A stretch of 64,000 bases of DNA from Anolis carolinensis (Eukaryota). Made by a program: the position numbers and the translations under genes. The stretch lies in contig NW_026943824.1 in the NCBI RefSeq assembly GCF_035594765.1, positions 8,140,317 through 8,204,316 on the forward strand, written 5' to 3'. How positions within the stretch are numbered: position 1 is the stretch's first letter; each line of letters begins with the position of its first letter. The notes under the pieces are model-generated. The model did no database searches. It was given only the letters and a program-made list of their open reading frames with translations, and was not told the origin of the DNA. Positions 1 through 64,000 of this stretch are shown here, piece by piece.

Positions 1-447
1 CCCTGCATCTTGGACTAGGGGAGAAGCTCAGCCCCCCATCTTGGGCAAGTGCCACACCCACCCCTCTAAGCCACGCCCCCTTTCCAGGGGATGCTGAGTA
101 ATATTTTTTTCTGGAAAGGGGGCGGTAGGCCAAATAAGTTTGGGAACCACTGCTCTAAAACAAAAACAAGGCCCTGGGGCTGAACCTGGCCCTCCATGCC
201 CTTTGGCATGGCCCTCCTCCAGATCCTGGACTCCAACATTAGAAGTCTTCCTCCTCATTAGAAATCGTGACTAGAGCTGATGGGAGTTGGCATCCAGTCA
301 CAGGCCCCCAGGTCGACACAGCATGGCCTTGGGTGTCTCTGGAGGCCATGCAGCATAGGCTTCCAAGTCCTATGGGGTGCTCTGCTGCAGCCTGGCTCCT
401 GCTGAGTCTCCTTGCCGTTAATGCCTTTGTCTGCTTTGCGCCCGCAG

Positions 448-977
448 GAGTTTGTCATCCCAGAGGAAGAAGCTGAGTGGGTTGGCCTGACCTTGGAAGA
501 AGCCATAGAAAAGCAGCGAGTTCTGGAGAAGAAGGTAGGCCTGGCTTGAATTGAGCCTCGCATTGGCTTCCATGTTCTGGGTTGGGAGGCTGGTCTTGCA
601 GAGGAAGGGACAGGCAAAACCACCTCTGAGTATTCCTTGCCGAAGACATTCTTAGGCATCTTGGAGGCAGCTAAACATTTGCAGAGGCGAGTTCCAGCAA
701 GCTCTGGCTCATCTGTCTGTTCCAGGGAATCCCTTGTGGAGCAGGGCTCTATGGGTGGCTTCCTGCTGTTGCATCAACCTCTTGACCCTTCCCCGAGTTT
801 CCTTTGTTTCCCGGTCAGAGGCTGCTGTGATGCCTAACGTAACAGCCATCTTTCTTCTGTCTTTCTGTCTCTGTGTCTTAGGATCCCGTTCCCCTCTTCA
901 AGGTCTATGCAGAAGAGCTGATGCAGCAGTTTCAGGAACAGAGGCTATCGGAGTCTGCTGAAGGCCAGAAGCCCTGA
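448..977 (+). CDS. MRPL28: Mitochondrial ribosomal protein L28, last two coding exons (5' part outside the window)
   Basis: Exons 448-534 ([29 protein letters not shown]) and 882-977 ([31 protein letters not shown]), with GT-AG boundaries. Matches the recalled MRPL28 C-terminus and sits next to AXIN1 as in human. Confidence 0.95.
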
Positions 978-1174
978 GGAGGGGCAGCCCCTTTGGACTT
1001 GGTGGACATCTCATTCCCTTTGGGTTCAGTGGAATGGGGTGATGCTTCAGAGCATGGCTGGATCTGGGGCTGTCTGGGAGGAAGGAAGGTGTGGGGCCCT
1101 TCTAAGGGGGGAGTTGTGGTGAAGGGCGCACACCTGAGGTGTGCTGTCCTGAACAGCCCTTGAGCGGCAGCACT

Positions 1175-1180
1175 AATAAA
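1175..1180 (+). terminator. AATAAA polyadenylation signal of MRPL28
   Basis: First AATAAA, ~200 nt after the stop, followed by a U/GU-rich tract. Confidence 0.7.
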
Positions 1181-1324
1181 AACAAGCTTGCTCTCTCCTT
1201 GTGGCTTGTGGGTCTCTCCTTGACCCGACTGATGAGAGAAGTAACTCTTGATCCCTTGTGGCACCTGGAACAGGCTCTGTTTGTGTGGTTTGAGGGGGGG
1301 GGGGTTGTTAAGGAGAGTCTAGAA

Positions 1325-1680
1325 CAGGCCTCTCCAACCTGCGGCCATCCGGGAGTTGGGGCCTCCAACTCCCAAAAGCCTTAGCCAGCTTGTGTTGTCG
1401 AAGGCTTTAATGGCCGGGATCACAGGGTTGTTGTATGTTTTCCGGGCTGTATGGCCATGTTCCAGAAGTATTCTCTCCTGACGTTTCGCCCACATCTATG
1501 GTAGGCATCCTCAGAGGTTGTGAGGTATGAAGAAACTAAGCAAGGAAGGTTTATATATATCTGTGGAAAGTCCAGGGTGAGAGAAGAACTCTTTGTCAGT
1601 TGGAGGCCCAGTCCTGCTTGTTTAAGGGATTCTGGGAGTTGAAGTTCAACAGCTAGAGGGGCACAGGTTGGAGAGGCCTG
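1325..1680. mobile_element. hAT-type non-autonomous DNA element interrupted by a Penelope-like fragment (~1400-1610)
   Basis: TIRs CAGGCCTCTCCAACCTG / CAGGTTGGAGAGGCCTG with imperfect 8-bp flanks GTCTAGAA / CTCTAAAA. The internal part matches the Penelope-type repeat seen elsewhere in the window. Confidence 0.65.
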
Positions 1681-3589
1681 CTCTAAAAGAAGAGTACTTC
1701 TAGAGAAAAATGCAGGGCTCCCTGGATTATTTCCTGCACTTGTCAGGCTTTGATCTCTTTGGAATGGCAGTGGTTTCTTCTGGGTGCCTCTGGCAGTTGC
1801 AAAGTACCTTGCGGCCACCCCTTGCTCCCAGCCACTTGCTCTAGTGGCAAGATATATGCTTTGGGTGTATTGGGTCCATCATTTTGGCTGAGCAGCAAGG
1901 CTGGGGTGATCCCTTGGCATTTGCAACCGGGGACGTGCTTGCTTTGCCCAGAGGAGGGGTCCTGAGGGAGTCCGCCTTCCTGCTGGGGCTTTGCGGTGGG
2001 TCCCCTGGAGGGTAGGAGGTGCAGGCAGAGGCCCTGTGACCAAGGCACCAACTCATTCCCATTCCCAGATGGATGGGAAGCGGAAGCAGCACTGGGTCTT
2101 TACCGCCACCCCTTTCCTCCCAGTGCTGACATCTCAGAGCGCCTCAACCAAAAACGGGGAGAGAAATGGTTCCCCTGTCACAACTATTTTTCGAGCCATT
2201 ATCAGTGCACCGGTGGCGGCGCCAACGAGGGCCAGTTACCATAGCTACCGTAGCATTTGAAGGGCCATCGTTGGGTCCGGCCCTCAGCCAATCCGGCGCA
2301 GGAAGCCCAGGCTACCGCAGCACACAGCCGGCGCTTGGCACCTTCCCAGTCGCCAGGGTGGCTGCCATGCCAAGGGATGGGCTTGCCAGGGAGCCAGGCA
2401 GTGCTCTGGGTGGCGGCTGCTGTCATGGCGGATGGCGGGAGGCTCGGCGAGAGGGCTGCACTGCCCCAGCAGCAGGTGAGACAATGCCCCCCTCCTTCCG
2501 ATGGGCGTTGCCGCGCTCCAAGCCCTCATCACACCCCAGGATAACGGCAGACAAAGCGGTCCCGGTTGGGGGCGGCAGTGGCCGTGGTCCTTCTCGCAGG
2601 TTGCCTTTGTCAGGGTTTCAGGCTGCGCTTTGCAAAGACACCCCGGGTCTGGGCCCCTGCTGAGAGAGTTGCGCCCTGCTGCCCTCCCAATTCGTCATAA
2701 AGCAAAGGATGAGGACACGGGGCCCAGATCCATCCATGAGATCAATACATAATTCTAGTCACCAGCGGCATCTTTTACCCATTTGATGTCCCAAGGCTCC
2801 TCTGAAGATCAAAGTGTGGGGCAGGCCTTCTTCCATGGGGTGGGAGGGGGAGAGTCTCCCAAGTGGCTGCCACCATGTAATTCAGTGGAGTGGCTTCCTG
2901 TTGGGTATTGCAACAGGCCAATCTCCAGACCAAGGAAAGTAGAAGACACTGGCCGGGCTCCACAGCAGGTCCTGAGCAGGTCCGCTTGCAGGAGAGCTCT
3001 TCCCCGGCCTGTCTGCTTCTCTCCCTCCCAAAGTGGGCCAGGGGTCTGAAGCGGCGGAAAAGCAGAGACCTTTCCTCCCTGATGCACTTCTCTTCTGCAA
3101 ACAGGCTGCTCTTCGCTGCCTCTGCCTTCTCTTCCCATCTGAAGAAGGCGCAGATGCACAGATGGCCAATGACAGCCATGCCGTCTTCAAAGACATCTTC
3201 TGGGGCAATGTTTGCATTATGAGGTCTGTCCCGGGGAAGGAAATCTTTTAATCCACTGTGGCTAATCTAGTCTACTTTGATTGGCCGTGACACATTCAGC
3301 CCCAACAAAAGGCCCAGCCAGCACTGCCATACATAATGCATAGGCCGCAGAGGGGGTCTGGGGTGGCGGGGAGGTTTTCATCGCTGTGCTCTTCCTTGCT
3401 GTTCCTAGAGAAGGCAAACGGGAGCCAAGGGGAGTCCCAATTGGGCCCCTTATATGTGCATTGGCAGAAAGGCCTGCCATGGGAGGACTGTGGCCATTGG
3501 CTTATGAACATGGCCTTTGGGGGAAAGCGAGTGGCAATGGGAAACTCAATGGACACCTGTGTTGTCATGGCCGGAACCACCGGATTGCT

Positions 3590-3980
3590 GTATTGCCATG
3601 TTCCAGAAGCATTCTCTCCTGACATTTTGCGCCACCTCTATGGCAAGTTGTGAAAAATCCAGGTTGCGAGAAAGAACTCTGTCTGTTTGAAGTAAGCATA
3701 TTATTTGAGAACACAGAAATGCCAGACCACGCTAACAACCACCATGTCAGACAACACAGAAAAGCCATTGAAATCCACAAGCATGTGGATTTCAACAGAA
3801 AGGAGGAAACCATGAACGTAAACAAAATCTGGCTACCAGTATTGAAAAAAACTCTAGAATCAGGACAGTAAATAAAGAACAACACTCAGAAAACAGAGGA
3901 ATTCCAGACATGAATAAATCAGGGCTAATTAACACCTCCCCAAAAAGGATTCCCCCAGGCAATAAGCACCCAGACCTTAT
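3590..3980 (+). mobile_element. Penelope-like retroelement fragment (GIY-YIG endonuclease C-terminus)
   Basis: Translation [51 protein letters not shown]. The same peptide occurs at 47316-47450. Confidence 0.7.
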
Positions 3981-4398
3981 TTATTTCTTTACTACATTTA
4001 TATCCCGCTCTTCTCATAGCGGCTTACAAATCAAATGTACATACAATATATTATTAGCATAGCACAGTATAAGCATTAAATTACTATATTGTACTATATC
4101 ATTATATGGTAATATTATTAGTAATATTACATATAATATATAATTAATATTATATTATTATTATTAGTATAATATTGTATTACATTGTAATATTATCAAT
4201 ATTATAAGTACATACAATATATTATATATTTATAAATTATTGTATATTATATATATATGTATGTATGTACAATTAGGTTGGTATGATGTCTTCCTGGCCC
4301 CCCGATTCTCCACTCTGGTCACCTTGATGCTGAAAGGCTATTCAATGCTAATCAAGGTGGCCAACTGCAACATGCACACTTGCCTCCAACAGAGAATA

Positions 4399-4922
4399 CA
4401 GTAGAGTCTCACTTATCCAAGCTAAACGGGCCACGGAAGCTTGGATAACCGAATATCTTGGATAATAAGGAGGAATTAAGGAAAAGCCTATTAAACATCC
4501 AATTAGGTTATGATTTTACAAATTATGCACCAAAACATCATGTTTTACAACAAATTTGACAGAAAAAGTAGTTCAATACGCAGTAATGTTATGTTGTAAC
4601 TACCGTATTTACAAACTTAGCACCAAAATATCACGATATATTGAAAACATTGCCTTGGATAATCCAGAAGCTTGGATAACCGAATATCTTGGATAATAAG
4701 GAGGGATTAAGGAAAAGCCTATTAAACATTAAATTAGGTTATGATTTTACAAATTAAGCACCAAACCATCATGTTATACAACAAATTTGACAGAAAAAGT
4801 AGTTCAGTACGCAGTAATGTTATGTTGTAACTACCGTATTTACGAATTTAGCACCAAAATATCACGATATATTGAAAACATTGCCTTGGATAAGCGAAGC
4901 TTGGATAAGTGAGACTCTACTG
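4399..4922. mobile_element. Tc1/mariner (pogo/Tigger-like) MITE with an internal duplication, inserted in a Penelope fragment (4330-5090)
   Basis: TIR CAGTAGAGTCTCACTTATCCAA ... TTGGATAAGTGAGACTCTACTG with TA target duplication. Confidence 0.85.
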
Positions 4923-5119
4923 TAATTCTTTCTCCCACCCTGGACTTTATTCCACAGATATATAATCCCCACTTGCCTCGTTTCCAACAGACCTCACAAC
5001 CTGAGGATGCCTGCCATAGATGGGGGCGAAACGTCAGGAGAGAATGCTTCTGGAACATGGCCACACAGGCCGGAGAACTCCCAGCAACTGAATGGACTCA
5101 AAGAGTTCAAGAAGCAGGG

Positions 5120-5700
5120 ATGACTTCCGTGAAGCCCAGGGCAGCCCCAGTCACGTGGGGTGAGAATGTGAGAGAGGGGGCGGGGCAGACAAGGGGGCGG
5201 GGCGCAGAGAAAAAGGGGCGGGGCTTCTCTCCTCCTTTCCGGCGCCTGCCTTCCTTTCATTTCCTTTTCGGCTCTTCCGGCTGCGGAGGCGCGTCGGGGC
5301 CGCGAGGGGGCGCTGTTAGGCCGCCTTCTCTGCGTCTCTGGCGGCGGAAGCACGGAAGGAAGGAAGGCAGGAAGGAGCGGAGGAGGAAGCGGAGGCGGAG
5401 GCCAGGCCCTGCCGAGCGAGAGAGAGAGCGAGGGAAGGAAGCACGAAAGGAGGGAGGGAGAGGGCCCGTCTCCTGCGCGGGGAGCGAGATGGGCCCCCGC
5501 CGCCGCCGCCCGCCCTTCGCTGCCGCCTCTCCGCCTCCGGGGCCCCGGCTCTTCCTCCTCCCGCCGCCACCGGGCCGAAGGTGAGCAGGAGTGAGGCCTA
5601 GTCGCTCCGGAAGAGCCCCCGAGTCATACAACCCCCCCAGGCAGGGGAGGGCACGGGGTGCTTCCGGGGTCGTAACCCCAGTCGTCCCACCCCCTCCAGG
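5120..5700 (+). promoter_or_regulatory. AXIN1 CpG-island promoter and non-coding exon 1 (donor AAG|gtgagc at 5580/5581)
   Basis: CpG-dense, with several GGGGCGGGGC boxes, a GTCACGTG E-box and ETS-like TTCCG motifs. The strong donor is followed by the acceptor of the ATG-containing exon at 6586. Confidence 0.75.
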
Positions 5701-5854
5701 CGATTTGATGGGGATGATGGATCATAGGAGCCTGTAGCCTGCCCGGTCACCCACCGCCAGGCCTGGCTCAGGGAGGCCGGCTGTGGGTTGATCAGTATTT
5801 TATTATATTAATACATCTAATATATTATTATTGTATTATGTTATTATTTTCTGA

Positions 5855-6160
5855 TTACTTGACACAATAAGATTAGTACAGAGCTTTGAATGCGATTTCC
5901 TGCTTCTTGGCAGGGGGTTGGACTGGATGGCCCATGAGGTCTCTTCCAACTCTACTATTCTATGATTCTATGAGCAAATTGCTACCTGTTGTATTGGATC
6001 ACACGTTGGACACTTCCCAAGTGTCTAAGACTGTGTGATGTATCGGCATATCATGTGTATTTTCTGACAGATGGTGATTTTCTCAGCGCAGATTGTTTTC
6101 AAGTGGTGGCCAAAGTCTTTAGGCACTGCACCCAGTGTCCCGATCACCACTGGAATTTTA
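5855..6160 (-). mobile_element. R4/Dong-type LINE 3' fragment with a nested CR1 3' end (~5897-5973, +)
   Basis: CACTTCCCAAGTGTCTAAGACTGTGTGATGTA and the [11 protein letters not shown]-coding segment are shared with the large R4 copy at 55672-57418. CR1-type tail TTCCAACTCTACTATTCTATGATTCTATGA. Confidence 0.6.
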
Positions 6161-6181
6161 TTATATTATAAAATTTTCCAT

Positions 6182-6482
6182 TTGGTGGCACAGCGGGTTA
6201 AACTGCTGAGCTGTCGAATTTGCTGTCCAAAATATTGGTGGCTCGATTCCAGGGAGCGGAGCAAGCTCCCACTGTTAGTCCCAGCTTCTGCCAACCTAGC
6301 AGTTTGAAAACATGCAAATGTGAGTCGATCAATAGGCACCGCTTCTGCAGGAAGGTAACGGCGCTCCATGCAGTCATGCTGGCCACATGACCTAGGAGGT
6401 GTCTACGGACAACGCTGGATCTTCAGCTTAGAAATGGAGAGTCAGGCACGACTAGATATAATGTCAGGGGAAAATTTTACCT
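6182..6482 (+). mobile_element. Sauria-type SINE
   Basis: tRNA-like head, then CCAACCTAGCAGTTTGAAAACATGC and GGTGTCTACGGACAACG, ending in an ACCTT-type tail. Several near-identical copies occur in the window. Confidence 0.8.
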
Positions 6483-6680
6483 TATTATTATTGTTTCATA
6501 TAGCTTTTATATTACTTTGTTATTATTAGCATCACTGTTGTTGTTTTATGTTACTATTACTAATATTATTATTTTGTTCCCTGCAGCCGGCGCTGGGCCT
6601 CCTGCCTGGGGGGCCACTGAGAGGGGCCCACTCCCCTGCCGCTTCTCATCTGGACGGACGCAACGGCCCTGGCAACAAGG

Positions 6681-9600
6681 ATGAGTGTCCCTGACTTCAC
6701 GCCAGACCCCGGGGGCGGCTTCTCGGAGGATGCCCCGCGGCCCCCAGTCCCCGGCGAGGAGGGGGAGCTGGTTTCCGCTGAGACTGGGCGCCCACCCAGC
6801 CACGGGGGCTTCTTCCACAGTGGGGAGGCCCTCAAGGCGGAGGCCACGCCCCGGCGGCCGGACCTGGACCTGGGCTACGAGCCCGAAGGCAGCGCTTCCC
6901 CGACACCCCCTGCCCTGCGCTGGGCCGGCTCCCTGCACTCGCTACTGGACGACCGGGACGGGACCCAGCTCTTCCGCAGCTTCCTACGGGAGGAGGGCTG
7001 CGCCGACCTGCTAGACTTCTGGTTTGCCTGCAGTGGCTTCCGGAAGCTGGCGCCCGGCGAAGGCAGCGAGGAGAAGCGGCTTAAGCTGGCCAGGGCCATT
7101 TACAAGAAGTACGTTTTGCACGGTGCTGGCGTGGTAGCACGTAGGGTCAAGCCAGCCACCAAGAGCTTCATCCGGGACTGCGTCCTGCGGCAGCTGGTGG
7201 ACCCGGCCGCCTTCGATCAGGCCCAGACCGAGGTTCAGGCTGCCATCGAGGAGCACTCCTACCCACTCTTCCTCAAGTCCGACATCTACCTGGAATACGC
7301 TAGGAGTGGTGGAGGAGGAGGGGGCTGCGGAGGCGGGGAGAGCCCCAAGGGCCCCTGTGGAGAACACAGCCCCGAGGGCAACGGGAAGAGCCTCCCAGGC
7401 TACCTGCCCACCCTCAACGAGGACGAGGAGTGGAAGGGCGAGGGGACCCCCGAGGGGAAGGGGAAAGGGGGCGTGTGCCGGGTGGTGGCGGAGGGCCCCC
7501 GAGACCCCCTACTGCCTCCCCCCTCCGGGTGCCTGACCCAGACGCTACGAAGGGAGACCGCTGTCCAGCAGGCCGCCCCCGGAGCCCCTCCCTCGGCCAG
7601 CAGCACTGCCGCAGTGGCCCCCAGGCGCTACAGCGAGGGACGGGAGTTCAGGTGAGAGGCAAGGGCTTGGCAGCATGTATCAATGTATGGAGGGAGCTGG
7701 GCTTTGGGCCACAAGGAGCTTCTATGGGGAAGAGGCCAGCCCCTTTCTCCAGCTTCTGAAAGAGGCACTCTCCAGCCCTTCTGTCTGAGTGCATTTCCAC
7801 ACAGCCATATAAACCAGAATATCAAGGCAGATAATCCACAATGTCTGGTTTGAACTGGGTTATCTGACTCAACACTGCCATATATCCCAGTTCAAAGAAG
7901 ATAATGTGGGATTTTATTCAGCTGTGTGGAAGGGGCCTGAGAGAGTGCTGGGGAGCAGCCAGTCCACTGCAACGGGGCTCATGGCTGTATTGGAAGGGTA
8001 GGAAGCTCCCCTCCCCTGAAATTGGTGATGGCATCATTTCCCCCTTCTAACACCGATGCCCCCTCTCAATGTGGGGGACAGGCCAGCAAGGCCCTCTCTC
8101 CCTTCCAGACTACTGTCCCTAGGATCCCAAAATAATAATATCCTGTCACTTGTAAAATTGTCAAAAATGACTCTATGAAAAGGAAACTTTTGGAGCCCCT
8201 GCTCTTCTCCTTGGCCTGCCGTCTCCCATTCTACCAGGCCTCAGCATCTGAAGGGGGGGGATGTATGCCAGTTGGAGCCTGACACAAGACGCACCCTGTT
8301 ACGGGGGGAGCCTTAGCTGGTTTGGACAAAAGCCCCCTTCTCCCTGGCTCCTCCCCATTGACTTCTCAGGCCTCTGGTTGTTTGCGGAGGCAGGACCCCA
8401 CTGTCACCTGTTCCTTCTCAATTGTGCACCAAATGTTTGCGGTAAAAATAGAACGCAGAGCGGAGGGCAGCATGCACTTTCCTTGTGTGTGCGTTTGCAG
8501 GCACACAATCAGCGGCCCTTTGAAAGCATGCCTTGGTCCACTTTTTTTGCTTTTGTTGCTCTCAAAGTGCTTCAGGAGCAAATCCAGATCTAAATGGCCC
8601 CAAGAGATTTGTAAACTGCAGGACTTAGAAGGGATGAGGGGGCAAAGGGGGGCTGAGATGGTTGGGATTCTTTCCAGGGCTTGGATTTTGGTGCCTGTGG
8701 GGCCTCCTTGGGATTATGAGGATTGCCCCAGGACCAGACTGGACAGAGCTGGGAAGGGGAAGCTGTGGGGCTGCTTGGACCACGGACAGCAGCCGGAAGT
8801 TACTATTATTTTGATGTTTATTATTATATTTTATGTCTGTTTATACCCTGTTTGTTCTCTCCACAAAGAGACTGAAAAGCATTTCAATACAATTTAAAAT
8901 CTAAAACATTTCAACAAGGTTGGGGCCTGGTGACCCCTTTTCCTGTCTGGAGGCAATTCTGTATCTCTGGGGTGGAGGGAAATCTAAGGGTCTGTTCCGG
9001 TTGAAATTGCCCAATGGATTTCTCAATGCGGGAGAACGGCCTCCCTGCTCAATTGCCCCAAGGAGGGCTTCCTCGGGAGCCTTTGGGCAAAGAGGTCCCC
9101 TTCCCAGAAAAGTTTCCTCCAAGAGACAAGCGATGCAGAAAGCCCTCTCAAGCCCTTCTCTGGCTCTGCTACCTCCCAGGGTCAAGCACAGTTGAGACCG
9201 GAAGATTGGGGGGCGGGGGACTCCAGATAGAACAGGCATGGACAAACTTGAGCCCTCCCTCCAAGTGTTTTGGACTATAACTCCCACAATTCTTAACAGC
9301 CTCAGGCCTCTTCCTTTTCCCCCTCAGCCGCTTAAGAGGCGAGAACCATCCTTCCCAGTCTCTGTTCGCTTTCAGAGGCACAAGACAGGCCCATGGCCTT
9401 GCGTTCGCCCTGTTTGGCTGGCTGTGGTCCTGGGGCCTTTTCCCGCGGCCTTACTGCCTCACTTGGCACAGGAGGAACCCGGCCTGGGCAAGAGAAGGGA
9501 GACTGTTCCAGAGTGTGGCCATCCAGCGCCTTCTCTGGGTGTGGGATGGACTGCCACCCTCGCTTTGCCTACGTGAACCCTTTTCTGATCGAGCAGCGGA

Positions 9601-12600
9601 GATAGAGGCACCCATTGGGGAGGAGGCCCTTTTGCCCCGTTGCCCTGACCCTGATGCATGCTCTTTGCCCTCTTCTGCCAGACCCAGTCCGTGGAGGGAG
9701 CCGGTGCACCCCTATTACGTCAACACGGGCTTCGCCTTGGCCCCGGCCGCCAGCGCCAATGACAGCGAGCAACACAGCATGTCCAGCGATGCCGACACCA
9801 TGTCCCTGACCGACAGCAGCGTGTGAGCAGGGCGAGGGGCGCATCGGGGATTGGGGTTGGGCCCATTTTTATGTAGACTGTGGATGAAACGGAGGGACAA
9901 TAACAGTTGAAGGCGAGGGGCTGCCAATGGAGAAGGTGTTACGGCCCTTCCTGGCCGTTCTGCCATGGAGTGCCCCTGACTCCTTCTTTCCTTGGCAGAG
10001 ACGGGATCCCTCCCTACCGACTCCGGAAGCAGCATCGCAGAGAGATGCAGGAAAGTGCCAAAGCCAACGGACGTGTGCCTCTACCTCACATTCCTGTGAG
10101 TGACCCTGGCCCAAGTGTGCCCCTCCATGGTCCCCCCCCCTTCTTCCATGGGGATGGCATAATGTGGGGCTCATTCCCTCTCTTTGCATCTTTTCCATGA
10201 AGCGTACTTACCGAATGCCAAAGGATATCCACGTTGAACCCCAGAAATTTGCTGCAGAGTTGATCCACCGGCTGGAGGAGGTCCTGAGGGACCGGGAGGC
10301 CGAGGCCAAGCTGGAGGAGCGCCTGAAGCGCGTCCGTGCAGTGAGTGAGGGAAAGGGGGCCTTGGAGGGCATGTCCCATGGGTTGGGGGCACTTCCTAAC
10401 TGTCTCCCTTCCCCTTCCCCTTGGGGTACCTCTCTCTGTGGCAAAGACTAGGGAGGCCATGGCTTTTTGCCCCTTGTCTGGCTTTGGGGGACCCCTCCTC
10501 TTGTTTCTCCAGACTCACTTGCTGCCTTTTTTAGGAGGAAGAAGGCGAGGAGCTGGAAATGCCTCTGGGCCCCTGTCTGGGGAGCCACAAAGTGCTCCTA
10601 CCCCACTTCGGCCCCCGTTGCTACTCTGAGGCCCCTCCCAGGGACGCCCATGAGGAGAACCCGGAGAGCATCCTGGACGAACACGTCCAGCGGGTGATGA
10701 AGACCCCCGGCTGCCAGTCCCCCAAGCCCCGCTCCCCAGACAGTGGCCTCGCTACGACCCCCGGCAAGCCCGCCCTCCACGGCCCCATGACAGCAATGGG
10801 GCCCTCGCTGCCCTTGGGGCATGGGAAACATGCAGGGAAAGTGGGCCCCAGGTTGGAGGGCGCTGGCCTGCACCACCACAAGCACGTCTTTCACCATGCG
10901 GCACATCATCACGGCCCCCTCAAGGCCAAGGAGCCGCCCCCCGCCGAGGCCGAGGGCCCCGGGGGACGTGGGGGTGGTGCCTTCGGTTGGGGCTTGGAAG
11001 GCGCCCACAAGCCCCGGCTCTACGGGGAGAGCGCCTGCCTGGACCCCGCAGCCTACAGGTGAGACATGGGAAAGCGGGGGGCTCTCGGAGGGAGGGCTGT
11101 TTATCCATGTGGGCCCCTAAGGCCTTGGGAGGGGAGGCAGCATGTCTCGGAGATGTGCCCCTGTCCCTTGGCCTTCACCCTCCTCCTCCTCACTCACTTC
11201 CCTGCAGCAGCAAAGCCGGTCTCCTCTCCAAGCGCAGCACCAAGAAGGGCGAGGGGGGCAAAGGAGATGGCTATGAAGTCCCTGGTTCACCAGAGGACGT
11301 GGAGAGGAACCAGAAGATCCTGCAGTGGATCATCGAGGGTGAGAAGGAGATCAGCCGGCACAAGAAGACCGGCCACAGGTGAGCCCCGAGGGGTGTGTGC
11401 ATGTCTATGTGTCTCCTGGGCCCAATGGCCAGGGCTGCAAGTCGCTGCGAATGTGGAGAAGAGCAAACCACAGACCACCTATTACAATGCAGTCTGAGCC
11501 CTGCCACATGCACAATGGAGGAAGTTCTTTTAGCAACACCAGGGGCACTCCAAGGCCAGCTACTGGTCAAATGACATTTGGTATAATGCCAAGTTTTTAA
11601 CTTTGTGTTTTTAAATACATTACAACTGTACTCTCGGTTCACTCCTGACACGATAAATTAAAATAAATGGCCAGGGCAGGAAAGGATCCTGTTGGAGAGA
11701 AGAGAAGATGTACATGAAGGAATGCAGCTGATATGTTAGAAAAGGGAATGCGAATGTCTGAAAAAACACATGGGATGGGAGTTGAGGGGAGGATCTTCTT
11801 GTACAGAAGTGGGGCAGCTCATGCCCAATGGATGTCCTCTGGGTGCCAAACATGGTGAACTCTCGGCTGGCGAAGATGGGAGGTCATTTCTGTGACATCA
11901 CCAGCATTGCCTTGTATTAGGGGGAGGGGGCTGTGTGTTGGGGTCACTGACAACTCTTCTCCTCCTTCCCTCTGTAAAGTTCCTCCGGCGTTAAGAAGCA
12001 GCTGGGCCATGAACTGGTGCGGCCAGCCTCTGTGGAACGCCCGGTGGCCCTGCACCCCTGGGTCAGCGCTCAGCTGCGGAACGTGGTGCAGCCCTCGCAC
12101 CCCTTCATCCAGGACCCCACCATGCCCCCCAATCCGGCCCCCAACCCCCTGACGCAGCTGGAGGAAGCCCGGCGGAGGCTGGAGGAGGAGGAGAAGCGGA
12201 CGGGGAAGGTCCCGGGGAAGCAGAGGTACAGGCTGGGGCTAGAGGGGGGCCGAGGGAAGGGGTCTCCCCTGGGGTCAAAGAGCTACCTTCCAGGACCAGA
12301 GGGGAGTGTCTTGGGGGCCGTAGTTGGCCTTGGCCCAGCATGCTTCCTCTCGTAATGGGTGTGAATGTATCTCCCTCTGTAAGGTCTCACCCATACAGCC
12401 CATGGCATATCTGGAGGATGCATAGGGAGAGTAGTCGCTCCTTGAGGGGCAGAGACCCTGAGTGCTCCTGTTCCCTGGATGGATGGATGGTTGTGTGTAG
12501 GCTCTCTCGGAGCAGAGCGGACGAACAAGCCCCCAGGATGGTGTCTTCACCAAGACCTTTCTTTCCCATTACTGCTTGTGCTGGGTTTGCCTGAAGGCCT

Positions 12601-13904
12601 GGCAAACACCTCCCCCCCCCCCCCCATAGACAGACAGGCTCCCTAGGGAGCCCCTGCCCTGCCCTTTCTTCCTTCTCCAGGGGAGAAAAGCTAACCTCTG
12701 AGGTTGTTCCCCAGGTATGTCCAGGAGGTCATCCAGCGAGGGCGCTCCTCCTCCTCCTCGGCCAGACCGGCCTGTCTGCCGGTCCTGAATGTGGTGCCCG
12801 CTGTCTCCGACCTGGACCTCTCTGCACCACCCGAGTATGTGCCCCCCTCCCCCTCTGAGGGCTCCCTCCCTTCCTGCTCTGCCATTCTGCCCTTGGATGG
12901 CCCCACTCCAGACGCATCTCCCCATCTGGTTGTGTGAGTCCATGTCTGAGTGATGTGTGATGGGGTGGGAGGTCCAGGAGGGGCTTCCCAGGCAAAAGGG
13001 GGCTGCTTTGGGGAAAGGTCGCCCACACTCCCTCCCCACACACCCCTCCTGGCCCTGGTCCTGAAAGGCAGCTCTGTTGGGGTCCCTGGGCAGCCAGATG
13101 CAGCTGCAGGCCTATTGTTCCAGAGCTGATGGGGCTCTCAGTCCAGCATGTGTCAGCTGTTCAGTGTCCTGATGCTCCCTCTGTGCCTTGCCTTTACCTC
13201 CAGGGGGAAGACCCAGAAGCGGCCCCCGCCGGCCCCCCAGCCGCCTTGCGACAACATTGTGGTGGCCTACTACTTCTGTGGGGAGCCCATCCCCTACCGG
13301 ACGCTGGTGAAGGGCCGCGTGGTCACCCTAGGCCAGTTCAAGGAGCTGCTCACCAAGAAAGGGAACTACAGGTGAGGAACAGGGATTGAAGGGTGACATC
13401 CGCCAGAGGCACCCGGCAGCTAGTTTTATCCACTGATATCTTAAAACTATTATTTTGATTTTATGTTATATGTGTTGACAGGGGTTGTTGTTATTATTTT
13501 AGGTGACTTGTTTGTACTTATGTACCATTTTTTTACCTGCTATATGTTTTATGTGCATCATAAGCTGCCAGAGTCCCTTCGGGAAGATGGTGACGGAATA
13601 TAAAGTTTTAAGTTTTTTAAGTTTAAGGGGCCCAGTGGGTCCTTAAGGGGGGGCCTAGCGCAATCCCATGGGGCAGGTGGAGGGGTCTCCCTCGCCTTTC
13701 TGGGGTACATTGTAGTTGCAAGGGGTCACCATCCTCCCCTTTGATTGGACCCACAACTCCCTCCCCACTTTCCCCAGGTATTACTTCAAGAAAGTGAGCG
13801 ACGAGTTCGACTGTGGTGTGGTCTTTGAAGAGGTGCGGGAAGACGAGGCCGTCCTGCCCATCTTCGAGGAGAAGATCATTGGGAAAGTAGAAAAGATCGA
13901 CTAG
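6681..13904 (+). CDS. AXIN1: Axin-1 (~900 aa, 10 coding exons)
   Basis: Exons 6681-7651, 9682-9822, 9999-10095, 10203-10340, 10535-11058, 11208-11378, 11980-12225, 12715-12834, 13204-13371, 13778-13904, all phase-consistent. Contains the tankyrase motif RPPVPGEE, the RGS domain, the GSK3 site [15 protein letters not shown], the beta-catenin site [15 protein letters not shown], and a DIX domain ending [10 protein letters not shown]. Confidence 0.97.
11480..11660 (+). mobile_element. Vingi-like LINE 3' end fragment
   Basis: Reverse complement of 23200-23360, which adjoins a Vingi-type RT fragment. Ends in ...CTGACACGATAAATT. Confidence 0.55.
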
Positions 13905-14584
13905 CAGCAGGGAGATCCAGGGGTGGGGGTCCCCTGGGGGTGCATCTGCCTTCCTGTTCTGGAGCACTGCAGTGAAGGGCAGCTACTGCTGCTGCTTCTT
14001 CCAAGTCTGTTATGAATGGGAAAGACCTGCATGGCACCCCTTTCCAAAATGGGAAGGGAGGGAGGGAAGGAAGTGGGGGGCTTGTGCACTTAGACCCCTT
14101 CCTGCTTTGGGCTTTGTGGGGCTCCCTCCTCATTGCCTCTGCCCTCAAGGGCTTTCCATGGGAGGCCTGGCCTTTCCTTCCTCTTAAAGGGGGCTCTTGA
14201 GGGAATTGGGAGGGGGATCTCACTGCTGCATCCCCCCATCTGCATTTGCATCACTGAGTGCCTTCAAACCACACAGCTCTCCTCCTCTTCCTCCTCCTCC
14301 TCCTCCTGGGTCTGAAGAAGAGGCTGTTTGGCGGCTTCCTCCCTTCCTTCTGGGAGGGGTTTTTAATGCGCCTGACCTGTCCGTCCGTTGCGGAGGGGAG
14401 GGGTCTTTGTTTCCCCTTTTTTCTGAAGGGGCTTCGGTTGTAAATATGTACATTTTGTAAGCAAAGCATCAGCTGCCAGCGGTTGGGCAGTTGGCAACTG
14501 GTGCCTCCAGGACATTTTTCACACTTCGACTTGTACAATTTTATCTTTTGAAAGGTACTTGGATAATAATAATAATGATAATGG

Positions 14585-14590
14585 AATAAA
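14585..14590 (+). terminator. Candidate AXIN1 polyadenylation signal
   Basis: AATAAA ~680 nt after the stop and just before the convergent PDIA2 3' end. Confidence 0.6.
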
Positions 14591-14768
14591 ACCCCACGTT
14601 CGAAGGGTTGCCCTCCGTGTTTACCTTCATTGGTGCCCCTTTCCCTTTGCTTCTATGGGGAGATGTGCCTGTGTGAGTTATTGGGGGGGGGGGGGGTATG
14701 CGGAAGAAAGGAAGCGGTGGAGCCATATCTTTTGCCAGAGGGATGGGTTTTATAGCTCTACTCAGGCC

Positions 14769-17700
14769 TTACAGCTCATCTCTTGGCTCCAGAGACTTCG
14801 CCTGGCCCTCCTCCTTCGGCTCCTCTTTGGGGGTCTCCTGGAAAAGGGGAGACCCAGAGTCCTCTGTAAGCAGCTTCGCTCTGACACTTGGCTGTTCCCA
14901 CAGCCATTCAGCATCACCTTCTGTCCCTCCTTGGATTGAATGGGGGGGGGGCTCTGCTTCTGCCTCTTGCACCCAGCCCCACTTTATCAGGGGAAGCCTT
15001 TCAAGCAGATTTGGGCCCTGAACCGAGGGGGTAGTGCCGGTACTTACTGGGGGCTTCTCTACAGGAGGGGTCTCTCCCCCATTTTCCAGGAACCTCAAGA
15101 GGCTGTCCAGGTCTCTGTCACCCCAGTATTCTGTCATCTAGGCGCGGAAAGGGGCGCACATCAGACCCTTGCCGTCGTATTGGGTTACCCCACCCACCAT
15201 CCCTCGCAATCCAAGTGCTTGGGCCTACCTCCTTTCCTTTTCCAGCAGGGAAGAAGTAGAGTGTTGGGAAGGCGCGGATGGGCAGCCCTGGCACCTCGTT
15301 GGCTGTGGCGTCCATCTCCGCAATGAGGACGTCCTGCCGACCGTCGAACCTCTGGCCCAGCTGCTCCCAGGCAGGCGCCATGGCCTTGGAGTGGGGGCAC
15401 CAGGGGGCGTCTGGGGTTGGCACAAGCACAGGCCCTTCAGTGACACCCTCTCCGTGGGGCCAGTCTAGGGATGAGGGACTCCAAGACCCAGCATTCTCTG
15501 CTGGCTGAGCTTGACTCTCCGACAAGGGGCAGCACCAGGGGACCTTGCTCTCCCCTCACAATAATGGACCCCTCCTTCCCCCATTAGGGGTGCCCACGGG
15601 CGCTCTGGTGTGGCGGAAGAGTGACCACTTACAGAACCTGACGAAGACATCCTTGCTCTCGTCCAGGGCCACCTGCTCAAAGGTCTGCCCCACCAAGGTC
15701 TTCACTGGCCGTTGATCCCAGTCGCTTGGGGGCTCCTCGCTCATAAAGTGGGGCTGAAGGACGGAGCCAAAGCAGAGGGTTGGGGCAGAGGCCCAGAGCG
15801 CTCCTCAAACGCCAGAGGCAGAAGCACAGAGGGACAAATGCCTCCAAAACTTAAAGTCCTCTCCTTGCCCCGGTCTCCAACCCCCCCCCCAACCCCTGTT
15901 TCAACTGCTCCCCACCTGGACTCTGCCTTCTAGCACATCCTGGCAGAAGGTGCTGATGTCACTAGCGGAGAGGTCCCGCCCTTGCTCCATGTCCAGGAGA
16001 TACTTCTGGTTGGTCTCAATGTGAATGAACCGAAGGGCAGGGACCTGATGACTCTTCAGGCCGAAGAAGTGGAGCAGGCTGGCCCCGTCCCCACCAACGT
16101 TGGCCAACACAAAGAGCACCTGCAAATTGGGGGGGGGGGGGCAGCCTTGAGGATTGAGTCCTCAATAGCCACCCCCATCCCTACAGTAACGGCAATGCAA
16201 TAGCCTCAGAAGGGTAGCAGGGGGGCTCACCTGGTTCCGGAAGGTGGGAGCCGCTCCCCGGAAGCCTTCCAGAAGTGCCGAATGGGGCCCCTCCGTCTTG
16301 TTGAGGAAGAGTACCAGGTGGTTTGGGACTTTGGCCCCAAATATCCTGGAGGAGTTCTGCGGAGGACAGTTCAGGGGACAGGGTGAGCCTGTGTGCCATG
16401 GGGGGGAGGGGTACCAAGTCCCGCCCTGCCCCAGCTCACCCCCCCCCAACTCAGAGAAGCATAGCTAGCAACTGTTTGCCCACTTCCAAGACCTGGTTCG
16501 TGAACTCCACCACCGGCTCCAGGCTCTGCACCGCAAGGAAGTGGGCCAACTCTGCCTCATCCAAGCCCAGCTCCTCATCAATGAGGAAGTCCACTCTGGG
16601 GGCATCGCTGCCCTCCGTGTCCTGGGGAAGGTGCGAGGAGAGAAGGGCCTTTAGGGTCAGGAGGGAGGCCAAGGATCCCGTCCTACACAACGCCATACAC
16701 GGGGGACACCCTCCTTGTGGGGCTCCAGCCTCACCGTCCACCGGAAGAGGGCTACTGTCTCCCCCAGGACGCCGTACTTGTCAAAGAGGGCCGGGCGGTC
16801 AGTGAGGGCCACGGTCACAGTGTCGTCATCCATATCGCAGGCCACCTTACAGAAGAGGCGAGCTTCCTGGCCCTCTGGGTCCTGAAAGAAGGGCAACTGA
16901 AGAGTGAGCACATGCTCCTTGTTCTCCAGAGCCCCGGTCGTTGGCTCCCGAAGGCGCAAGACTCACGTGAAAGAATCCAACAGCAGCCACCGGATGGGTG
17001 GCCAGGAAGGCTGTGGCCTCCTCCTCCCCGGTGAGCAGCGGGGCGCTGGGTTTGGCCTTCCGCCTCATCCAGGCCACAATCGCCTCGGCCTCCCTCTCCC
17101 CTGGACAAGAAGGCACGGGTCAGGGGGCTGCACGGGGGGCGGGGGCTGCAGTGGGTGCCCTTGGGTTGGAGGGGGCTCACCTTTGTAGTCTATGGGGTGG
17201 CTGCGGTCTCCCTCCCGGAAGAGCTTGAAGGCAGGGAACCCAGCAACGCCAAACTCCTGCCGCAGCTCTGGCTCCTGCGTCCCATCCACCGACGCCAGCC
17301 TCAGGGAGCTGCTGGACCTCTCCTCTCTCAGCAAGGCGGCCGCCTTGGCATATTCGGGGGCCAGTGCCTGGCAGAGGTCGCTCCAGGGGGCATCTGGCGG
17401 AGAGAAGGGGCCGCCCCAAAGGAGGCACTGGAAGAGGCATGGTGGCGGGGGAGGGGGCATTCTCCCCATGAGCCTCATGCCAGGCTTGGGCCCAGCAGCC
17501 ACGCAGGCACTGTTTGCATGGCTCCTGACCGCGGCAAGGCTTTGGAGGATGTTTGCTTTTCCAAGGTGCCCTGATACGCCTTTGTGGCACTCAGCGGCTG
17601 CCCGACAGGAACGGCATTAAGGAGCGGTCTGTGGGAGAAGGACCGGACCTCAAAGCCAGCAGCAGGCAAAGTCATTCCCACCCTTTTTTTATCATGTCAG

Positions 17701-18280
17701 AAGCAACTTGAGAACATGCTGCAAGTCACTTCTGGTGTGAAAGAATTGGCTGTCTCCAGAGACGTTGCCTGGGGAATACCCTGATGTGTTACCATCCTGC
17801 TGGGGGGCTTCTCTGATGTCTAGCTGACAGATGGAAACTCACCCTGTCTCGCAGATTTGAATCGGCAACCTTCAGGTCAGCAACCCAACCTTCAGGTCAG
17901 CAGTCCAGCCGGCACAATTACTGCACCCTGGCTTTTTTCCCACCCCAGTGGCCCCTCAGAAAGAGACGGGGAGGGGAGAATGGTGCAGACCAACCCCTCC
18001 CTCGCTCCCACTCCCGATGCCCCTTTGCCAACTCACGGAAAAGCACCAGGAGCAGCCGGTTCTCCTGCAAGGCCTGTGTAAAGCCCTGCTGGTTGAGGAC
18101 CAAGACCTCTTCCTCCTCCTCCACCTTGAGGTCAGGTTCTCCAGAGAGGGTTCTCCCTTCGCTGGGCCCTTGCTGCCCCTCTGTGGGGGTCAGCGTCTCC
18201 TGAGTGACTGCTACTCGCACCCAAGACAGGGTCAGCCATGGGATCAGCATCAGAGTCATCCATCCAGGGAAGTGGCCCAT
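14769..18280 (-). CDS. PDIA2: Protein disulfide-isomerase A2 (PDIp) orthologue, ~552 aa, 11 exons, with degenerate active sites
   Basis: Exons (minus strand) 18280-18037, 17393-17181, 17100-16967, 16881-16735, 16621-16493, 16356-16231, 16119-15916, 15753-15633, 15410-15229, 15137-15048, 14837-14769. Has a signal peptide, a-b-b'-a' thioredoxin folds ([33 protein letters not shown]) and C-terminal RDEL. Convergent with AXIN1 as in human. Confidence 0.93.
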
Positions 18281-18872
18281 GGTGGAGTCAGCCCAGGAGG
18301 AAAGGCGTCCAAGGAGGTACTGGAGCCAGGAGACGCCAGGAAATGATGGGAGGGAGGGAGGGGCCCAGATAAGGCTCAACTGTGGCCCCTCCCTATCCCC
18401 ATAGTTTCTTCTGGCCCTTTGCCACAGGCTGCTCCCTTCCTTGGAAGGACAAAAGTGAGAGCTACATCCTTGGCCTGCATCTCTTGGGGGTGTCCATACT
18501 TGGCGGTGTCCAGTATAAGTCCACACTACCACATAATCCAGTTCAAGGTGGATTTTAAACAGCTGTGTGGAAGGGGCGTGAGGCTTCACAGATCTACACT
18601 GTGATATAATTTAGACTATCTGCTTTGAACCTGATTATAGGAGTCCACACTATGGCTGTTGCTATAATTCTATTTATTTATTTGCGACATTTATATCCTG
18701 CCCTTCTCACCCTGAAAGGGACTCAGGGTGGCTTACAAGTTATATGTACATACAATATATCCTATTATTAGTATAGAACAATATAAGCACTATCCATTAC
18801 TATATTGTACTATACCATTATATTGCAATATTATTAGCAATATTACATGCAATATATAATATACAATTATAA

Positions 18873-19075
18873 GGTTAAAGGTAAAAGGTTTTCCCCTGAT
18901 ATTAAGTCCAGTCATGACCGACTCTGGGGGTTGGTGCTCATTTCCATTTCTAAGCCAAAGAGCCGGTGTTGTCCGTAGACACCTCCAAGGTCATGTGGCC
19001 TGCATGACTACATGGAGTGCTATTATCTATTGATCTACTCAAATTGGCATGTTTTCGAACTGCTAGGTTGGCAGG
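18873..19075 (-). mobile_element. Sauria-type SINE (partial)
   Basis: AAGGTAAAAGGTTTTCCCCTGA...TTGTCCGTAGACACCTCCAAGGTCATGTGGCC, the reverse complement of the other copies. Confidence 0.75.
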
Positions 19076-19143
19076 AGAATATACAATTATAATAGTGTAT
19101 TATTATATTGTATTACATTATAATATTATCAATATTATATGTA

Positions 19144-19946
19144 CAGTAGAGTCTCGCTTATCCAACCTTCACTTATCCAACATTCTGTATTATCCAACAC
19201 AGTTTGCCTTTTAGTAGTCACTGTTTTTGTAGTCAATGCTTTCAATACATTGCAATGTTTTGGTTCTAAATTCATAAATACAGTAATTACTACATAGTGT
19301 TACCTTGTATTGAACTGCTTTTTCTGTCAACTTGTTGTAAATCATGATGTTTTGGTGCTTAAATTGTAAAATCATAGCGTAATTTGGCATTTAATAGGCT
19401 TTTCCTTAATCTCTCCTTATTATCCAACATTTTCGCTTATTTATTTATTTCTTTACAGTATTTATATTCCGCCCTTCTCACCCCGAAGGGGACTCAGGAC
19501 AGATTACAATGAACACATATATGGCAAACATTCAATGCCAACAGACAAACAACATACAGTATAGACAGACACAGAGGCATTTAACATTTTTCCAGCTTCA
19601 CGATTTCGGCCACAGGGGGAGCTGTTGCTTCACCGTCCACTAATGGTTGTACTTCCTCATTCCTTTCCTCGTGTTTTGCTGGCAGTTTTATGGTGTTGTA
19701 AATTAGTTAAATTAGCCTCCGGCATAAAGCGTACCTAAATTTCCCTACTTGACAGATGCAACTGTCTTTTGGGGCTGCATAGGTCAACAGCAAGATGGGC
19801 TATTTAATGGTCGGGGGCTTAACCCGACCCGGGCTTTGAACTCATGACCTCTTGGTCAGTAGTGATTTATTGCAGCTGGTTACTAGCCCGCTGCGCCACA
19901 GCCCGGCCCAACAGCCCATTTATGTTGGATAAGTGAGACTCTACTG
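19144..19946. mobile_element. Tc1/mariner MITE with a nested SINE/L2-tail element (~19441-19905)
   Basis: TIRs CAGTAGAGTCTCGCTTATCCAA / TTGGATAAGTGAGACTCTACTG with TA flanks. Confidence 0.75.
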
Positions 19947-20523
19947 TATATACAATATATGATATTATTAGTATAGCATAATGCTAGTATTATATATATT
20001 ATTATATTGACATAGGAGACAATGTGTTTATTGTTTTTATTCTTCTGTACTGTTTTATGTTGCAGTCTGGAGTGCTTTAGTAAGCCACCCCGATTCCTTT
20101 TGGGAAGATAGGCGGTGAGATACAAATAGTTATTATTATTATTATTGGGGGGGTGTATCCTTCAGAGTTGGAGTGGGGGGCTCTGGGCCCCTTTGGCCGT
20201 GCCGGCCATGAAGCACACTTTCCCGCTTTCCTGGGTTTCATCCCAGAACTAGGGGTTTGGGGGTTAATAATAATAATAATCTTTATTCTTATACCCCACC
20301 TCCATCTCCCCAAAGGGACTTGGGGCGGCTTACATGGGGCAAAAGCCCAAACAAATACAGTAAGGAACATAAAACACATCAAACAGCAAAAACCGTGCGC
20401 AAAAGGAATAAACATTAACATAGAAATAGCAAAAAAATTGGTTAAAACATTTTAAAATACAGTGATAAAATCATAAAAACAACTGGGCGAAAGCGTGCTA
20501 AGTGTGTTTTGTAGACATGAGGT

Positions 20524-20830
20524 ACACTAGTCTCACTTATCCAACGTTCTGGATTATCCAACGCATTTTTGTAGTCAAAGTTTTCAGTGCATTGTGATAT
20601 TTTGGTGCTAAATTTGTAAATACAGTAATTACTACATAGCATTACTGCGTATTGAACTACTTTTTCTGTCAAATTTGTTGTATAACATGATGTTTTGGTG
20701 CTTAATTTGTAAAATCATAACCTAATTTGATGTTTAATAGGCTTTTTCTTAATCCCTCCTTATTATCCAACATATTTGTTTATCCAATGTTCTGCCGGCC
20801 CATTTATGTTGGATAAGTGAGACTCTACTG
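20524..20830. mobile_element. Tc1/mariner MITE
   Basis: Same family TIRs; the left end is slightly degenerate. Confidence 0.75.
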
Positions 20831-21154
20831 CAGTTATTATTATTATTATTATTGAGGGGGGTGTATCCTTCAGAGTTGGAGTGGTCCCCTTTGGCTGTGC
20901 CAACCATGAAGCACACTCTCCCGCTTTCCTGGGTTTCATCCCAGAACTTGGGCTTTGGGGGGTTGTAGAAGGACTCCTGACAAGGAGCCCCCCCTTCAAG
21001 GCTGCACTGTCCTTGATTGTGCTTTGACTGACCTCTGGGTTTCCTTCCAGAACTGCCTTCTAGAACCCGGTGCCGTTCCATGGAACGCGTAGTCCAGTTC
21101 TGGTGCCCTTTGAGAATCCCCCATTGACCTCTGGGCCCATTGCTGTGGTCAGCC

Positions 21155-21863
21155 ATGGGGGCAGGGGGTGAGGCACTGCGAAGAGGGGAGGGAAGGGGGC
21201 CCAATTCAGCCAGCCTCATCCAAGTAAGCATTTCCTCTGAGTCTATTTTTCCTTGCAGGGAGCAAATGTGTGGGGCCTGGAGGAGCCCTACCTCGAAGCC
21301 AGGTAAGTTGGAGCAGGCCTGGGCCAACTTGGGCTCTCCCTCCTGGTGTTTTGGACTTCAACTCCCGCCATTCCTAACCGCCTCAGGCCCTTTCCTTTCC
21401 CCCCTCAGCCGCTTAAGCGGCTGAGGGGGGAAAGGAAGGGGCCTGAGGCGGTTAGGAATGGCGGGAGTTGAAGTCCAAAACACCAGGAGGGAGGGCCTAA
21501 GTCCTATCCCTGTCCTTCAGGAGGAAGAGGAAGGCGAGGAGGCGGCCTTAATGGAGGCGTCGGGGGCCTCGTTGCTGCACGTCTTGGCCCAGAAGGGCGA
21601 CTGCGAAAGGGCCCTGCAACTCCTCTCAAGAGGCCCCAAGGAGGCCCTGCTCCGACGCCAGGTATCCATCATGGCGACTGTTGTTGTTGACTTGGTTGAT
21701 AACCCGCCCTGACCCCTCGCTGACCCCTCTTTCCTCCTCCTCAGGACGCCTCAGGCCGGACGCCGCTCTTTTGGGCCACCGAGAACCGGCGGAAGAGGAT
21801 GGCGGCGCTGCTGCTGGAGCACGGGGCAGACCCCGGCGCCAGGGATCACGTGAGCAAAGGGAG

Positions 21864-21904
<41 letters not shown>

Positions 21905-24900
21905 TTAGTTGTCATGACGACCACCCCCTCCGAGACCCCTCGCTTCCCATTCGCTCTTTGCCAAACGAGGCCCCGCCCCTAACGCCAGGCCCCGCCCCCT
22001 CTGCCTTGGTCTCCTCAGGCTGGGAACCTGTGCCTGCACCGGGCCGCCTTCGTAGGCAGCGCCCGCCTCGCGCGTCTCCTGCTGGACGCCGGCTCCGACC
22101 TGAACGCGCCCAACGCGCGCGGAGAGCGCCCTCTGGCCTTGGCTCGGAGGCAGCGGCGCCCCAAGTGCCTCGCGTGAGTGAGTCCAGAGGCAAGAGCGGG
22201 GAGGCGGGGCTTCCTGAGCAAGGGGCGGTTCCAGATGGCCACGCCCCCTCCTCTTCCCCTCCCTCCCTCCCTCCTCCAGGCTGCTTCTGTCGCTAGGCGC
22301 CACCCCTTCGCCGAAAGACCCGCCTCCTAGGATCCTCTGCAGGTGAGGGAAGTTGGGCGTGGCCACGGACAGGGGAGGGGCTTGTTCGGCAAACAACAGC
22401 AAACCCCGCCCCCTCTTAAAGGGACATCTCTCGCGGCCTGGAGGCCCTGCCTATCCCCTGCCTGAACGGCGTCGACGATGAGCGCGCTCCCGGGGACTTC
22501 CTCTACGTCACGCAGAGCCTTGTCTCGGACTCGGCGGAGGCGCCCCCTGGCGGGTGGGCGCGCAGGCAGGTCAGATGTCAAGGGGAGGGGGAGGCGGCCT
22601 GAGGCTGCTAGGAATGGTGGGAGTTGAAGTCCAAAACACCTCAAAGGCCCAAGTTTGCCTCGACTTTGGCCACGCCCCCTCCGAAAGAAGAGGCGGGCAC
22701 TCTTCCTCTTCCTTCTCCTCAGCGCTGCTCCTGCGGACCCGTCTGCCCCGCCCCCGACTGCTCCTGCTTGCTCCGCTCCGGCCGCAGCGCTGCCTGTTAC
22801 TCCCCGGTGAGAAGCCACGCTCCGTTCCTCTTGGGGGCGTCTCCTCGTGAGCCTGCCCGTCCCTGACCCCGCCCCTTTTGTTCCCCGCAGGAGGGCCGCC
22901 TTCTCCTATTGGACGCCGACGTCGCGAACGCCCTCTGCGAGTGCCACCTACTCTGCTCCTGCGGCAGCGCATGCGCGAACCGCGTGGCCCAGAGCGGGCT
23001 CCGGTGAGAGGGCACGCCCCCTGGCAGGGGAGGCCCCGCCCCCTGGCACCCCCTCAGCCAATGAGGCCCTCTCTCTCCCATCCTTTTGGCAGGACTCAGC
23101 TGCAGCTCTTCCGCTCCGCCGAGAGGGGCTGGGCAGTGCGCGCCATGCAGGACCTGGCTCCCGGCGCCTTCCTCTGCCAGTGAGTCCCTTCCTTGGCTGG
23201 TTTGTTTGTTTATCGTGTCATAAGCGAACCCAGGGTATTTAAAAGCACAAAACAAAGTTATACTAAATGCCCTTTGACAAGTAGCTGGACACGTCAGTGC
23301 CTCTGGTGTTGCTATGAGAAGGTTCTCCAGGGTGCATGTGGCAGGGCTCAGGCTGCATTGTATAATATTATAATGGAATACAATATAATACTATTAATAA
23401 TACAATATAATAATATTAATTATATATTATATATTAAATGCAATATTACTAATAATATTACCATATAATGATATAGTACAATATAGAAATTTAATGCTTA
23501 TATTGTGCTATGCTAATAATATATTGTATGTTCATTTGATTTGTAAGCCGCTCTGAGTCGCCTTCAGGGTGAGAAGAATGGGATATAAATGTAGTAAATA
23601 ATAAATAAATAAATGTAATAGGTGGTCTGTGGTTCACTCTTCTCCACTCTTGGCATGCCTTCCAAGTCGCCCAGTCTTCTGTGTGCCCAGGAGGGAGTCT
23701 CTCATCTGGTATCGGCCACTGATTGAGGTTCCAGCTTTTAGCCTGCCACTTTTGGATTCTTGCTTGCTGAGGTGTTTCCTGCCAGTATCTCTGTAGATAT
23801 TAGGAAAACTATTTCTGGATTTAAGGCGGTGGTGGCTGATATCCAAACATTGGGTATGCGCATTCAGCAGCAGAGCAGCCAAGCGCAAGAGCAGATGCCT
23901 TCACGGTTTCTGGTTGTGATCCCCAGGTTGTGCCAGTCAGCTTTCATATGATATTAGTTCTAGCATCCCCTTTTTGCTTGATAGTCAAGCAGTGCTTCTC
24001 GTAAGTCAGAGCACGGTCTAGAGTGACTCCCAAGTATTTTGAGGTGCTGCAATGCTCCAGCAGGATTCTTTCCTAGATCATCCTCAGAGCTCAAGATGCT
24101 TGTCTGTTCTTAAGCAGACATCTGCAATTTAGATGGATTAAGGATCAACTGGTTTTCCCTGTAATGGGCCAGGAAGACATCTTTCCACCATGTCTCCTTT
24201 ACCATCAGATGGGAGCACTCTCCCCCCCCCTGCCCCCAAGGTCTAACTGCCATTCTGGACCGGAATGAAGAAGGCGGGGCCAGGAAGACATCTTTCCACC
24301 ATGTCTCCTGTATAAATTTAATGATATAATAATATTATAATATATTGTATATACATGTAATATTAAAAATAATATGATGTAATACAATGTAATTTGATAT
24401 ATAATATGATGTAATACAATGTAATAATTATTATATTCACTATTATAATTGTATATTTATATTACATGCAATATTACTAATAATATTGCAATATAGTCGT
24501 ATAGTCATAAGAACCCCGGTGGCGAAGTGCGTTAAAGCACTGAGCTGGAGACTGAAAGGTCCCAGGTTCAAACCCCGGGAGCGGCGTGAGCAGCCGCTTT
24601 TAGCTCCAGCTACTGGCCAACCTAGCAGTTCAAAAACATGCCAATGTGAGTAGATCAATAGGTACCGCTCCGGCAGGAAGGTAACGGAGCTCCATGCAGT
24701 CATGCCGGCCACATGACCTTGCCGGACAACGCCGGTTCTTCGGCTTAGAAATAGAAATGAGCACCAACCTCCAGAGTCAGACATGACTGGACTTAACGTC
24801 AGGGGAAACCTTTACCTTTTTATATTAATATTATAATATATTGTATATACATGTAATATTAATAATATTATGATGTAATACAATATAATAATTATAATTC

Positions 24901-26421
24901 ACTATTATAATTGTATATTTATATTACATGCAATATTACTAATAATACTGTAATATAATAGTGTAATATAATATATTATATGTATGTATATACTTGTAAA
25001 CCGCTCTGAGTCCCCTTCGGGGTGAGAAGGACGGGATACAAATGTCGCAAATAAATCTATATATATAAAAGAGTGATGGCATCAGGGCAGCGGACAAAAC
25101 AACAAAACTACAGGCCCCCCAACCTCGAAATTTGACAACACAACCCATCATTCACGGCTCTAGGTTGATACAACAAAAAGAAAAGTAAAATAAAGTCCTA
25201 GTTACAGGGAGAGGAATAATAGTTTTTATCCAATTGCTGCCAGTTTGAAGGCTAAGCTCCGCCCATTTGGTCTCCTAGCAACCTCCTCAGCCCAGGGGAC
25301 AGGCACAGTTAGGCCTCACTTAGGCCTCTTCCACAGATTATCAGATTTTAACTGAATTATATGGCAGTGTAGACTCAAGGCCCTTCCACACAGTTATATA
25401 ACCCATTTAGAATCTTATATTATCTGCTTTGAACTGGATTATCTTGACTCCACACTGCCATATAATCCACTTCAGTGTGCATACTAAACATAAAGACAAC
25501 CATACAACAGACATTCAATACCATCACTACCTCAACAATTTCTCACCAACACCACCAGACAACGCCACAGCAACGCATGGCCGGTCACAGCTAGTAAATA
25601 ATAATAAGAGACCAAAAGCTTTGGAGAGTTTCTGTTCAACCATGTCAATGTTCCCTGCTTGAGCAGTGATGGCACAATCGTCAGCATAGATGATTTGAAG
25701 TTGAAGTCCAAAACACCTGGAGGGCCTAAGTTTGCCCATGTCTGGTCTAACCTCCTCCCTGCCTCATTCGCAGGTACTTTGGGGAGCTGGTCTCCGAGGA
25801 GGAGGCGCGGAGGAAGGAGGAAGAAGAGGCTGCCCCTGGCTACTGCTTCATGCTGGGCGCCCAGGTGACGTCACCCTCCCACTCTAGGCAGCGGGTCCCT
25901 CCTCTCCTCTCCTCTCCTCTGACCTCACCTCACCTCTCTCTCTCTGTCTCCCCCTGGAGGTCGGGCGCGGGTGCTGCCTAGACGGCCGTCGCTATGGCAA
26001 CGTGGCCCGCTTCTTGAACCACTCCTGCCGTCCCAACTTGGTGGCACTTCCAGTCTTCACGGGGCTGGAGGTCCCCGGAGTCGCCTTCTTCGTCTCCTCG
26101 AGGGGCATCCGGGCCGGGGAGGAGCTGGGGTGAGGAGGAGGCGTGGCTTCCACGGAGGGGCGTGGCCACGGAATCGAGGGCGGGGCCACCAGCGTTTGCC
26201 TTCTTTCCAGGTTCGACTACGGAGACGACTTCTGGGCGGCGCGACTGAGCCGAGGGATGTCCTGCCACTGTGGGGAGGCTCTCTGCCGCTTCCCTGCTTC
26301 TCGGGAAGCCCCGCCCCCTCAGGAAGCCCCGCCCCGCGGCTTCGCCTTCAAGACCCTGCGCTGCCCGGCTGAGAGGCAGGGAAAGGGGCGGGGACCTGTT
26401 GTAGCCCCTGCGGGCCAATAA
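21155..26421 (+). CDS. Unnamed EHMT (G9a/GLP)-like lysine methyltransferase: ~3-4 ankyrin repeats + pre-SET + SET + post-SET, ~474 aa, 13 coding exons
   Basis: Exons 21155-21167, 21259-21302, 21521-21661, 21745-21849, 22019-22173, 22280-22342, 22422-22569, 22723-22806, 22891-23003, 23093-23179, 25774-25864, 25960-26129, 26211-26421 total 1425 nt, open and phase-consistent. Motifs: TPLFWATE, NLCLHRAAFVG, DISRGLEALPIPCLNGVD, 9 pre-SET Cys, RGWAVRAMQDL, YFGELVS, YGNVARFLNHSCRPNL, GEELGFDYGDDFW, CHCGEALC. The two 5'-most exons are less certain than the rest. Confidence 0.88.
21315..21498. mobile_element. Palindromic hAT-type MITE (related copies or fragments at ~9233-9337, 22596-22660, 25695-25745, 26490-26667, 35404-35560, 62658-62795)
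   Basis: Near-perfect hairpin centred on CCCCTCAGCCGCTTAAGCGGCTGAGGGG, with arms GTTTTGGACTTCAACTCCC / GGGAGTTGAAGTCCAAAAC. Confidence 0.75.
21868..21900. repeat. (AG)n microsatellite
   Basis: Read directly from the sequence. Confidence 0.95.
23200..24170 (-). mobile_element. Vingi-like LINE RT/3' fragment, interrupted by an AT-rich L2-tail SINE (~23365-23612)
   Basis: Minus-strand translation includes KYLGVTLDRALTYEKHCLTIKQK...KLTGTTWGSQPETVKASALALGCSAAE, typical of ingi/Vingi-clade RT. Confidence 0.6.
24511..24819 (+). mobile_element. Sauria-type SINE
   Basis: tRNA-like head GGTGGCGAAGTGCGTTAAAGCACTGAGCTG...AGGTTCAAACCCC, conserved body, ACCTTT tail. Confidence 0.85.
25056..25594 (+). 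mobile_element. Non-autonomous Helitron
   Basis: Starts TC and ends CTAG, inserted between A and T, with a GC-rich subterminal segment GCATGGCCGGTCACAG. Related copies at 43039-43527 and 44916-45371. Confidence 0.75.
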
Positions 26422-26422
26422 A
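26417..26422 (+). terminator. AATAAA overlapping the TAA stop of the EHMT-like gene
   Basis: CAA TAA A: the stop codon lies inside the hexamer. Confidence 0.55.
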
Positions 26423-26873
26423 CGCCTGTTGAAGGAATTCGCCGGAGAGTGCCCGCCTCTTTTTTCGGAGTGGGCGTGGCCAAAGTTGAGGCAAACTTGG
26501 GCCTGTCAGGTGTTTTGGACTTCAACTCCCACCATTCCTAGCAGCCTCAGGCCCTTTCCTTTTCCCCCTCAGCCGCTTAAGCGGCTGAGGGGGAAAAGGA
26601 AAGGGCCTGAGGCTGCTAGGAATGGTGGGAGTTGAAGTCCAAAACGCCTCAAAGGCCCAAGTTCGCCTCTAGGAATTGGGCCTTCTCTGGTTGAGCCAGA
26701 ACAGGCCTCCTTGGCAGCCCCTCACTTGGGCCAGGCCTCTCCCCTCAGGTTGATGATGATGATGATGATATGAGAGGCTGCGTTGGCGAGGGAGGGCCGG
26801 CAGGGGGCAGCTGAGAGGCCTCCACTTCCTCGGCTGGAGAACCCTGCAGAGCCTCCTCCTCCTCTTTTGCACC

Positions 26874-29800
26874 ATGACCATCAGCGCCCTCCGCCCCGGA
26901 GCAGGGGGCAACTCCCGCCTGCAGCTGCCCTGCCTGGCCAAGGCAAGATGGGGACAAGGGGTGGGGGACATGCGGAGGGAATTGCTCCCCCAACCTTGGA
27001 TCCCTGCCTTCCTCCCTCCATCTCTCCCTCTTGGCTTCCTTTGCAGATGGAGCGGGTGGTGGTTGGCATGCAGGACCCAGACATGGGCGTCAAGGTGCGC
27101 AGTCAGCGCCTCCTCATCACCGTCATCCCCCACGCCCTTACTGGTAAGCAGGGTGGAGGGAAAGGGGAGAGCAGCAGCAGCCCCTCCCCTTTCCTATAAC
27201 CCCCTGACTTGGCCCCTTCTCCCCCCAATTAGGGAGTGACATTGTCCAGTGGCTGGTCCAGAAGTACGCCATTTCCGAGGAAGGTGAGCCCTGGTGACTC
27301 CTTCCCCCTTCCCTGGGCCCATAACCCTTGTTGGGAAACGTGTTAGGCTCAAAATAATCCTCACTTGGGGCAATTCCACCATAAATATAGCAGATTACCA
27401 GAAGTGGTGGCACAATGCGTTAAAGCACTGAGCTGCCGAACTTGCGGACCAAAAAGTGCCAGGTTCAAATCCCGGAAGCGGCTTAAGCGCCCGCTGTTAG
27501 CCCCAGCTCCTGCCAACCTAGCAGTTCGAAAACATGCAAATGTGAGTACCGCTCCAGTGGGAAGGCAACGGCGCTTCATGCAGTCATGCCGGCCACATGA
27601 CCTTGGAGGTGTCTACGGACAACGCCGGCTCTTTGGCTTAGAAATGGAGATGAGCACCAATCCCCAGAGTCGGTCACGACTGGACTTAATGTCAGGGGAA
27701 ACCTTTACCTTTACCCTACCAGAAGTAAACTTCGTAACCAGCAAAAGGATTCTGGGCTGGCCTGCCTCGGACTCTCTGTACTTCCAACAGGACTTTGGTA
27801 ACTGACTTCCATAGTAAATGACTGACGTGTTGCCTATCTTTTACTGCACTTTATTCCTTAGCCAGCCATAGTTTCCCTTGTTTATGCCTCCCCTAGCACT
27901 TTAATTGGGACAATAGTTTTGGTATTGTTCCCCCCCCCCCACCCACCCATTGTATCTGACACTACTGACACTCTCTTTGGCCCAGTTCCTTTTAGGAGCC
28001 AATCCAGGATTTTATCAAAGTACAGTATGTCTATTTTATGTGACCTTATTAGTTTTATGATTTGTTTTATTGTTGTGTTTTGTATTTATTTATTTACAGT
28101 ATTTATATTCTGCCCTTTTCACCCAGGGCGGATCACATTATATACATATAGGGCAAACATTCAATGCCCATACACACATAGAACCGAGACAGAGACAGGC
28201 ACAGAGGCAATTTAACCTTCTCCTGAGGGGATATTCGATTCTGGCCACGGGGGTGAGCAGCTGCTTCATCATCCATTGTGACGGCACTTCCTCATTCCAA
28301 CGTCGTAAATTAGTTAAATTTGCCTCCCCACTTTATAAGTGGTACCTTATTTCCTACTTGATAGATGCAACTATCTTTCGGGTTGTTAGGTCAGCAACGA
28401 GCAGGGGCTATTTTTTATTTTTTAATTGACGGGTGCTCACCCTGCCACGGGCTGGCCTCGAATTCATGACCTCATGGTCAGAGTGATTTATTGCAGCAGG
28501 CTGCTTACCAGCCTGCGCCACAGCCCGGACCCATGCCTTTTTGGCCTGGGCTTGGCCCCATGTAAGCCGGCCCGAGTCCCTTCGGGGAGACGGGGCGGGG
28601 TATAAAAATAAAATTATTATTATTATTGGGGCCCTTCCTGCCTCCCTGCAGAGGGTCCCTTCAGGACACTGCAGGGCCGGGATCTTGTGTGCCCCCTTTA
28701 CCCTTCTCTTCTCCCCCCAAATCCAAAGAGGCCCTCCACCTGGGCAACCTGATTGTGCGGCATGGCTACATCTACCCACTGAAGGACCCCCGCAGTCTGG
28801 CCCTGCGCCCAGATGAGACCCCCTACCGCTTCCAGGTGAGTCGGAGGGGCTCCTCCAGCGCCACCCCCAGAGGCCGTTGGGCTTCGACGAGGGGGACACA
28901 ACATGCACAGACACCCCTTTCTACCTCTGTTGCCCACAGACGCCCTATTTCTGGATGAGCACCAAGTGGCCGGCCACAGAGCTGGATTATGGTGAGCCCC
29001 CACTCCCAGCCCCTGTGTTTGGGGGGCAGCAGGGGAGAGTGAGGGTTAAACGCTTTGAGCCATAACTAGTCCTTCTCTTTCCAGCCATCTACCTGGCCAA
29101 GAGGAACATCCGGAAGCAGGGGGAGCTCATTGGGCATGAGAAGGTGGGCAGCCCATGAGAGTTGGGGGGCTGCAGTGCCAAGAAGGGGTGGAGGCGTCTA
29201 TGGGTCTGACATGCCCCCTCCCCCTACCCTTGGGCACCTTGCAGGATGACTACAATCAGCTGCACAAGAGGATCAACCACAGCTGGGACTTCGTGGTCAT
29301 GCAGGCCAGGGAGCAGCTCCGGTGAGTAGTACTCCGTATCTACCAACTGGAGTGCCCAGCATCCCCACCCCATTGGCAGTGGAAGAGGAGGGGAGCTGCC
29401 ATGGCCACACAAGGGTCTTTGGGAAGCTGGGGGTGGAGATGGCATCCCCCCAATCCCCTCTTCTCTCCTCTCCTGCTTCTCAACAGGGCGGCCAAGCAGA
29501 GGCGAAAGGGTGACCGTATTGTCATCGAGTGTCAGGAGCAGGCCTATTGGCTGGTCAACAGGCCCCCCGTGAGTGAATTATTGGGGCGGGGGGTGAGGGA
29601 GGGGGGCAGGGATGCCCTTCACCAGCAGCACCAGTTGCCCCTCTCTGCTGATTTTGTGGGGGGGGGGGGGGATTTGCAGCAGCTGAGACAAGGTTGCTTG
29701 ACCACCATCCCTCTTGCCCTTGAGTCCCATGGTACTGAGAGACCAGCGATCCCGTAATGTGGAGGTGCTCTTGTGGATATGGATGGGGGGTGTCTCTGGG

Positions 29801-32800
29801 GGGTCTGTCTTCCTCCCCCCAAAAGGATGGGGCCGAGGCAGACCCCAAAGGTTCTCTTTCTTTCTTTGCAGCCTGGGGTCTCAAACGTCTTGGAGCAGGG
29901 CCCTGAGCGCCGGAACTGCCATAGCACCCGAGTGCAGCTGGTAAGGGGGGTGGGGAATGGGTTCCTCTCTTGGGGTCCATTTATTGGGTCTGGGGGTGGG
30001 GCCATCCTTGCTTTCTTTTGGCCTACTGTGCTCTCTGGGCAATGGGGGTGGTCAAATGTGTGGGATGGTATCAGTCTGTGTCTGCACTGTTGACCTTACT
30101 AACTGACTGGTGTCTGCTGCGTCTTGTCTGTGGCTAAAGTGCGGGCGGGGGGAGCAGTGGGGGAGTAGACCCCCTCCCACGGCCTCCTTTTCTTGATCTG
30201 TGTGAAGGCGCTCCTTAATTGTGTGTTGGGGAGGGGGTCTTGTGTGCTTCTGCTGGGGGAATGGGGAGGAGCTGCTTGTGTCTCTGCCTGTTCCCCTGTC
30301 TGCCCCCCCCTCCTCAACTGACTTTTTCGGGGCCTGACCTTTCTTCTCTTGTGTCCTGCTTTGTCCGTCTGTCCACCTGTCCACGTAAGTCACTAACACT
30401 GCTGCTGATGTGTTGCTCAGGGGGGTTGGAGGGTCCATGGGCCTTGCTGGGGGGGGGGGGGGCAGCAGAGGGGCCTCCTCCATTAAGCAGACTGGGGCCT
30501 GCTCTTCCTATTCCCTCTCCCCTCTGCCTGGCTATCCTATCTGCTGATGGCCAGTTGGGGCATTGCCTATTTGCCCCTCTGTGTGACAGAAGGCGGGGAG
30601 CAATTGCTGGGGAGGAGGGTGGTGGGACACACAGAATGGACCTGATTGCTCTCTGTCTCTCCTTCTTGCAGGAGAAGAACACTGACTTCTATAAGCGGGA
30701 GGTGAGTGAGTGAATAAGGCTTCTGGGGTGTTGTGTGGTTTCAGGGCTGTATGGCCATGTTCTAGCAGCATTTTTCCTGGCAAGGAGACAAAACCCCAGT
30801 GATTCCAGCCATGAAGGCCTTCAACAGTATACTGTGAAGAAGCCTCCTGGGGTTGTACGCCTCCCCTGACCCCCTTCTCCCTCCCGCAGATCCGCTACTT
30901 CCGTGCGGCCATGGTCCGCACTCGCGTCAAGTCCTCCGTCTGCCTTGAAGGGTGAGTGAGTGGGTACAGACCACGGCCATTGTCCCCTGGCGCTTGGTCT
31001 CTGCCAGCTGCATGTCCCACCTGTGAAAGGTTTCCACAGATGCGGATGGGGAAGCACTCCGTGTGGATAGTCATGCAGGCCGGGGTCAGATTGCAAGTCC
31101 TTCCTGCCCCCAATCTTAGTCTGAAGGCAGTGTAGTTGGATGATATTTACCTCAGCACTGGGTCCCAACCATGTTTTGGGGATCTATCATTCCCCTCAGT
31201 GCTTTGGATCCTCCATCTTGCCCTCCTCAGGGGCTTCCTGTCACTCATAATTTTATTTATTTATTTACAGCATTTATATTCCGCCCTTCTCACCCCGAAG
31301 GGGATTCAGGGCAGATCACATTGCACACATAAAGTCAAACTTCAATGCCTTAACATAGAACAGAAACAGAGGCAAGATGCAGGCACGGGCTGGCCTCGAA
31401 CTCATGACCTCTTGGTCAGTGATTTGTTGCAGCTGGCTGCTAACCAGCCTGCGCCACAGCCTGGCTTTATAACCCAACGCTTCCTTGACTCCCCTTTGTA
31501 GTTACATCCGGTTCAATGAGCAGTATGTGCCCCATGACCCCGTTATGTCCGGCTGCCTCCCCAGCAACCCCTGGATCACAGGGGATACCATGTACTGGAC
31601 CATGAATGCCCCCACGTAAGCACAGCCTCCCCCAGACCCAGGGGTAAAGGGGGCAGTGGGTGGGTGAGGGGGCTCCACACCCAAAACGGTCTGCCCATTT
31701 ATTCCAGGGTGACTGCTCCCACCAAGCTGCGGGTGGAGCGCTGGAGTTTTGGCTTCAGTGAGCTCATAGGGGACCCCCTTGGCCGTGTCCAGCTCTTGGA
31801 GTTCCTCAAGAAGGAGTTCAGTGGTGAGACAAGGAAGGGATGTATGTGCATTGAGAAGAGGGCATTGGGTGCAGCAGTTCAAAGGAATAACTGCCTGGTG
31901 CTGTGGCCTTGCAGCCCCGATTGGTGTCCAGACCCTTATAGCTGACATGGGATCTAAAATAAGGGAGTATTGACCATGAAAATTCCCCCTGCTCCTTTTT
32001 CCTCTGTGCAGCTGAGAACCTGAGCTTCTGGGAGGCCTGTGAGGAGCTGCGCTACGGAGAGCAGGGGCGCATCGCAGAGATCGTGGACTCCATCTACCAG
32101 TGAGAGAGCGTGCCCCCTTCTTCCCTTTGGGGCTCAGAACAGTAGGGCTGGAGGTGCCTCCTTTGTCCCCCCTCCCCACACTTTCAAGGCTTGAGGTGGG
32201 GTGTTGTGTTGTTTCCAGGTTGTATGGATGTGTTCTAGCAGCCTTTTCTTCTGGAACGTCAGGGGAAAATGCTGCCACAACATGGCCATAAAGCCCGGAA
32301 ACCACACAACACCCAAGTGATTCCGGCCGTGAAAGCCTTTGACAATGCCTTGTTGAGGTGCCCCTTCTGTTTCCCTCCATCCCTCCCTCTCTTTCAAGGC
32401 AGTTCCTGGCCCCTGGAGCCACCCGCTGGGTCAACATTGACAGCAAGACCATGGAGCGGACCCTGGAGGGCATCAAGACCCCGCATCGCTACGTGATGGA
32501 TGACGCCCAGATGCACATCTACATGCTGATGAAGAAGGTGATTGACAGGAGGCAGGGCGGGAGCTTTGCAACACCCTTCTTTGGGGTTCCTCCAGGACAC
32601 GGAGGTTTGGCCCTACACCTCTCAACTCTCTTCTTAACCCCCATCCCCGAAATCAGGATTCGTACCCCCGTTTCATCAAGTCTGACCTCTACAAGAACCT
32701 GCTGGCGGAGGCCATCATCCCTCCGGAGACCAAGAGGCGGTGAGTGGGGGGGGGGGGTCAGTGGGGAGGAGGGGGTGACTGAGGGGAGGGGCTCAGGCAG

Positions 32801-32960
32801 GAGGAGGGCAATTGCTCTGACCCCTGACCCCCCCCTTTCCAGCGTGTTTCCCTTCATGCGCAAGCCCCGCCATGCCAGCCCCAGCCCCGCCCTGCAGCAG
32901 CTGCCTCCGGGGGACTCCGAGGGTCGAGCGGAGCCGGAGCAGCCGGAAGGAGGCACCTAG
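26874..32960 (+). CDS. RGS11: Regulator of G-protein signalling 11 (DEP-DHEX-GGL-RGS, ~470 aa, 17 exons)
   Basis: Exons 26874-26942, 27047-27143, 27233-27283, 28729-28835, 28940-28991, 29085-29143, 29245-29321, 29487-29568, 29872-29940, 30672-30701, 30890-30951, 31502-31615, 31708-31823, 32012-32099, 32399-32537, 32657-32739, 32843-32960. Peptides [64 protein letters not shown]. Synteny agrees. Confidence 0.96.
27400..27718 (+). mobile_element. Sauria-type SINE
   Basis: Same family as 24511-24819. Confidence 0.85.
28080..28530 (-). mobile_element. SINE with an L2-like tail (family also at 19441-19905, 31255-31462, 52005-52220)
   Basis: Shared segments TATTTATATTCCGCCCTT...CCTCGAACTCATGACCTC...CTGCGCCACAGCC. 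Confidence 0.55.
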
Positions 32961-34906
32961 CCTTTGTGGGGAAGAAGGAACGAAGGAAGGAATAAAGGGA
33001 GAGAGGCAGTTGTTTCGTCCCAGCAATTATGCTCCTTTGGATCCAGACTGGGCCCCCTCTCTCCTCTCCAAGCACATGGAGCAAGGCCTACTTACTATGC
33101 ACCCCTTCTGCTGCCTCAGTGCCCAGAATAACAGTCCTCGCTCCCGGCTGAGCCGCCTTTCCTCAGGAATCCCCACTCTCTTCTGCCTCACTGACTCCCC
33201 TCTGTGGGCTTTTGGTCACTGTGCCTCACCCCCATTCCTCTTTTGTGCACGACAGGCAATAAACCCCCTTTTGAGACCAAGGTGGTGGTCTTCCTTGTAT
33301 CTGGGCCCTGCAGGTGCTGAAAGGGAAGGGGGCTCCTATTGTTTGGGAAGCAGCCCTGGCTCCAGCCCCAGCAGAGGGGAGGAGAGGTCTGATCCATCCA
33401 GCCTTCTTTCAGGAAACTCTCTCTCTCTCTTCCTCCTCCCCAATCCCAGTGCTCCACATCTGGGGCTCAGCAGGCATTTGCAGCCTGCAGTTTAAGAGGA
33501 TTAGTGGCTGGAAAAGAACAGGGTCAGGTGGACGAGGGCCAGGGGTACTTCCCTGCCAGCCACAATTATCAGCAGCCATCCTTTGTGGCCCCATTTCCCC
33601 TCAGACGCCAAAGCATTTCAGGCAAACAAGGGGAGGGGGCTTCTTGTGGGGCAATGCCCCTTGCCTCCCGCTTAGCCCTCCATGTGACTCTGGGCAATCA
33701 CTAGCTAATCCTGGGCTCAGAAGATGACAGGGAAGCCTTGGGGGGGGGGTGCTGGGGGGGGGGCACTTGGTGCAGGAAATGCACCCTCAAATTCTTGGCT
33801 CCATCTCCAAGTGGGGCTGGAAGGGCCCTATGGATGCTTCCCAGCCAAGTGGATCAACAAGAGGTGGCCTGGAAAGCCAAATCCCTTGGGAAAAGGCGGC
33901 AGAAGGGCAGGGGCTTATGCAGATGTGCGTCATCCACAAAACTCAGGAAGGGGGGGGGCAGGTTCACAGGCAGCAATGGTCAGAGCAGATGGAATGAAGC
34001 AGCCTCCCTGCCGCCACCACCCGGCTGAGAAAGAGAGAGGGCACAGGGTCCAGCCATAAGTAGAGAGGCAACCCATTTATTTAATCCGTGGCATCAGTCC
34101 ATCTGTGGCAGAACAGTCCAGGAGCCCATTTGCACAGCCCAAATCCCTCTGATTGGCTCCAGCAACAAAGGCAGTCTCCCTGATGGATGCTCTCCTTCAG
34201 CAGCAATGGGTGGAGGAATGAGCAAAAAAAAACAACAACAACAACAACAACAACACCCAAATGGCCCCAGGGAGGCTCCCCAAGGGCCCCTGCATCTTAA
34301 AAGGCCCTGTTGGCTTTGGGGGAGAAGCAGCCCCACAATCCCCCCCGGAAGGCACTGGGGAAAAGTCTTTGGGGGGCCATGGCGGTACCAGAGCCAACAG
34401 TTCAAGGAAGGGGGCAACAAGGTGCAACTCTCCCATGAGGCTGCCACTGTCCCCGAGGTCTAACCCCCTACCACTCTGTTAGAATAAAATAATAAAACTA
34501 TCTGTATCCTGTCCCATTTCCAGTCTGGGGACTCGGGACGGCTCACAAAAAATGGCAGCCTTAAATGCCAAAAGTACATAACAAATAAAACAAATAATTA
34601 ATATGACACAGATAAACAAGATAAACAATCACAAATAAGGCTTCCTGTGGCTGCGTCTTGCTTGGCCTCAACACATTCATATGCACACGTGCCACAGAAA
34701 CACTGACGCAAACAGAGTCCCTTTGGCTCACAGTCGTTCTGTTGGTGCCTGCTGCTGGCGCCTCCCAAGGAAAGGGCTGCCGTGAAGCCTCTTGCGTGAC
34801 AAAGACCCCCGCAGATATGCCCCACAGCTCTTCTGCCAGGCCCTTCCCGCCCTCCCTCTAGGGTCTCTGGGTGGCCTCCCCCTTGCAGCGCCTGCCGGAG
34901 TGGGGT

Positions 34907-37900
34907 TCAGCGGAGGCTGCGGTACCGCATCCGGAGGAAGTGATCCCGAACTTCCTGTTTTGTCATCTGGGCCAGGGGGCCGAGCCTCAGCACCCTGCCT
35001 GTGGTCACGTCTTCCTTCAGCCGCCGCTTCGAGAGCACAACCGTCCCGTCGGACGTGCCGCTCACATCGGGGCCCGTCATCAGCACGTAGCAGGCGTGGC
35101 GGCTCTTCTCAAAGAGGGCCCCTGGGGGCAAAGGGGTGAAAGGGGTCAGGCTGGTGGTGGGGGAAAGGAGGGGCCAGGGTACAAGGAGGGGGCCTTACCC
35201 TCAAAGACAACTACGGGCTCAGTGTTGTTAGTCATCTCCATGAGGATATTGGGGAGGGATGGGTGGAAGAGGTACAGGTGCGGTGTCGGCTGTGAGGCAT
35301 TGCCTGGAGAGGCCTGGAAACCAGAGACAGAGCTCAGCCAGTGACCTCCAGGAGCTGCCCACCCGGAATGGACGCTTCTGAAAGCCACGGGGAAGACTTA
35401 TACCAGGCATGGACAAATGGGGCTCTCCAGATGTTTTGGACTTCAACCGACAATTCCGAACAACTTAAGCTGCTGAGGGGGGAAATGAAGAGGCATGAGG
35501 ATGTTAAGAATTGTGAGTTGAAGTTCGAAACCCCTGAGGGCCCAAGTTTCTTCATGCCTGTCTTATACCATTGCAAAATGACCACCTAGGAAGCAACTGC
35601 TCTGCCCCAGTCCCTGTCCAACAGCCCTTGCTATACTCACCGTCTCTGTGGTGTCTTCTGGGTACTGGCCCCAGAAGAGGAAGACGGAAAGATGGTCGGC
35701 TGTTGGGAGGGTGGCTGCCTGCGGCAGGGCTGTCGCTGGCTGCAGCAGCTCCACCTCCCAGTCGATGTCTCCTGTCTCGCCCTCCACGATCATCACCTGT
35801 GGACAGAGTGTCACGGGTCTCCCAGCAGCCTCTGCCCCCTCAACTGTGCCCCTCAGCTCTGGCCCAGCGAGGCTTCTCAGCATCCAACTTTGTGCTTGAA
35901 TGTAACCGTAGCCTTGCACCAGGGAAAACACCACCGTTCTTTTCACGACACATTTGCAAGGCTACCCGCAGCCGGCTCAAGGGTCACCCACGCCTCCCTG
36001 GCCCCCTGAAGGCACCCTGCAAACCTTTTTCTTTGTGGGGGAGACTTGGTTTTCGATGATCATGTCAAGGTCGTCAAGATCGTAGGACCCAACAACAGGA
36101 TCCCTGCAAAAGGGGCACAAGGTGGTTTCAAAATGCACCCTGGCCCTCTTTGCCAAAAGGGCCCCAGTCCACATTGTGGGTGGAAGGAGCTTTGGGGTGC
36201 CAACAACCCCAGGCAAGGAGTATGGGCCCCCTCCTCCTTATTAATTTATTACTCATTTATTCACTATATTTTTACCTTGCTCTTCTCACCCCCAAAGGGA
36301 CTCAGAGCGGTCTACACACATTGTAGGTACACAGTGTAGAAATATAATACAATGCAAATCCAAGCACATTTAACATAAAATACAAGACAAAAATCACACA
36401 AAGCACAATAACGTCCAGAAATGAGATGCAGATAAATACTAAGCATTAAAAACATTTAAAACCAATTACAATTATTGTGGTGACTCAATTAAATAGTATA
36501 TTTCGCTAAGGTCAGTCATCAATGTTAAACATGAGCCAGCGAGAAAATTAAGAGAGGTTTCCATAGATTAAAAATTAAATAAATAAATTTTAAAATGTGC
36601 GTCTCCTCAGAGGGCCATCTGGCTGAGCCCAGGCCAGGCCTGAGGACCAAGGCTAAGACTGGGCCCGCTGCCTCCTTCAGCCACTAGTTGGACGACAGCG
36701 TTACCTCAGGAGGTGGGGCATGTCTATGACCCAGACAGAGCCCAGATGCTTCCCGTCCACCATCTCCAGTGTGGAGGAACCCCTCGCTAAAAAGTTGCTG
36801 CCGGGCTTCTCCTCCATCTTGGTCAGAGAGCGGATCCCTCCCAAGCTAGAGGAAGAGGAGGAAACGCTAGGAAAAGGAAGCCTTGGCCGAGGGGGGGGGG
36901 GGGGCGGGGGGGGCAGCCCCTTCTCTTTTACCTGCGGAGGGCGACCCTGTGGGTGATGTCATCAATGGCCACTTCCCAGCGCAAGTCCTCTTTTAGGTTG
37001 ATGCTCGGGTAGGCGGGCAGTGGGACAGACATGCGCCAGAGCTGCTGCATGGAGTAGCTGAAGAGGCCTTTCTCTGAGCAAGAGAAGGGGAAGGCTGGGT
37101 GAGGAGGGGAGGGCTTTTGGGGAGGGGGAACCTCTTTTCCTTCCTGCAGACCCACCTGTATGGAAGAGCACGTAGGTGGCTCCACTGGATGTGACCTGCA
37201 AGAGATGGCCCAGGCAGTATGGTAGCGGCAAGTGGGCTGTGGCCCCGATCTGGGTGCCATCTGAACCAGCATAGAAGGAGCTCCTCAGCTGCGGAGGAAA
37301 AGGGAGACAGAGGGGGAGAGAAAGCACAGGTCTGTGAGGCTCTATGCCTGCGAAACGTGGACGGTCTACAGACGTCACACTCAACTCCTGGAGCATTTCC
37401 ATCAGCTTTGTCTCAGAAAAATCCTGCAAATATCTTGGGAAGACAGGTGGACAAATGTCAGCATGCTTGAGGAAGCAAAGAACACCAGCATTGAAGTGAT
37501 GCTCCTACGCCATCAACTCCGCTGGACTGGCAACGTTGTCCGAATGCCCAATCACCGTCTTCCAAAGCAGCTACTCTACTCCGAACTCAAGAACGGGAAA
37601 TGTAATTTTGGTGGGCAGGAAAAGAGATTTAAAGATGGGCTTAAAGCCAACCTTAAAAACTGTGGCATAGACACTGAGAACTGGGAAGCCCTGGCCCTTG
37701 AGCGCTCTAATTGGAGGTCAGCTGTGACCAGCAGTGCTGAGTTCGAAGAGGCACGAATTGGAGGGCTTAAGGGAGAAACGTGCCAAGAGGAAGGCCCATC
37801 AAGCCAACCCTGACCGGGATCGCTTTCCACCTGGAAACCGATGTCCTCACTGCGGGAGAACATGCAGATCAAGAATAGGTCTCTTCAGCCATCTACGGAC

Positions 37901-39889
37901 ACACCCCCAAGACGGAAGACAATCATCCTCAAACTATGAGCGATCGCCTAAGTAAGTAAGTAAGTGTGAGGAAGCAGAGTGTGCCGGTGCCCCCTTCTGG
38001 CATGACTCTTCCCTCAGGGGTGGCCTGCTTTGGAGCCTCTTCCCCTCACAATCCATGGAGGATTCCTGCCCAGCTGCCAGGGTTTGCCACTGTGGTGGTC
38101 AGTGGTTCACTGACAGGCAGGAGACTAGCTCAAGGGCCTTGCAACAAGACTCACCTGCTGTCCCACCTTGGCGAAGACCAAGATATCCTCTAAGCCATCC
38201 CTGCTGATGTCAGGGACCTTGTACATGGGGCCCAGTACCGAGGCGTTGGCTCCGAAATGGGCTGCCACCCGCCACAGCGTCTCCCCTGCGGAAGAGCACA
38301 GCGACAGCCCTTTGAGATTCGAGGCCTGGAGGAGCAGCTTTGGTGCCATCCCAGCCCAGTGGCTTTGAGGGGAGGGGCCCCCTACCTGTCTGCAAGTCCA
38401 GGGCTGCCAGGAAGTCGGGCCTTCCCAGGAGGATGCAGGCGGGGCCCCCACTGTGCTCCCAGGAGCAGTCCAGCAGCAGCAGCTCCTCCGCCACCGGCTG
38501 GGCCCAGAGAAGGCTCCCGTTGTTGCCAGAATGCGCCGCTAGGATGGCACAGGGGGAGGGCAGCCCTGATGGGAGGAAGGCAGACAGGGAAAGAAAAGAG
38601 GGAGGAAAGGGGGTCAGCCACTATTGGGGTTTGAACACAAATCAAGGAAGATGCCTAGTTTCCAATATCCCTCACAACCTCTAAAGATGTGTGCCATAGA
38701 TGTGGGCGAAACGTGAGGAGAGAATGTACCTGCAACATAGCCATACAGCCCGGAAAACCAACAGCACCCCAAAAAGGACATATACTTCAGAATATAAAAT
38801 GACACAATAATAAAAGATTATTACAAAAAGGCAAACATCACATAGGAGGCTTGAGAAGGTTACTTCCTTCAACAATACAAAGAAAGGATTCCCTGAAATG
38901 CACAGGCAAGAGGCCACTACAGCTAGAAATGTAAACCAAATGTATGCACTATACAACAGTAATTAAACCAAAATATAATCCATGTGTTACCAATACATAT
39001 ACATTCATAGAAAGTAAAACTCTATATTCAGAGAAAGTAAAACTCTTATATTCTTATAAATTTGGACTCACAATTAGAGATTGATACAGTCCTCCATGTG
39101 GAACATGAACTCTGGTGGGCATTGGACTCACAAACTCTGAATATAAGAGTTTTACTTTCTCTGAATATAGAGTTTTAGTTTCTATGAATGTATATGTGTT
39201 GGTAATACATGGATTATATTTTGGTTTAATTACTATTGTATAGTGCATACTTTTGGTTTACATTTCTAGCTGTAGTGGCCTCTTGCCTATACTTCCTTCA
39301 ACAACCACGCAGGGCTTACCCCCACTCACCTGCCCCCCTTCCTCCTCGCTCCCTCCTCCCTCCCTGAAGCCTCTTCCTCACCAGCTCCTGAGCAGCGCAC
39401 TGCTCCTCCTCCCCCGAGGCTACTGTTGGTGCTGCTGCTGCTGTTGAGCTCCGTGGTCCGGAAGGCGACCAGGACATCTTTCACCCGGTCCTCATCCACA
39501 TCAGCCAATGCCAGGAGCGGGAAGGCAGCTGCAGAAGAAAGGCAGGTGGGGTGGCTATTAGGGAAGAAAATTGGATGAAGGACTGGACCTGCCATGGTCA
39601 AACCACCAGGGCATAGAATGCAAACCGGCATTGTCCATAGATGCCTTCAAGGTCATGTGGCCGGTGTCACTGCATGGAGTGCAGTTACCTTCCTGCCAGA
39701 GTGGTACCTATTGATCTACTGGCCATGCTTTTATTGTGTGATGCTGTGATTTTATAGTTCAGATGTATTAATGTATTTGTAATTGGAATGTATTTTATAT
39801 TGTTGTATTTTATTGTATATTGCTGAGCTTGGTCCCCATGTAAGCCGCCCTGAGTTCCCTTGGGAGATGGGGCGGGATACAAGAATAAA

Positions 39890-39939
<50 letters not shown>

Positions 39940-41324
39940 CATTTGCATGTTTTTGAACTGCTAGGTTGGCAGAAGCTGGGGCTAACAGCGGGAGCTCACA
40001 TTTGAACTGCCGATCTTTTGGTCAGCAAGTTCAGCAGCTGAGCGGTTTAACCCACTGCACCATCGGGGGCTCCGTGAAGACCAAACACATACTGAATACA
40101 AAACGGAGTCCTTAGTCGGAACATGCTCAGTACAATTAAAAGTCTATAACTCCTCCCACACCAAAGAAGTCAGTCAAACTGGCAAATCAACTTACACATA
40201 GAATACAGGCAAATGTATACATTAACAAATAAATAGTGAAAGGCTTGAGAGGTTGCTATTTGCAACATTAAAAGTTTTATGACTGCCTTGTTGGAGACTA
40301 GCCAGGAGGGGAGATAAAGGAGAGAATTCCAAGAGAGCAATAAAACAAGCCTTTTATTGTTATCACAGCTAATGATAAGGCAAAACAGCCATAGGTACCC
40401 ACTTTAGTGGGTCCGTACCATGCAAATGGCCGCCACAACATGCGCATAACAAACAAAGAATTTATATCTCGGCTTATCTAAAATTGACCAATGGCTGAGG
40501 GTCTTCCTCACTTTCCACACCTACTTGGCACAAGTGACACCAATGACCTAACTTGTTTACTCTGAGCTTTCTTCTCCCTTTGGAACTTCCTGGAGAAAGG
40601 CACCAGCTCACAAGAAGGGAGGGGCATATGCACAGGCAAAGCTACATATTTACTATTTTTCTGGCTTATGGTCCCTACAGCCTAACACGAATTTTTGTCA
40701 AAAGTTTTATAACTGCCTTTGCACTGTGACATCTTTCACATTTAAGCATCAACACCAACAGATATTTCTAACGGTCATCCTGTTTAAAAGCCTGAACATT
40801 CTAAACTGTCACTGAGCCGTCATGTGTCCTACAGCCTTCCCACTGCTTTAGGTATATAGAGACAACGTAACTGCAAACTAAATAGACATAAACTTCGGGA
40901 TATAAATGGACATACTAAGGAAATACAGTAGAGTCTCACTTATCCAAGACTCGCTTATCCAAGGTTCTGGATTATCCAACACATTTTTGTAGTCAATGTT
41001 TTCAATATATTATGATATTTTGGTGCTAAATTCGTAAATACAGTAATTACAACATAACATTACTGCATATTGAACTACTTTTTCTGTTAAATTTGTTGTA
41101 TAACATGATGTTTTGGTGCTTTTTAAAAACATAACCTAATTTGATGTTTAATAGGCTTTTCCTTAATTCCGCCTTATTATCCAAGATATTCACTTATCCA
41201 AGGTTCTGCCGGTCCGTTTAGCTTAGATAAATGAGACTCTGCAGGGGTCCCCAAACTTTTTAAACAGGGGGCCAGTTCATGATTCCTCAAACCATTGGAG
41301 GGCCGAACTATAGTTGGCCACTGA

Positions 41325-41386
<62 letters not shown>

Positions 41387-44097
41387 GGTTAGAAGAGACC
41401 CTTTGGGCCATTTAGTCCAACCCCTTTAGCCTTTTTGCACCAAAAGCACAAGCAAAGCACCCCTGACAGTGGCCTCCCAGCCTCAATGTTAATAATAATA
41501 ATAATAAAGAGGGCTGGAAGAGAAGAAAAGACCCCTTAGGCCATTTAGCCCAACCCCCTTCTGCCTTTGTGCCATGGGGGCCGGATAAATGCCTTCGATG
41601 GGCTACATGTGGCCCACGGGCCATAGTTTGGAGACCCCTGATCTACTGTATTTCTAACTGTCATCCTGTTTAAAAGTCTGAATATTCTAAACTGTCTAAA
41701 TATTCTAAACGGTTCTAAACTGAACCGTCACGTGACCTACAGCCTTCCCACTGCTTTAGGTAGGAGACAACATAACTGCAAACTAAATAGTCTCACTTAT
41801 CCAACATTCGCTTATCTAATGTTCTGGATTATCCAACGCAGTCTGTCTTCCACAGCTGTTTCTCTAGGCAGCAAGGACTGAACTTTTTGCACATTTAATT
41901 TCCGACAATGTTGTTACTGTAAGTTCATCTTATGCAATTCTATCTTTATTTGTAGTCAATTTGTTAGTAGTCATTGTTTTTGTAGTAAATGTTTTCAATA
42001 CATTGTGATGTTTCGTGCTAAATTCGTAAATACAGTAAATACTACACAACGTTACCATGTATTGACCTGCTTTTTCTGTCAATTTGTTGTTAAACATGAT
42101 GTTTTGGTGCTTAATTTGTAAAATCATAACATAATTTGATGTTTAATAGGTGTTTCCTTAATCCCTCCTTATTATTCAACATATTCGCTTATCCAACATT
42201 CTGCCGGACCTTTTATGTTGGATAAGTGAGACTCTACTGTAGACATAAACTTCGGGATATAAATGGACATACTAAAGTGTAAAGAAGTATGAATTTTAAT
42301 TTACAGATGCCATGTTTAACTGTGTTTTAAAAAGGGTTAATATTTCAGTTACTCATGAGTTGGTTGCCATGGAGACGGGGCGGAGCCAACCGGGTTAGCT
42401 GAAGAGAGAGCAGAATTTGGAGGGAAAGTCAAGTCAGTCTGTAATGGGGGGGGGGGGTTTACAGGGAAGATTGATCCTGGTTGAAGGGATCAAGAGAGAC
42501 TTAATTGGTCATTTTGAGTCAGTGTGTCTGTGGTCAGCGAACCACAGGGAAGTGTGGGCTTTGTTGAAGCTCAAGGAAGGCTGATCCCAAGTTAGGGGAT
42601 CAGGGATAAAATAAGTTTGGTGACTTATTTTAACGTAGTCTGTTTCCTGACTAGGAACAGATAGTCTGTGATTGAAGTGGAGTTTTAAGAAGTTTGAAAC
42701 ACCTCATTCTGTTATTGCAATTGTTAAGGAACGTGCCTCAAACAAGAAGAAAAGTTATTGTAACCATCAAGCTTGTGCCTAAATAAATGTTATTATTCCT
42801 TCAAACATCTTAGTCTCTGTCATACATACACACATCAAGAATAAACAAAAGGAAGAAAGAAAAATAAAAGTCTCCTCTCTAAGTAGCCAGTGGCTGAATC
42901 TTCCAATATTGGTGGCAAGAGTTGATAATCCCCTTCATATCTGGTGGCCGCATTATAAACATCTTTACCTCTGGTGGCAGCGTTTAAACAAGACATCTTT
43001 AATAACTGGTGGCAGTAGATATAGTTATATATATAATACTAGCTGTGCCCGGCCACGCGTTGCTGTGGCGAAGTCTGGTGGTATGGGAAATAAAGTATTG
43101 AGGAATTGGTGGTAGTTAAGGTAAAGGGTAAAGGTTTTCCCCTGACATTAAGTCCATTATAAATGGGTTATATAGCTGTGTGGAAGGGCCTTGAGTCTAC
43201 ACTGCCATATAATCCAGTTAAAATCAGATAATCTGTATTTTATAGGCAGTGTGGAAGAGGCCTAAGTGAGGCCTAATTCTGCCTGTCCCCTGGGCTGTGG
43301 GTTGCTAGGAGACCAAGTGGGCAGAGCTTAGCCTTCTAACTGGCAGCAATTGGATAAAAACAATTATTCCTCTCCCTCTCATTAGGGCTTTATATTTCTT
43401 TTCTTTTTGTTGTATGAACGTAGAGGCATGGATGAGGGGTTGTGCTCCCAAGTTTAGTGTTTCTGGGATGTGTAGTTTTGTTGTTTTGTCCTAGGCCGAA
43501 ATTTCATTATCCTTTTATATATATAGATAATTTAATAAAAACATCATCCTTCTCCACATCTTCACAAATTGGTGGCAGTGGTGGGATTTAAAAAAGATTC
43601 CCCTCTGCCTAGAAGAGTCTCAGTCATTATTAGATGACAGTTGTTCTGACATCTTTACAATTGGTGGCAGCGGTGGGATTTCAAAAAGATTCCCCCCTGC
43701 CTGAATTCTCCACAAAAGGAAATATTACGAAGCCGATAAACATGACACAGAGGAGGCTTGAGAGGGTTGCTTCCTCCCACAGGCGGTGAGTTCCCAGGGC
43801 CCCTCTCCCCGTTCTTGACCCACCGGCCTGTTCGTAGCTCCGGCTCCAGGCGTGGGCGGGGCGAGGCTTGACGGGGCAGGGGATGACGAAGGAGAAGGCG
43901 AAGACCCCCACCAGGCAGAGCGCGAGCGAGAGGAAGAAGGCCCCCGCCCGCCACCGCGACAGCCGCTCCTCCCGCTTCCTCCGCGGCGAAGCTGGCACGG
44001 GCCCTGTCACCGCGCAGTTGCCCGCCGCCTCCACCGCCGCCTCCTCGCGCTTCAGCGGCCGGGCCTCCGCCTCCATGGGGCCTCCTCCGCCCTCCAT
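34907..44097 (-). CDS. FAM234A: FAM234A (ITFG3), type II membrane beta-propeller protein, ~570 aa, 11 coding exons
   Basis: Exons (minus strand) 44097-43824, 39528-39382, 38565-38386, 38285-38155, 37288-37156, 37073-36932, 36845-36705, 36103-36025, 35796-35641, 35313-35199, 35121-34907. Peptides RLSRWRAGAFFLSLALCLVGVFAFSFVIPCP, LPTADHLSVFLFWG, LYLFHPSLP, LFEKSRHACYVLMTGP. Convergent with RGS11 as in human. Confidence 0.93.
37340..37964 (+). mobile_element. 5'-truncated RTE-clade LINE
   Basis: LYACETWTVYRRH...LRWTGNVVRMPNHRLPKQLLYSEL, a C-terminal CPHCGRTCRSRIGLFSHLRTH finger, a (TAAG)n tail, and a TGTGAGG target-site duplication (37333-37339 / 37965-37971). One frameshift near 37765. Confidence 0.88.
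38904..39288. repeat. Long inverted repeat (150-bp arms, 85-bp loop) flanked by a 15-bp direct repeat
   Basis: 38904-39053 is the near-perfect reverse complement of 39139-39288. TACTTCCTTCAACAA occurs at 38861-38875 and 39290-39304. Confidence 0.9.
39630..40075 (-). mobile_element. Sauria-type SINE interrupted by an L2-tail element and a (TTA)n run (39892-39936)
   Basis: SINE halves at ~39630-39720 and ~39937-40075. Confidence 0.65.
40289..40687 (-). mobile_element. Possible solo LTR
   Basis: TGTT...AACA ends and a minus-strand AATAAA. The flanking AAAAGTTTTAT(G/A)ACTGCCTT is duplicated on both sides. Confidence 0.35.
40925..41648. mobile_element. Tc1/mariner MITE with a hAT element (41242-41640) nested in its right TIR
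   Basis: Left TIR at 40925. CAGGGGTCCCCAAACT...AGTTTGGAGACCCCTG splits the right TIR (GAGACTCT / CTACTGTA). The hAT contains (TAA)n at 41326-41383. Confidence 0.75.
41790..42239. mobile_element. Tc1/mariner MITE
   Basis: GTCTCACTTATCCAA...TTGGATAAGTGAGACTCTACTG followed by TA. Confidence 0.75.
42278..43700 (+). mobile_element. LTR-retrotransposon LTR with stacked tRNA-Leu primer-binding sites, interrupted by a Helitron
   Basis: Starts TGTAAAGAAGT, the inverted match to the repeated ACATCTTTACA ends. TGGTGGCAGCGGTGGGATT at 43662-43680 is complementary to the tRNA-Leu 3' end including CCA. Confidence 0.65.
43039..43527 (-). mobile_element. Non-autonomous Helitron
   Basis: Reverse-orientation TC...CTAG element homologous to 44916-45371. 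Confidence 0.75.
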
Positions 44098-44188
44098 CGA
44101 GACAACACGGAGAGAAGACGGAAGTGAGGCGCCGCCGGAAGAGGCGGCAACGTCACACACACGCGCCGGAAGTCACTGTCTAATAGCC
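44098..44188. promoter_or_regulatory. Bidirectional CpG-island promoter shared by FAM234A and TRAP1
   Basis: 91 bp between the divergent ATGs, with three ETS/GABP-type CGGAAG motifs (44119-44126, 44135-44141, 44166-44173). Confidence 0.8.
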
Positions 44189-45509
44189 ATGGCGCGGGTC
44201 AAGGAGGCACGGCTGCTTCTGCGGATGCTCCTTGCGGCGCCGCGCGGCGGGAAGAGAGGCCCCTGGAGCCCACCGCCCCTCCGCCTCCCTCTTTGCCCGC
44301 GAGCCCCCGCTTGGGCCTGGGCGCGCGGATGCAGCACCACCAGCGTTGGCGGCAGAGCGGCCCACAGCCCGGAAAAGGAGGAGGAGGAGGAGCAGCAACA
44401 GCCCCTTCACCGGTTGCATGGCCGTCCTCAGAGCCTCCCAGGTGGGACCCCCTCCGCCCCGGATCATAATAATAATAATCTATTTTTATTTTATTTTGAA
44501 TAAATTTTTATTTTTAAAAACACAAAAAATACATACCGTAGACATACAAAACATTTACAATTCCCACCACCAACACGAGGATTGTTTTCTTTTTACATAT
44601 TCGTTTCTTTATGAGACAATTTTTATATCTTTATCTTAATCCATTTCCAACCTATATACTATATAACATTTGTATCTTATTTCTTATGGCTTGATCTCCA
44701 GATTGATTCATGATATAGTTCTTTACCATTGTCCATCTTTCTTCCATTTCTCTTGTTCTATTTTCATTAGTTTTTACAACATTTAGTTTCACATTCATAA
44801 TTTCAAATTCCATTTGCTCCACCATATATTGGTACCATTTATTTACTGTCCATTTTGATTTATCTTTCCACCCTAATATTATTACTGCTTGGGCACATTC
44901 AATTAATAATAATAATCTATTTATATAAAAGGATAACGGAATTTCGGCCTAGGACAAAACAACAAAACTACACATCCCAGAAACACTAAATTTGGCAGCA
45001 CAACGCCTCATCCATGCCTCTACGTTCATACAACAAAAAGAAAAGAAAAAGAAAGTCCTAATTAGAGGGAGAGGAATAATAGTTTTTATCCAATTGCTAC
45101 CAGTTAGAAGGCTACGCTCCGCCCACTTGGTCTCCTAGCAACCCACTCAGCCCAGGGGACAGGCAGAGTTAGGCCTCACTTAGGACTCTTCCACACTGCC
45201 TATAAGATACAGATTATCTGACTTTAACTGGACTATATGGCAATGTAGATTCAAGGCCCTTCCACACAGCTATATAACCCATTTATAATCTTATTTTATC
45301 TGCTGGATTATCTTGACTATTTACCATACCACCATATTTCGCCACAGCAACGCATGGCCGGGCACAGCTAGTAATAATAATAATAATAATCTGGGATCTG
45401 CACGCATCATCCGAAAATACATCACACAGTCCTAGACACTTGGGAAGTGTTCGACTTGTGATTTTGTGATACAAAATCCAGCATATCTATCTTGTTTGCT
45501 GTGTCATAA

Positions 45510-45554
<45 letters not shown>

Positions 45555-48500
45555 TTGATTTTTATACCCCGCCCCATCTCCCCAAGAGGACTCGGGGCAG
45601 CTTACATGGGGCCAAGCCCAGGCAGCACACAATATAAAACTCAACAGTAAAAACAAATCATAAACAGATAAAATCATATATGCCAATACACAATAAACAT
45701 ACTTTGATAAAATCCTGGGATGGCTCCTAAAAGGGGAAGTGGGCCAGAAAAGTGTGAATAGTTTTGTACAATACAATTAGGAGAGAGGTGGCTTAGTGTG
45801 TTAAAGCGCTGAGCTGCTGAACTTGCAGACCGAAAGGTCCCAGGTTCAAATCCCAGGAGTGGAATGAGTGCCCGCTGTTAGCCCCAGCTCCTGCCAACCT
45901 AGCAGTTTGAAAACATGCCAATATAAGTAGATCAATAGGTACCGCTCCGGCGGGAAGGTAACAGCGCTCCATGCAGTCATGCTGGCCACATGACCTTGGA
46001 GGTGTCTACGGACAACGCCAGCTCTTCGGCTTAGAAATGGAGATGAGACCAACCCCCAGAGTCGGACACGACTGGACTTAACGTCAGGGGAAACCTTTAC
46101 CTTTAGGTATCAGGGACTATTATCCCATTAAAGTGCTGGAGAAGGCATATACCTAAAGACTATGTATGGCTAAGGAGTAAAAATACTATAAAAGTAGAAT
46201 AAACAACAGGGCATGGCCCCTCTTGCTTCTCCCGGAGGCCCCTGACTCTCACCTCCTTACTTTATTTATTTAATTTAATTTATTTATTTACAACATTTTT
46301 ACCCTGCCTTTCTCACCCAAGGGGACTCAAGGCGACCTACAACACCTGGCAAGATTCAATGCCAAACAATCAATAAAATTAACATGTTTAAAACCATTAA
46401 CAGTAATCAGTAAAAATACATTATACAAACATCAAAAAGCATTAAAAACACATAAATTACTTAATTCCATTCTTCCCTCCCTCCCTCCCTGCAGGCTCCG
46501 GCTCCAGGCATGAGTTCCAGGCCGAGACCAGGAAGCTGCTGGATATCGTGGCCCGATCCCTCTACTCCGAGAAGGAGGTGGGTTGCAGGGACTTCATCAT
46601 ATTGCCATTCATTAGTAACAGCAAGACAGAATTCTGGTTTGCTGTGAGTTTCCTGGGCTGTATGGCCATGTTCCAGAAGCATTCTCTCCTAACGTTTCTC
46701 CCACATCTATGGCAGGCATGCTCAGAGCCTAAAACACGAATCAAGGCACTGCAGACTAAATATCTGACACTTGTATCTGACACTACTGACACTCTCTTTG
46801 GCCCAGTTCCTTTTAGGAGCCAACCCAGGATTTTATCAAAGTACAGTAGAGTCTCACTTATCCAAGCCTCTGGATAATCCAAGCCATTTTTGTAGTCAAT
46901 GTTTTCAATATATCGTGATATTTTGGTGCTAAATTCGTAAATGCAGTAATTACAACATAACATTACTGCGTATCGAACTACTTTTTCTGTCAAATTTGTT
47001 GTATAAAATGATGTTTTGGTGCTTAATTTGTAAAATCATAACTTAATTTGATGTTTAATAGGCTTTTCCTTAATCCTTCCTTATTATCCAAGATATTCGC
47101 TTATCCAAGGTTCTGCCAGTCCATTTAGCTTGGATAAGTGAGACTCTACTGTATGTCTATTTTATGTGACCTTATGAGTTTTATGATCTGTTTTATTGTT
47201 GTGTTTTTGTATTGCCTGTTTGGCCTGGGCTTGGCCCCATGTAAGCCGCCCCGAGTCCCTTCTGGGAGATGGGGTGGGGTATAAAAATAAAATTATTATA
47301 TTATTATATTATAAGTCAACCAGAGAAATCAGCCATAGCAGAGCACTTGATGAAGCAACCTGGACACAGCATATTATTTGAGAACACAGAAATGCTGGAC
47401 CACTCTGACAACCACCATGTCAGATGACACAGAGAAGCCGTTGAAATGCCTGCCATAGATGCAGGCGAAACGTCAGGACAGAATGCTTCTGGAACATTGC
47501 CATACAGCCCAAAAAACTCACAGCAACCCAATGATTCCAGCCATGAAAGCCTTCGAGAACCCATGTTTAATTTTTACCAAAACAGGGTACATCAACATAA
47601 TATATGTGCAATAAAATATCTAGATAAGGCCATGGAGCGTCCTGCGTCCACTCACAAGCTCAGTCTTGTCCCTCAGGTCTTCATCCGGGAGCTGATCTCC
47701 AACGGCAGTGATGCTCTGGAGAAGCTGCGCCACCAACTGCTCTCTGAAGGGAAGGCCTTGCCTGAGCTGGAGATCCACCTGGAGACGGACCCCCAGGAGG
47801 GAACGCTCACTGTGCAGGTGTGGGAGGGGCTGCAAGGCCCCCCTTCCCTCCCTCGGGGCCCCTCAGCAACAAGGGTTTAGAGCCCATTTCCCTCCTGGGC
47901 AGGGAGCAAGGGGCTCTGGGATCCATTGGGCCTCTTGGTCCCATCTGTTTTTTTGCAGGACACCGGGATTGGGATGACAAGGGAAGAGCTGCTGTCCCAC
48001 CTGGGCACCATTGCACGTTCTGGCTCCAAGGTGAGGGGGAGAGTGCTGATGTGGTTTCATCTGCTGCTCTTGGGCGGGGCGGCGGGGGGGGGGGGGGTGG
48101 ACCTCCCTGAAACACCTCTGTGTAACTGTAGGTGCAGCCTTGGTAGAGCATTTCCAACCAGCTGCCAGTTTTAATTTTGCATTTTCCGATTCATCTGTTT
48201 GAACATCTCCAATTTGCCCTGATGGAAATGCACACCCAAAACGGAAGGAGTGGCTGAACTGAGGGCCCTTTCCCTCCCCAGGCCTTTCTGGACCTGATGG
48301 AGAACCAGGCGGAGGTCGGCAGCAGAATCATTGGCCAGTTTGGAGTGGGCTTCTACTCCGCCTTCATGGTGGCTGACCAAGTGGAGGTTTTTTCACAGCC
48401 GGCGGATCCAGGCCTCCCCAGCTACTGCTGGCGTTCAGACGGGTAAAATGGGAAAATAGGGGCTATGGGGAGGAGGAGTGCACTTGGGGGCCGTGGGAAT

Positions 48501-51500
48501 GGGGACGGTGGGAAGGGGCCTATGCTGCTGACCCTGGCCTGTTGTCCCCCCTCCGCTTGAAGGAGACAAAGCTGGGATTGAACGTTTTCTTTGGAAGGTT
48601 CAGTAAAGTGTTTACTGCGTGCACAGCGACTGGAAAAGAGTAGCGCTTAATGTTATTATTATTAATTTATTTATAATCTGCTTTTTCTTGTGACTCCAGT
48701 TGGGGTACAATGGTTTTAAAACAGAGAGATAAAACAAAAACACGTATAAGAATTACACACAGGTAAAATAAAGATTGAATTTCACCAGTAAACGCAGATT
48801 GAAGTTCACAGACATGGTAACACTGATAGAGACCAGATTCTTCAAACTGTGGTGGCTCTGTGGCCTGAATGGCCACTGCTTGGATCTGATCACGGGAGAG
48901 AATTCATCTTCAGGACTTCCCTTCAGCGTGTAGTTTTTTGAAACGGAGCTTGTGTTTCCGGTTCTAGTTCTGGCACCTTTGAGATCACCGAAGCCTCCGG
49001 AGTCCAAGGTGGGACTAAAATCATCCTCCACCTCAAAGAGGACTGCAAGGAATTTGCCAGCGAGGAACGTGTCAAGGGTGAGATGTCAGGCCTCTTCTGA
49101 ACATGGTGCTGCTGCTGCTATGGGCCACAGAGAAGGGGGCTTGGGAAGCCACAGAGTCCCGTTGTCTGGGGTCCAGACCTGTCTTCCTCTCAGGCATCCC
49201 TTCTGGGCAAGGAAGTCCCTCTCGTCCTGTCTGTCATAGTCTCTGAATGCTCCAGGCTCCAGGGTAGTTTGGGGGGGGGGGGGTCCCTTGAGTGAGGTGA
49301 ACCTTCAGAGCCATCTTTTGCATTTCACAGAGATCATCACAAAATACAGCAACTTCGTCAGTTTCCCCATCTACCTGAATGGGCGACGCATCAACACCTT
49401 GCAGGTAAAGAGGGAGTGGGGGTAGTAGCCAAAAGGAGAGGACGACAGAACTTGTTCCCCTTGTAGTTCTCAAGGTCTGTCCAAATGCAGGGAGGTGGGA
49501 CAGCTGTGGGTTCCGGGACTGAGCTGGCTGTCCTCTTGTGGAAACCCTTTAAGCTGGGTTTGGGGTTCTGAGCTCTTTCTTCCCCCCAGGCCCTGTGGAC
49601 GATGGATCCCAAGGACATTGGGGACTGGCAGCACAAGGAGTTTTACCGCTTCATTGCCCAGGCGCATGACGAGCCGCGCTACATCCTCCACTACAAGACT
49701 GATGCTCCCCTCAACATCCGCAGCCTCTTCTACGTCCCCCAGATGGTGAGCCACCTAGACAGGGGGTTGAGGGACAGACAGATGGGGAAAGAAGGGAGGA
49801 GGCTGACCAGACCTGGAGGGTAGGGGTTGCTTCCCCTCCCCCTCCACTTGTCCCCCTTTACATCATTTCCCTGCTTTCCTTCATGCTGCACTTTCAGAAA
49901 CCCTCCATGTTTGATGTCAGCCGGGAGCTGGGCTCCAGCGTGGCCCTCTACAGCCGCAAGGTCTTGATCCTGACGAAAGCCACAGACATCTTGCCCAAGT
50001 GGCTGCGCTTCCTCAAAGGTAGCCAGAGGCCTTAGGAAGGGGAACAGGGCCTCCTTCCTGCCTCCGTTGCCTCACACCATTCCTCCCTTCCGCCACAGGT
50101 GTTGTGGACAGTGAGGACATCCCCCTCAACCTCAGCCGGGAGCTGCTTCAGGAGAGTGTCCTCATCAGGTGAGGAGGGCACTTGGATCTGGGTTCAGGGA
50201 GGGAGGAAGGCAGAGGGCAACCTGCAGCCCTTCCCAGTGTCACGGCTTCACTTTGCCTGGTCATACCATGGTACGGGGCTGTCTGTCCCCGAGCCTATTG
50301 TACCTTGGGCCAAGGAGGCCTGTGACCTGGTGCGCATCTCTCCCTCACCATTGGACCTGGAGCCTCAAGGGGAAAGATCCATCAAAGTCCCGGTGGCAAG
50401 TTCCTGGCCCAGGGGAGGACTAAGTAGCCTCTTAGAATCATAGAATAGTAGAGTTGGAAGAGACCTCATTGGCCATCTAGTCCAACCCCCTCTTCCTCCA
50501 GACTCCACATCCAAGCAAGGCCTCTTGCCCCTTCCCTCCTGGACTGAGTCTTAGTGCTGGGCCTCCTCCCTCCACTTTCCTCAGGAAGCTGCGAGACGTC
50601 CTGCAGCAGCGACTGATTAGGTTCTTTGTGGAGCAGAGCAAGAAGGACCCTGAGAAGTACGCCAAGTTCTTTGAGGACTATGGACTGTTCATGCGGGAGG
50701 GAATCGTCACCATTGCCGAGCAGGAGGTCAAGGTGCGCCCAGCAGGAGGCCCTGGAGGGCAGGCAGCCCCATCCCTCCCGTGGGATTGAACTTGGGGGAG
50801 AGAGAGGAGGGAGGGGGCCAAGCAACGGCATGGTGGGGCTGACTGCTCCTGCTGGGGGAACTCTGGCCCTTTGCAGGAGGACATTGCAAAGCTGCTGCGC
50901 TATGAGTCCTCAGCACTCCCCGCTGGGCAGCTGACCAGCCTCCCAGAGTATGCCACCCGCATGGCCCCCGGCAGCAGGAACATCTACTACCTGTGCGCTC
51001 CCAGCCGCCAACTGGCCGAACGCTCCCCCTACTATGAAGCCATGAAGAAGAAGGAGGCCGAGGTGAGGCGGGCAAGGAGGGACCTAGCTCTGGCCGGGGG
51101 AGGATCCTATTTATACATGTATTGAATAAATAAATACATACATACATACATTTTGGAAGTGGACCCTTGGCTGAGTGACACTCAGATGCTGAGGGCCCTG
51201 CCAAGGGCTCCCAGGGGGAGGCTGCATTTGGGTGACCCAAGAGATAAGCACTCCCTGGCACGACAGTTTGGGAACAAGGCCATTCTGTTTTTCCCGCCTC
51301 CAGGTCCTCTTCTGCTATGAGCAGTTTGACGAACTGACTCTCCTGCACCTGCGGGAGTTCGACAAGAAGAAGCTCATGTCAGTGGAGACTGACATTGTGG
51401 TTGACCACTACAAGGAGGAGGCGTTTGAGGAGAAGCAGCCAGGTGGATGCCACAGGGGTTTGGGAATTTGGAGCTGTGGCTGGTCATGATGCCACCCCCT

Positions 51501-54500
51501 TGGAGAAAGGGATGGGGGCCAGGGCTGGTAGGCTGCCTATCTCTTCCCACCATCCCTAACTCCCCTTGTGCCCCCCACTGCAGCGGAGGAGGGCCTGAGC
51601 CCACAGGATACAGAAGAACTCATGGCTTGGATGAGGAATGTATTGGGCACACGAGTCAGTGCCATCAAGGTGAGAGAAAGGCCCAAGTGACACTCTCCCT
51701 GGTCTCCTTCCTGGCTGTTTGTAAGAGATGCACAGCTGCCTGAAGGGTCCTGCTGTGAAGCCCTGTGTCTCGCCCTGCTCCCTGACTGCCTTGTTGTTCA
51801 GCTCCTCTCTGCCTCCCAGGGCTCTAAGGAAAGGTGGCCGAGGGAGCTTTTCTCTTCTCAGAGAGGACTGCCTGTCTGACCAGCCCTTGCCTTTTCCCTT
51901 ATCCACCTCAGAGAACTTGTGCACACATGGCCTTGCCTCCTGGGAGGACGGGATGCAGTCTATAATAATAATAATAATAATTTTATATTTATTTATTTAT
52001 TTATTTATTTATTTACAGCATTTATATTCCGCCCTTCTCACCCCGAAGGGGACTCAGGGCGGATCACATTACACATATAGGCAAACATTCAATGCCTTTT
52101 AACATAGAACAAAGACAAGACAAACATAGGCTCTGAGCGGGCCTCGAACTCATGACCTCCTGGTCAGAGTGATTCATTGCAGCTGGTTACAGCTGGCTTG
52201 CTCTCCAGCCTGCGCCACAGCTTGAGTATAATAAAGTAATAAATAATTACTTTATTATTATCTCCCCGGAGGGACTCGAGGCGGCTCACATGGGGACCAA
52301 GCCAAATAATGTACAATAAAATACATCAGTAATTATAACATGTAAAAGCAAAACATATAAAATCAATTTAAAACAGCTCAGCAAGGCACAGTGAGTGTCT
52401 AGTTGGCGTGGCTTCTCTTTGGGGGGGTGGAGGAGGGCAAGGGGGTTGTTGGTTGGGGCTGGGCAGGGAGAAAGAGACCACCTTTGGACACAGCCCGGCC
52501 TCGCTTCCTTTCTGCCCACAGGTCACCCCGCGCCTAGACACGCACCCAGCTATGATTACAGTGCTGGAGATGGGAGCTGCCCGGCACTTCCTGCGCATGC
52601 AGCAGCTGGCCAAGAGCAGTGAGGAGCGGGCACAGATCCTGCAGCCCACGTTGGAGATCAACGCAGGGTCAGTGTGAAGGGGGGATTGGGGGGGAGATGC
52701 TGCCAGGGGGAGGGAAGGGGGCAGTGGAACATGAAACAAGGCCTCACTCTCCAATTTCCCTCCCTCCATCCCACCCTCCAGGCACACTCTGATCCAGAAG
52801 CTCAGCCAGCTGCGGATCTCTCAGCCAGACCTGGCCCAGATGCTGCTTGAGCAGGTGAGGCCCAAAGTGCTGCAGGGAGGGACTTAGGGCACTGAAAGGA
52901 AGCATTACTGTGATCTCAAATAATTCCCCCCAGGCAGGAAGCAGCCAGGCTTTCCTGCTTCTTGGCAGGGGGGTGGACTGGATGGCCTATGAGGTCTCTT
53001 CCAACTCTTCCCACCCTTGCGTCTTTTAAAAAGCAGTTAAAAACTTGGTTTTTTCACTGAGCATTTGAATAACTCAGTCCCCATGTCCTAAATTAAATAA
53101 ATATATTTCTCACACACTGTTCCTGCTTTATAATTAACCGGATGCCGATCCCTTCTAAACGATTTTTAAAAAAAAATTCCATCTTGTCCCACAGCACTTT
53201 ATAACAATACAGTAGAGTCTCACTTATCCAAGCTAAACGGGCCGGCAGAAGCTTGGATAAGCAAATATCTTGGATAATAAGGAGGGATTAAGGAAAAGCC
53301 TATTGAACATCAAACTAGGTTACGATTTTACACATTAAGAACCAAAACATCATGTTTTACAACTAATTTGACAGAAAACGCAGTTCAATAATGTTATGTT
53401 GTATTTACACCAAAATTAGCACCAAAATATCATGATATATTGAAAACATTGACTACAAAAATGGCTTGGATAATCCAGAAACTTGGATAAGTGAGGCTTG
53501 GATAAGTGAGACTCTACTGTATTACTGCACTTTAGTTCAAATGTCCCCTCTATACTACCCCCCTCCATTAACCTTGTGCTTCATTCAATTTTATAATAAT
53601 AATAATAACTTTATTTTTATACCCCGCCCCATCTCCCCAGTGGGGACTCGGAGCGGCTTACATGGGGACCGAGCCTGAAACGTACAGCAATAAAACGATA
53701 AAACAATTATTCCAACAGTAAAACATCAATATCAATAAAACCATCATAAAAATCAACATACAGCATAAAATGTTAAAAACAGGAGACTAAAACAAGGATC
53801 TGGGCCAAAGTGCAGAATATATCAAAATGGGAGAGGTAGTTTCTCAGTCAAAGTAGTCCATAAAGTGCAAAGTAGTAGTGGCAGAATATCCTGTAGTTGG
53901 ATGGGCAGATAGTTCAACCTAATAATTGTCGATTAATTTTACTATGTCTGTACTCATTTTATGCTTTTATATGAGTTTTATGATCATTGTAATGTATTGT
54001 TTTATAGTGTTGATTTTATTGTGGTTTTATTTATTGTAATGTGTTTTAACTGTTGTATTTGTTTTGTTATCCGCCCTGAGCCCCTGTTGGGAGATAGTAA
54101 GAATAAACTTACTATGATTCTATGAAGTTGCAAGGCCATTCAGTGCTAATCAAGCTGGCTGATTGCAATATTCACACTTGCCTCAAGCAGACTAGAGTTC
54201 TTTCTCCCACCCTGGACATCATTCCATAGATATATAAACCTCATTTGCCTAGTTTCCAACAGACCTCACAACAGGGTTGTTGTATGTCTTTTCGGCTGTG
54301 TGGCCATGTTCCAGAAGTATTCTCTCCTGATGTTTCGCCCACATCTATGGTAGGCATCCTCAGAGGCTGTGAGGCATTCCATGCAGCCTCTGAGGATGCC
54401 TGCCATAGATGTGGGCGAAACGTCAGGAGAGAATACTTCTGGAACATGGCCACACAGCCCAAAAGACATACAACAACCCTGTGATCCCAGCCATGAAAAC

Positions 54501-54778
54501 CTTCGACAACAGACCTCACAACCTCCGAGGATGCCTGCCATAGATATGGGCAAAACATCAGGAGGGAATGCTTCTGGAACAGGGCCATACAGTCCGGAAA
54601 ACTCACAGCAACCCAGAATGGATCTGGTTCGTCATTTGGAGACCACTTGTATTCAGCTTCTTCTTTTCTGGCCCAGATCTACGACAACGCCATGATCGCG
54701 GCCGGCCTGAGCGACGACCCCCGACCCATGGTCAGCCGACTGAACCAGCTCCTGGCCAGAGCCCTGGAGAAGCACTGA
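44189..54778 (+). CDS. TRAP1: Mitochondrial HSP90 chaperone TRAP1 (~706 aa, 17 exons)
   Basis: Exons 44189-44441, 46495-46577, 47677-47817, 47959-48030, 48282-48442, 48968-49077, 49331-49404, 49590-49745, 49898-50018, 50099-50168, 50585-50732, 50877-51062, 51304-51442, 51584-51669, 52522-52667, 52782-52854, 54677-54778. Arg-rich presequence; peptides [66 protein letters not shown]; ends LLARALEKH*. Confidence 0.97.
44480..44905 (-). mobile_element. L1-like LINE 3' fragment
   Basis: Minus-strand open frame [27 protein letters not shown]...[10 protein letters not shown] resembles an L1 ORF2 C-terminus and has an A-rich tail. Confidence 0.45.
44916..45371 (+). mobile_element. Non-autonomous Helitron
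   Basis: A|TC...GCATGGCCGGGCACAGCTAG|T. Confidence 0.75.
45391..45510 (+). mobile_element. R4/Dong LINE extreme 3' end embedded in (TAA)n
   Basis: Near-identical to 58970-59090, with TAA repeats on both sides. Confidence 0.75.
45785..46105 (+). mobile_element. Sauria-type SINE
   Basis: Full family body and ACCTTT tail. Confidence 0.85.
46844..47151. mobile_element. Tc1/mariner MITE
   Basis: Intact TIRs with TA duplication. The host repeat without the insertion is visible at 27950-28080 (...AAAGTACAGTATGTC...). Confidence 0.85.
47316..47560 (+). mobile_element. Penelope-like fragment
   Basis: [34 protein letters not shown] (GIY-YIG region) followed by the GCGAAACGTCAGG terminal repeat. Confidence 0.7.
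53210..53519. mobile_element. Tc1/mariner MITE
   Basis: Family TIRs with TA flanks. Confidence 0.85.
54120..54615. mobile_element. Penelope-like terminal-repeat cluster with inverted and tandem copies
   Basis: 54272-54366 is inverted relative to 54387-54482; a further direct copy lies at 54505-54615. Confidence 0.7.
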
Positions 54779-54857
54779 GGCTCACGAGAAGGACTGACCA
54801 GAGAGAGAGAGAGAGAGAGAGAAGCCCCACTCTATTTAATTCCCCTTCCTTCCCTTC

Positions 54858-54863
54858 AATAAA
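54858..54863 (+). terminator. TRAP1 polyadenylation signal
   Basis: AATAAA 80 nt after the stop. Confidence 0.75.
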
Positions 54864-54939
54864 GACCCTTCTGTTCCCCTTCTGTGTCCAGCGACTCTTG
54901 TCTCTCCCTCGACGCTCCGGGCGCCCTTCTCTATGGCAG

Positions 54940-55006
54940 GGAAGGAGGAGTGAGTTCGGCCACGCCCCCTCCTCCTGTCGCGCATGCGCACCGCTCGGAG
55001 CCCGGG
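54940..55006 (+). promoter_or_regulatory. SLX4 proximal promoter with an NRF1 palindrome
   Basis: GCGCATGCGC at 54980-54989 and a GGCCACGCCCC Sp/KLF box, in a CpG-rich stretch immediately 5' of the ATG. Confidence 0.6.
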
Positions 55007-58000
55007 ATGGGCGACTCGGAGGACGAGTTCCGGCAGCAGCAGCGATGGCGGCAGGCGGGAGAGGGGGAAGCAAAGCGGAAGCGCGGCGGCTCTTCCCGGG
55101 AGGCTTCCTCCAAGCGGCGCCGGAGGGCGAAAAGCAAAGAGGAAGAGGCGGACCTGCAGCTGGCGCTGGCCCTCTCCCGCTCCCTCCACCCGGAAGAGGA
55201 GGAATCCCGGAAGCAGCGCCCTCTGGAGGCGGAGGCGAGGAAGCGCAGGAAGAAGGGCACTTCCGGAGCAGGTCAGGCAAACCTGGGCCTTTATTCCAGG
55301 TGTTTTGGACTACAACTCCCACACGCTTGAACCCTCCTTCCTATGACTTACCCTCACACTTTGAACCCTCCTCATGTCTCCTCTCAGCCTTCTCTTCTGT
55401 GGCTACACATGCCCAGCTCTTTAAGCCACTCCTCATAGGGATTATTCTCAATACATTTCTCATCCAAGCTAGGAGCTCTTCCGGATGATTGTTTAATATT
55501 TTAATTGTGTCTGTTTTAAATCATGACTTGTTAATTTGTTTTTTAAATGCATTCTTGATGCCTTAACTGTTGATTTTATGATATTATATGATTGCATTGG
55601 GCTTGCCCCTGTGTGAGCCGCTCCGAGTCCCCGTTGGGGAGATGGAGGCGGCATACAAAAATAAAATTATTATTATATTTTATTTTATGACACAGCAAAC
55701 AAGATAGATATACTGGATTTCCTATCACAAAATCACAAGTCAAACACTTCCCAAGTGTCTAGGACTGTGTGATGTATTTTTGGATGATGTGTGTAGATTC
55801 CAGTAGGGTGGTCTTTTGCAGTTGGCAGATCATAATTTTGTCAATGTCTATTGTTTCCAAATGCCGGCTGAGATCTTTTGGCACGGCACCCAATGTGCCG
55901 ATCACCACTGGGACCACCTGCACTGGTTTCTGCCAGAGTCTTTGAAGTTCAATCTTGAGGTCCTGATAGCGGCTGAGTTTTTCCTGTTGTTTTTCGTCAA
56001 TGCGACTGTCACCTGGGATGGCGACATCAATGATCCAAACCTTTTTCTTTTCCACAACTGTGATGTCTGGTGTGTTGTGTTCCAGAACTTTGTCAGTCTG
56101 AATTCGGAAGTCCCACAGTATCTTTGCATGCTCATTTTCCACAACCTTTGCAGGTTTGCAGTTCTTTACTGCAGGGAGGTGGTACTTGAGGCATAAGTTC
56201 CAATGAATCATTTGGGCCACATAGTTGTGCCTCTGTTTGTCTGTGCAATTTTCTTATAGCAGCTGAGGAGGTGATAAATGGTTTCGGCGGTTTCCTTGCA
56301 CAGTCTGCATTTTGGGTCATCAACTGATTTTTCGATCTTGGCCTTGATTGCATTTGTTCTGATGGCTTGCTCCTGGGCTGCAAGGATCAGGCCTTCTGTC
56401 TCCTTCTTCAGGGTCCCATTCGTGAGCCAGAGCCAGGTCTTCTCCTTATCAGCTTTTCCTTCAATTTTGTCAAGGAACTTTCCATGCAATGTTTTGTTGT
56501 GCCAGCTGTCAGCTCTAGTTTGTAGTGCGGATTTCTTGTACTGGTTTTTTGTCTGCTGTGCTTTGAGGAGTTTCTGATTTTTGACTTCAATCAAAGCAGG
56601 TTCTTCACTTTGCTTGACATATTCTGCCAGGGCATGTTCTTCTTCTTTGACTGCTTGTTTGACTTGTAAGAGTCCTCTGCCCCCTGATCTTCTAGGCAGA
56701 TACAGCCGGTCAACATCACTGCGAGGGTGCAGGGAATGATGAATGGTCATGAGTTTTCTTGTTTTTCTGTCCAAATTATCCAGTTCCGCCTGTGTCCAGT
56801 TTATGATGCCAGCAGTATATCTTATGACAGGTATGGCCCAGGTGTTTATGGCCTTGATGGTGTTGCCTCCATTGAGCTTGCTTTTGAGAATTTTTCTGAC
56901 CCTTTGTGTGTATTCTTTGCTGACCAGTTTTCACATGTTCATGCTTGATGTTGTCCAGCTGTAATATGCCCAGATATTTATAGGCCTCTGGCTGGTGACA
57001 CTTTATTGTTTGGCCATTAGGCATATTTATGCCCTCACTTTCAGTGATTTTTCCCTTCTTCAATGCCACTGTTGAACATTTGTCCAAACCAAACTCCATG
57101 CTGATATCAGTGCTAAAAATTCGGACAGTGTTAGTCAGAGACTGGATTTCAGTTTCCGTTTTCCCATACAGCTTCAGGTCATCCATGTACATCAGATGCG
57201 AAATTTTGTGAGATTTCTTAGATGTTTGATAGCCAAGATTTGTTTTTTGTAAGATTGTTGACAGAGGGATCATGGCAATAATGAAAAGCAGAGGGGACAA
57301 TGAGTCTCCCTGGAAAATTCCTCTCCCGATGTTGACAAGTCCATAGCTTTCATTTCCAATAAACAGTTCAGTTTTCCAGTGCTCCATCATGTTTTCAATA
57401 AAGGTGCCAATGTTTTTANNNNNNNNNNNNNNNNNNNNNNNNNNNNNNNNNNNNNNNNNNNNNNNNNNNNNNNNNNNNNNNNNNNNNNNNNNNNNNNNNN
57501 NNNNNNNNNNNNNNNNNNNNNNNNNNNNNNNNNNNNNNNNNNNNNNNNNNNNNNNNNNNNNNNNNNATCATTTGAGTCGCCCTCCTCTGGACACTTTCCA
57601 GCTTGTTGACATCTCCCTCAAACTGCAGTGCCCAGAATTGGACACAGTGTGATTCTAGGTGTGGTCTGACCAAGGCAGAATAGAGGGGAACATGACTTCC
57701 TTGGATCTAGACACTAGACTCCTTTTAGTGCAGGCCATAATCCCATTGGCTTTTTTAGCTGCCACATGACATTGTTGGCTCATGTTTAACTTGTTGTCCT
57801 CTTCCTTTTCATCTCCTCTTCTTTCTGCTGCAGGGAGGGGCCGCTGCCGGAAGCCCCCCCGCTCTCCGCCTCCACTGCTGCTGCCGCAGGACCCAGCCAA
57901 GACCCGCCAGGAGACGGAGGCCCGTGTGGCTTCACTGCTGCTGCGGCCTGAGGCGGCACCGCCTCCCCGCACCCCTCCGCTGCCATCCAGCCGCCTCTGG

Positions 58001-58705
58001 GAGGCCCAGCAGTCTGGGGAAGGGGCCCTGTGGCCCCTGGGAGCCTGGTGGGGACTCAGCGCCTTGGCGGGAGACTCCCTCCCGGAACAGAACTGCTGTG
58101 CCACAGGCCCCCTTCTCCAGGTGTCATTGTTAACAGATCAGGTACTTTGCATGGGGCCGGGGAGGATGGGGGACGGAATAATGTCGGGCTTACCAGAGGT
58201 TGTGGAGGCTGAGGCAAGCACACCCTTCTCCTTCTCCTCCTCTTCCCAGGGGTCTGAGCCAGAGCCTCCAAGGAGGAATTGCCTTTCACCAGAACCCAAG
58301 CCTCCCCAGGTCTGCGATCCAAGTCAGGAAGTGGCTGGCAGCCACGAGGGGGCCCTGCGGGTCCTGGAGGACCTGGCCGGAGAGGGCTTGACCCTCACCC
58401 AGTGGGGCCTGGATGCTCAACGGGGGCCAGGTGAGAGGGGGCCCATCTTCTTCCCCGAGGTCTACTGGGCTCAAGGAGAGAGCCCTTCAGCAGAGAAAGG
58501 GGGCTTGGCTCAGTCTGGAGGAGAACTACTTCTTTACATGGTCCTTGTTTTTCATTGAGGGCAAGAACAAGAGGCACCAGGTGACGCCTCTCAGGAGACG
58601 CCCATCCACTTACAAGAAGAAGAGGAGAAGGTAATAATAATAATCATCATAATTGCTCTGCAGATCCTGGTTTATCCCAGAACTGGGCTGGTGATGATGA
58701 TGATG

Positions 58706-58746
<41 letters not shown>

Positions 58747-61700
58747 CAGACGATAATAATAGACAATAATAATAGACGAAAAACAACAGGAAAAACTCAG
58801 CCGCTATCAGGACCTCAAGATTGAACTTCAAAGACTCTGGCAGAAACCAGTGTAGGTGGTCCCGGTGGTGATGGGCACACTGGGTGCCGTGCCAAAAGAT
58901 CTCAGCCGGCATTTGGAAACAATAGACATTGACAAAATTACGATCTGCCAACTGCAAAAGGCCACCCTACTGGGATCTGCACGCATCATCCGAAAATACC
59001 TCACACAGTCCTAGACACTTGGGAAGTGTTCGACTTGTGATTTTGTGATATGAAATCCAGCATATCTATCTTGTTTGCTGTGTCATAATAAAATAATAAT
59101 AATTAATAATAATAATAATAATTGCAGCTCAGATCCTGGTTTCTCCCTCTGCCTGAAGGGAACTGGGCTCCCGAGCATTTGAACCCTGGCCAGAGGCTTT
59201 CAGGGCTGGCACACTGGTAGCAGCTGTTTAGTTATAATTGAAAGGGTTTTTCTTGACAAAAGATGCTCTCTCTCTTTGTTACAGCTCAACTCATTAGCCG
59301 CTGCCTTTGGGGCCATGGTCAACAATCCCCACCTGAGTGACGTGCAGTTCCAGGTGGACAGTGGGGAGGTCATCTATGCCCACCTGTTTGTGCTCTATGC
59401 CCGGTGCCCACAGCTCTTGGAACTTGTGAGTGTTTTGCAGGGGGGTGGCAGAGGTTGGATGTAGCGGTGGTTGCTCAGCCTGTTCTTTGCAATGGTCCCT
59501 GGTTTTTCTTTGGAAGCTTGGGTCAGCCTCCTTCTGCAGCGGCTCTTGGACCTTCCTTCTATCCTTCCATAGTAGCTCTTGATCTTTACTTCCTTCCCTC
59601 CTTCTGCCACCAGGTGGGCCGCACGGGGTTTGTGGTGGCTGAAGATGGAGGTGCGGAGACACGTCGCCTGCTGTTGAGTGACGTTTCGGCCGAGGCGGTG
59701 GCCACTTTTTTGCGGTTTCTCTACGCAGCTGACCCCTGGGTCCCTCTCCACCTGCAGGCCCCTGTGGGAGCCCTGGCTGCCAGGTGTGCTCCTCCCTGGT
59801 CTCTCTCTACCCATGGGCCCTTGGACCACTGAGCCCCATCCCATGAGCCCCCAACCCCTGCAAGCAGATCCCAACCTATGTCTTTACAATTGATACACTG
59901 AGACACAGAAATTCTTCTGGTGATTGATTGTTGCACATAGTTATGTTTTAAATTAGTGATAATAGAAAAGTTTCCAGAGAAGGCATGCTTTCCAAAGGAA
60001 GCAAGGAAGTGTTGTTCTTTCCCGTTTCCTGTGGGCTTCTGTCCTCACCTTCCTCTTTGCCTGGCAGCCCTCTTTGCAATAAATGACAGTTGTTTGTAAT
60101 GTTTGCAGGTTCGGAGTGCAGGATTTGGTCGCTCTGTGCAGACGCTGCCACAGCTCCCGAGTGGCTGGAGGAGAAGGAGGCAGCCTTGGGAATCCTGGAG
60201 GCGGTGATGATGGAGATGATGATGGTGGTAAAGAGGAGGACAGGGCTGAGACCTTTGAGGGGCTCCTGGAGTCAATGTGGCTGGAAGAGGAGGAGGAAGA
60301 AGAGGCATATCCGAACTTGGCAGCCCAAGAGGGGAGCAGCAGCAAAACCATGGGAGAAGAAGAACTGGAAGAGATCTACCAGTTTGCTGCCACCCAACGC
60401 GCCTCTTCTGCCCGAGGCGGAAGGAATGAGGGGCAGGGGGAGGAAGAAGCCCTGGGCGAGGGCCACCCGATCCCAGGGGGAAGGTGGCCAGGCCACTCTC
60501 TCGGTTGCCCTCCCACCAAAGAGGGACCGGATCCCCCCACTCTGCCTCACCAGCCAACACAGAAGACGCCTGTTACAGACACTCCCTTGGGGCTAGATAG
60601 ACCGCAGAGGGAGTCTTTCACGGCACTCAGCAACTGCCTGCTTCGTGGACCTGTTCCATCTCCGTCTGCCTCCGTGCCAGGCCCAACTGGAAGGAGATCG
60701 CTCTCCTCCTCTCCCTCTTCCTCTCATAAGACGCCCCACAGCCATGAGGAGAAAGCCCTCTTTGGTGCAAGGCCTCTGTCTGGGAATCTGGACCCTATTG
60801 TGGTGCTAGATTCAGATGAAGAGCCGGAGTGTGGGGCTTCTCTGGATAGAGGCATTCCCGGGCCAGACTTGGTGGTCTTGGGGCTCCTTGGCCCCCCAAG
60901 CGAGAGCCAAGAGCGGCTGCAGCTGAGCACCAGTGACGAGGACAGCGACAGAGGCAGGAGGCTGCTGGTGCCGGACACCCCTCTGCCCAGGAAGCCCAGC
61001 CAGGCCGGAGATCCTGATGTCGGTGCCAGCCCTGGGCCGAAGAGCCCAGGGACCAGTGTGGGTCCCTTATCGCTAGGGACACCATCTCCAAAGGTCCAGT
61101 CTCCCACTTCCTCCAGGTCTCTGCCCTTGTCTCCCCCTTTGCCTGGCAGCCCTCCTTGCCCTTGGGACGAAGTGGTGGTTGTGGATGACAGCGAGGAGGA
61201 TGAAGATGGCGGCAGCCCTTTTGCCGGCACAGGAGGATCAGCAGCTGGAGGAGGCGGGGAACGAGGCTGGGGCTATGGGGCCAGAGAGGACTCTGACAGT
61301 GGTGACCCCATCCCTCTCACCCAGAGATCCCCGTCACCATCGACCCCGGGTAAGAATCCCGTCCTCCCTCTGAGGGCCGTGAGGACCCTTCTGAGGGAGC
61401 CTTCTTGATTGGAGACAATGAGACATCCTCTGCATGTCTCACCTGAAGTTCCTGAGTCTAAGCGGGGCCTCATCCTGGCCTCTGAGGCTCTGGGACTGGC
61501 CCAAGAGAAGGTGCTTCTCTGCAGCTTCCTCCCCAATGGCTGAGTGGCCAGTGCTGGTGAGCAGTGGCCTTTCTCTGCTCTGTGCCTCAGGACTCAAGGT
61601 GCTTGTGTCCGATTCTTCTCCAGATGCCTTTCAGTGTGAGGAGAGGGTGCCGCTGCTGCCACCCCAGACCCCAGTCACCCCGATGCCTTCCTACTCAGCC

Positions 61701-62526
61701 ATGGCGACCCCAGAGCTGAAAACGGAGTTGAAGAGGTGAGGTCTGTGCCCTCGGGACGGGCCATGGGGGGAGTAACCACAGTGACCACTTGCCCCTTTCT
61801 CTAGGTTTGGGGTCCGGGCCCTTCCAAAGCGCCAGATGGTCCTTAAGCTGAAGGAGATCTTCCAGTTCACGCACCCAGAGAGGAGGAAGGGGAGCGCCAC
61901 CTCCCCATTGGCCCCACGGCACTGTCCGGCTGGGGCCATACAGGAGAGCCAGAAGTCAGCCCTGCCTGGCTTGCAAAAGGTGCTACCCATGGCTCCTGCC
62001 CTTGGAAGTGATGACGTGGGCCGTCCCTCCTCTCCCCCGGCTTCCCAGGCGTCCACCGGATCCTCTGTGGCCACCTCCCACAGGTACGGGGTTGCACTTC
62101 TTTAGGGGGGGAAGGTGCTGGCTCCTTTGGGGAATCTGCTTTGTCTTAGAAGAAGCACACTCCCTTCTTCCTTCCACCAGTTCTTCTTCAGCCGAGTTCG
62201 AGACCAGTTGGCTGGAAGAGGAGGAGGCGGAAGCACCGGCAGCGTTGATGCCGGCCTCTCAAGTTCTCGCCCGCGAGGAGTCCAATCTGGAGGCCTTCCG
62301 GCGCCACATCCGCTCCTCGCCGGCCCTCTGCCGCCGGATCCTGCTCTACCAACCCATCGAGCTGGCCGCGTTGCATGCGGAGCTGAAACAGAGCGGGGTC
62401 AGGATCGCAGCAGGGAAGCTGCTGGACCTCCTGGACGCCCACGGCATCACCTTCACTACAGCCGAGGCGAGGAGGGAGTGCCGTGGGAGGAGACGGCTGG
62501 CGGGGAAGCAGCGGAAGCGTAGGTGA
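55007..62526 (+). CDS. SLX4: Structure-specific endonuclease scaffold SLX4, compact form (~1030 aa, 10 exons)
   Basis: Exons 55007-55271, 57834-58120, 58250-58430, 58560-58630, 59285-59425, 59614-59783, 60109-61349, 61624-61735, 61805-62083, 62181-62526, phase-consistent. Contains the BTB ([26 protein letters not shown]), SIM-like IVVLDSDEE and VVVVDDSEE, the SAP ([43 protein letters not shown]) and the SLX1-binding domain ([12 protein letters not shown]...[12 protein letters not shown]). Confidence 0.93.
55672..57418 (-). mobile_element. R4/Dong-clade LINE (RT + CCHC + restriction-like endonuclease), frameshifted, running into the gap
   Basis: [48 protein letters not shown]...PDITVV...IIDVAIPGD...EKLSRYQDL; TAA-rich 3' tail. 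Confidence 0.9.
57419..57566. other. Assembly gap (148 N)
   Basis: Run of N between the R4 and CR1 fragments in SLX4 intron 1. Confidence 1.
57567..57800 (-). mobile_element. CR1 LINE RT fragment
   Basis: [19 protein letters not shown]...[33 protein letters not shown]. Confidence 0.85.
58775..59095 (+). mobile_element. R4/Dong LINE 3' fragment in a (TAA)n tract
   Basis: [25 protein letters not shown]...[18 protein letters not shown], nearly identical to the copy at 55672, with TAA runs on both sides. Confidence 0.85.
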
Positions 62527-62829
62527 TCAGCTTCGTAGGATGCCCGGGACTCCTATATTACTCGATATTACTATTTATTAAAATGATCTATACGCCAATG
62601 TTCTCATGTGCCAATGTCACTATATTCATAATATGCCCTATGTGCCGTTACTCTAGATCAGGCATGTCCAGATCAGTCCAGATGTCTTGGACTTCAATGC
62701 CCACAATTCCTAGCTGCCTCAGGCCCTTTCCTTTTCCCCCTCAGCCGCTTAAGCGGCTGAGGGGGGAAAGGAAGGGGCCTGAGGCTGTTAGGAAGCACGA
62801 GGGACCATCACACAAAACGTGGCTCTGAG

Positions 62830-64000
62830 AAAATAAATAAGACTTTAAAAGGTTCTTACACGGGTTTCAAAGAACAGAATACATGTTAAAAACTTCAGTA
62901 ATTTATATCACCTTTAAGCAATACTATATATACAATGGAAAAAAGAGACATGCATAGTCCAAATACAATGTTGAAAACAGCGTTTTTCATAACAAAAAAA
63001 GTCCCCAAACACTCAGTAAATAACATGTACATGGATTCAAGGACCACCCTCTTTGTCTGTTGCACACCGTTTATTTAACAATATGCCTAAGAGAAGTAAG
63101 AAATGAGTCCGTCCCCCCTCCCCATTCTATACAGTGATTGAATCTTGGATTTCTTTTAAATATTTATAGGAATTTTCGAGCTTGCATGATTTACACTAGA
63201 ATTGCTTTTCCTCGTTTCAAGTTTCACGTCAAAGAGTTAAAGAAAAGAATATATTTCTTCCCTGTTAAAATATGAACGGGCCCGGAAATGACCGTCCCTC
63301 TTCCTCTCTTTCCTTTTATAAATCCAAAACTAGTTTCCCCCCAGAAACGAAGCTATAGGTTTTGCATCGGCAACAAAGGCTGTGTGCGTCTGCGAGTCTG
63401 CAAGAGCCAATTCCTATCTGTTCCGAGGGCAATTCATAATAATTATAATAATAATAATAATACTTTCGGTCGCCCGCAGAGCTCAAGACGGAACGGGAAA
63501 GAAATCTTTCGATCGAACGCCGGAAAAGTAGAAGGGTGCACCAGGATGTGGCATTTCTGGAGATTGGTTTTCTTCTCTGATAAACGCAAACGCTTAGTCT
63601 TGAAATTACAAATAAAAATATGGATATAATGGACTAATCCTCCCCCCCTTTTAAAAAGCAATAGTCAACAGTAACAACAAAACTTAAAAAAAAAGAAGAA
63701 GAAAGAAACCCACAACAAGAACAACAAAAAGAAGAGACCAGATAGTTCAACCACACCTGGCTGGCTTTTAACAAAAAATATATATTCTTTGTTTTGAAAC
63801 GGGGGCCAAGCAATGGGTCCAGAGCCTCCTCTTCCAAGAGGCCCCCTTTTCTCCTCCCGGTCCAAAGGGTCCAAATGGAAAGCCAAGGGGGGGGGGGGCT
63901 ACAAGCCCTCCACGAACTTCTCCAGCGTATCTCCCCCCGAGGCGTCTCCCCCAACCAGGGAGAGGTCCCCCGGCAGGACGGCCCGGTTGGGGGGGTTCAG
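62830..64000 (-). other. CREBBP: Conserved 3'UTR of CREBBP (coding part beyond the window)
   Basis: The minus strand reads ACAAAGAATATATATTTTTTGTTAAAAGCCAG...ACTATCTGGTCTC, matching my recollection of the CREBBP proximal 3'UTR. It is AU-rich with a minus-strand AATAAA at 63070-63075. CREBBP is the neighbour of TRAP1 in human. Confidence 0.65.

Follow-up and report, generated by a model that had tools for sequence, protein, structure and literature searches.

One cysteine is missing from each active site of PDIA2 in Anolis carolinensis, and the change at the a' site is common to most squamates

In thioredoxin-type active sites, nucleophilic attack falls to the first cysteine and resolution to the second. 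Protein disulfide isomerases (PDIs) whose site reads CxxS are reported to bind their clients for longer and to isomerise disulfides while neither oxidising nor reducing them (PMC12384036). The same source describes mixed disulfides between AGR2 or ERp44 and their clients, MUC2 being a client of AGR2. AGR2 consists of one thioredoxin domain (175 aa) with the site CPHS (PMC3500226), and ERp44 of domains a-b-b', with a single CxxS site (CRFS) in a and an RDEL tail. Eug1p, a full-length PDI-like protein with CxxS twice and no CxxC, is a paralogue that stands beside canonical Pdi1p; it is described as unable to carry oxidising equivalents, as requiring a CxxC partner and as suited to shuffling rather than oxidation (PMC2195995). 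PDILT also lacks any CxxC, its two sites reading SKQS and SKKC. Mouse Pdia2, which belongs to the family considered here, is reported to be expressed in pancreas and stomach (PMC3753263).

We examined a PDIA2 locus in Anolis carolinensis, within a window that comprises the whole stretch of 64,000 nucleotides analysed (table 1). An initial interpretation, made from the letters alone (the sequence-only reading), had claimed that both active sites of an otherwise intact PDIA2 have lost one cysteine relative to the human CGHC and CTHC, and had considered sequencing error unlikely. The human motifs are as it gave them, and the codons bear out the anole ones: on the minus strand, positions 17385-17371 read TGG AGC GAC CTC TGC (WSDLC) and positions 15402-15388 read TGG TGC CCC CAC TCC (WCPHS). 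The H and Y that opened its two peptides are encoded by codons that introns 1 and 8 interrupt. All 11 exons are bounded by GT-AG and the frame stays open over 552 aa to the C-terminal RDEL; the likely signal peptide was recognised by visual inspection and by a helix predicted at residues 7-23. Exon 2 matches the A. carolinensis UniRef entry H9GMA6 at 100%, and the full product differs from that entry at three residues, leaving the motifs unaffected. Five cysteines occur in the product, at 89, 208, 212, 390 and 444. With SDLC and CPHS as its sites, it falls outside the dithiol PDI oxidoreductases, which carry at least one CxxC. In exon 1, Leu80 occupies a position that is Glu in most PDIA2s. 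Cys208 and Cys212 lie four residues apart on a predicted b-domain helix; among the compared records, Cys208 is confined to both anoles and Cys212 to A. carolinensis. The C-terminus of Anolis sagrei PDIA2 (row P0004) reads KVEL, not RDEL.

Table 1. Positions, within the window, of the anole PDIA2 gene, its active sites and its neighbours
Feature	Position	Strand	Remarks
PDIA2 coding span	14769..18280	-	11 exons, 552 aa, domain order a-b-b'-x-a'
Exon 1	18037..18280	-	initiation codon; likely signal peptide; acidic stretch; first part of domain a
Intron 1	17394..18036	-	contains high-copy repeat
Exon 2	17181..17393	-	remainder of domain a, including active-site position
a site WSDLC	17371..17385	-	Ser86 (AGC) for nucleophilic Cys; Cys89 retained
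Exon 3	16967..17100	-	
Exon 4	16735..16881	-	domain b; Cys208 and Cys212
Exon 5	16493..16621	-	
Exon 6	16231..16356	-	domain b'; His302 at 16320-16318, aligned to ligand-pocket His278 of human
Exon 7	15916..16119	-	domain b'; Cys390 aligned to human Cys364
Exon 8	15633..15753	-	x linker, beginning of a'
Exon 9	15229..15410	-	domain a': active site and Pro of RAFPT
a' site WCPHS	15388..15402	-	nucleophilic Cys444 retained; Ser447 (TCC) for resolving Cys
Exon 10	15048..15137	-	
Exon 11	14769..14837	-	RDEL (14783-14772) and stop
AXIN1 exon	6621..7655	+	tankyrase-binding and RGS domains; downstream neighbour of PDIA2
RGS-domain exon	32343..32960	+	upstream neighbour of PDIA2
FAM234 beta-propeller exon	36962..37504	-	upstream neighbour of PDIA2

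The identity of the gene was addressed by phylogeny, gene order and predicted structure. A quick tree of 31 proteins recovered a PDIA2 clade (SH-aLRT 99) whose 13 rows range from coelacanth to Anolis and include human; it excludes both P4HB and PDILT, the PDILT-like sequences forming a separate clade (support 100). The branching of a 38-row quick tree agrees with the amniote species tree. At human 16p13.3, AXIN1 lies on one side of PDIA2 and RGS11 and FAM234A on the other; the AXIN1, RGS-domain and FAM234 exons of the anole follow the same order, and by that order the RGS-domain exon is presumably RGS11. ARHGDIG lies between PDIA2 and the RGS gene in human; no Rho-GDI match was found in that interval of the window. 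The predicted anole structure (mean pLDDT 89.4) comprises four thioredoxin folds, which with the ER-retrieval tail correspond to the a-b-b'-a' architecture of PDIA2; Ser86 and Cys444 stand directly ahead of predicted helices 87-105 and 445-460, and human PDI gives the best structural matches (identity about 40-42%). The tree and the neighbouring genes thus rule out a PDILT paralogue, which, coupled with a canonical PDIA2 elsewhere, was one of two outcomes that the sequence-only reading had named as fatal to its claim. The row taken as PDILT in the tree (P0217) has 584 residues and the SKQS/SKKC motifs, as given in PMC3500226. The window holds one PDI locus, and a search for a second copy within it found none. 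Between PDIA2 and the RGS gene (21552-27240, plus strand), an ankyrin repeat in 21724-22293 and a piece of a SET domain in 25888-26130 perhaps belong to one unlisted gene. Elsewhere, a Slx4 endonuclease domain match lies at 61852-62526 (plus strand) and an assembly gap of 148 N at 57419-57566.

The sequence-only reading had called for reads and RNA-seq to be checked at both sites. Assembled contigs, as distinct from raw reads, from four of four public runs belonging to four studies show only the letters of WSDLC and WCPHS, with no alternative letter at either motif; in run X13 the a' motif is reached only at a contig end. Together with the match to H9GMA6 and the conservation across squamates described below, they rule out a sequencing error. 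None of the runs with the locus is on record as RNA, and spliced contigs, of unstated tissue, occur in two of them. In these two, nine of the ten introns (2 to 10) are joined at the predicted places which, with the open frame and the GT-AG junctions, rules out a pseudogene. The joint of exons 1 and 2 across intron 1 is not listed in the contigs of either spliced run, which does not prove it absent. Both spliced contigs continue from exon 2 into intron 1, so that the dominant transcripts in those samples retain at least part of this intron; both runs also extend upstream of the start codon, and read-through from exon 1 into intron 1 hits a stop. We infer the full-length form from the conservation of the exon 1 protein across species. 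Several squamate isoforms in the databases, among them Rhineura X2, Hemicordylus X3 and one from Phrynocephalus, are likewise missing the first part of domain a. Run X18 carries G>A at 17358 (Pro94 to Ser), directly after the a site, and GATC insertions that look like library junctions.

Two homologue searches, of which we kept the best 120 of 1512 and the best 120 of 2659 hits, gave 147 records, each the representative of a 90% cluster: 24 from squamates (23 species) and 123 from birds, mammals, turtles, one crocodilian and coelacanth, with some of these non-squamate species present twice. Among the matches listed, both sites are CxxC in all 123 non-squamate records, and 22 of the 23 squamate species carry CxxS at a' (CPHS in 21, CPYS in Liasis), the only canonical squamate being Hemicordylus capensis (rows P0041/P0036; CGHC and CTHC). 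Such recurrence excludes chance in the sequencing. The a site, visible in 21 squamate species, has lost its first cysteine in 18, being replaced by Ser in 17 and by Ala in Lerista (a rough gene model); the three species that retain CxxC are Varanus (CRPC), Elgaria (CGRC, with G for the preceding W) and Hemicordylus. Variants at this site comprise SDLC, SELC, SSHC, SGQC, SKHC, SEPC, CRPC and CGRC. Iguanians are the most derived, with SDLC or SELC and the upstream Glu changed to Leu or Ala, and W, G, H or the upstream Glu have also been lost in various squamate lineages. Although C444, P445 and S447 each stay unchanged throughout the 22 derived species, 35 of the 109 a' columns do the same, and the invariance of any one a' residue is therefore unremarkable. 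Similarly, a retained cysteine need not be catalytic, since 19 of the 20 derived species with a visible a site still have Cys89, which is expected to be redox-idle. The telling contrast in these alignments concerns the attacking cysteine, which 18 of 21 species lack at a but none of 23 lacks at a'. All 23 squamate rows contain His302 and Cys390, and all squamate rows compared have the Pro of the a' RAFPT loop; the frame is open in the 23 species (skinks, lacertids, anguimorphs, iguanians and snakes), and most of them have an ER-retrieval tail. No gecko or tuatara PDIA2 occurs among the best 120 hits of either search, which is no evidence of loss because only these were listed. The change is not peculiar to this genome: by these alignments it is old and common to most squamates, oldest and most fixed at a'; the two sites differ in history, a' being fixed and a variable.

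Cordylids group with skinks in the species tree, and given this grouping the a' history needs at least two events: either CxxS arose once and Hemicordylus went back to CTHC, or it arose independently in skinks and in the other groups. A quick tree places Hemicordylus outside all other squamates (support 93). With the motif columns removed, the tree does not resolve the deep squamate nodes, nor is a clade of Hemicordylus and skinks rejected (p-AU 0.21); shared derived sites bearing on the placement of Hemicordylus split two against two. The squamate and amniote alignment proposed earlier as a means of dating the change thus gave its squamate-wide distribution but no date, since these nodes are unresolved and no gecko or tuatara record is among the listed hits. 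The a' change likely came first and the decay of the a site afterwards. We also compared rates on a fixed topology with 13 squamates (without Hemicordylus), 14 other amniotes and coelacanth. The ratio of squamate to other-amniote tree length came to 1.91 in a' (range over 15 resamples 1.58-2.31), whereas the other domains gave 1.01 (a), 1.14 (b) and 0.90 (b'); within squamates a' is still the slowest domain (1.87 vs 2.36-2.91). The faster a' signals a relaxed, partly lost constraint, as expected if redox cycling ended.

How the anole protein compares with the described systems follows from these data. It is the orthologue of human PDIA2 by tree and neighbours, with the same a-b-b'-a' order and equivalents of His278 and Cys364, but no dithiol site is left. 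The CPHS tetrapeptide is identical to that of AGR2, and in the predicted structure this CxxS sits where a helix of a thioredoxin fold begins, as in the monothiol type; the anole protein differs from AGR2, however, in having four domains with a b' pocket. The exact match should not be over-read, because two changes from the ancestral motif suffice, its His being ancestral and Pro occurring there in 5 of 123 non-squamate records. ERp44 likewise has one CxxS site and RDEL, but its thiol lies in a rather than a', its tail is regulated by pH and zinc, and it is only 18-19% identical to anole PDIA2 in structural matches. Four domains also argue against descent from either the single-domain AGR or the a-b-b' ERp44 family. 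Like Eug1p, the anole protein is full-length and devoid of CxxC; unlike the Eug1p case, it is the orthologue itself that changed, with a nucleophile only in a'. The sequence-only reading had drawn a parallel with PDILT, which has the same domain order and whose a' SKKC resembles the anole a site. That parallel fails because PDILT has no nucleophilic cysteine at either site, while the anole keeps Cys444; AGR2, ERp44 and Eug1p are closer.

We propose, with a probability of roughly 60%, that anole PDIA2 acts as a monothiol holdase and isomerase through Cys444, and not as an oxidase. As neither site can form an internal disulfide, oxidase function, and with it reductase cycling, is predicted to be lost. 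The b' pocket would bind an unfolded secretory client and Cys444 would attack one of its disulfides; with Ser447 in the resolving position, the mixed disulfide would be long-lived, its release depending on a client thiol, on glutathione or on another PDI. RDEL would meanwhile hold the complex in the ER, P4HB and Ero1 would supply new disulfides, and domain a would likely be a non-catalytic scaffold. The intact predicted fold, Cys444 at the start of helix 445-460 and the absence of a speed-up in b' (ratio 0.90) are in keeping with this proposal. A dithiol shared between Cys89 and Cys444 was set aside by inference, Cys89 being at a normally buried position. In this light, the shift from oxidase and isomerase to chaperone or thiol-retention factor suggested by the sequence-only reading stands, as a prediction, as regards the oxidase; a loss of isomerase activity is not required, a CxxS PDI being reported to isomerise (PMC12384036, PMC2195995). 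Several points weigh against the proposal: the relaxed constraint signalled by the faster a', the many other invariant a' columns, the retention of a Cys89 expected to be redox-idle and the unlisted joint of exons 1 and 2. In addition, Varanus and Elgaria, with CxxC kept in a, may still oxidise. More tentatively, squamate PDIA2 could be a four-domain, AGR2-like thiol trap that went from pancreas to being stomach-specific and covalently holds gastric secretory proteins. It is equally no more than a suggestion that this trap arose early in squamate history, by convergence on CPHS with the other site decaying.

ERp27 is a marker of pancreas. Its value of 402.7 in the pancreas column of the habu (PMC9146206) suggests that this sample was true pancreas. 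Table 2 of the same source gives the habu gene model labelled PDIA2 a value of 59.1 TPM in stomach against 0.1 in pancreas, with no more than 1.1 in any of the other 18 columns, and P4HB 2381 in stomach; a single animal was sampled, and the orthology of that model to PDIA2 was unsupported by the authors' tree (PMC9146206). These values suggest expression in stomach only, unlike the mouse pattern, and the working tissue of the anole protein may possibly be the stomach. A link to venom was rejected, the habu venom glands showing only 0.1-0.2 TPM (PMC9146206). Term searches found no PDIA2 in the text and seven supplements of a python digestion paper (PMC5597892), and the term matches shown for the supplements of a gut atlas (PMC13689627) held no squamate data. 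Literature searches for squamate PDIA2, in which most subscription journals were outside coverage, returned no paper on the cysteine change. CPHS occurs in live-bearing and in egg-laying species alike, so a link to egg-laying is unsupported; a preprint lists PDIA2 among eggshell candidates under diversifying selection (10.1101/2023.10.22.563505).

Much of the same evidence could be read as that of a redox-dead chaperone in which the b' pocket alone works, on clients and perhaps oestradiol, Cys444 being a structural leftover; we hold this possible but rather unlikely. It would account for an acceleration found in a' and not in b', and for Cys89 and Cys390 being retained without a catalytic role. 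A 2010 title by Fu and Zhu is said to describe the chaperone activity of human PDIp as independent of its enzyme activity, which would also count in its favour, as does the presence of His302 in every squamate row, the human counterpart being reported to bind oestradiol (PMC3207843). The pocket alone, however, does not explain why the equivalent exposed position was lost from a in most lineages and never from a', why a' remains the slowest squamate domain, or why its RAFPT-loop Pro persists in all rows compared.

Relaxed selection, under which squamate PDIA2 would have become mostly redundant beside P4HB and would drift without taking on any new role, appears improbable. The freely variable a site (eight variants), the about twofold faster a', habu stomach PDIA2 about 40-fold below P4HB and absent from pancreas (PMC9146206), and the lack of a gecko record among the best 120 hits of each search, which could mean loss, all point that way; but a frame kept in 23 species with a retrieval tail in most, the usual relative rate of a, b and b', and S447 and P445 without further drift do not. 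We consider least credible, and very improbable, a hidden paralogy in which an early squamate duplication left the derived copy here and a canonical one elsewhere or only in Hemicordylus. The canonical sites of this species, despite the kinship of cordylids and skinks, and its position outside other squamates in the quick tree are what one would then expect. Without the motif columns, however, that position dissolves, as noted above, the window has a single PDIA2-like locus in the AXIN1/RGS/FAM234 neighbourhood, and no second Anolis PDIA2 occurs among the best 120 of 1512 or of 2659 hits.

CxxS PDIs were already known; what is new is that an orthologue has been converted in most of an order, and that natural intermediates accompany it. 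In the records examined, birds, mammals, turtles, the crocodilian and coelacanth all have both CxxC sites, yet most squamates live without them, which bears on whether PDIA2 must oxidise in digestive-enzyme cells or need only hold clients there. Database names for the squamate proteins read "protein disulfide-isomerase" with no comment on the lost cysteines. Squamates thus offer a graded natural series, with two CxxC sites in Hemicordylus, one in Varanus and Elgaria and none in anoles and snakes. The clients of a CxxS form should become covalently trapped and hence identifiable. If the thiol-trap reading is true, almost a whole vertebrate order would carry a natural trapping mutant, for which Hemicordylus would be the canonical control.

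Follow-up and report, generated by a model that had tools for sequence, protein, structure and literature searches.

A shortened EHMT1-like gene of Anolis carolinensis with a conserved candidate N-myristoylation leader

G9a (EHMT2) and GLP (EHMT1) are textbook nuclear writers and readers of H3K9 methylation, enzymes that mono- and dimethylate this residue and dimerize through their SET domains. An EHMT-like gene in a 64,000-nucleotide stretch of the Anolis carolinensis genome (hereafter the window) raises the question of whether an enzyme of this descent can begin with a signal for lipid attachment, as an earlier note on this DNA had proposed, and what it would then be doing. Our results favor a model in which a squamate duplication of EHMT1/GLP gave rise to this shortened gene, whose MGxxxS(K/R) leader is likely myristoylated, yielding a membrane-bound lysine methyltransferase with likely targets other than H3K9. 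We place the probability of this reading, which is built from sequence comparison, at about 0.6.

The anatomy of the gene can be read directly from the window. An open frame runs across 13 exons and 12 GT-AG introns, from an ATG at 21155 in a strong Kozak context (tcagccATGg) to a TAA at 26419-26421 that overlaps an AATAAA at 26417-26422. The encoded protein of 474 residues opens with MGAGGSKC and carries ankyrin, pre-SET, SET and post-SET parts in that order. The parts of the gene and the short upstream open reading frames (uORFs) are as follows.

20906-20968, plus strand: second uORF, in frame, found in the window upstream of the main ATG
21080-21127, plus strand: uORF of 15 amino acids in the frame of the main ATG, with a weaker context (ttccATGg) and a stop 27 nt before the main ATG
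21155-21167, plus strand: exon 1, coding portion, with codons for M-G-A-G plus the initial base of codon 5; donor gtgagg
21168-21258, plus strand: intron 1, 91 nt, GT-AG
21259-21302, plus strand: exon 2, 44 nt, acceptor ccttgcag, donor gtaagt; residues 5-19, including Ser6, Lys7 and Cys8
21521-21661, 21745-21849, 22019-22173 and 22280-22342, plus strand: exons 3-6, ankyrin repeats matching the last GLP repeats (Ank_5, Ank)
22422-22569, 22723-22806 and 22891-23003, plus strand: exons 7-9, pre-SET
23093-23179, 25774-25864 and 25960-26129, plus strand: exons 10-12, SET domain (PF00856)
26211-26421, plus strand: exon 13, FDYG, the post-SET cysteines and a basic tail that contains RGFAxK[S/T], a motif of the family

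Exons 1 and 2 join in phase (1 + 2) to give MGAGGSKCVGPGG, followed by a phase 0 splice into the exon at 21521-21661. The earlier note had proposed the start, the donor after 21167, the 44-nt exon and the fit of their phases, and every one of these coordinates checks; the short uORF that it placed at 21080-21127 ahead of the ATG is also real. If intron 1 is kept in the mRNA, the frame reads MGAGGEA, Ser6 is lost and a stop is reached at 21424. Farther downstream, the acceptor at 22421 (tcttaaag) is weak. The Sceloporus model has an N-terminal extension to which the uORF stretch aligns only in a different frame (score 43, reached by 1 of 1000 shuffles). The stretch thus behaves as 5' UTR, and the extension itself looks like translated UTR. 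A likeness between the uORF start (MER) and the Lerista extension was dropped, since at least 56 of 1000 shuffles were as good.

Several other features of the window deserve mention. A palindromic element of about 180 nt occurs at 21327-21502, in intron 2, and at 26488-26669, just after the poly(A) signal, with a part copy at 22582-22661; its arms of 88-91 nt are 96-97% complementary, and its very high contig depth indicates a genome-wide repeat. Upstream of exon 1 lies a local duplication of about 110 nt (20148-20263 and 20856-20961) with repeat insertions between the copies, and the translation of 37265-37813 looks like the last part of a reverse transcriptase ORF from an RTE-type LINE. The CpG observed/expected ratio is 0.68-0.81 in the gene body (21500-23000 and 26000-26500) versus 0.28 around the start codon, and an internal promoter could explain the existence of SET-only gene models.

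The window sequence alone is only modest evidence for the motif, because direct translation of its ATGs produces MGxxx[S/T] in 28 of 1908 cases and MGxxx[S/T][K/R] in 4 of 1908, and because a splice was chosen. The case for the candidate motif is carried by its conservation in predicted orthologues. Six genera contribute the 9 orthologue models, out of 17 with ankyrins, in which MGxxxS[K/R] appears: seven have it at residue 1 (two each from Podarcis, Hemicordylus and Tiliqua, so that both copies of the latter two genera keep it, and one from Gekko) and two have it internally (Sceloporus at residue 44 and Lerista at residue 25). When the window is compared with one model from each of the six genera, all seven sequences share Gly2 and Ser6 and have Lys or Arg at residue 7, and columns 8-19 each hold 3-6 different residues. 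Residue 5 is Gly, Glu or Ala in all seven, and the codons of all three residues begin with G, which fits a shared phase-1 intron. A 15-codon segment ending in Gln, equal in length to exon 2, is present in Sceloporus, Podarcis, Hemicordylus and Lerista and lies internally in Crotalus and Ophiophagus. The window copy and Sceloporus differ at a single position within the first 11 residues.

The motif is absent, as annotated, from the other 8 of the 17 models (two snakes, Rhineura, Eublepharis, Sphaerodactylus, Pituophis, Paroedura and a partial Varanus model). All orthologue N-termini are those of gene models, many of which miss first exons. Both snake models begin MGLN-GEA, which is what reading through the donor gives in the window, and an ESK...RQ segment, 15 codons long like exon 2, follows later in each. 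Together these observations suggest the same splice, and the true snake start may be MGLNESK. In Paroedura the ESK segment is present and MG is absent, and the N-terminus of the Rhineura model is unrelated. Four more short models without the N-terminal half (P0001, P0002, P0035 and P0038) were left out of the count of 17; among them is the closest model, from Anolis sagrei, which comprises 179 residues of SET domain only. MGxxx[S/T][K/R] was found in 0 of 215 unrelated proteins, which are mostly unnamed ankyrin proteins and a poor control. The Met in AALMEASG, which the earlier note had named as a rival start, was also considered and was rejected, as it is not conserved at that place in the orthologues.

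The leader also agrees with much of what is described for N-myristoyltransferase (NMT). In the available text of one review, Gly is absolute, Pro or an aromatic residue does not come next, Cys, Ser or Thr is favored fifth once Met is removed, and Ala, Asn, Cys, Gly and Ser are listed as the fourth residue; Glu5 of Podarcis and Hemicordylus lies outside the residues listed there (PMC4692089). The window fits these rules with Ala3, Gly5 and Ser6, a Gly directly after Met and an in-frame stop upstream. NMT also prefers Lys7, and a Cys next to Gly2 fits dual acylation. The earlier note had paired its myristoylation motif with a candidate palmitoylation site and had named Gly2, Ser6 and Cys8 as residues whose conservation should be checked. 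Its first half stands on Gly2 and Ser6, but Cys8 is found in only 2 of the 7 genera, the window and Sceloporus, both iguanian, so palmitoylation is probably not a family trait. Nor is there a consistent second membrane signal of another kind at the N-terminus, because the net charge of residues 2-21 ranges from -2 to +4 across the family.

The gene belongs to a family that databases name only 'EHMT1-like'. Its SET exon is 91% identical to the Anolis sagrei protein of that name, and the Varanus and Hemicordylus proteins, used as queries, retrieved ankyrin/pre-SET/SET proteins of 460-590 residues that score above true EHMT1 and EHMT2 and are all squamate, from geckos, skinks, a cordylid, lacertids, an amphisbaenian, an iguanian, a monitor and snakes. 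The best match of solved structure is GLP (E 5.6e-88) versus G9a (1.6e-81), and the Hemicordylus ankyrins match 3b7b at E 5e-58. The paralogue family groups with EHMT1 with SH-aLRT support of 98 in one tree and 94/96 in another, on a long stem of 0.77-0.98 changes per site; a grouping with EHMT2 is rejected (p-AU 0.003), and an origin before the EHMT1/EHMT2 split is not rejected (p-AU 0.058). A first tree, rooted with SETMAR, placed the paralogue outside EHMT1 and EHMT2, which we read as a long-branch effect. The later trees used unnamed, more distant G9a-like proteins as the outgroup, with SETMAR, Colius, the window and some paralogue rows dropped. The window copy is fast-evolving, with the longest end branch in the family (0.62), and its ankyrin part is about 35 residues shorter than in other squamates.

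The presence of introns, together with an EHMT2 isoform (P0032) whose splice into the ankyrin array falls where intron 3 lies in the window, fits a duplication of the 3' half at the DNA level; the other introns presumably match those of EHMT1. In a profile search against 1.84 billion representatives, in which long ankyrin proteins crowded the results, the only short members among the best 150 were P0026 and P0039, and the 25 ankyrin-SET matches examined were ordinary long G9a/GLP-like proteins, which points weakly to a restriction to squamates. The family is a candidate squamate innovation, spread across geckos, skinks, lacertids, iguanians, monitors and snakes. We found no paper on it in the open-access literature, a search that left most subscription journals outside, and a term search of the accessible text of a study of squamate gene loss returned no mention of EHMT or of the neighboring genes (PMC13005343). 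A Y-linked EHMT1 copy of basilisks, on a chromosome resembling chicken 17, is described in the available text of PMC8622242 and is a separate matter. Two species carry two copies each (Hemicordylus P0022/P0023 and Tiliqua P0019/P0025), which lie on equally long contigs, form sister pairs (100/99 and 100/98) and are likely independent tandem duplications. Outside squamates, at least seven divergent EHMT1-like proteins that lack ankyrins occur in the mousebird Colius striatus (P0041 and P0097-P0102), an independent expansion.

The gene sits between PDIA2-like and RGS11-like genes (18400-26900). A thioredoxin-domain (PDI-like) gene lies upstream on the minus strand, an RGS gene lies downstream with a FAM234 gene beyond it, and an AXIN-like gene occupies about 6700-13900; we take the neighbors to be AXIN1, PDIA2 and RGS11. 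In mammals the place between PDIA2 and RGS11 is presumably held by ARHGDIG, and a scan of 14000-28000 with RhoGDI motifs, too crude to show loss, revealed no convincing remnant of that RhoGDI-like gene.

Kept and altered residues of the enzyme itself bear on its activity and its targets (G9a numbering, set from the C-terminus of P0032). Tyr1067, Asn1112, His1113 and Cys1115 are kept in 17/17 family sequences, the zinc cysteines are kept, and Tyr1154 and the three post-SET cysteines are present in all 14 sequences that have the last exon (Phe1152 in 13 of them); Tyr1154 is essential in G9a, as the available text of PMC8541646 describes. The surfaces that hold histone H3 are altered. Three aspartates at 1074, 1078 and 1088 surround and hold H3 Arg8 (PMC3741215, in part), a residue essential for G9a (PMC8541646, in part). 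Asp1078 and Asp1088 are replaced throughout the family (17/17, with Glu at 1078 in three) and Asp1074 in 16/17; the eight EHMT1/2 controls have Asp at these positions in 8/8 (1074), 8/8 (1078) and 7/8 (1088). In the ankyrin methyl-lysine cage of Trp839, Trp844, Glu847 and Trp877, where a single mutation abolishes H3K9me2 binding in vitro according to the available portion of PMC4255711, Trp839 is Arg in 17/17, Trp877 is Arg in 4/17 including the window, and Glu870 is also changed in the window copy. These residues suggest a methyltransferase that is likely active but with changed specificity, and the loss of the H3 Arg8 aspartates and of Trp839 lends support to the idea, raised in the earlier note, of non-histone substrates. 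By its fold and probable descent the protein counts among the EHMTs, but it is better not classed with the H3K9 writer-readers, because the N-terminal region, the H3 Arg8 pocket and the reader cage all depart from theirs. Structure prediction with AlphaFold2 (12-sequence alignment) gave a mean pLDDT of 52.5, with only the ankyrins well modeled and pre-SET and SET mostly below 50, so that its low confidence at residues 1-30 says nothing firm.

These observations can be joined into a sequence of events. The 3' half of EHMT1 would have been duplicated at the DNA level and then passed through a burst of change, as the trees suggest, with the long N-terminal half replaced by the two-exon MGxxxS(K/R) leader. 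Ribosomes may scan past the weaker uORF, or reinitiate after it, to start at 21155; Met would be removed, and NMT, by its known rules, would acylate Gly2. A second membrane signal might come from Cys8 in iguanians and from the basic tail elsewhere. The SET domain would then methylate lysines of membrane-proximal proteins. Without Asp1078 and Asp1088, the Arg-Lys rule of G9a/GLP would presumably no longer hold, and with Trp839 changed to Arg the ankyrins would be expected to stop reading H3K9me1/2 and may recruit another partner.

The tail is the part of the protein that can be read in more than one way. Its net charge is +5 to +13 in 15/17 paralogue rows, versus -2 in the EHMT1 and EHMT2 controls, and RG[F/Y][A/S]x[K/R][S/T/P] occurs within it in 15/17 rows. 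The narrower form RGFA[L/F/H]K[S/T] followed by basic residues is seen in the window (26211-26421) and in P0001, P0014-P0025, P0035 and P0038, EHMT1/2 being without it, and Podarcis has RKS at that place. The motif might serve nuclear import, bind membranes or be a target of self-methylation. In the first case, a myristoylated protein might act inside the nucleus, on its envelope or within condensates, with the tail driving import and the lipid tuning location or partners. We consider this unlikely, although it survives better than the other alternatives: besides the tail, it fits the unsteady second membrane signal at the N-terminus, and it has a precedent in myristoylated EZH2, which forms nuclear puncta and acts on STAT3 according to the part of a review available (PMC11464301). 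However, a basic stretch can equally serve as a second membrane signal, as the accessible text of PMC8621972 describes for PRMT8, and both H3-binding surfaces are changed. The iguanian Cys8 beside Gly2 likewise fits dual acylation.

RNA from the anole bears on the preferred reading of a lipid-anchored enzyme from another side. Contigs from four of the 24 listed runs of this organism were aligned to 20870-23300; one run (X2) behaves as DNA, with an adapter loose end and no GT-AG joint, and read depth was not used for ranking gene parts. Contigs of the other three (X5, X10 and X12) join 22806 to 22891 at GT-AG, removing intron 22807-22890, the X5 contig joins 23003 to 23093, removing intron 23004-23092, and an X10 contig runs on past 23181 for 91 letters, as many as exon 11 has. 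These joints indicate that the 3' exons are transcribed and spliced. At the 5' end, intron 1 is crossed unspliced (X10 at 20870-21346, X12 at 20870-21350 and X5 at 21147-21365), as are intron 3 in X10 and X12 and intron 6. The 21167-21259 junction, which the earlier note had asked to see in RNA, is not among 15 of 21 joints in the contigs of the four runs; its absence there is not proof, because contigs drop rarer forms and the runs may hold DNA.

This pattern, with intron 8 spliced in three runs and introns 1, 3 and 6 crossed, could mean that the anole copy is decaying or makes mostly unspliced or SET-only products, so that the full-length myristoylated protein is rare or absent in this species. 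The long end branch, the lost ankyrin residues, the weak acceptor at 22421, the changed cage residues Glu870 and Trp877 and the SET-only A. sagrei model all lean the same way. Against it stand the uninterrupted 13-exon frame with its 12 GT-AG introns, the full set of catalytic residues, the near identity to Sceloporus over the first 11 residues, and the inability of such contigs to prove absence, and we regard decay as rather improbable. More improbable still is a soluble, divergent methyltransferase that escapes myristoylation and keeps its N-terminus for another purpose, be it the context of the start codon, signals for splicing, acetylation of the N-terminus or a motif for binding. In its favor, the +4 G of that context comes from Gly2, a splice site falls within residue 5, the Rhineura N-terminus is unrelated and myristoylation predictions yield false positives (PMC4692089, available text). 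Against it, the context constrains just one base of codon 2, its first, and does not demand Gly, and Ser6 and Lys/Arg7 lie inside exon 2, the kept columns being exactly those that NMT reads.

A bolder version of the lipid-anchored reading is possible but speculative. The protein would be a third EHMT that works off chromatin, follows a hydrophobic-Lys rule, has membrane signaling targets and uses RGFA[L/F/H]K[S/T] as a self-methylation mimic to switch between membrane and nucleus. The SET domain of the paralogue, small, testable and probably altered in specificity, could help to show what is encoded in the acidic groove of G9a/GLP.

Comparison with known systems helps to place the candidate. 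EHMT1/GLP, together with EHMT2/G9a, is alike in the order ankyrin/pre-SET/SET/post-SET, in the catalytic Tyr, in NHxC and in the zinc ligands. In contrast, G9a is 1210 residues long and the paralogue about 470-530, lacking the N-terminal activation region, the acidic and Cys-rich parts, the nuclear signal and the ankyrin repeats that come first; the nuclear signal of G9a sits in its N-terminal part, as the available text of PMC8541646 describes. In the paralogue only about 35 residues precede a partial ankyrin array, whereas EHMT has seven repeats, and the paralogue differs further in its new leader, its basic tail, the replaced H3 Arg8 aspartates and Trp839, and a deletion of three residues at HQDLRFP. 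SETMAR and SUV39H share pre-SET and SET but have no GLP-type ankyrins; SETMAR proteins appear as weak matches, and enzymes of this group score far below GLP (E 7e-41 versus 6e-88).

Two systems come closer in function. Myristoylated EZH2 is likewise a SET lysine methyltransferase with a non-histone partner, STAT3, but in the accessible part of the review it is an ordinary H3K27 enzyme that stays nuclear, its lipid promoting condensates (PMC11464301); in the paralogue the motif would be a gained leader on a dedicated duplicate without the histone-binding residues. The closest functional analogy is PRMT8, a paralogue of the nuclear PRMT1 that an N-terminal myristoylation motif and basic residues bring to the plasma membrane (PMC8621972, in part), and the squamate protein would be its lysine-methyltransferase counterpart. 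The two differ in fold and in the residue that they modify. PRMT8 methylates arginine, shares about 80% identity with PRMT1, acts on similar substrates and has been shown to be acylated, whereas the squamate paralogue belongs to the SET enzymes, shares 42-47% identity with vertebrate EHMT1/2-type proteins over about 425 residues and has a remodeled substrate groove. If the lipid-anchored reading is true, squamates hold a natural experiment in which a chromatin enzyme became a membrane signaling enzyme, in parallel to PRMT1 giving rise to PRMT8.

What the first reader, a model, noticed from the sequence alone, without database searches (positions are those of the whole stretch)
21155..26421. 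Intact miniature third EHMT (G9a/GLP)-family methyltransferase gene at a locus where human has none
Seen: 13 exons splice into one 1425-nt open frame with no stop or frameshift. It encodes ~3-4 ankyrin repeats, all nine pre-SET cysteines, the SET motifs (GWAV, YFGE, RFLNHSCRPN, ELGFDYG with Phe at the Phe/Tyr switch and the catalytic Tyr) and the post-SET CxCx4C. Known: from the ankyrin region onward, the exon junctions match those I recall for EHMT1/2 (RD-x|xxNxCLH, R|DIxRG, GLR|xxLQL, FxCx|YxGE, ELG|FDYG). Mammals have only EHMT1 and EHMT2, both >1000 aa and neither on 16p13.3. Inference: this is a DNA-level duplicate, not a retrocopy. It lost the long N-terminus and first ankyrins, diverged strongly, and kept the Zn/SAM/catalytic residues, so it may be an uncharacterised sauropsid lysine methyltransferase. 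The ORF track shows it only as scattered fragments.
Basis: partly seen in the sequence, partly recalled or inferred. Interest (0 to 1): 0.9.

Follow-up and report, generated by a model that had tools for sequence, protein, structure and literature searches.

The report
Short squamate-only EHMT-like methyltransferase gene
This lizard window holds an intact, selectively constrained 13-exon gene for a miniature relative of the histone methyltransferases G9a/GLP; it sits between PDIA2 and RGS11, was found only in lizards and snakes, is labelled only "EHMT1-like" by automatic annotation, and has no study in the papers I searched.

Summary
Thirteen + strand exons (21155-21167 to 26211-26421) have canonical AG/GT sites. 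They sum to 1425 nt, 474 codons plus TAA, and AATAAA overlaps the stop. They encode three ankyrin repeats, a nine-cysteine pre-SET, a SET domain with the SAM and catalytic residues kept, and a post-SET CxCx4C.

The gene is not unannotated. Orthologues of 370-590 aa, named "EHMT1-like" by NCBI, occur in geckos, skinks, lacertids, an amphisbaenian, a monitor, iguanians and snakes. In anole, gecko and snake they lie between AXIN1/PDIA2 and RGS11. Two protein searches found no member outside squamates.

All ten intron positions and phases from the ankyrin region to post-SET match fish EHMT1 and EHMT2, so this is a DNA-level duplicate. dN/dS against Anolis sagrei is 0.18.

Family-specific features:
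- a conserved N-terminal MGxxxS[K/R] motif that fits the N-myristoylation consensus;
- loss of the I-SET acidic residues;
- a conserved C-terminal RGFAxK[S/T] tail.

The parent gene is unresolved, with a weak lean to EHMT1. No paper on this gene was found.

The parts
21155..21167 (+). Exon 1 (13 nt): ATG plus 3.3 codons, donor GTGAGG. With exon 2 it encodes MGAGGSKC..., which fits the N-myristoylation consensus.
   Evidence: The same 13-nt first exon is present in both A. sagrei copies and in snake DNA at L004:9447.
21259..21302 (+). Exon 2 (44 nt)
   Evidence: tblastn of A. sagrei P0151; AG/GT sites and frame.
21521..21661 (+). Exon 3 (141 nt): acidic linker and first, degenerate ankyrin repeat
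   Evidence: No Pfam Ank hit for this exon.
21745..21849 (+). Exon 4 (105 nt): ankyrin repeat.
   Evidence: Pfam Ank E 1.4e-7. Alignment. Cage residues from PMC13626213. Same 105-nt exon in fish EHMT1 and EHMT2.
22019..22173 (+). Exon 5 (155 nt): ankyrin repeat. Arg at 22040-22042 replaces the third cage Trp (human W912).
   Evidence: The EHMT1 ankyrin structure 3b7b matches as a single stretch.
22280..22342 (+). Exon 6 (63 nt): shortened linker. Anolis lacks about 36 alignment columns, the last ankyrin repeat, that other squamates keep.
   Evidence: Family alignments.
22422..22569 (+). Exon 7 (148 nt): N-terminal part of pre-SET (DISRGLE...PIPCLNGVD)
   Evidence: Pfam Pre-SET. Solved structures: EHMT1 32.3 bits, EHMT2 30.8 bits.
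22723..22806 (+). Exon 8 (84 nt): first five pre-SET cysteines (CxCx3Cx4CxC)
   Evidence: Intact in both A. sagrei copies, although the NCBI A. sagrei model skips it.
22891..23003 (+). Exon 9 (113 nt): last four pre-SET cysteines (Cx3CxCx3C) and the start of SET
23093..23179 (+). Exon 10 (87 nt): N-terminal part of SET with GWAV
   Evidence: Same 87-nt exon in fish EHMT1 and EHMT2.
25774..25864 (+). Exon 11 (91 nt): YFGE (Tyr equivalent to G9a Y1067) and I-SET. The GLP D1131 and D1145 equivalents are Glu and Met.
   Evidence: Residue roles from PMC2797608.
25960..26129 (+). Exon 12 (170 nt): SET core, with RFLNHSCRPN at 26008-26037
   Evidence: Pfam SET E 6.4e-10. Solved structures: EHMT2 and EHMT1 at E about 1e-11. 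91% identical to A. sagrei.
26211..26421 (+). Exon 13 (211 nt): FDY at 26212-26220 (Phe switch and catalytic Tyr), post-SET CxCx4C at 26263-26286, family-specific tail motif RGFAFKT at 26335-26355, and TAA.
   Evidence: Tail conservation.
26417..26422 (+). AATAAA poly(A) signal overlapping the stop codon

Best explanation
This is the anole orthologue of a squamate-restricted third EHMT-type (KMT1) gene.

Origin. It arose by a DNA-level duplication of the 3' half of an EHMT gene, weakly favoured to be EHMT1. The copy landed in the AXIN1/PDIA2-RGS11 interval before the living squamate lineages split, and it has been kept under purifying selection.

Product. The protein has 474 residues: an N-terminal MGxxxS[K/R] motif, three ankyrin repeats in Anolis (four in most other squamates), a Zn3Cys9 pre-SET, a SET domain, a post-SET zinc site and a basic C-terminal tail with an invariant Lys.

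Most likely mechanism (inferred, not shown). It is an active SAM-dependent protein-lysine mono/di-methyltransferase. The SAM-binding pseudoknot, both active-site Tyr residues and the Phe of the Phe/Tyr switch are kept. Its targeting and substrate choice probably differ from G9a/GLP for five reasons:
- the N-terminal cysteine-rich region and long N-terminus are absent;
- the start fits the N-myristoylation consensus;
- the first cage Trp is an invariant Arg, and in Anolis the third is Arg as well;
- the I-SET acidic residues that contact the H3 tail are replaced;
- a three-residue deletion alters the HQDLRFPR loop.
For: Intact model: 13 exons, 1425 nt, all AG/GT.

Orthologues. Both A. sagrei copies keep every exon, splice site and frame. 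Over 451 codons dS is 0.32, dN is 0.057 and dN/dS is 0.18; each of the ankyrin, pre-SET and SET parts is at or below 0.25.

Family range. Members occur in Gekkota, Scincoidea, Lacertoidea, Anguimorpha, Iguania and Serpentes. Nothing outside squamates turned up in a single-sequence search or a profile search.

Synteny. AXIN1 - PDIA2(-) - gene(+) - RGS11(+) holds in the anole and the snake. The gecko has AXIN1 - gene - RGS11, with no PDIA2 called.

Gene structure. 10 of 10 intron positions and phases are shared with fish EHMT1 and EHMT2.

Catalytic residues. The equivalents of G9a Y1067, F1152 and Y1154, plus NHxCxPN and all 13 zinc cysteines, are kept (roles in PMC2797608).

Fold. A model of the Podarcis member's catalytic part (pTM 0.74) matches solved GLP and G9a SET domains at TM 0.82-0.88. 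Identity is 48-49% to GLP and 43-45% to G9a.

New motifs. The N-terminal MGxxxS[K/R] motif is conserved in iguanians, lacertids, skinks, a gecko and snakes. The tail has invariant R-G and near-invariant K.
Against: No expression evidence.

No biochemical data exist. No paper on the gene was found in the library searched.

Many residues invariant in canonical EHMTs have changed. The window keeps 64 of the 89 such columns it covers, so loss of activity cannot be excluded.

The Anolis branch is very long (0.78) and has lost one ankyrin repeat.

The tree cannot place the family. It falls outside all canonical EHMTs, which is probably long-branch attraction. AU tests reject none of the placements tried.

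The lean to EHMT1 is weak: 11 against 3 diagnostic columns, and only one of them is clearly derived.

Absence outside squamates rests on annotated proteins within a length filter, not on genome searches.
Confidence: 0.62

Rival explanations
1. The product is a modulator of G9a/GLP. It pairs with G9a or GLP through its SET domain and tunes or diverts their activity, with its own catalysis secondary. (G9a and GLP are known to pair through their SET domains; this is my own knowledge and was not tested here.)
For: The fold of the catalytic part is very close to GLP and G9a.
Against: The active-site Tyr/Phe/Tyr residues, the NHxCxPN motif and the zinc ligands are invariant across the family, which is what selection on catalysis would give. 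An N-terminal lipidation motif fits poorly with a chromatin-bound partner. No interface analysis was possible.
Confidence: 0.15
2. The product is a pseudoenzyme or adaptor. The protein is kept for binding through its remodelled ankyrin pocket and basic tail, but it no longer transfers methyl groups.
For: 25 of the 89 covered columns that are invariant in canonical EHMTs are changed in the window. These include CIDA to CLDG, FDLD to FMLG, GWGV to GWAV and a three-residue loop deletion.
Against: Every residue that PMC2797608 singles out for catalysis or product specificity is kept. dN/dS of the SET/post-SET exons is 0.23-0.25.
Confidence: 0.12
3. The gene is a decaying duplicate that happens still to be open, a pseudogene in progress.
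For: Evolution is fast: only 52-57% identity between Anolis and Sceloporus. An ankyrin repeat is lost in Anolis. No transcript evidence was obtained.
Against: dN/dS is 0.18, with 90 synonymous against 55 non-synonymous differences. Open frames and splice sites are intact in three Anolis copies and in more than 15 squamates spanning the whole order. New N- and C-terminal motifs are conserved.
Confidence: 0.04
4. It is the species' only EHMT1 or EHMT2, translocated, with its long N-terminus encoded elsewhere.
For: NCBI names it 'EHMT1-like' or 'EHMT2-like'.
Against: Canonical EHMT1 maps in Anolis to a scaffold syntenic with chicken 17 and human 9 (PMC6761961). The gene has its own conserved ATG exon about 2.7 kb from the 5' end of PDIA2. 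Its pre-SET/SET is only about 44% identical to canonical EHMTs, whereas invertebrate and fish EHMTs share 50-67%. I could not retrieve a canonical squamate EHMT2 protein with the tools.
Confidence: 0.02

Closest known systems
NCBI Gnomon models 'histone-lysine N-methyltransferase EHMT1-like' of squamates, for example Anolis sagrei XP_067329550.1 (480 aa), and models in Sceloporus, Podarcis, Rhineura, Eublepharis, Tiliqua, Hemicordylus, Pituophis and Paroedura ('EHMT2-like')
   Same: Orthologues. They share the exon set and the architecture, and where loci were fetched (A. sagrei, Eublepharis, Pituophis) the AXIN1/PDIA2-RGS11 position. The window's exons are 80-97% identical at protein level to A. 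sagrei.
   Different: The A. sagrei model skips the conserved cysteine-rich exon 8 and retains intron 8, a path that is closed by a stop in the window. Most non-anole members keep one more ankyrin repeat. No protein of the window's own species appeared in the database searches.
EHMT1 (GLP, KMT1D)
   Same: Order of ankyrin repeats, pre-SET, SET and post-SET. All 10 intron positions and phases in that region. Catalytic Tyr/Phe/Tyr and zinc ligands. A family member's model matches solved GLP at TM 0.86-0.88 and 48-49% identity. 11 of the 14 decided diagnostic columns are EHMT1-like.
   Different: - About 474 residues against about 1300.
- No cysteine-rich region (Pfam EHMT1-2_CRR) and no long N-terminus.
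- 3-4 ankyrin repeats against 8.
- Cage W874 is Arg in all members, and W912 is Arg in Anolis.
- The I-SET D1131 and D1145 equivalents are lost.
- New myristoylation-type start and new C-terminal tail.
- Different chromosomal neighbourhood.
EHMT2 (G9a, KMT1C)
   Same: As for EHMT1. Exon 12 scores marginally higher against G9a: 46.9 against 45.9 bits.
   Different: As for EHMT1. Only 3 diagnostic columns are EHMT2-like, and identity to the model is 43-45%. The gene is not in an MHC class III type neighbourhood.
SETMAR and SUV39H1/2 (other KMT1 enzymes with pre-SET, SET and post-SET)
   Same: The same three-part catalytic module. They are the next-best solved matches to exon 12.
   Different: They have no ankyrin repeats. 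Scores are much lower: 36 and 33 bits against 47. SETMAR forms the outgroup in the tree.
Colius striatus 'EHMT1-like' genes (XP_061856411.1, XP_061863811.1)
   Same: They are also short, lineage-specific EHMT-derived genes that keep pre-SET and SET.
   Different: They have no ankyrin repeats. They are of the canonical EYVGE / HQDxRFPR type and group with vertebrate EHMTs in the tree. They lie in tandem elsewhere, not in the PDIA2-RGS11 interval. They are an independent event.

Membership tests
EHMT / G9a-GLP subfamily of KMT1 SET-domain methyltransferases | Pre-SET with nine cysteines (Zn3Cys9) at canonical spacing | tested here: met
   CxCx3Cx4CxC in exon 8 and Cx3CxCx3C in exon 9. They align with the canonical invariant cysteines.
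EHMT / G9a-GLP subfamily of KMT1 SET-domain methyltransferases | SET domain with NHxCxPN, the active-site Tyr of (E/Q)Y(V/F)GE, and ELGFDY with the Phe switch and catalytic Tyr | tested here: met
   Pfam SET E 6e-10. All these columns are kept in the window and are invariant in the family. Residue roles from PMC2797608.
EHMT / G9a-GLP subfamily of KMT1 SET-domain methyltransferases | Post-SET CxCx4C zinc site | tested here: met
   SCHCGEALC at 26260-26286, the three cysteines spanning 26263-26286.
EHMT / G9a-GLP subfamily of KMT1 SET-domain methyltransferases | Ankyrin repeats directly upstream of pre-SET | tested here: met
   Pfam Ank in exons 4 and 5. There are 3 repeats here and 4 in most squamates, against 8 in EHMT1 (PMC13626213).
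EHMT / G9a-GLP subfamily of KMT1 SET-domain methyltransferases | Methyl-lysine aromatic cage in the ankyrin domain (human EHMT1 W874, W879, W912, E882) | tested here: not met
   The W874 equivalent is Arg in all 13 aligned members. The W912 equivalent is Arg in Anolis, Sceloporus and Pituophis. W879 and E882 are kept.
EHMT / G9a-GLP subfamily of KMT1 SET-domain methyltransferases | Long N-terminal half with the cysteine-rich region (Pfam PF21533, EHMT1-2_CRR) | tested here: not met
   PF21533 is listed for canonical fish EHMTs and for none of the short squamate proteins. The gene begins about 2.7 kb from the 5' end of PDIA2.
EHMT / G9a-GLP subfamily of KMT1 SET-domain methyltransferases | Gene structure shared with EHMT1 and EHMT2 (descent by DNA duplication) | tested here: met
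   10 of 10 intron positions and phases are identical to fish EHMT2 (L005) and fish EHMT1 (L006). Three exon lengths are the same or within one base: 105 nt, 155/156 nt and 87 nt.
EHMT / G9a-GLP subfamily of KMT1 SET-domain methyltransferases | Orthology to EHMT1 or EHMT2 by tree or synteny | tested here: not met
   The neighbours are AXIN1, PDIA2 and RGS11. In the tree the family is a separate long-branch clade. AU tests do not reject placement with vertebrate EHMTs (p 0.21), with EHMT1 (p 0.21) or with EHMT2 (p 0.14). It is a paralogue.
EHMT / G9a-GLP subfamily of KMT1 SET-domain methyltransferases | I-SET acidic residues that contact the H3 tail (GLP D1131 and D1145) | tested here: not met
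   They are Glu and Met in the window, and Ser/Thr and Val in most of the family (PMC2797608).
EHMT / G9a-GLP subfamily of KMT1 SET-domain methyltransferases | H3K9 mono/di-methyltransferase activity | not testable with these tools
   Needs an enzyme assay.
N-myristoylated proteins | N-terminal M-G-{EDRKHPFYW}-x-x-[STAGCN]-{P} (consensus quoted from my own knowledge of the PROSITE pattern) | tested here: met
   - Window: MGAGGSK.
- A. sagrei: MGAKGSK.
- Sceloporus: MGASGSK.
- Podarcis: MGLSESR.
- Tiliqua: MGLSGSR.
- Hemicordylus: MGLSESK.
- Lerista: MGQGGSK.
- Gekko: MGLSASK.
- Pituophis DNA: MGLNESK.
. This is sequence only; lipidation itself was not tested.
Processed retrocopy | No introns, poly(A) tract, flanking target-site duplications | tested here: not met
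   There are 12 introns, 10 of them at parental positions.

The most novel reading that the evidence does not exclude
The family is a lipid-anchored, extranuclear or membrane-proximal protein-lysine methyltransferase that squamates built from half an EHMT gene. Three things would define it. N-myristoylation would move it away from chromatin. A remodelled Arg/Trp/Trp/Glu ankyrin pocket and a de-acidified I-SET groove would give it non-histone substrates. The conserved C-terminal RGFAxK[S/T] motif, with an invariant Lys in an H3K9-like A-x-K-S/T setting, would be an automethylation site or pseudosubstrate that regulates it.
Probability: 0.2. Interest if true: 0.75.

Novelty: new variant of a known kind. 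Interest (0 to 1): 0.55.

Why it matters
Vertebrates are usually said to have two EHMT enzymes. They are essential, slowly evolving read-write H3K9 methyltransferases.

Here an entire reptile order has kept a third, half-size paralogue, by my own dating for roughly 200 million years. That makes it a natural experiment in how a chromatin writer is repurposed.

It is also a candidate non-histone lysine methyltransferase, and a lineage-specific gene that standard annotation hides under the name 'EHMT1-like'. It is directly testable by expression, peptide-array methylation and myristoylation assays.

Tried and rejected
There is no junction or expression evidence. Local comparisons masked them, and the repeat scan was laid beside them.

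Sequencing runs. The look-up of sequencing runs listed 19 holders, none on record as RNA. This is uninformative.

Tail docking. Complex prediction with the gecko catalytic part, SAM and the C-terminal tail gave no answer, score 0.00. It is not evidence either way.

First structure model. The 13-sequence alignment gave a poor model: pLDDT 56, with pre-SET and tail below 35. It was replaced by a model from a 36-sequence alignment, in which the tail is still disordered, so there is no sign of docking.

Tree. It did not resolve the parent gene.

Per-exon comparison with solved human EHMT1 and EHMT2 was a tie for the anole exons. The ankyrin exons are swamped by designed ankyrin proteins.

Canonical squamate EHMTs. 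The third protein search returned only fish EHMT1 and EHMT2, so canonical squamate EHMT2 could not be shown. Two fish proteins had no gene on record.

Bird genes. The Colius 'EHMT1-like' genes were considered as possible orthologues and rejected on architecture, tree position and neighbours.

Joined product. It was not assembled for, or sent to, any search, fold or tree tool. Exons were searched by reference one at a time, and the A. sagrei and other squamate proteins stood in for the whole product.

Full report
**What is in the sequence**

On the + strand between 21155 and 26421 there are 13 exons. Every internal boundary is a canonical AG...GT.
- A phase check that never builds the joined product gives 1425 nt: 474 sense codons and one terminal TAA. 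The six split codons read G, A, R, R, Q, G.
- AATAAA overlaps the stop at 26417.
- Pfam recognises ankyrin repeats in exons 4 and 5, Pre-SET in exons 7 and 9, and SET in exon 12.
- Against solved structures, exon 12 matches human EHMT2 and EHMT1 best at E about 1e-11. SUV39H2 and SETMAR follow.
- The nine pre-SET cysteines, GWAV, QYFGE, RFLNHSCRPN, ELG|FDYG and the post-SET CxCx4C are all present.

The joined product was not assembled for, or sent to, any search, fold or tree tool. Orthologous database proteins stood in for it.

**What it is**

A search of 1.84 billion representative proteins with exon 12 found a 91% identical protein. It is Anolis sagrei XP_067318297.1 'EHMT1-like', and its cluster also holds XP_067329550.1 of 480 aa.

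With that protein as query, and then with a family profile, the only close relatives were short proteins of 311-592 aa. Most are named 'EHMT1-like' by NCBI. They come from:
- Gekkota: Eublepharis, Gekko, Paroedura, Sphaerodactylus
- Scincoidea: Tiliqua, Lerista, Hemicordylus
- Lacertoidea: Podarcis, Rhineura, Salvator
- Anguimorpha: Varanus
- Iguania: Anolis, Sceloporus
- Serpentes: Pituophis, Crotalus, Protobothrops, Ophiophagus, Ahaetulla

Every member found is a squamate. The next hits are fragments of canonical fish EHMTs at 36-37% identity.

The bird Colius has 'EHMT1-like' genes, but they are a separate event. They lack ankyrin repeats, are of the canonical EYVGE type, group with vertebrate EHMTs in the tree, and sit in tandem at another locus.

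**Position**

PDIA2 lies on the minus strand at about 15.1-18.4 kb, head to head with the gene. The window is colinear with the A. sagrei locus, and RGS11 begins near 26.8 kb.
- The order AXIN1 - PDIA2(-) - gene(+) - RGS11(+) is found on two A. sagrei chromosome-scale records and in the snake Pituophis.
- The gecko Eublepharis has AXIN1 - gene - RGS11, with no PDIA2 called.

The gene has therefore held this place since before the living squamate lineages split. The date of roughly 200 million years is my own knowledge and was not tested.

**Origin**

I mapped exon boundaries of a fish EHMT2 (Gymnothorax) and a fish EHMT1 (Xiphias) on their genomic loci, and of the gecko, snake and anole genes.
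- All ten introns from the ankyrin region to post-SET have the same position and phase in all of them.
- Three exon lengths match or nearly match: 105 nt, 155/156 nt and 87 nt.

This shows a DNA-level duplication of the 3' half of an EHMT gene, not a retrocopy.

Which parent it came from is unresolved.
- In a maximum-likelihood tree the family is a long-branch clade outside all canonical EHMTs. The SETMAR root attaches inside it, which looks like long-branch attraction.
- AU tests do not reject placing it with vertebrate EHMTs (p 0.21), with EHMT1 (p 0.21) or with EHMT2 (p 0.14).
- Diagnostic columns lean to EHMT1, 11 against 3, but most of those states may be ancestral.
- A family member's model is 48-49% identical to human GLP and 43-45% to G9a.

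Canonical EHMT1 exists separately in Anolis, on a scaffold syntenic with chicken 17 and human 9 (PMC6761961). I could not retrieve a canonical squamate EHMT2.

**Is it functional?**

All 13 exons are open, with intact splice sites, in both A. sagrei copies.
- Over 451 codons dS is 0.32, dN is 0.057 and dN/dS is 0.18.
- By part, dN/dS is 0.12 for the ankyrin exons, 0.17 for pre-SET and 0.23 for SET/post-SET.

That is clear purifying selection.

The NCBI A. sagrei model skips the cysteine-rich exon 8 and retains intron 8. That path carries a stop in the window, and exon 8 is conserved, so the model with exon 8 is the better one.

Expression could not be tested. I worked beside those places afterwards.

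**How it probably works**

Kept, and invariant across the family (roles in PMC2797608):
- the SAM pseudoknot NHxCxPN;
- the Tyr equivalent to G9a Y1067;
- the Phe of the Phe/Tyr switch (F1152);
- the catalytic Tyr (Y1154);
- all 13 zinc cysteines.

A model of the Podarcis catalytic part (pTM 0.74) superposes on solved GLP and G9a at TM 0.82-0.88. This points to an active mono/di-methyltransferase.

Changed:
- The first Trp of the methyl-lysine cage (human EHMT1 W874) is an invariant Arg.
- In Anolis, Sceloporus and Pituophis the third cage Trp (W912) is also Arg. In human EHMT1 that same change lowers H3K9me binding without destabilising the domain (PMC13626213).
- The I-SET aspartates that contact the H3 tail are lost.
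- CIDA becomes CLDG, and three residues are deleted from the HQDLRFPR loop.
- The N-terminal cysteine-rich region is absent.

Gained:
- A start of the form MGxxxS[K/R], encoded by a 13-nt first exon plus exon 2. It is conserved from gecko to snake and fits the N-myristoylation consensus.
- A C-terminal tail RGFAxK[S/T] with invariant R-G and near-invariant K, absent from EHMT1 and EHMT2. G9a automethylates an ARKT motif that resembles H3 ARKS (PMC2175347). The tail Lys could therefore be an auto- or pseudosubstrate, but nothing here tests that. The complex prediction gave no answer, and the tail is disordered in the model.

I infer a catalytically competent lysine methyltransferase whose targeting and substrates differ from G9a/GLP. 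Catalysis, lipidation and substrate are inferences, not results.

**Novelty**

The sequences are public and machine-named. Literature searches for EHMT1-like or EHMT2-like, for EHMT1 with squamates and for EHMT2 with Anolis found no study of this gene.

It is a new variant of a known kind: an order-wide, long-retained, re-engineered EHMT paralogue. The finding is still real and worth an experiment.

Noticed in passing
window 21327-21502 and 26488-26669: Two perfect palindromic elements. Each has 88-91 nt arms, no spacer, and is 96-97% self-complementary. One lies in intron 2 of the gene and one just 3' of its poly(A) signal. They look like MITEs.
   Followed up: partly
L001:14494-14663 (A. sagrei), equivalent to window 22570-22890: The NCBI model XP_067329550.1 uses a shifted donor after exon 7, skips the conserved cysteine-rich exon 8 and retains intron 8. 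Exon 8 is intact in both A. sagrei copies, and the retained-intron path has a stop in the window. It is a likely mis-model.
   Followed up: yes
L001 (CM073883.1) and L002 (CM073884.1): A. sagrei carries the whole AXIN1/PDIA2/EHMT-like/RGS11 block on two chromosome-scale records. The exons are 98.3% identical and both copies are open. NCBI models only a 179-aa product on the second. Whether these are sex-chromosome gametologues or a recent duplication was not examined.
   Followed up: partly
L007 (Colius striatus CM054351.1) and protein P0116: The mousebird has at least three 'EHMT1-like' genes without ankyrin repeats. Two lie in tandem and one is on another record. They are of the canonical EYVGE type and are unrelated by position to the squamate family.
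   Followed up: partly
window 26422-26800; L004:16420-16877; L003:18607-20408: No gene is called between the EHMT-like gene and RGS11 in anole, snake or gecko. ARHGDIG, which lies between PDIA2 and RGS11 in human (my own knowledge), is not in that interval.
   Followed up: no
window 22280-22342 (exon 6): Anolis, both the window and A. sagrei, lacks about 36 alignment columns, the last ankyrin repeat. Sceloporus and all other squamates keep them. The Anolis branch is also the longest in the family tree (0.78).
   Followed up: partly
Proteins P0166/P0171 (Hemicordylus) and P0165/P0172 (Tiliqua): Scincoid lizards carry two copies of the short gene on the same contig, as lineage-specific duplicates.
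   Followed up: no
window 57419-57566: This is the only run of N in the window, 148 bases. It was left untouched.
   Followed up: no

Follow-up and report, generated by a model that had tools for sequence, protein, structure and literature searches.

Anolis carolinensis carries an intact SLX4 gene whose product has lost both UBZ4 fingers. The gene lies in the 64-kb stretch of DNA analysed here (the window) and is an anole orthologue of the SLX4/FANCP family. Its 10 exons, joined by GT-AG introns, span 55007-62526 (Table 1) and encode 1037 residues, a product identical to XP_062820461.1 and two residues different from XP_008119096.1. In a gene tree, Anolis SLX4 is sister to Sceloporus plus Phrynosoma (SH-aLRT 100).

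Absence of both UBZ4 fingers in Anolis SLX4

The loss is visible within exon 1, a single open frame of 265 bases running from the ATG at 55007 to a GT donor at 55272. Three elements follow one another within 60 residues of its product: the N-terminal acidic motif, a basic motif, and an LxxAxAxS helix. The acidic motif directly abuts the basic motif that elsewhere comes after UBZ2. From the conserved Phe of the acidic motif to the start of the helix there are 42 residues in Anolis, compared with 350-399 in the five turtle and mammal sequences measured. One contig from an independent sequencing run covers 54830-55395 with 0 differences. Three other runs, which we guess to be RNA, cover an intron repeat only, with no cover on exon 1 and no joints reported, and are uninformative on expression and splicing.

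Searches for the fingers elsewhere in the window gave consistent results. A CxxC..H..C/H pattern matched four times in the six frames of the 64 kb, once in the intron 1 LINE and never in an SLX4 exon. In Pfam searches of the Anolis protein, BTB and the Slx4 CCD scored above cut-off and no zinc finger was reported. We also built SLX4-specific profiles, one for UBZ1 (41 distinct orthologue segments) and one for UBZ2 (68). As positive controls, intact squamate fingers score 47-85 bits with these. In six frames of the window, the best matches reached 13.5 bits, spanning 9 profile positions, and 8.6 bits; each lies roughly 50 kb away from SLX4. This search rules out a UBZ exon 5' of exon 1 in the window. 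In the tblastn output examined, the UBZ-bearing N-terminus of Sceloporus matched exon 1 and low-complexity noise.

The fingers are expected between two motifs of one exon, so they cannot be concealed by the N gap of intron 1. UBZ exons inside the gap are likewise ruled out, as it follows the helix and orthologues carry no UBZ there. The same UBZ-less N-terminus is present in A. sagrei, in three sequences from two loci on different contigs. These two slightly diverged loci (P0003 and P0319/P0320) lie on contigs of 84.7 Mb and 110.5 Mb; they are possibly sex-chromosome copies, although this is a guess.

A sequence-only reading of this DNA had proposed a natural UBZ4 loss in an SLX4 of about 1030 residues. 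It described acidic and basic motifs joined in one exon but about 350 residues apart in human SLX4, no CxxC...H finger in any SLX4 exon, an N gap downstream of the fusion that does not hide the UBZs, TRAP1 ending 228 bp 5', and retained BTB, SIM, SAP, and SLX1-binding modules. These points are supported, the SIMs as SIM-like patterns, and the loss of both fingers in Anolis is confirmed.

BTB, SAP, and CCD are retained. The CCD (Pfam PF09494, residues 960-1016) scores 52.6 bits against a cut-off of 24.8, and BTB (PF00651, residues 286-391) scores 33.1 bits against 20.5. The MUS81-binding SAP region, residues 811-853, is nearly invariant in alignment with orthologues. SIM-like patterns occur at residues 609 and 734 (pattern matches only); three SIMs have been reported in human SLX4.

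Table 1. Features of the Anolis carolinensis SLX4 locus, in window coordinates.
Feature	Position	Strand	Remarks
Candidate promoter elements in CpG island	54959..54989	+	GC-box-like motif at 54959; GCGCATGCGC at 54980
SLX4 exon 1	55007..55271	+	acidic motif joined to post-UBZ2 basic motif; UBZ1, UBZ2, and likely SHIP box absent
Basic motif, probably NLS-like, residues 23-40	55073..55126	+	
UIM-like helix, residues 45-60	55139..55186	+	corresponds to human 418-433
Broken LINE reverse-transcriptase fragment, intron 1	55665..57418	-	end repeated inverted at 58772-59104
Assembly gap, 148 N, intron 1	57419..57566	.	downstream of expected UBZ position
SLX4 exon 2	57834..58141	+	MLR with XPF-stimulating helix; altered XPF-anchor segment 58046-58099
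SLX4 exon 3	58250..58430	+	
SLX4 exon 4	58560..58630	+	
SLX4 exon 5	59285..59425	+	BTB start
SLX4 exon 6	59614..59783	+	BTB
SLX4 exon 7	60109..61349	+	BTB end; SIM-like motifs 60797-60820 and 61172-61195
SLX4 exon 8	61624..61735	+	SAP (MUS81-binding) region start
SLX4 exon 9	61805..62083	+	remainder of SAP
SLX4 exon 10	62181..62526	+	SLX1-binding CCD and stop

Genomic neighbourhood of SLX4

The TRAP1 stop (54776-54778) lies 228 bases 5' of the SLX4 ATG, and one TRAP1 exon was confirmed against the PDB. This stop, an AATAAA at 54858, the CpG-island promoter, and the SLX4 ATG all fall within 230 bases (54776-55007), which leaves no space for DNASE1 or for a non-coding first exon. In the human genome, DNASE1 lies between TRAP1 and SLX4. 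The CpG-island stretch 54880-55271 has 69% GC and a CpG observed/expected ratio of 0.85, and its motifs at 54959 and 54980 are presumably SP/KLF and NRF1 sites, respectively.

Elsewhere in the window, an AXIN1 exon is found at 6621-7652 (Pfam RGS and AXIN1_TNKS_BD). Frames at 31538-32957 and 43684-44172, the latter on the minus strand and head-to-head with TRAP1, lack Pfam support, and we take them to resemble RGS11 and FAM234A. Set beside the order of these genes that we assume for human 16p13.3, the arrangement suggests that the AXIN1-to-SLX4 region is a rearranged, compact version of it. The intron 1 repeat, which we label a LINE from the likeness of its translation, contributes to an inverted pair of LINE ends around SLX4 exons 2-4 (55665-56001 and 58772-59104; 337 bases, 94% identical).

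Repeated loss of UBZ fingers across squamates

To place the anole gene among its relatives, we compared SLX4 proteins from three homologue searches, each covering the best 120-150 matches. Of the 146 matches listed, two fingers are present in 134, one in 6, and none in 6; those without two fingers are squamates plus two partial models. Beyond Anolis, the squamate survey is at the level of annotated protein models rather than DNA, and its UBZ counts exclude Lerista, Phrynocephalus, and Python, whose models are partial at the N-terminus.

The squamate sequences fall into several states. Both fingers are intact in seven (Pogona, Rhineura, Zootoca, two Podarcis, Hemicordylus, and Eublepharis). Sceloporus keeps UBZ1 and has lost UBZ2. 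Phrynosoma has only a UBZ1 remnant and no UBZ2, in a model annotated as a hypothetical protein, so that the damaged UBZ1 may be a modelling error. Elgaria, Paroedura (with a UBZ1 remnant of 28.9 bits), and Sphaerodactylus keep UBZ2 only. Neither finger is present in Anolis, Heteronotia, Varanus, Liasis, Pantherophis, Pituophis, or Crotalus. With UBZ1 lost or damaged in some lizards and UBZ2 lost in others, the pattern fits relaxed constraint; the seven sequences with both fingers intact argue that selection is not fully relaxed.

The SLX4 tree contains 28 rows, was built from 150 residues before BTB onward so that the UBZ region is excluded, and omits Crotalus, Lerista, Python, and duplicates. 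Species group largely as expected on it, with the caveat that these are quick trees in which uneven composition was flagged. Complete UBZ loss requires four changes (Anolis, snakes, Varanus, and Heteronotia), each imposed by branches whose SH-aLRT support is 95 or higher. A single paralogous clade of UBZ-less genes was rejected (p-AU 7.6e-58). A long branch, of 0.81 changes per column, separates squamates from the other amniotes. The loss is real in Anolis but recurs across squamates, a point that the sequence-only reading missed, and it appears to have been preceded by the squamate-wide changes described below.

The XPF anchor and the MSH2 box

By cryo-EM, human SLX4 residues 526-552 are reported to be resolved on XPF, with L530, W531, F545, Y546, and L550 in the interface, and residues 467-492 are resolved when DNA is bound (PMC12804970). 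Mutating Y546 together with other residues is also reported to disrupt XPF binding (PMC12804970). PDB chain 9qed_D served as our reference for human SLX4 330-555. The anchor pattern LW-x12..16-(F/Y)Y is present in 130/130 non-squamate amniote sequences, mostly birds and turtles with isoforms and so non-independent, versus 0/23 squamate sequences. A looser form of the pattern is found in 44 of 52 more distant representatives.

In Anolis, L530 is replaced by W and F545/Y546 by CC, with W531 and L536 kept. No squamate sequence examined has an equivalent of Y546. Squamates retain W531, the S and L that follow it, and the XPF-stimulating helix (human 476-492), and several lizards also retain F545. 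Judging from these residues, squamate XPF binding may persist via W531, the stimulating helix, and, often, F545.

The MSH2-binding SHIP box (human 209-218) is reported to be dispensable for crosslink repair (bioRxiv 2021.10.12.464076). A SHIP-like motif, which by position and its conserved Phe probably corresponds to this box, occurs in 118 of the 130 non-squamate amniote sequences versus 0 of 22 squamate sequences; Anolis lacks it. The tuatara model begins shortly before BTB and so cannot date these changes on the squamate stem. Just before UBZ1, a further helix, [DE]xx[LV]Axx[LV]Q, has a pre-BTB match in 122/130 non-squamate amniote versus 0/22 squamate sequences. It resembles the consensus of the MIU, a ubiquitin-binding motif.

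A UIM-like helix in exon 1

The UIM consensus is acidic-phi-x-x-Ala-x-x-x-Ser, and the Anolis helix fits it through E45-E47, L50, A53, and S57. The Pfam UIM model (PF02809) scores 16.9 bits on exon 1 (E 0.0053) and 14.4-15 bits on three whole Anolis proteins, below the cut-off of 21. Anolis has the best UIM score among the SLX4s compared; in other SLX4s the model matched 0 of 12 in one set and 2 of 25 in another (12.4 and 7.4 bits). In Atlas, all three neighbouring clusters shown are UIMs (0.76-0.79), which we treat as a lead only. The PDB match to the ataxin-3 UIMs is not significant (E 0.77) and ranks below histone H5.

The helix is not an anole invention. The motif phi-x-x-A-x-[AV]-x-S, 40-130 residues past UBZ2, is found in 219/224 SLX4s with a UBZ2-like match versus 124/9897 background segments, which rules out such an origin and indicates, on comparative grounds, that the helix is ancestral in SLX4. 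The three positions preceding the motif are mostly acidic, and A53, A55, S57, and S59 are invariant among 28 aligned vertebrate SLX4s. In the N-termini of Anolis and Heteronotia, it is the sole conserved module left. Varanus and the four snake models have no UIM-like helix; lacking the UBZs as well, some squamates appear to cope without a recognisable ubiquitin reader. The earlier description of a ubiquitin-blind SLX4 stands as regards the fingers, both of which are gone, but blindness is not established, because the landmark motif used to recognise the fusion is itself UIM-like.

In human SLX4 the helix (418-433) falls inside the MLR (409-555) and outside the segments reported as resolved. 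In Xenopus extract, deletion of SLX4 286-444 is reported to impair recruitment of SLX4 itself to crosslinks, whereas point mutations that affect XPF binding do not have this effect (PMC6411836). From the spacing in six amphibian-type sequences, we infer that the helix lies within that deletion.

Other arrangements were seen in the homologue set. Some distant SLX4s (P0221, P0228, P0231, P0237, and P0225) have extra UBZ1-like matches, and P0225 has two tandem UIM-like helices at its N-terminus. A bird-like entry of 3997 residues (P0147) carries the whole UBZ pair twice and is probably a fused duplicate model.

Interpretation

Anoles and other finger-less squamates likely direct crosslink repair by another route, and the crosslink-repair role of squamate SLX4 itself may have changed. 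The explanation we favour, with confidence that is evenly divided, is that squamate SLX4 has been freed from ubiquitin-directed crosslink unhooking and now acts mainly as a SUMO/BTB-targeted scaffold for MUS81-EME1 and SLX1. The XPF anchor and the MSH2 box would have eroded first, on the squamate stem. The eroded anchor would bind XPF more weakly and loosen the tie of SLX4 to ubiquitin-directed unhooking, after which the fingers could have decayed separately, lineage by lineage, under relaxed selection. What remained would be the SUMO/BTB-targeted MUS81-SLX1 scaffold, with XPF or other nucleases, brought in independently of ubiquitin reading by SLX4, presumably unhooking the crosslinks.

It is rather less probable that the pathway is intact but was rewired, with XPF having adapted to the changed anchor in squamates and SLX4-XPF being brought to crosslinks by a different adaptor or by SUMO-SIM/BTB condensation, which would make the fingers dispensable. 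Conservation of W531, the stimulating helix, and BTB in all squamates aligned is consistent with this, as are the two SIM-like motifs kept in Anolis and the reported help of SIMs in targeting SLX4 (PMC7610648). On the other hand, Xenopus extract is reported to repair cisplatin crosslinks without the SIMs and BTB of SLX4 (PMC6411836), and no candidate adaptor was identified.

We regard as unlikely the proposal that the crosslink role is kept in Anolis, with the UIM-like helix, doubled by BTB dimerisation, replacing the UBZs as a candidate ubiquitin reader. The near-universal motif, the Pfam and Atlas scores, the survival of the helix as the lone N-terminal module in Anolis and Heteronotia, and the XPF-independent recruitment defect of the Xenopus deletion all point towards it. 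They are offset by the subthreshold score, the few UIM matches in other SLX4s, the non-significant ataxin-3 match, and the absence of the helix from snakes and Varanus. Moreover, the helix is still present in a UBZ-less patient SLX4 and in mouse UBZ1 mutants, none of which is reported to be recruited (PMC4075355).

An artefact, with UBZ exons that the assembly lacks or another full-length SLX4 copy, could draw on the GC-rich exon, the gap in intron 1, and the restriction of homologues to the best matches, but it is highly improbable: the missing part would sit inside one exon crossed by an independent contig, two A. carolinensis models, the three A. sagrei sequences, and four snake species agree, and the gene tree puts each species at its expected place.

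Our preferred explanation, loss of ubiquitin-directed unhooking with a retained resolvase scaffold, has two main difficulties. One is the set of seven squamate sequences with both fingers. The other is that, in mouse cells, both UBZs are reported to be needed for Holliday-junction resolution as well (PMC4075355), so a pure resolvase scaffold should miss the UBZs too.

Short UBZ-less models are already public, while descriptions of squamate finger loss or of a UIM in SLX4 were not found. The literature searched, which comprised few subscription papers and no supplements, contained in the portions available no mention of domain loss in reptile SLX4 or of an SLX4 UIM; where UIMs appear in the SLX4 papers examined, the term refers to RAP80 or PSMD4. 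A broader synthesis, which we put forward as doubtful, would be that the ubiquitin-to-XPF arm was dismantled at SLX4 in lizards and snakes, with UBZ loss at least four times, and that a UIM at human 418-433 gives animal SLX4 a third ubiquitin reader, which would explain XPF-independent MLR recruitment and be used alone by anoles. Repeated finger loss would reveal a bypass for FA-P-type defects or, alternatively, crosslink repair without ubiquitin reading by SLX4. For the XPF-independent MLR recruitment function in Xenopus extract, the comparison also yields a 16-residue candidate (human 418-433).

Comparison with known SLX4 systems

The known systems give the fingers a central role. Human and mouse cells are reported to require UBZ1 for crosslink repair, as chicken cells require the UBZs, and deletion of the UBZs causes Fanconi anaemia (PMC4075355). 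Acting downstream of RNF168, mammalian UBZ1 reads K63 chains and so brings SLX4-XPF to crosslinks (PMC8599992, PMC11388903), and the UBZs direct SLX4 to polyubiquitinated PCNA at telomeres (PMC11514459). Further background on SLX4 is found in PMC4835495 and PMC7156235.

Anolis SLX4 shares with vertebrate SLX4/FANCP (human, mouse, chicken, and Xenopus) the order of acidic motif, MLR core, BTB, SIM-like motifs, SAP, and CCD. It differs in length (1037 residues versus about 1800-1890 in birds and turtles), in lacking UBZ1, UBZ2, and the SHIP-like motif, and in the anchor substitutions (F545/Y546 to CC and L530 to W). Relative to UIMs (PF02809; RAP80 and ataxin-3), its exon 1 helix has the same acidic stretch followed by L-x-x-A-x-x-x-S in a short predicted helix. 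Unlike them, it scores below the curated cut-off, is present as a single copy, and has Leu instead of an acidic residue three positions past the Ser; its binding of the Ile44 patch of ubiquitin, as expected of a UIM, is a prediction.

The FA-P patient protein (457/1-3, in-frame UBZ deletion) likewise lacks UBZ function and keeps the helix, MLR, BTB, SAP, and CCD (PMC4075355). That protein is reported to be pathogenic and unrecruited to crosslinks, whereas the anole deletion is fixed in two species (PMC4075355 for the patient allele). The anole deletion, of about 310-360 residues, also takes the MSH2-box region, unlike that of the patient. Fungal Slx4, with a minimal SAP plus CCD, is a nuclease scaffold without UBZ, as in Anolis (PMC8599992). 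The fungal protein need never have had UBZs, whereas in lizard SLX4 their absence is a secondary loss, with BTB, MLR, and SIM-like motifs still in place.
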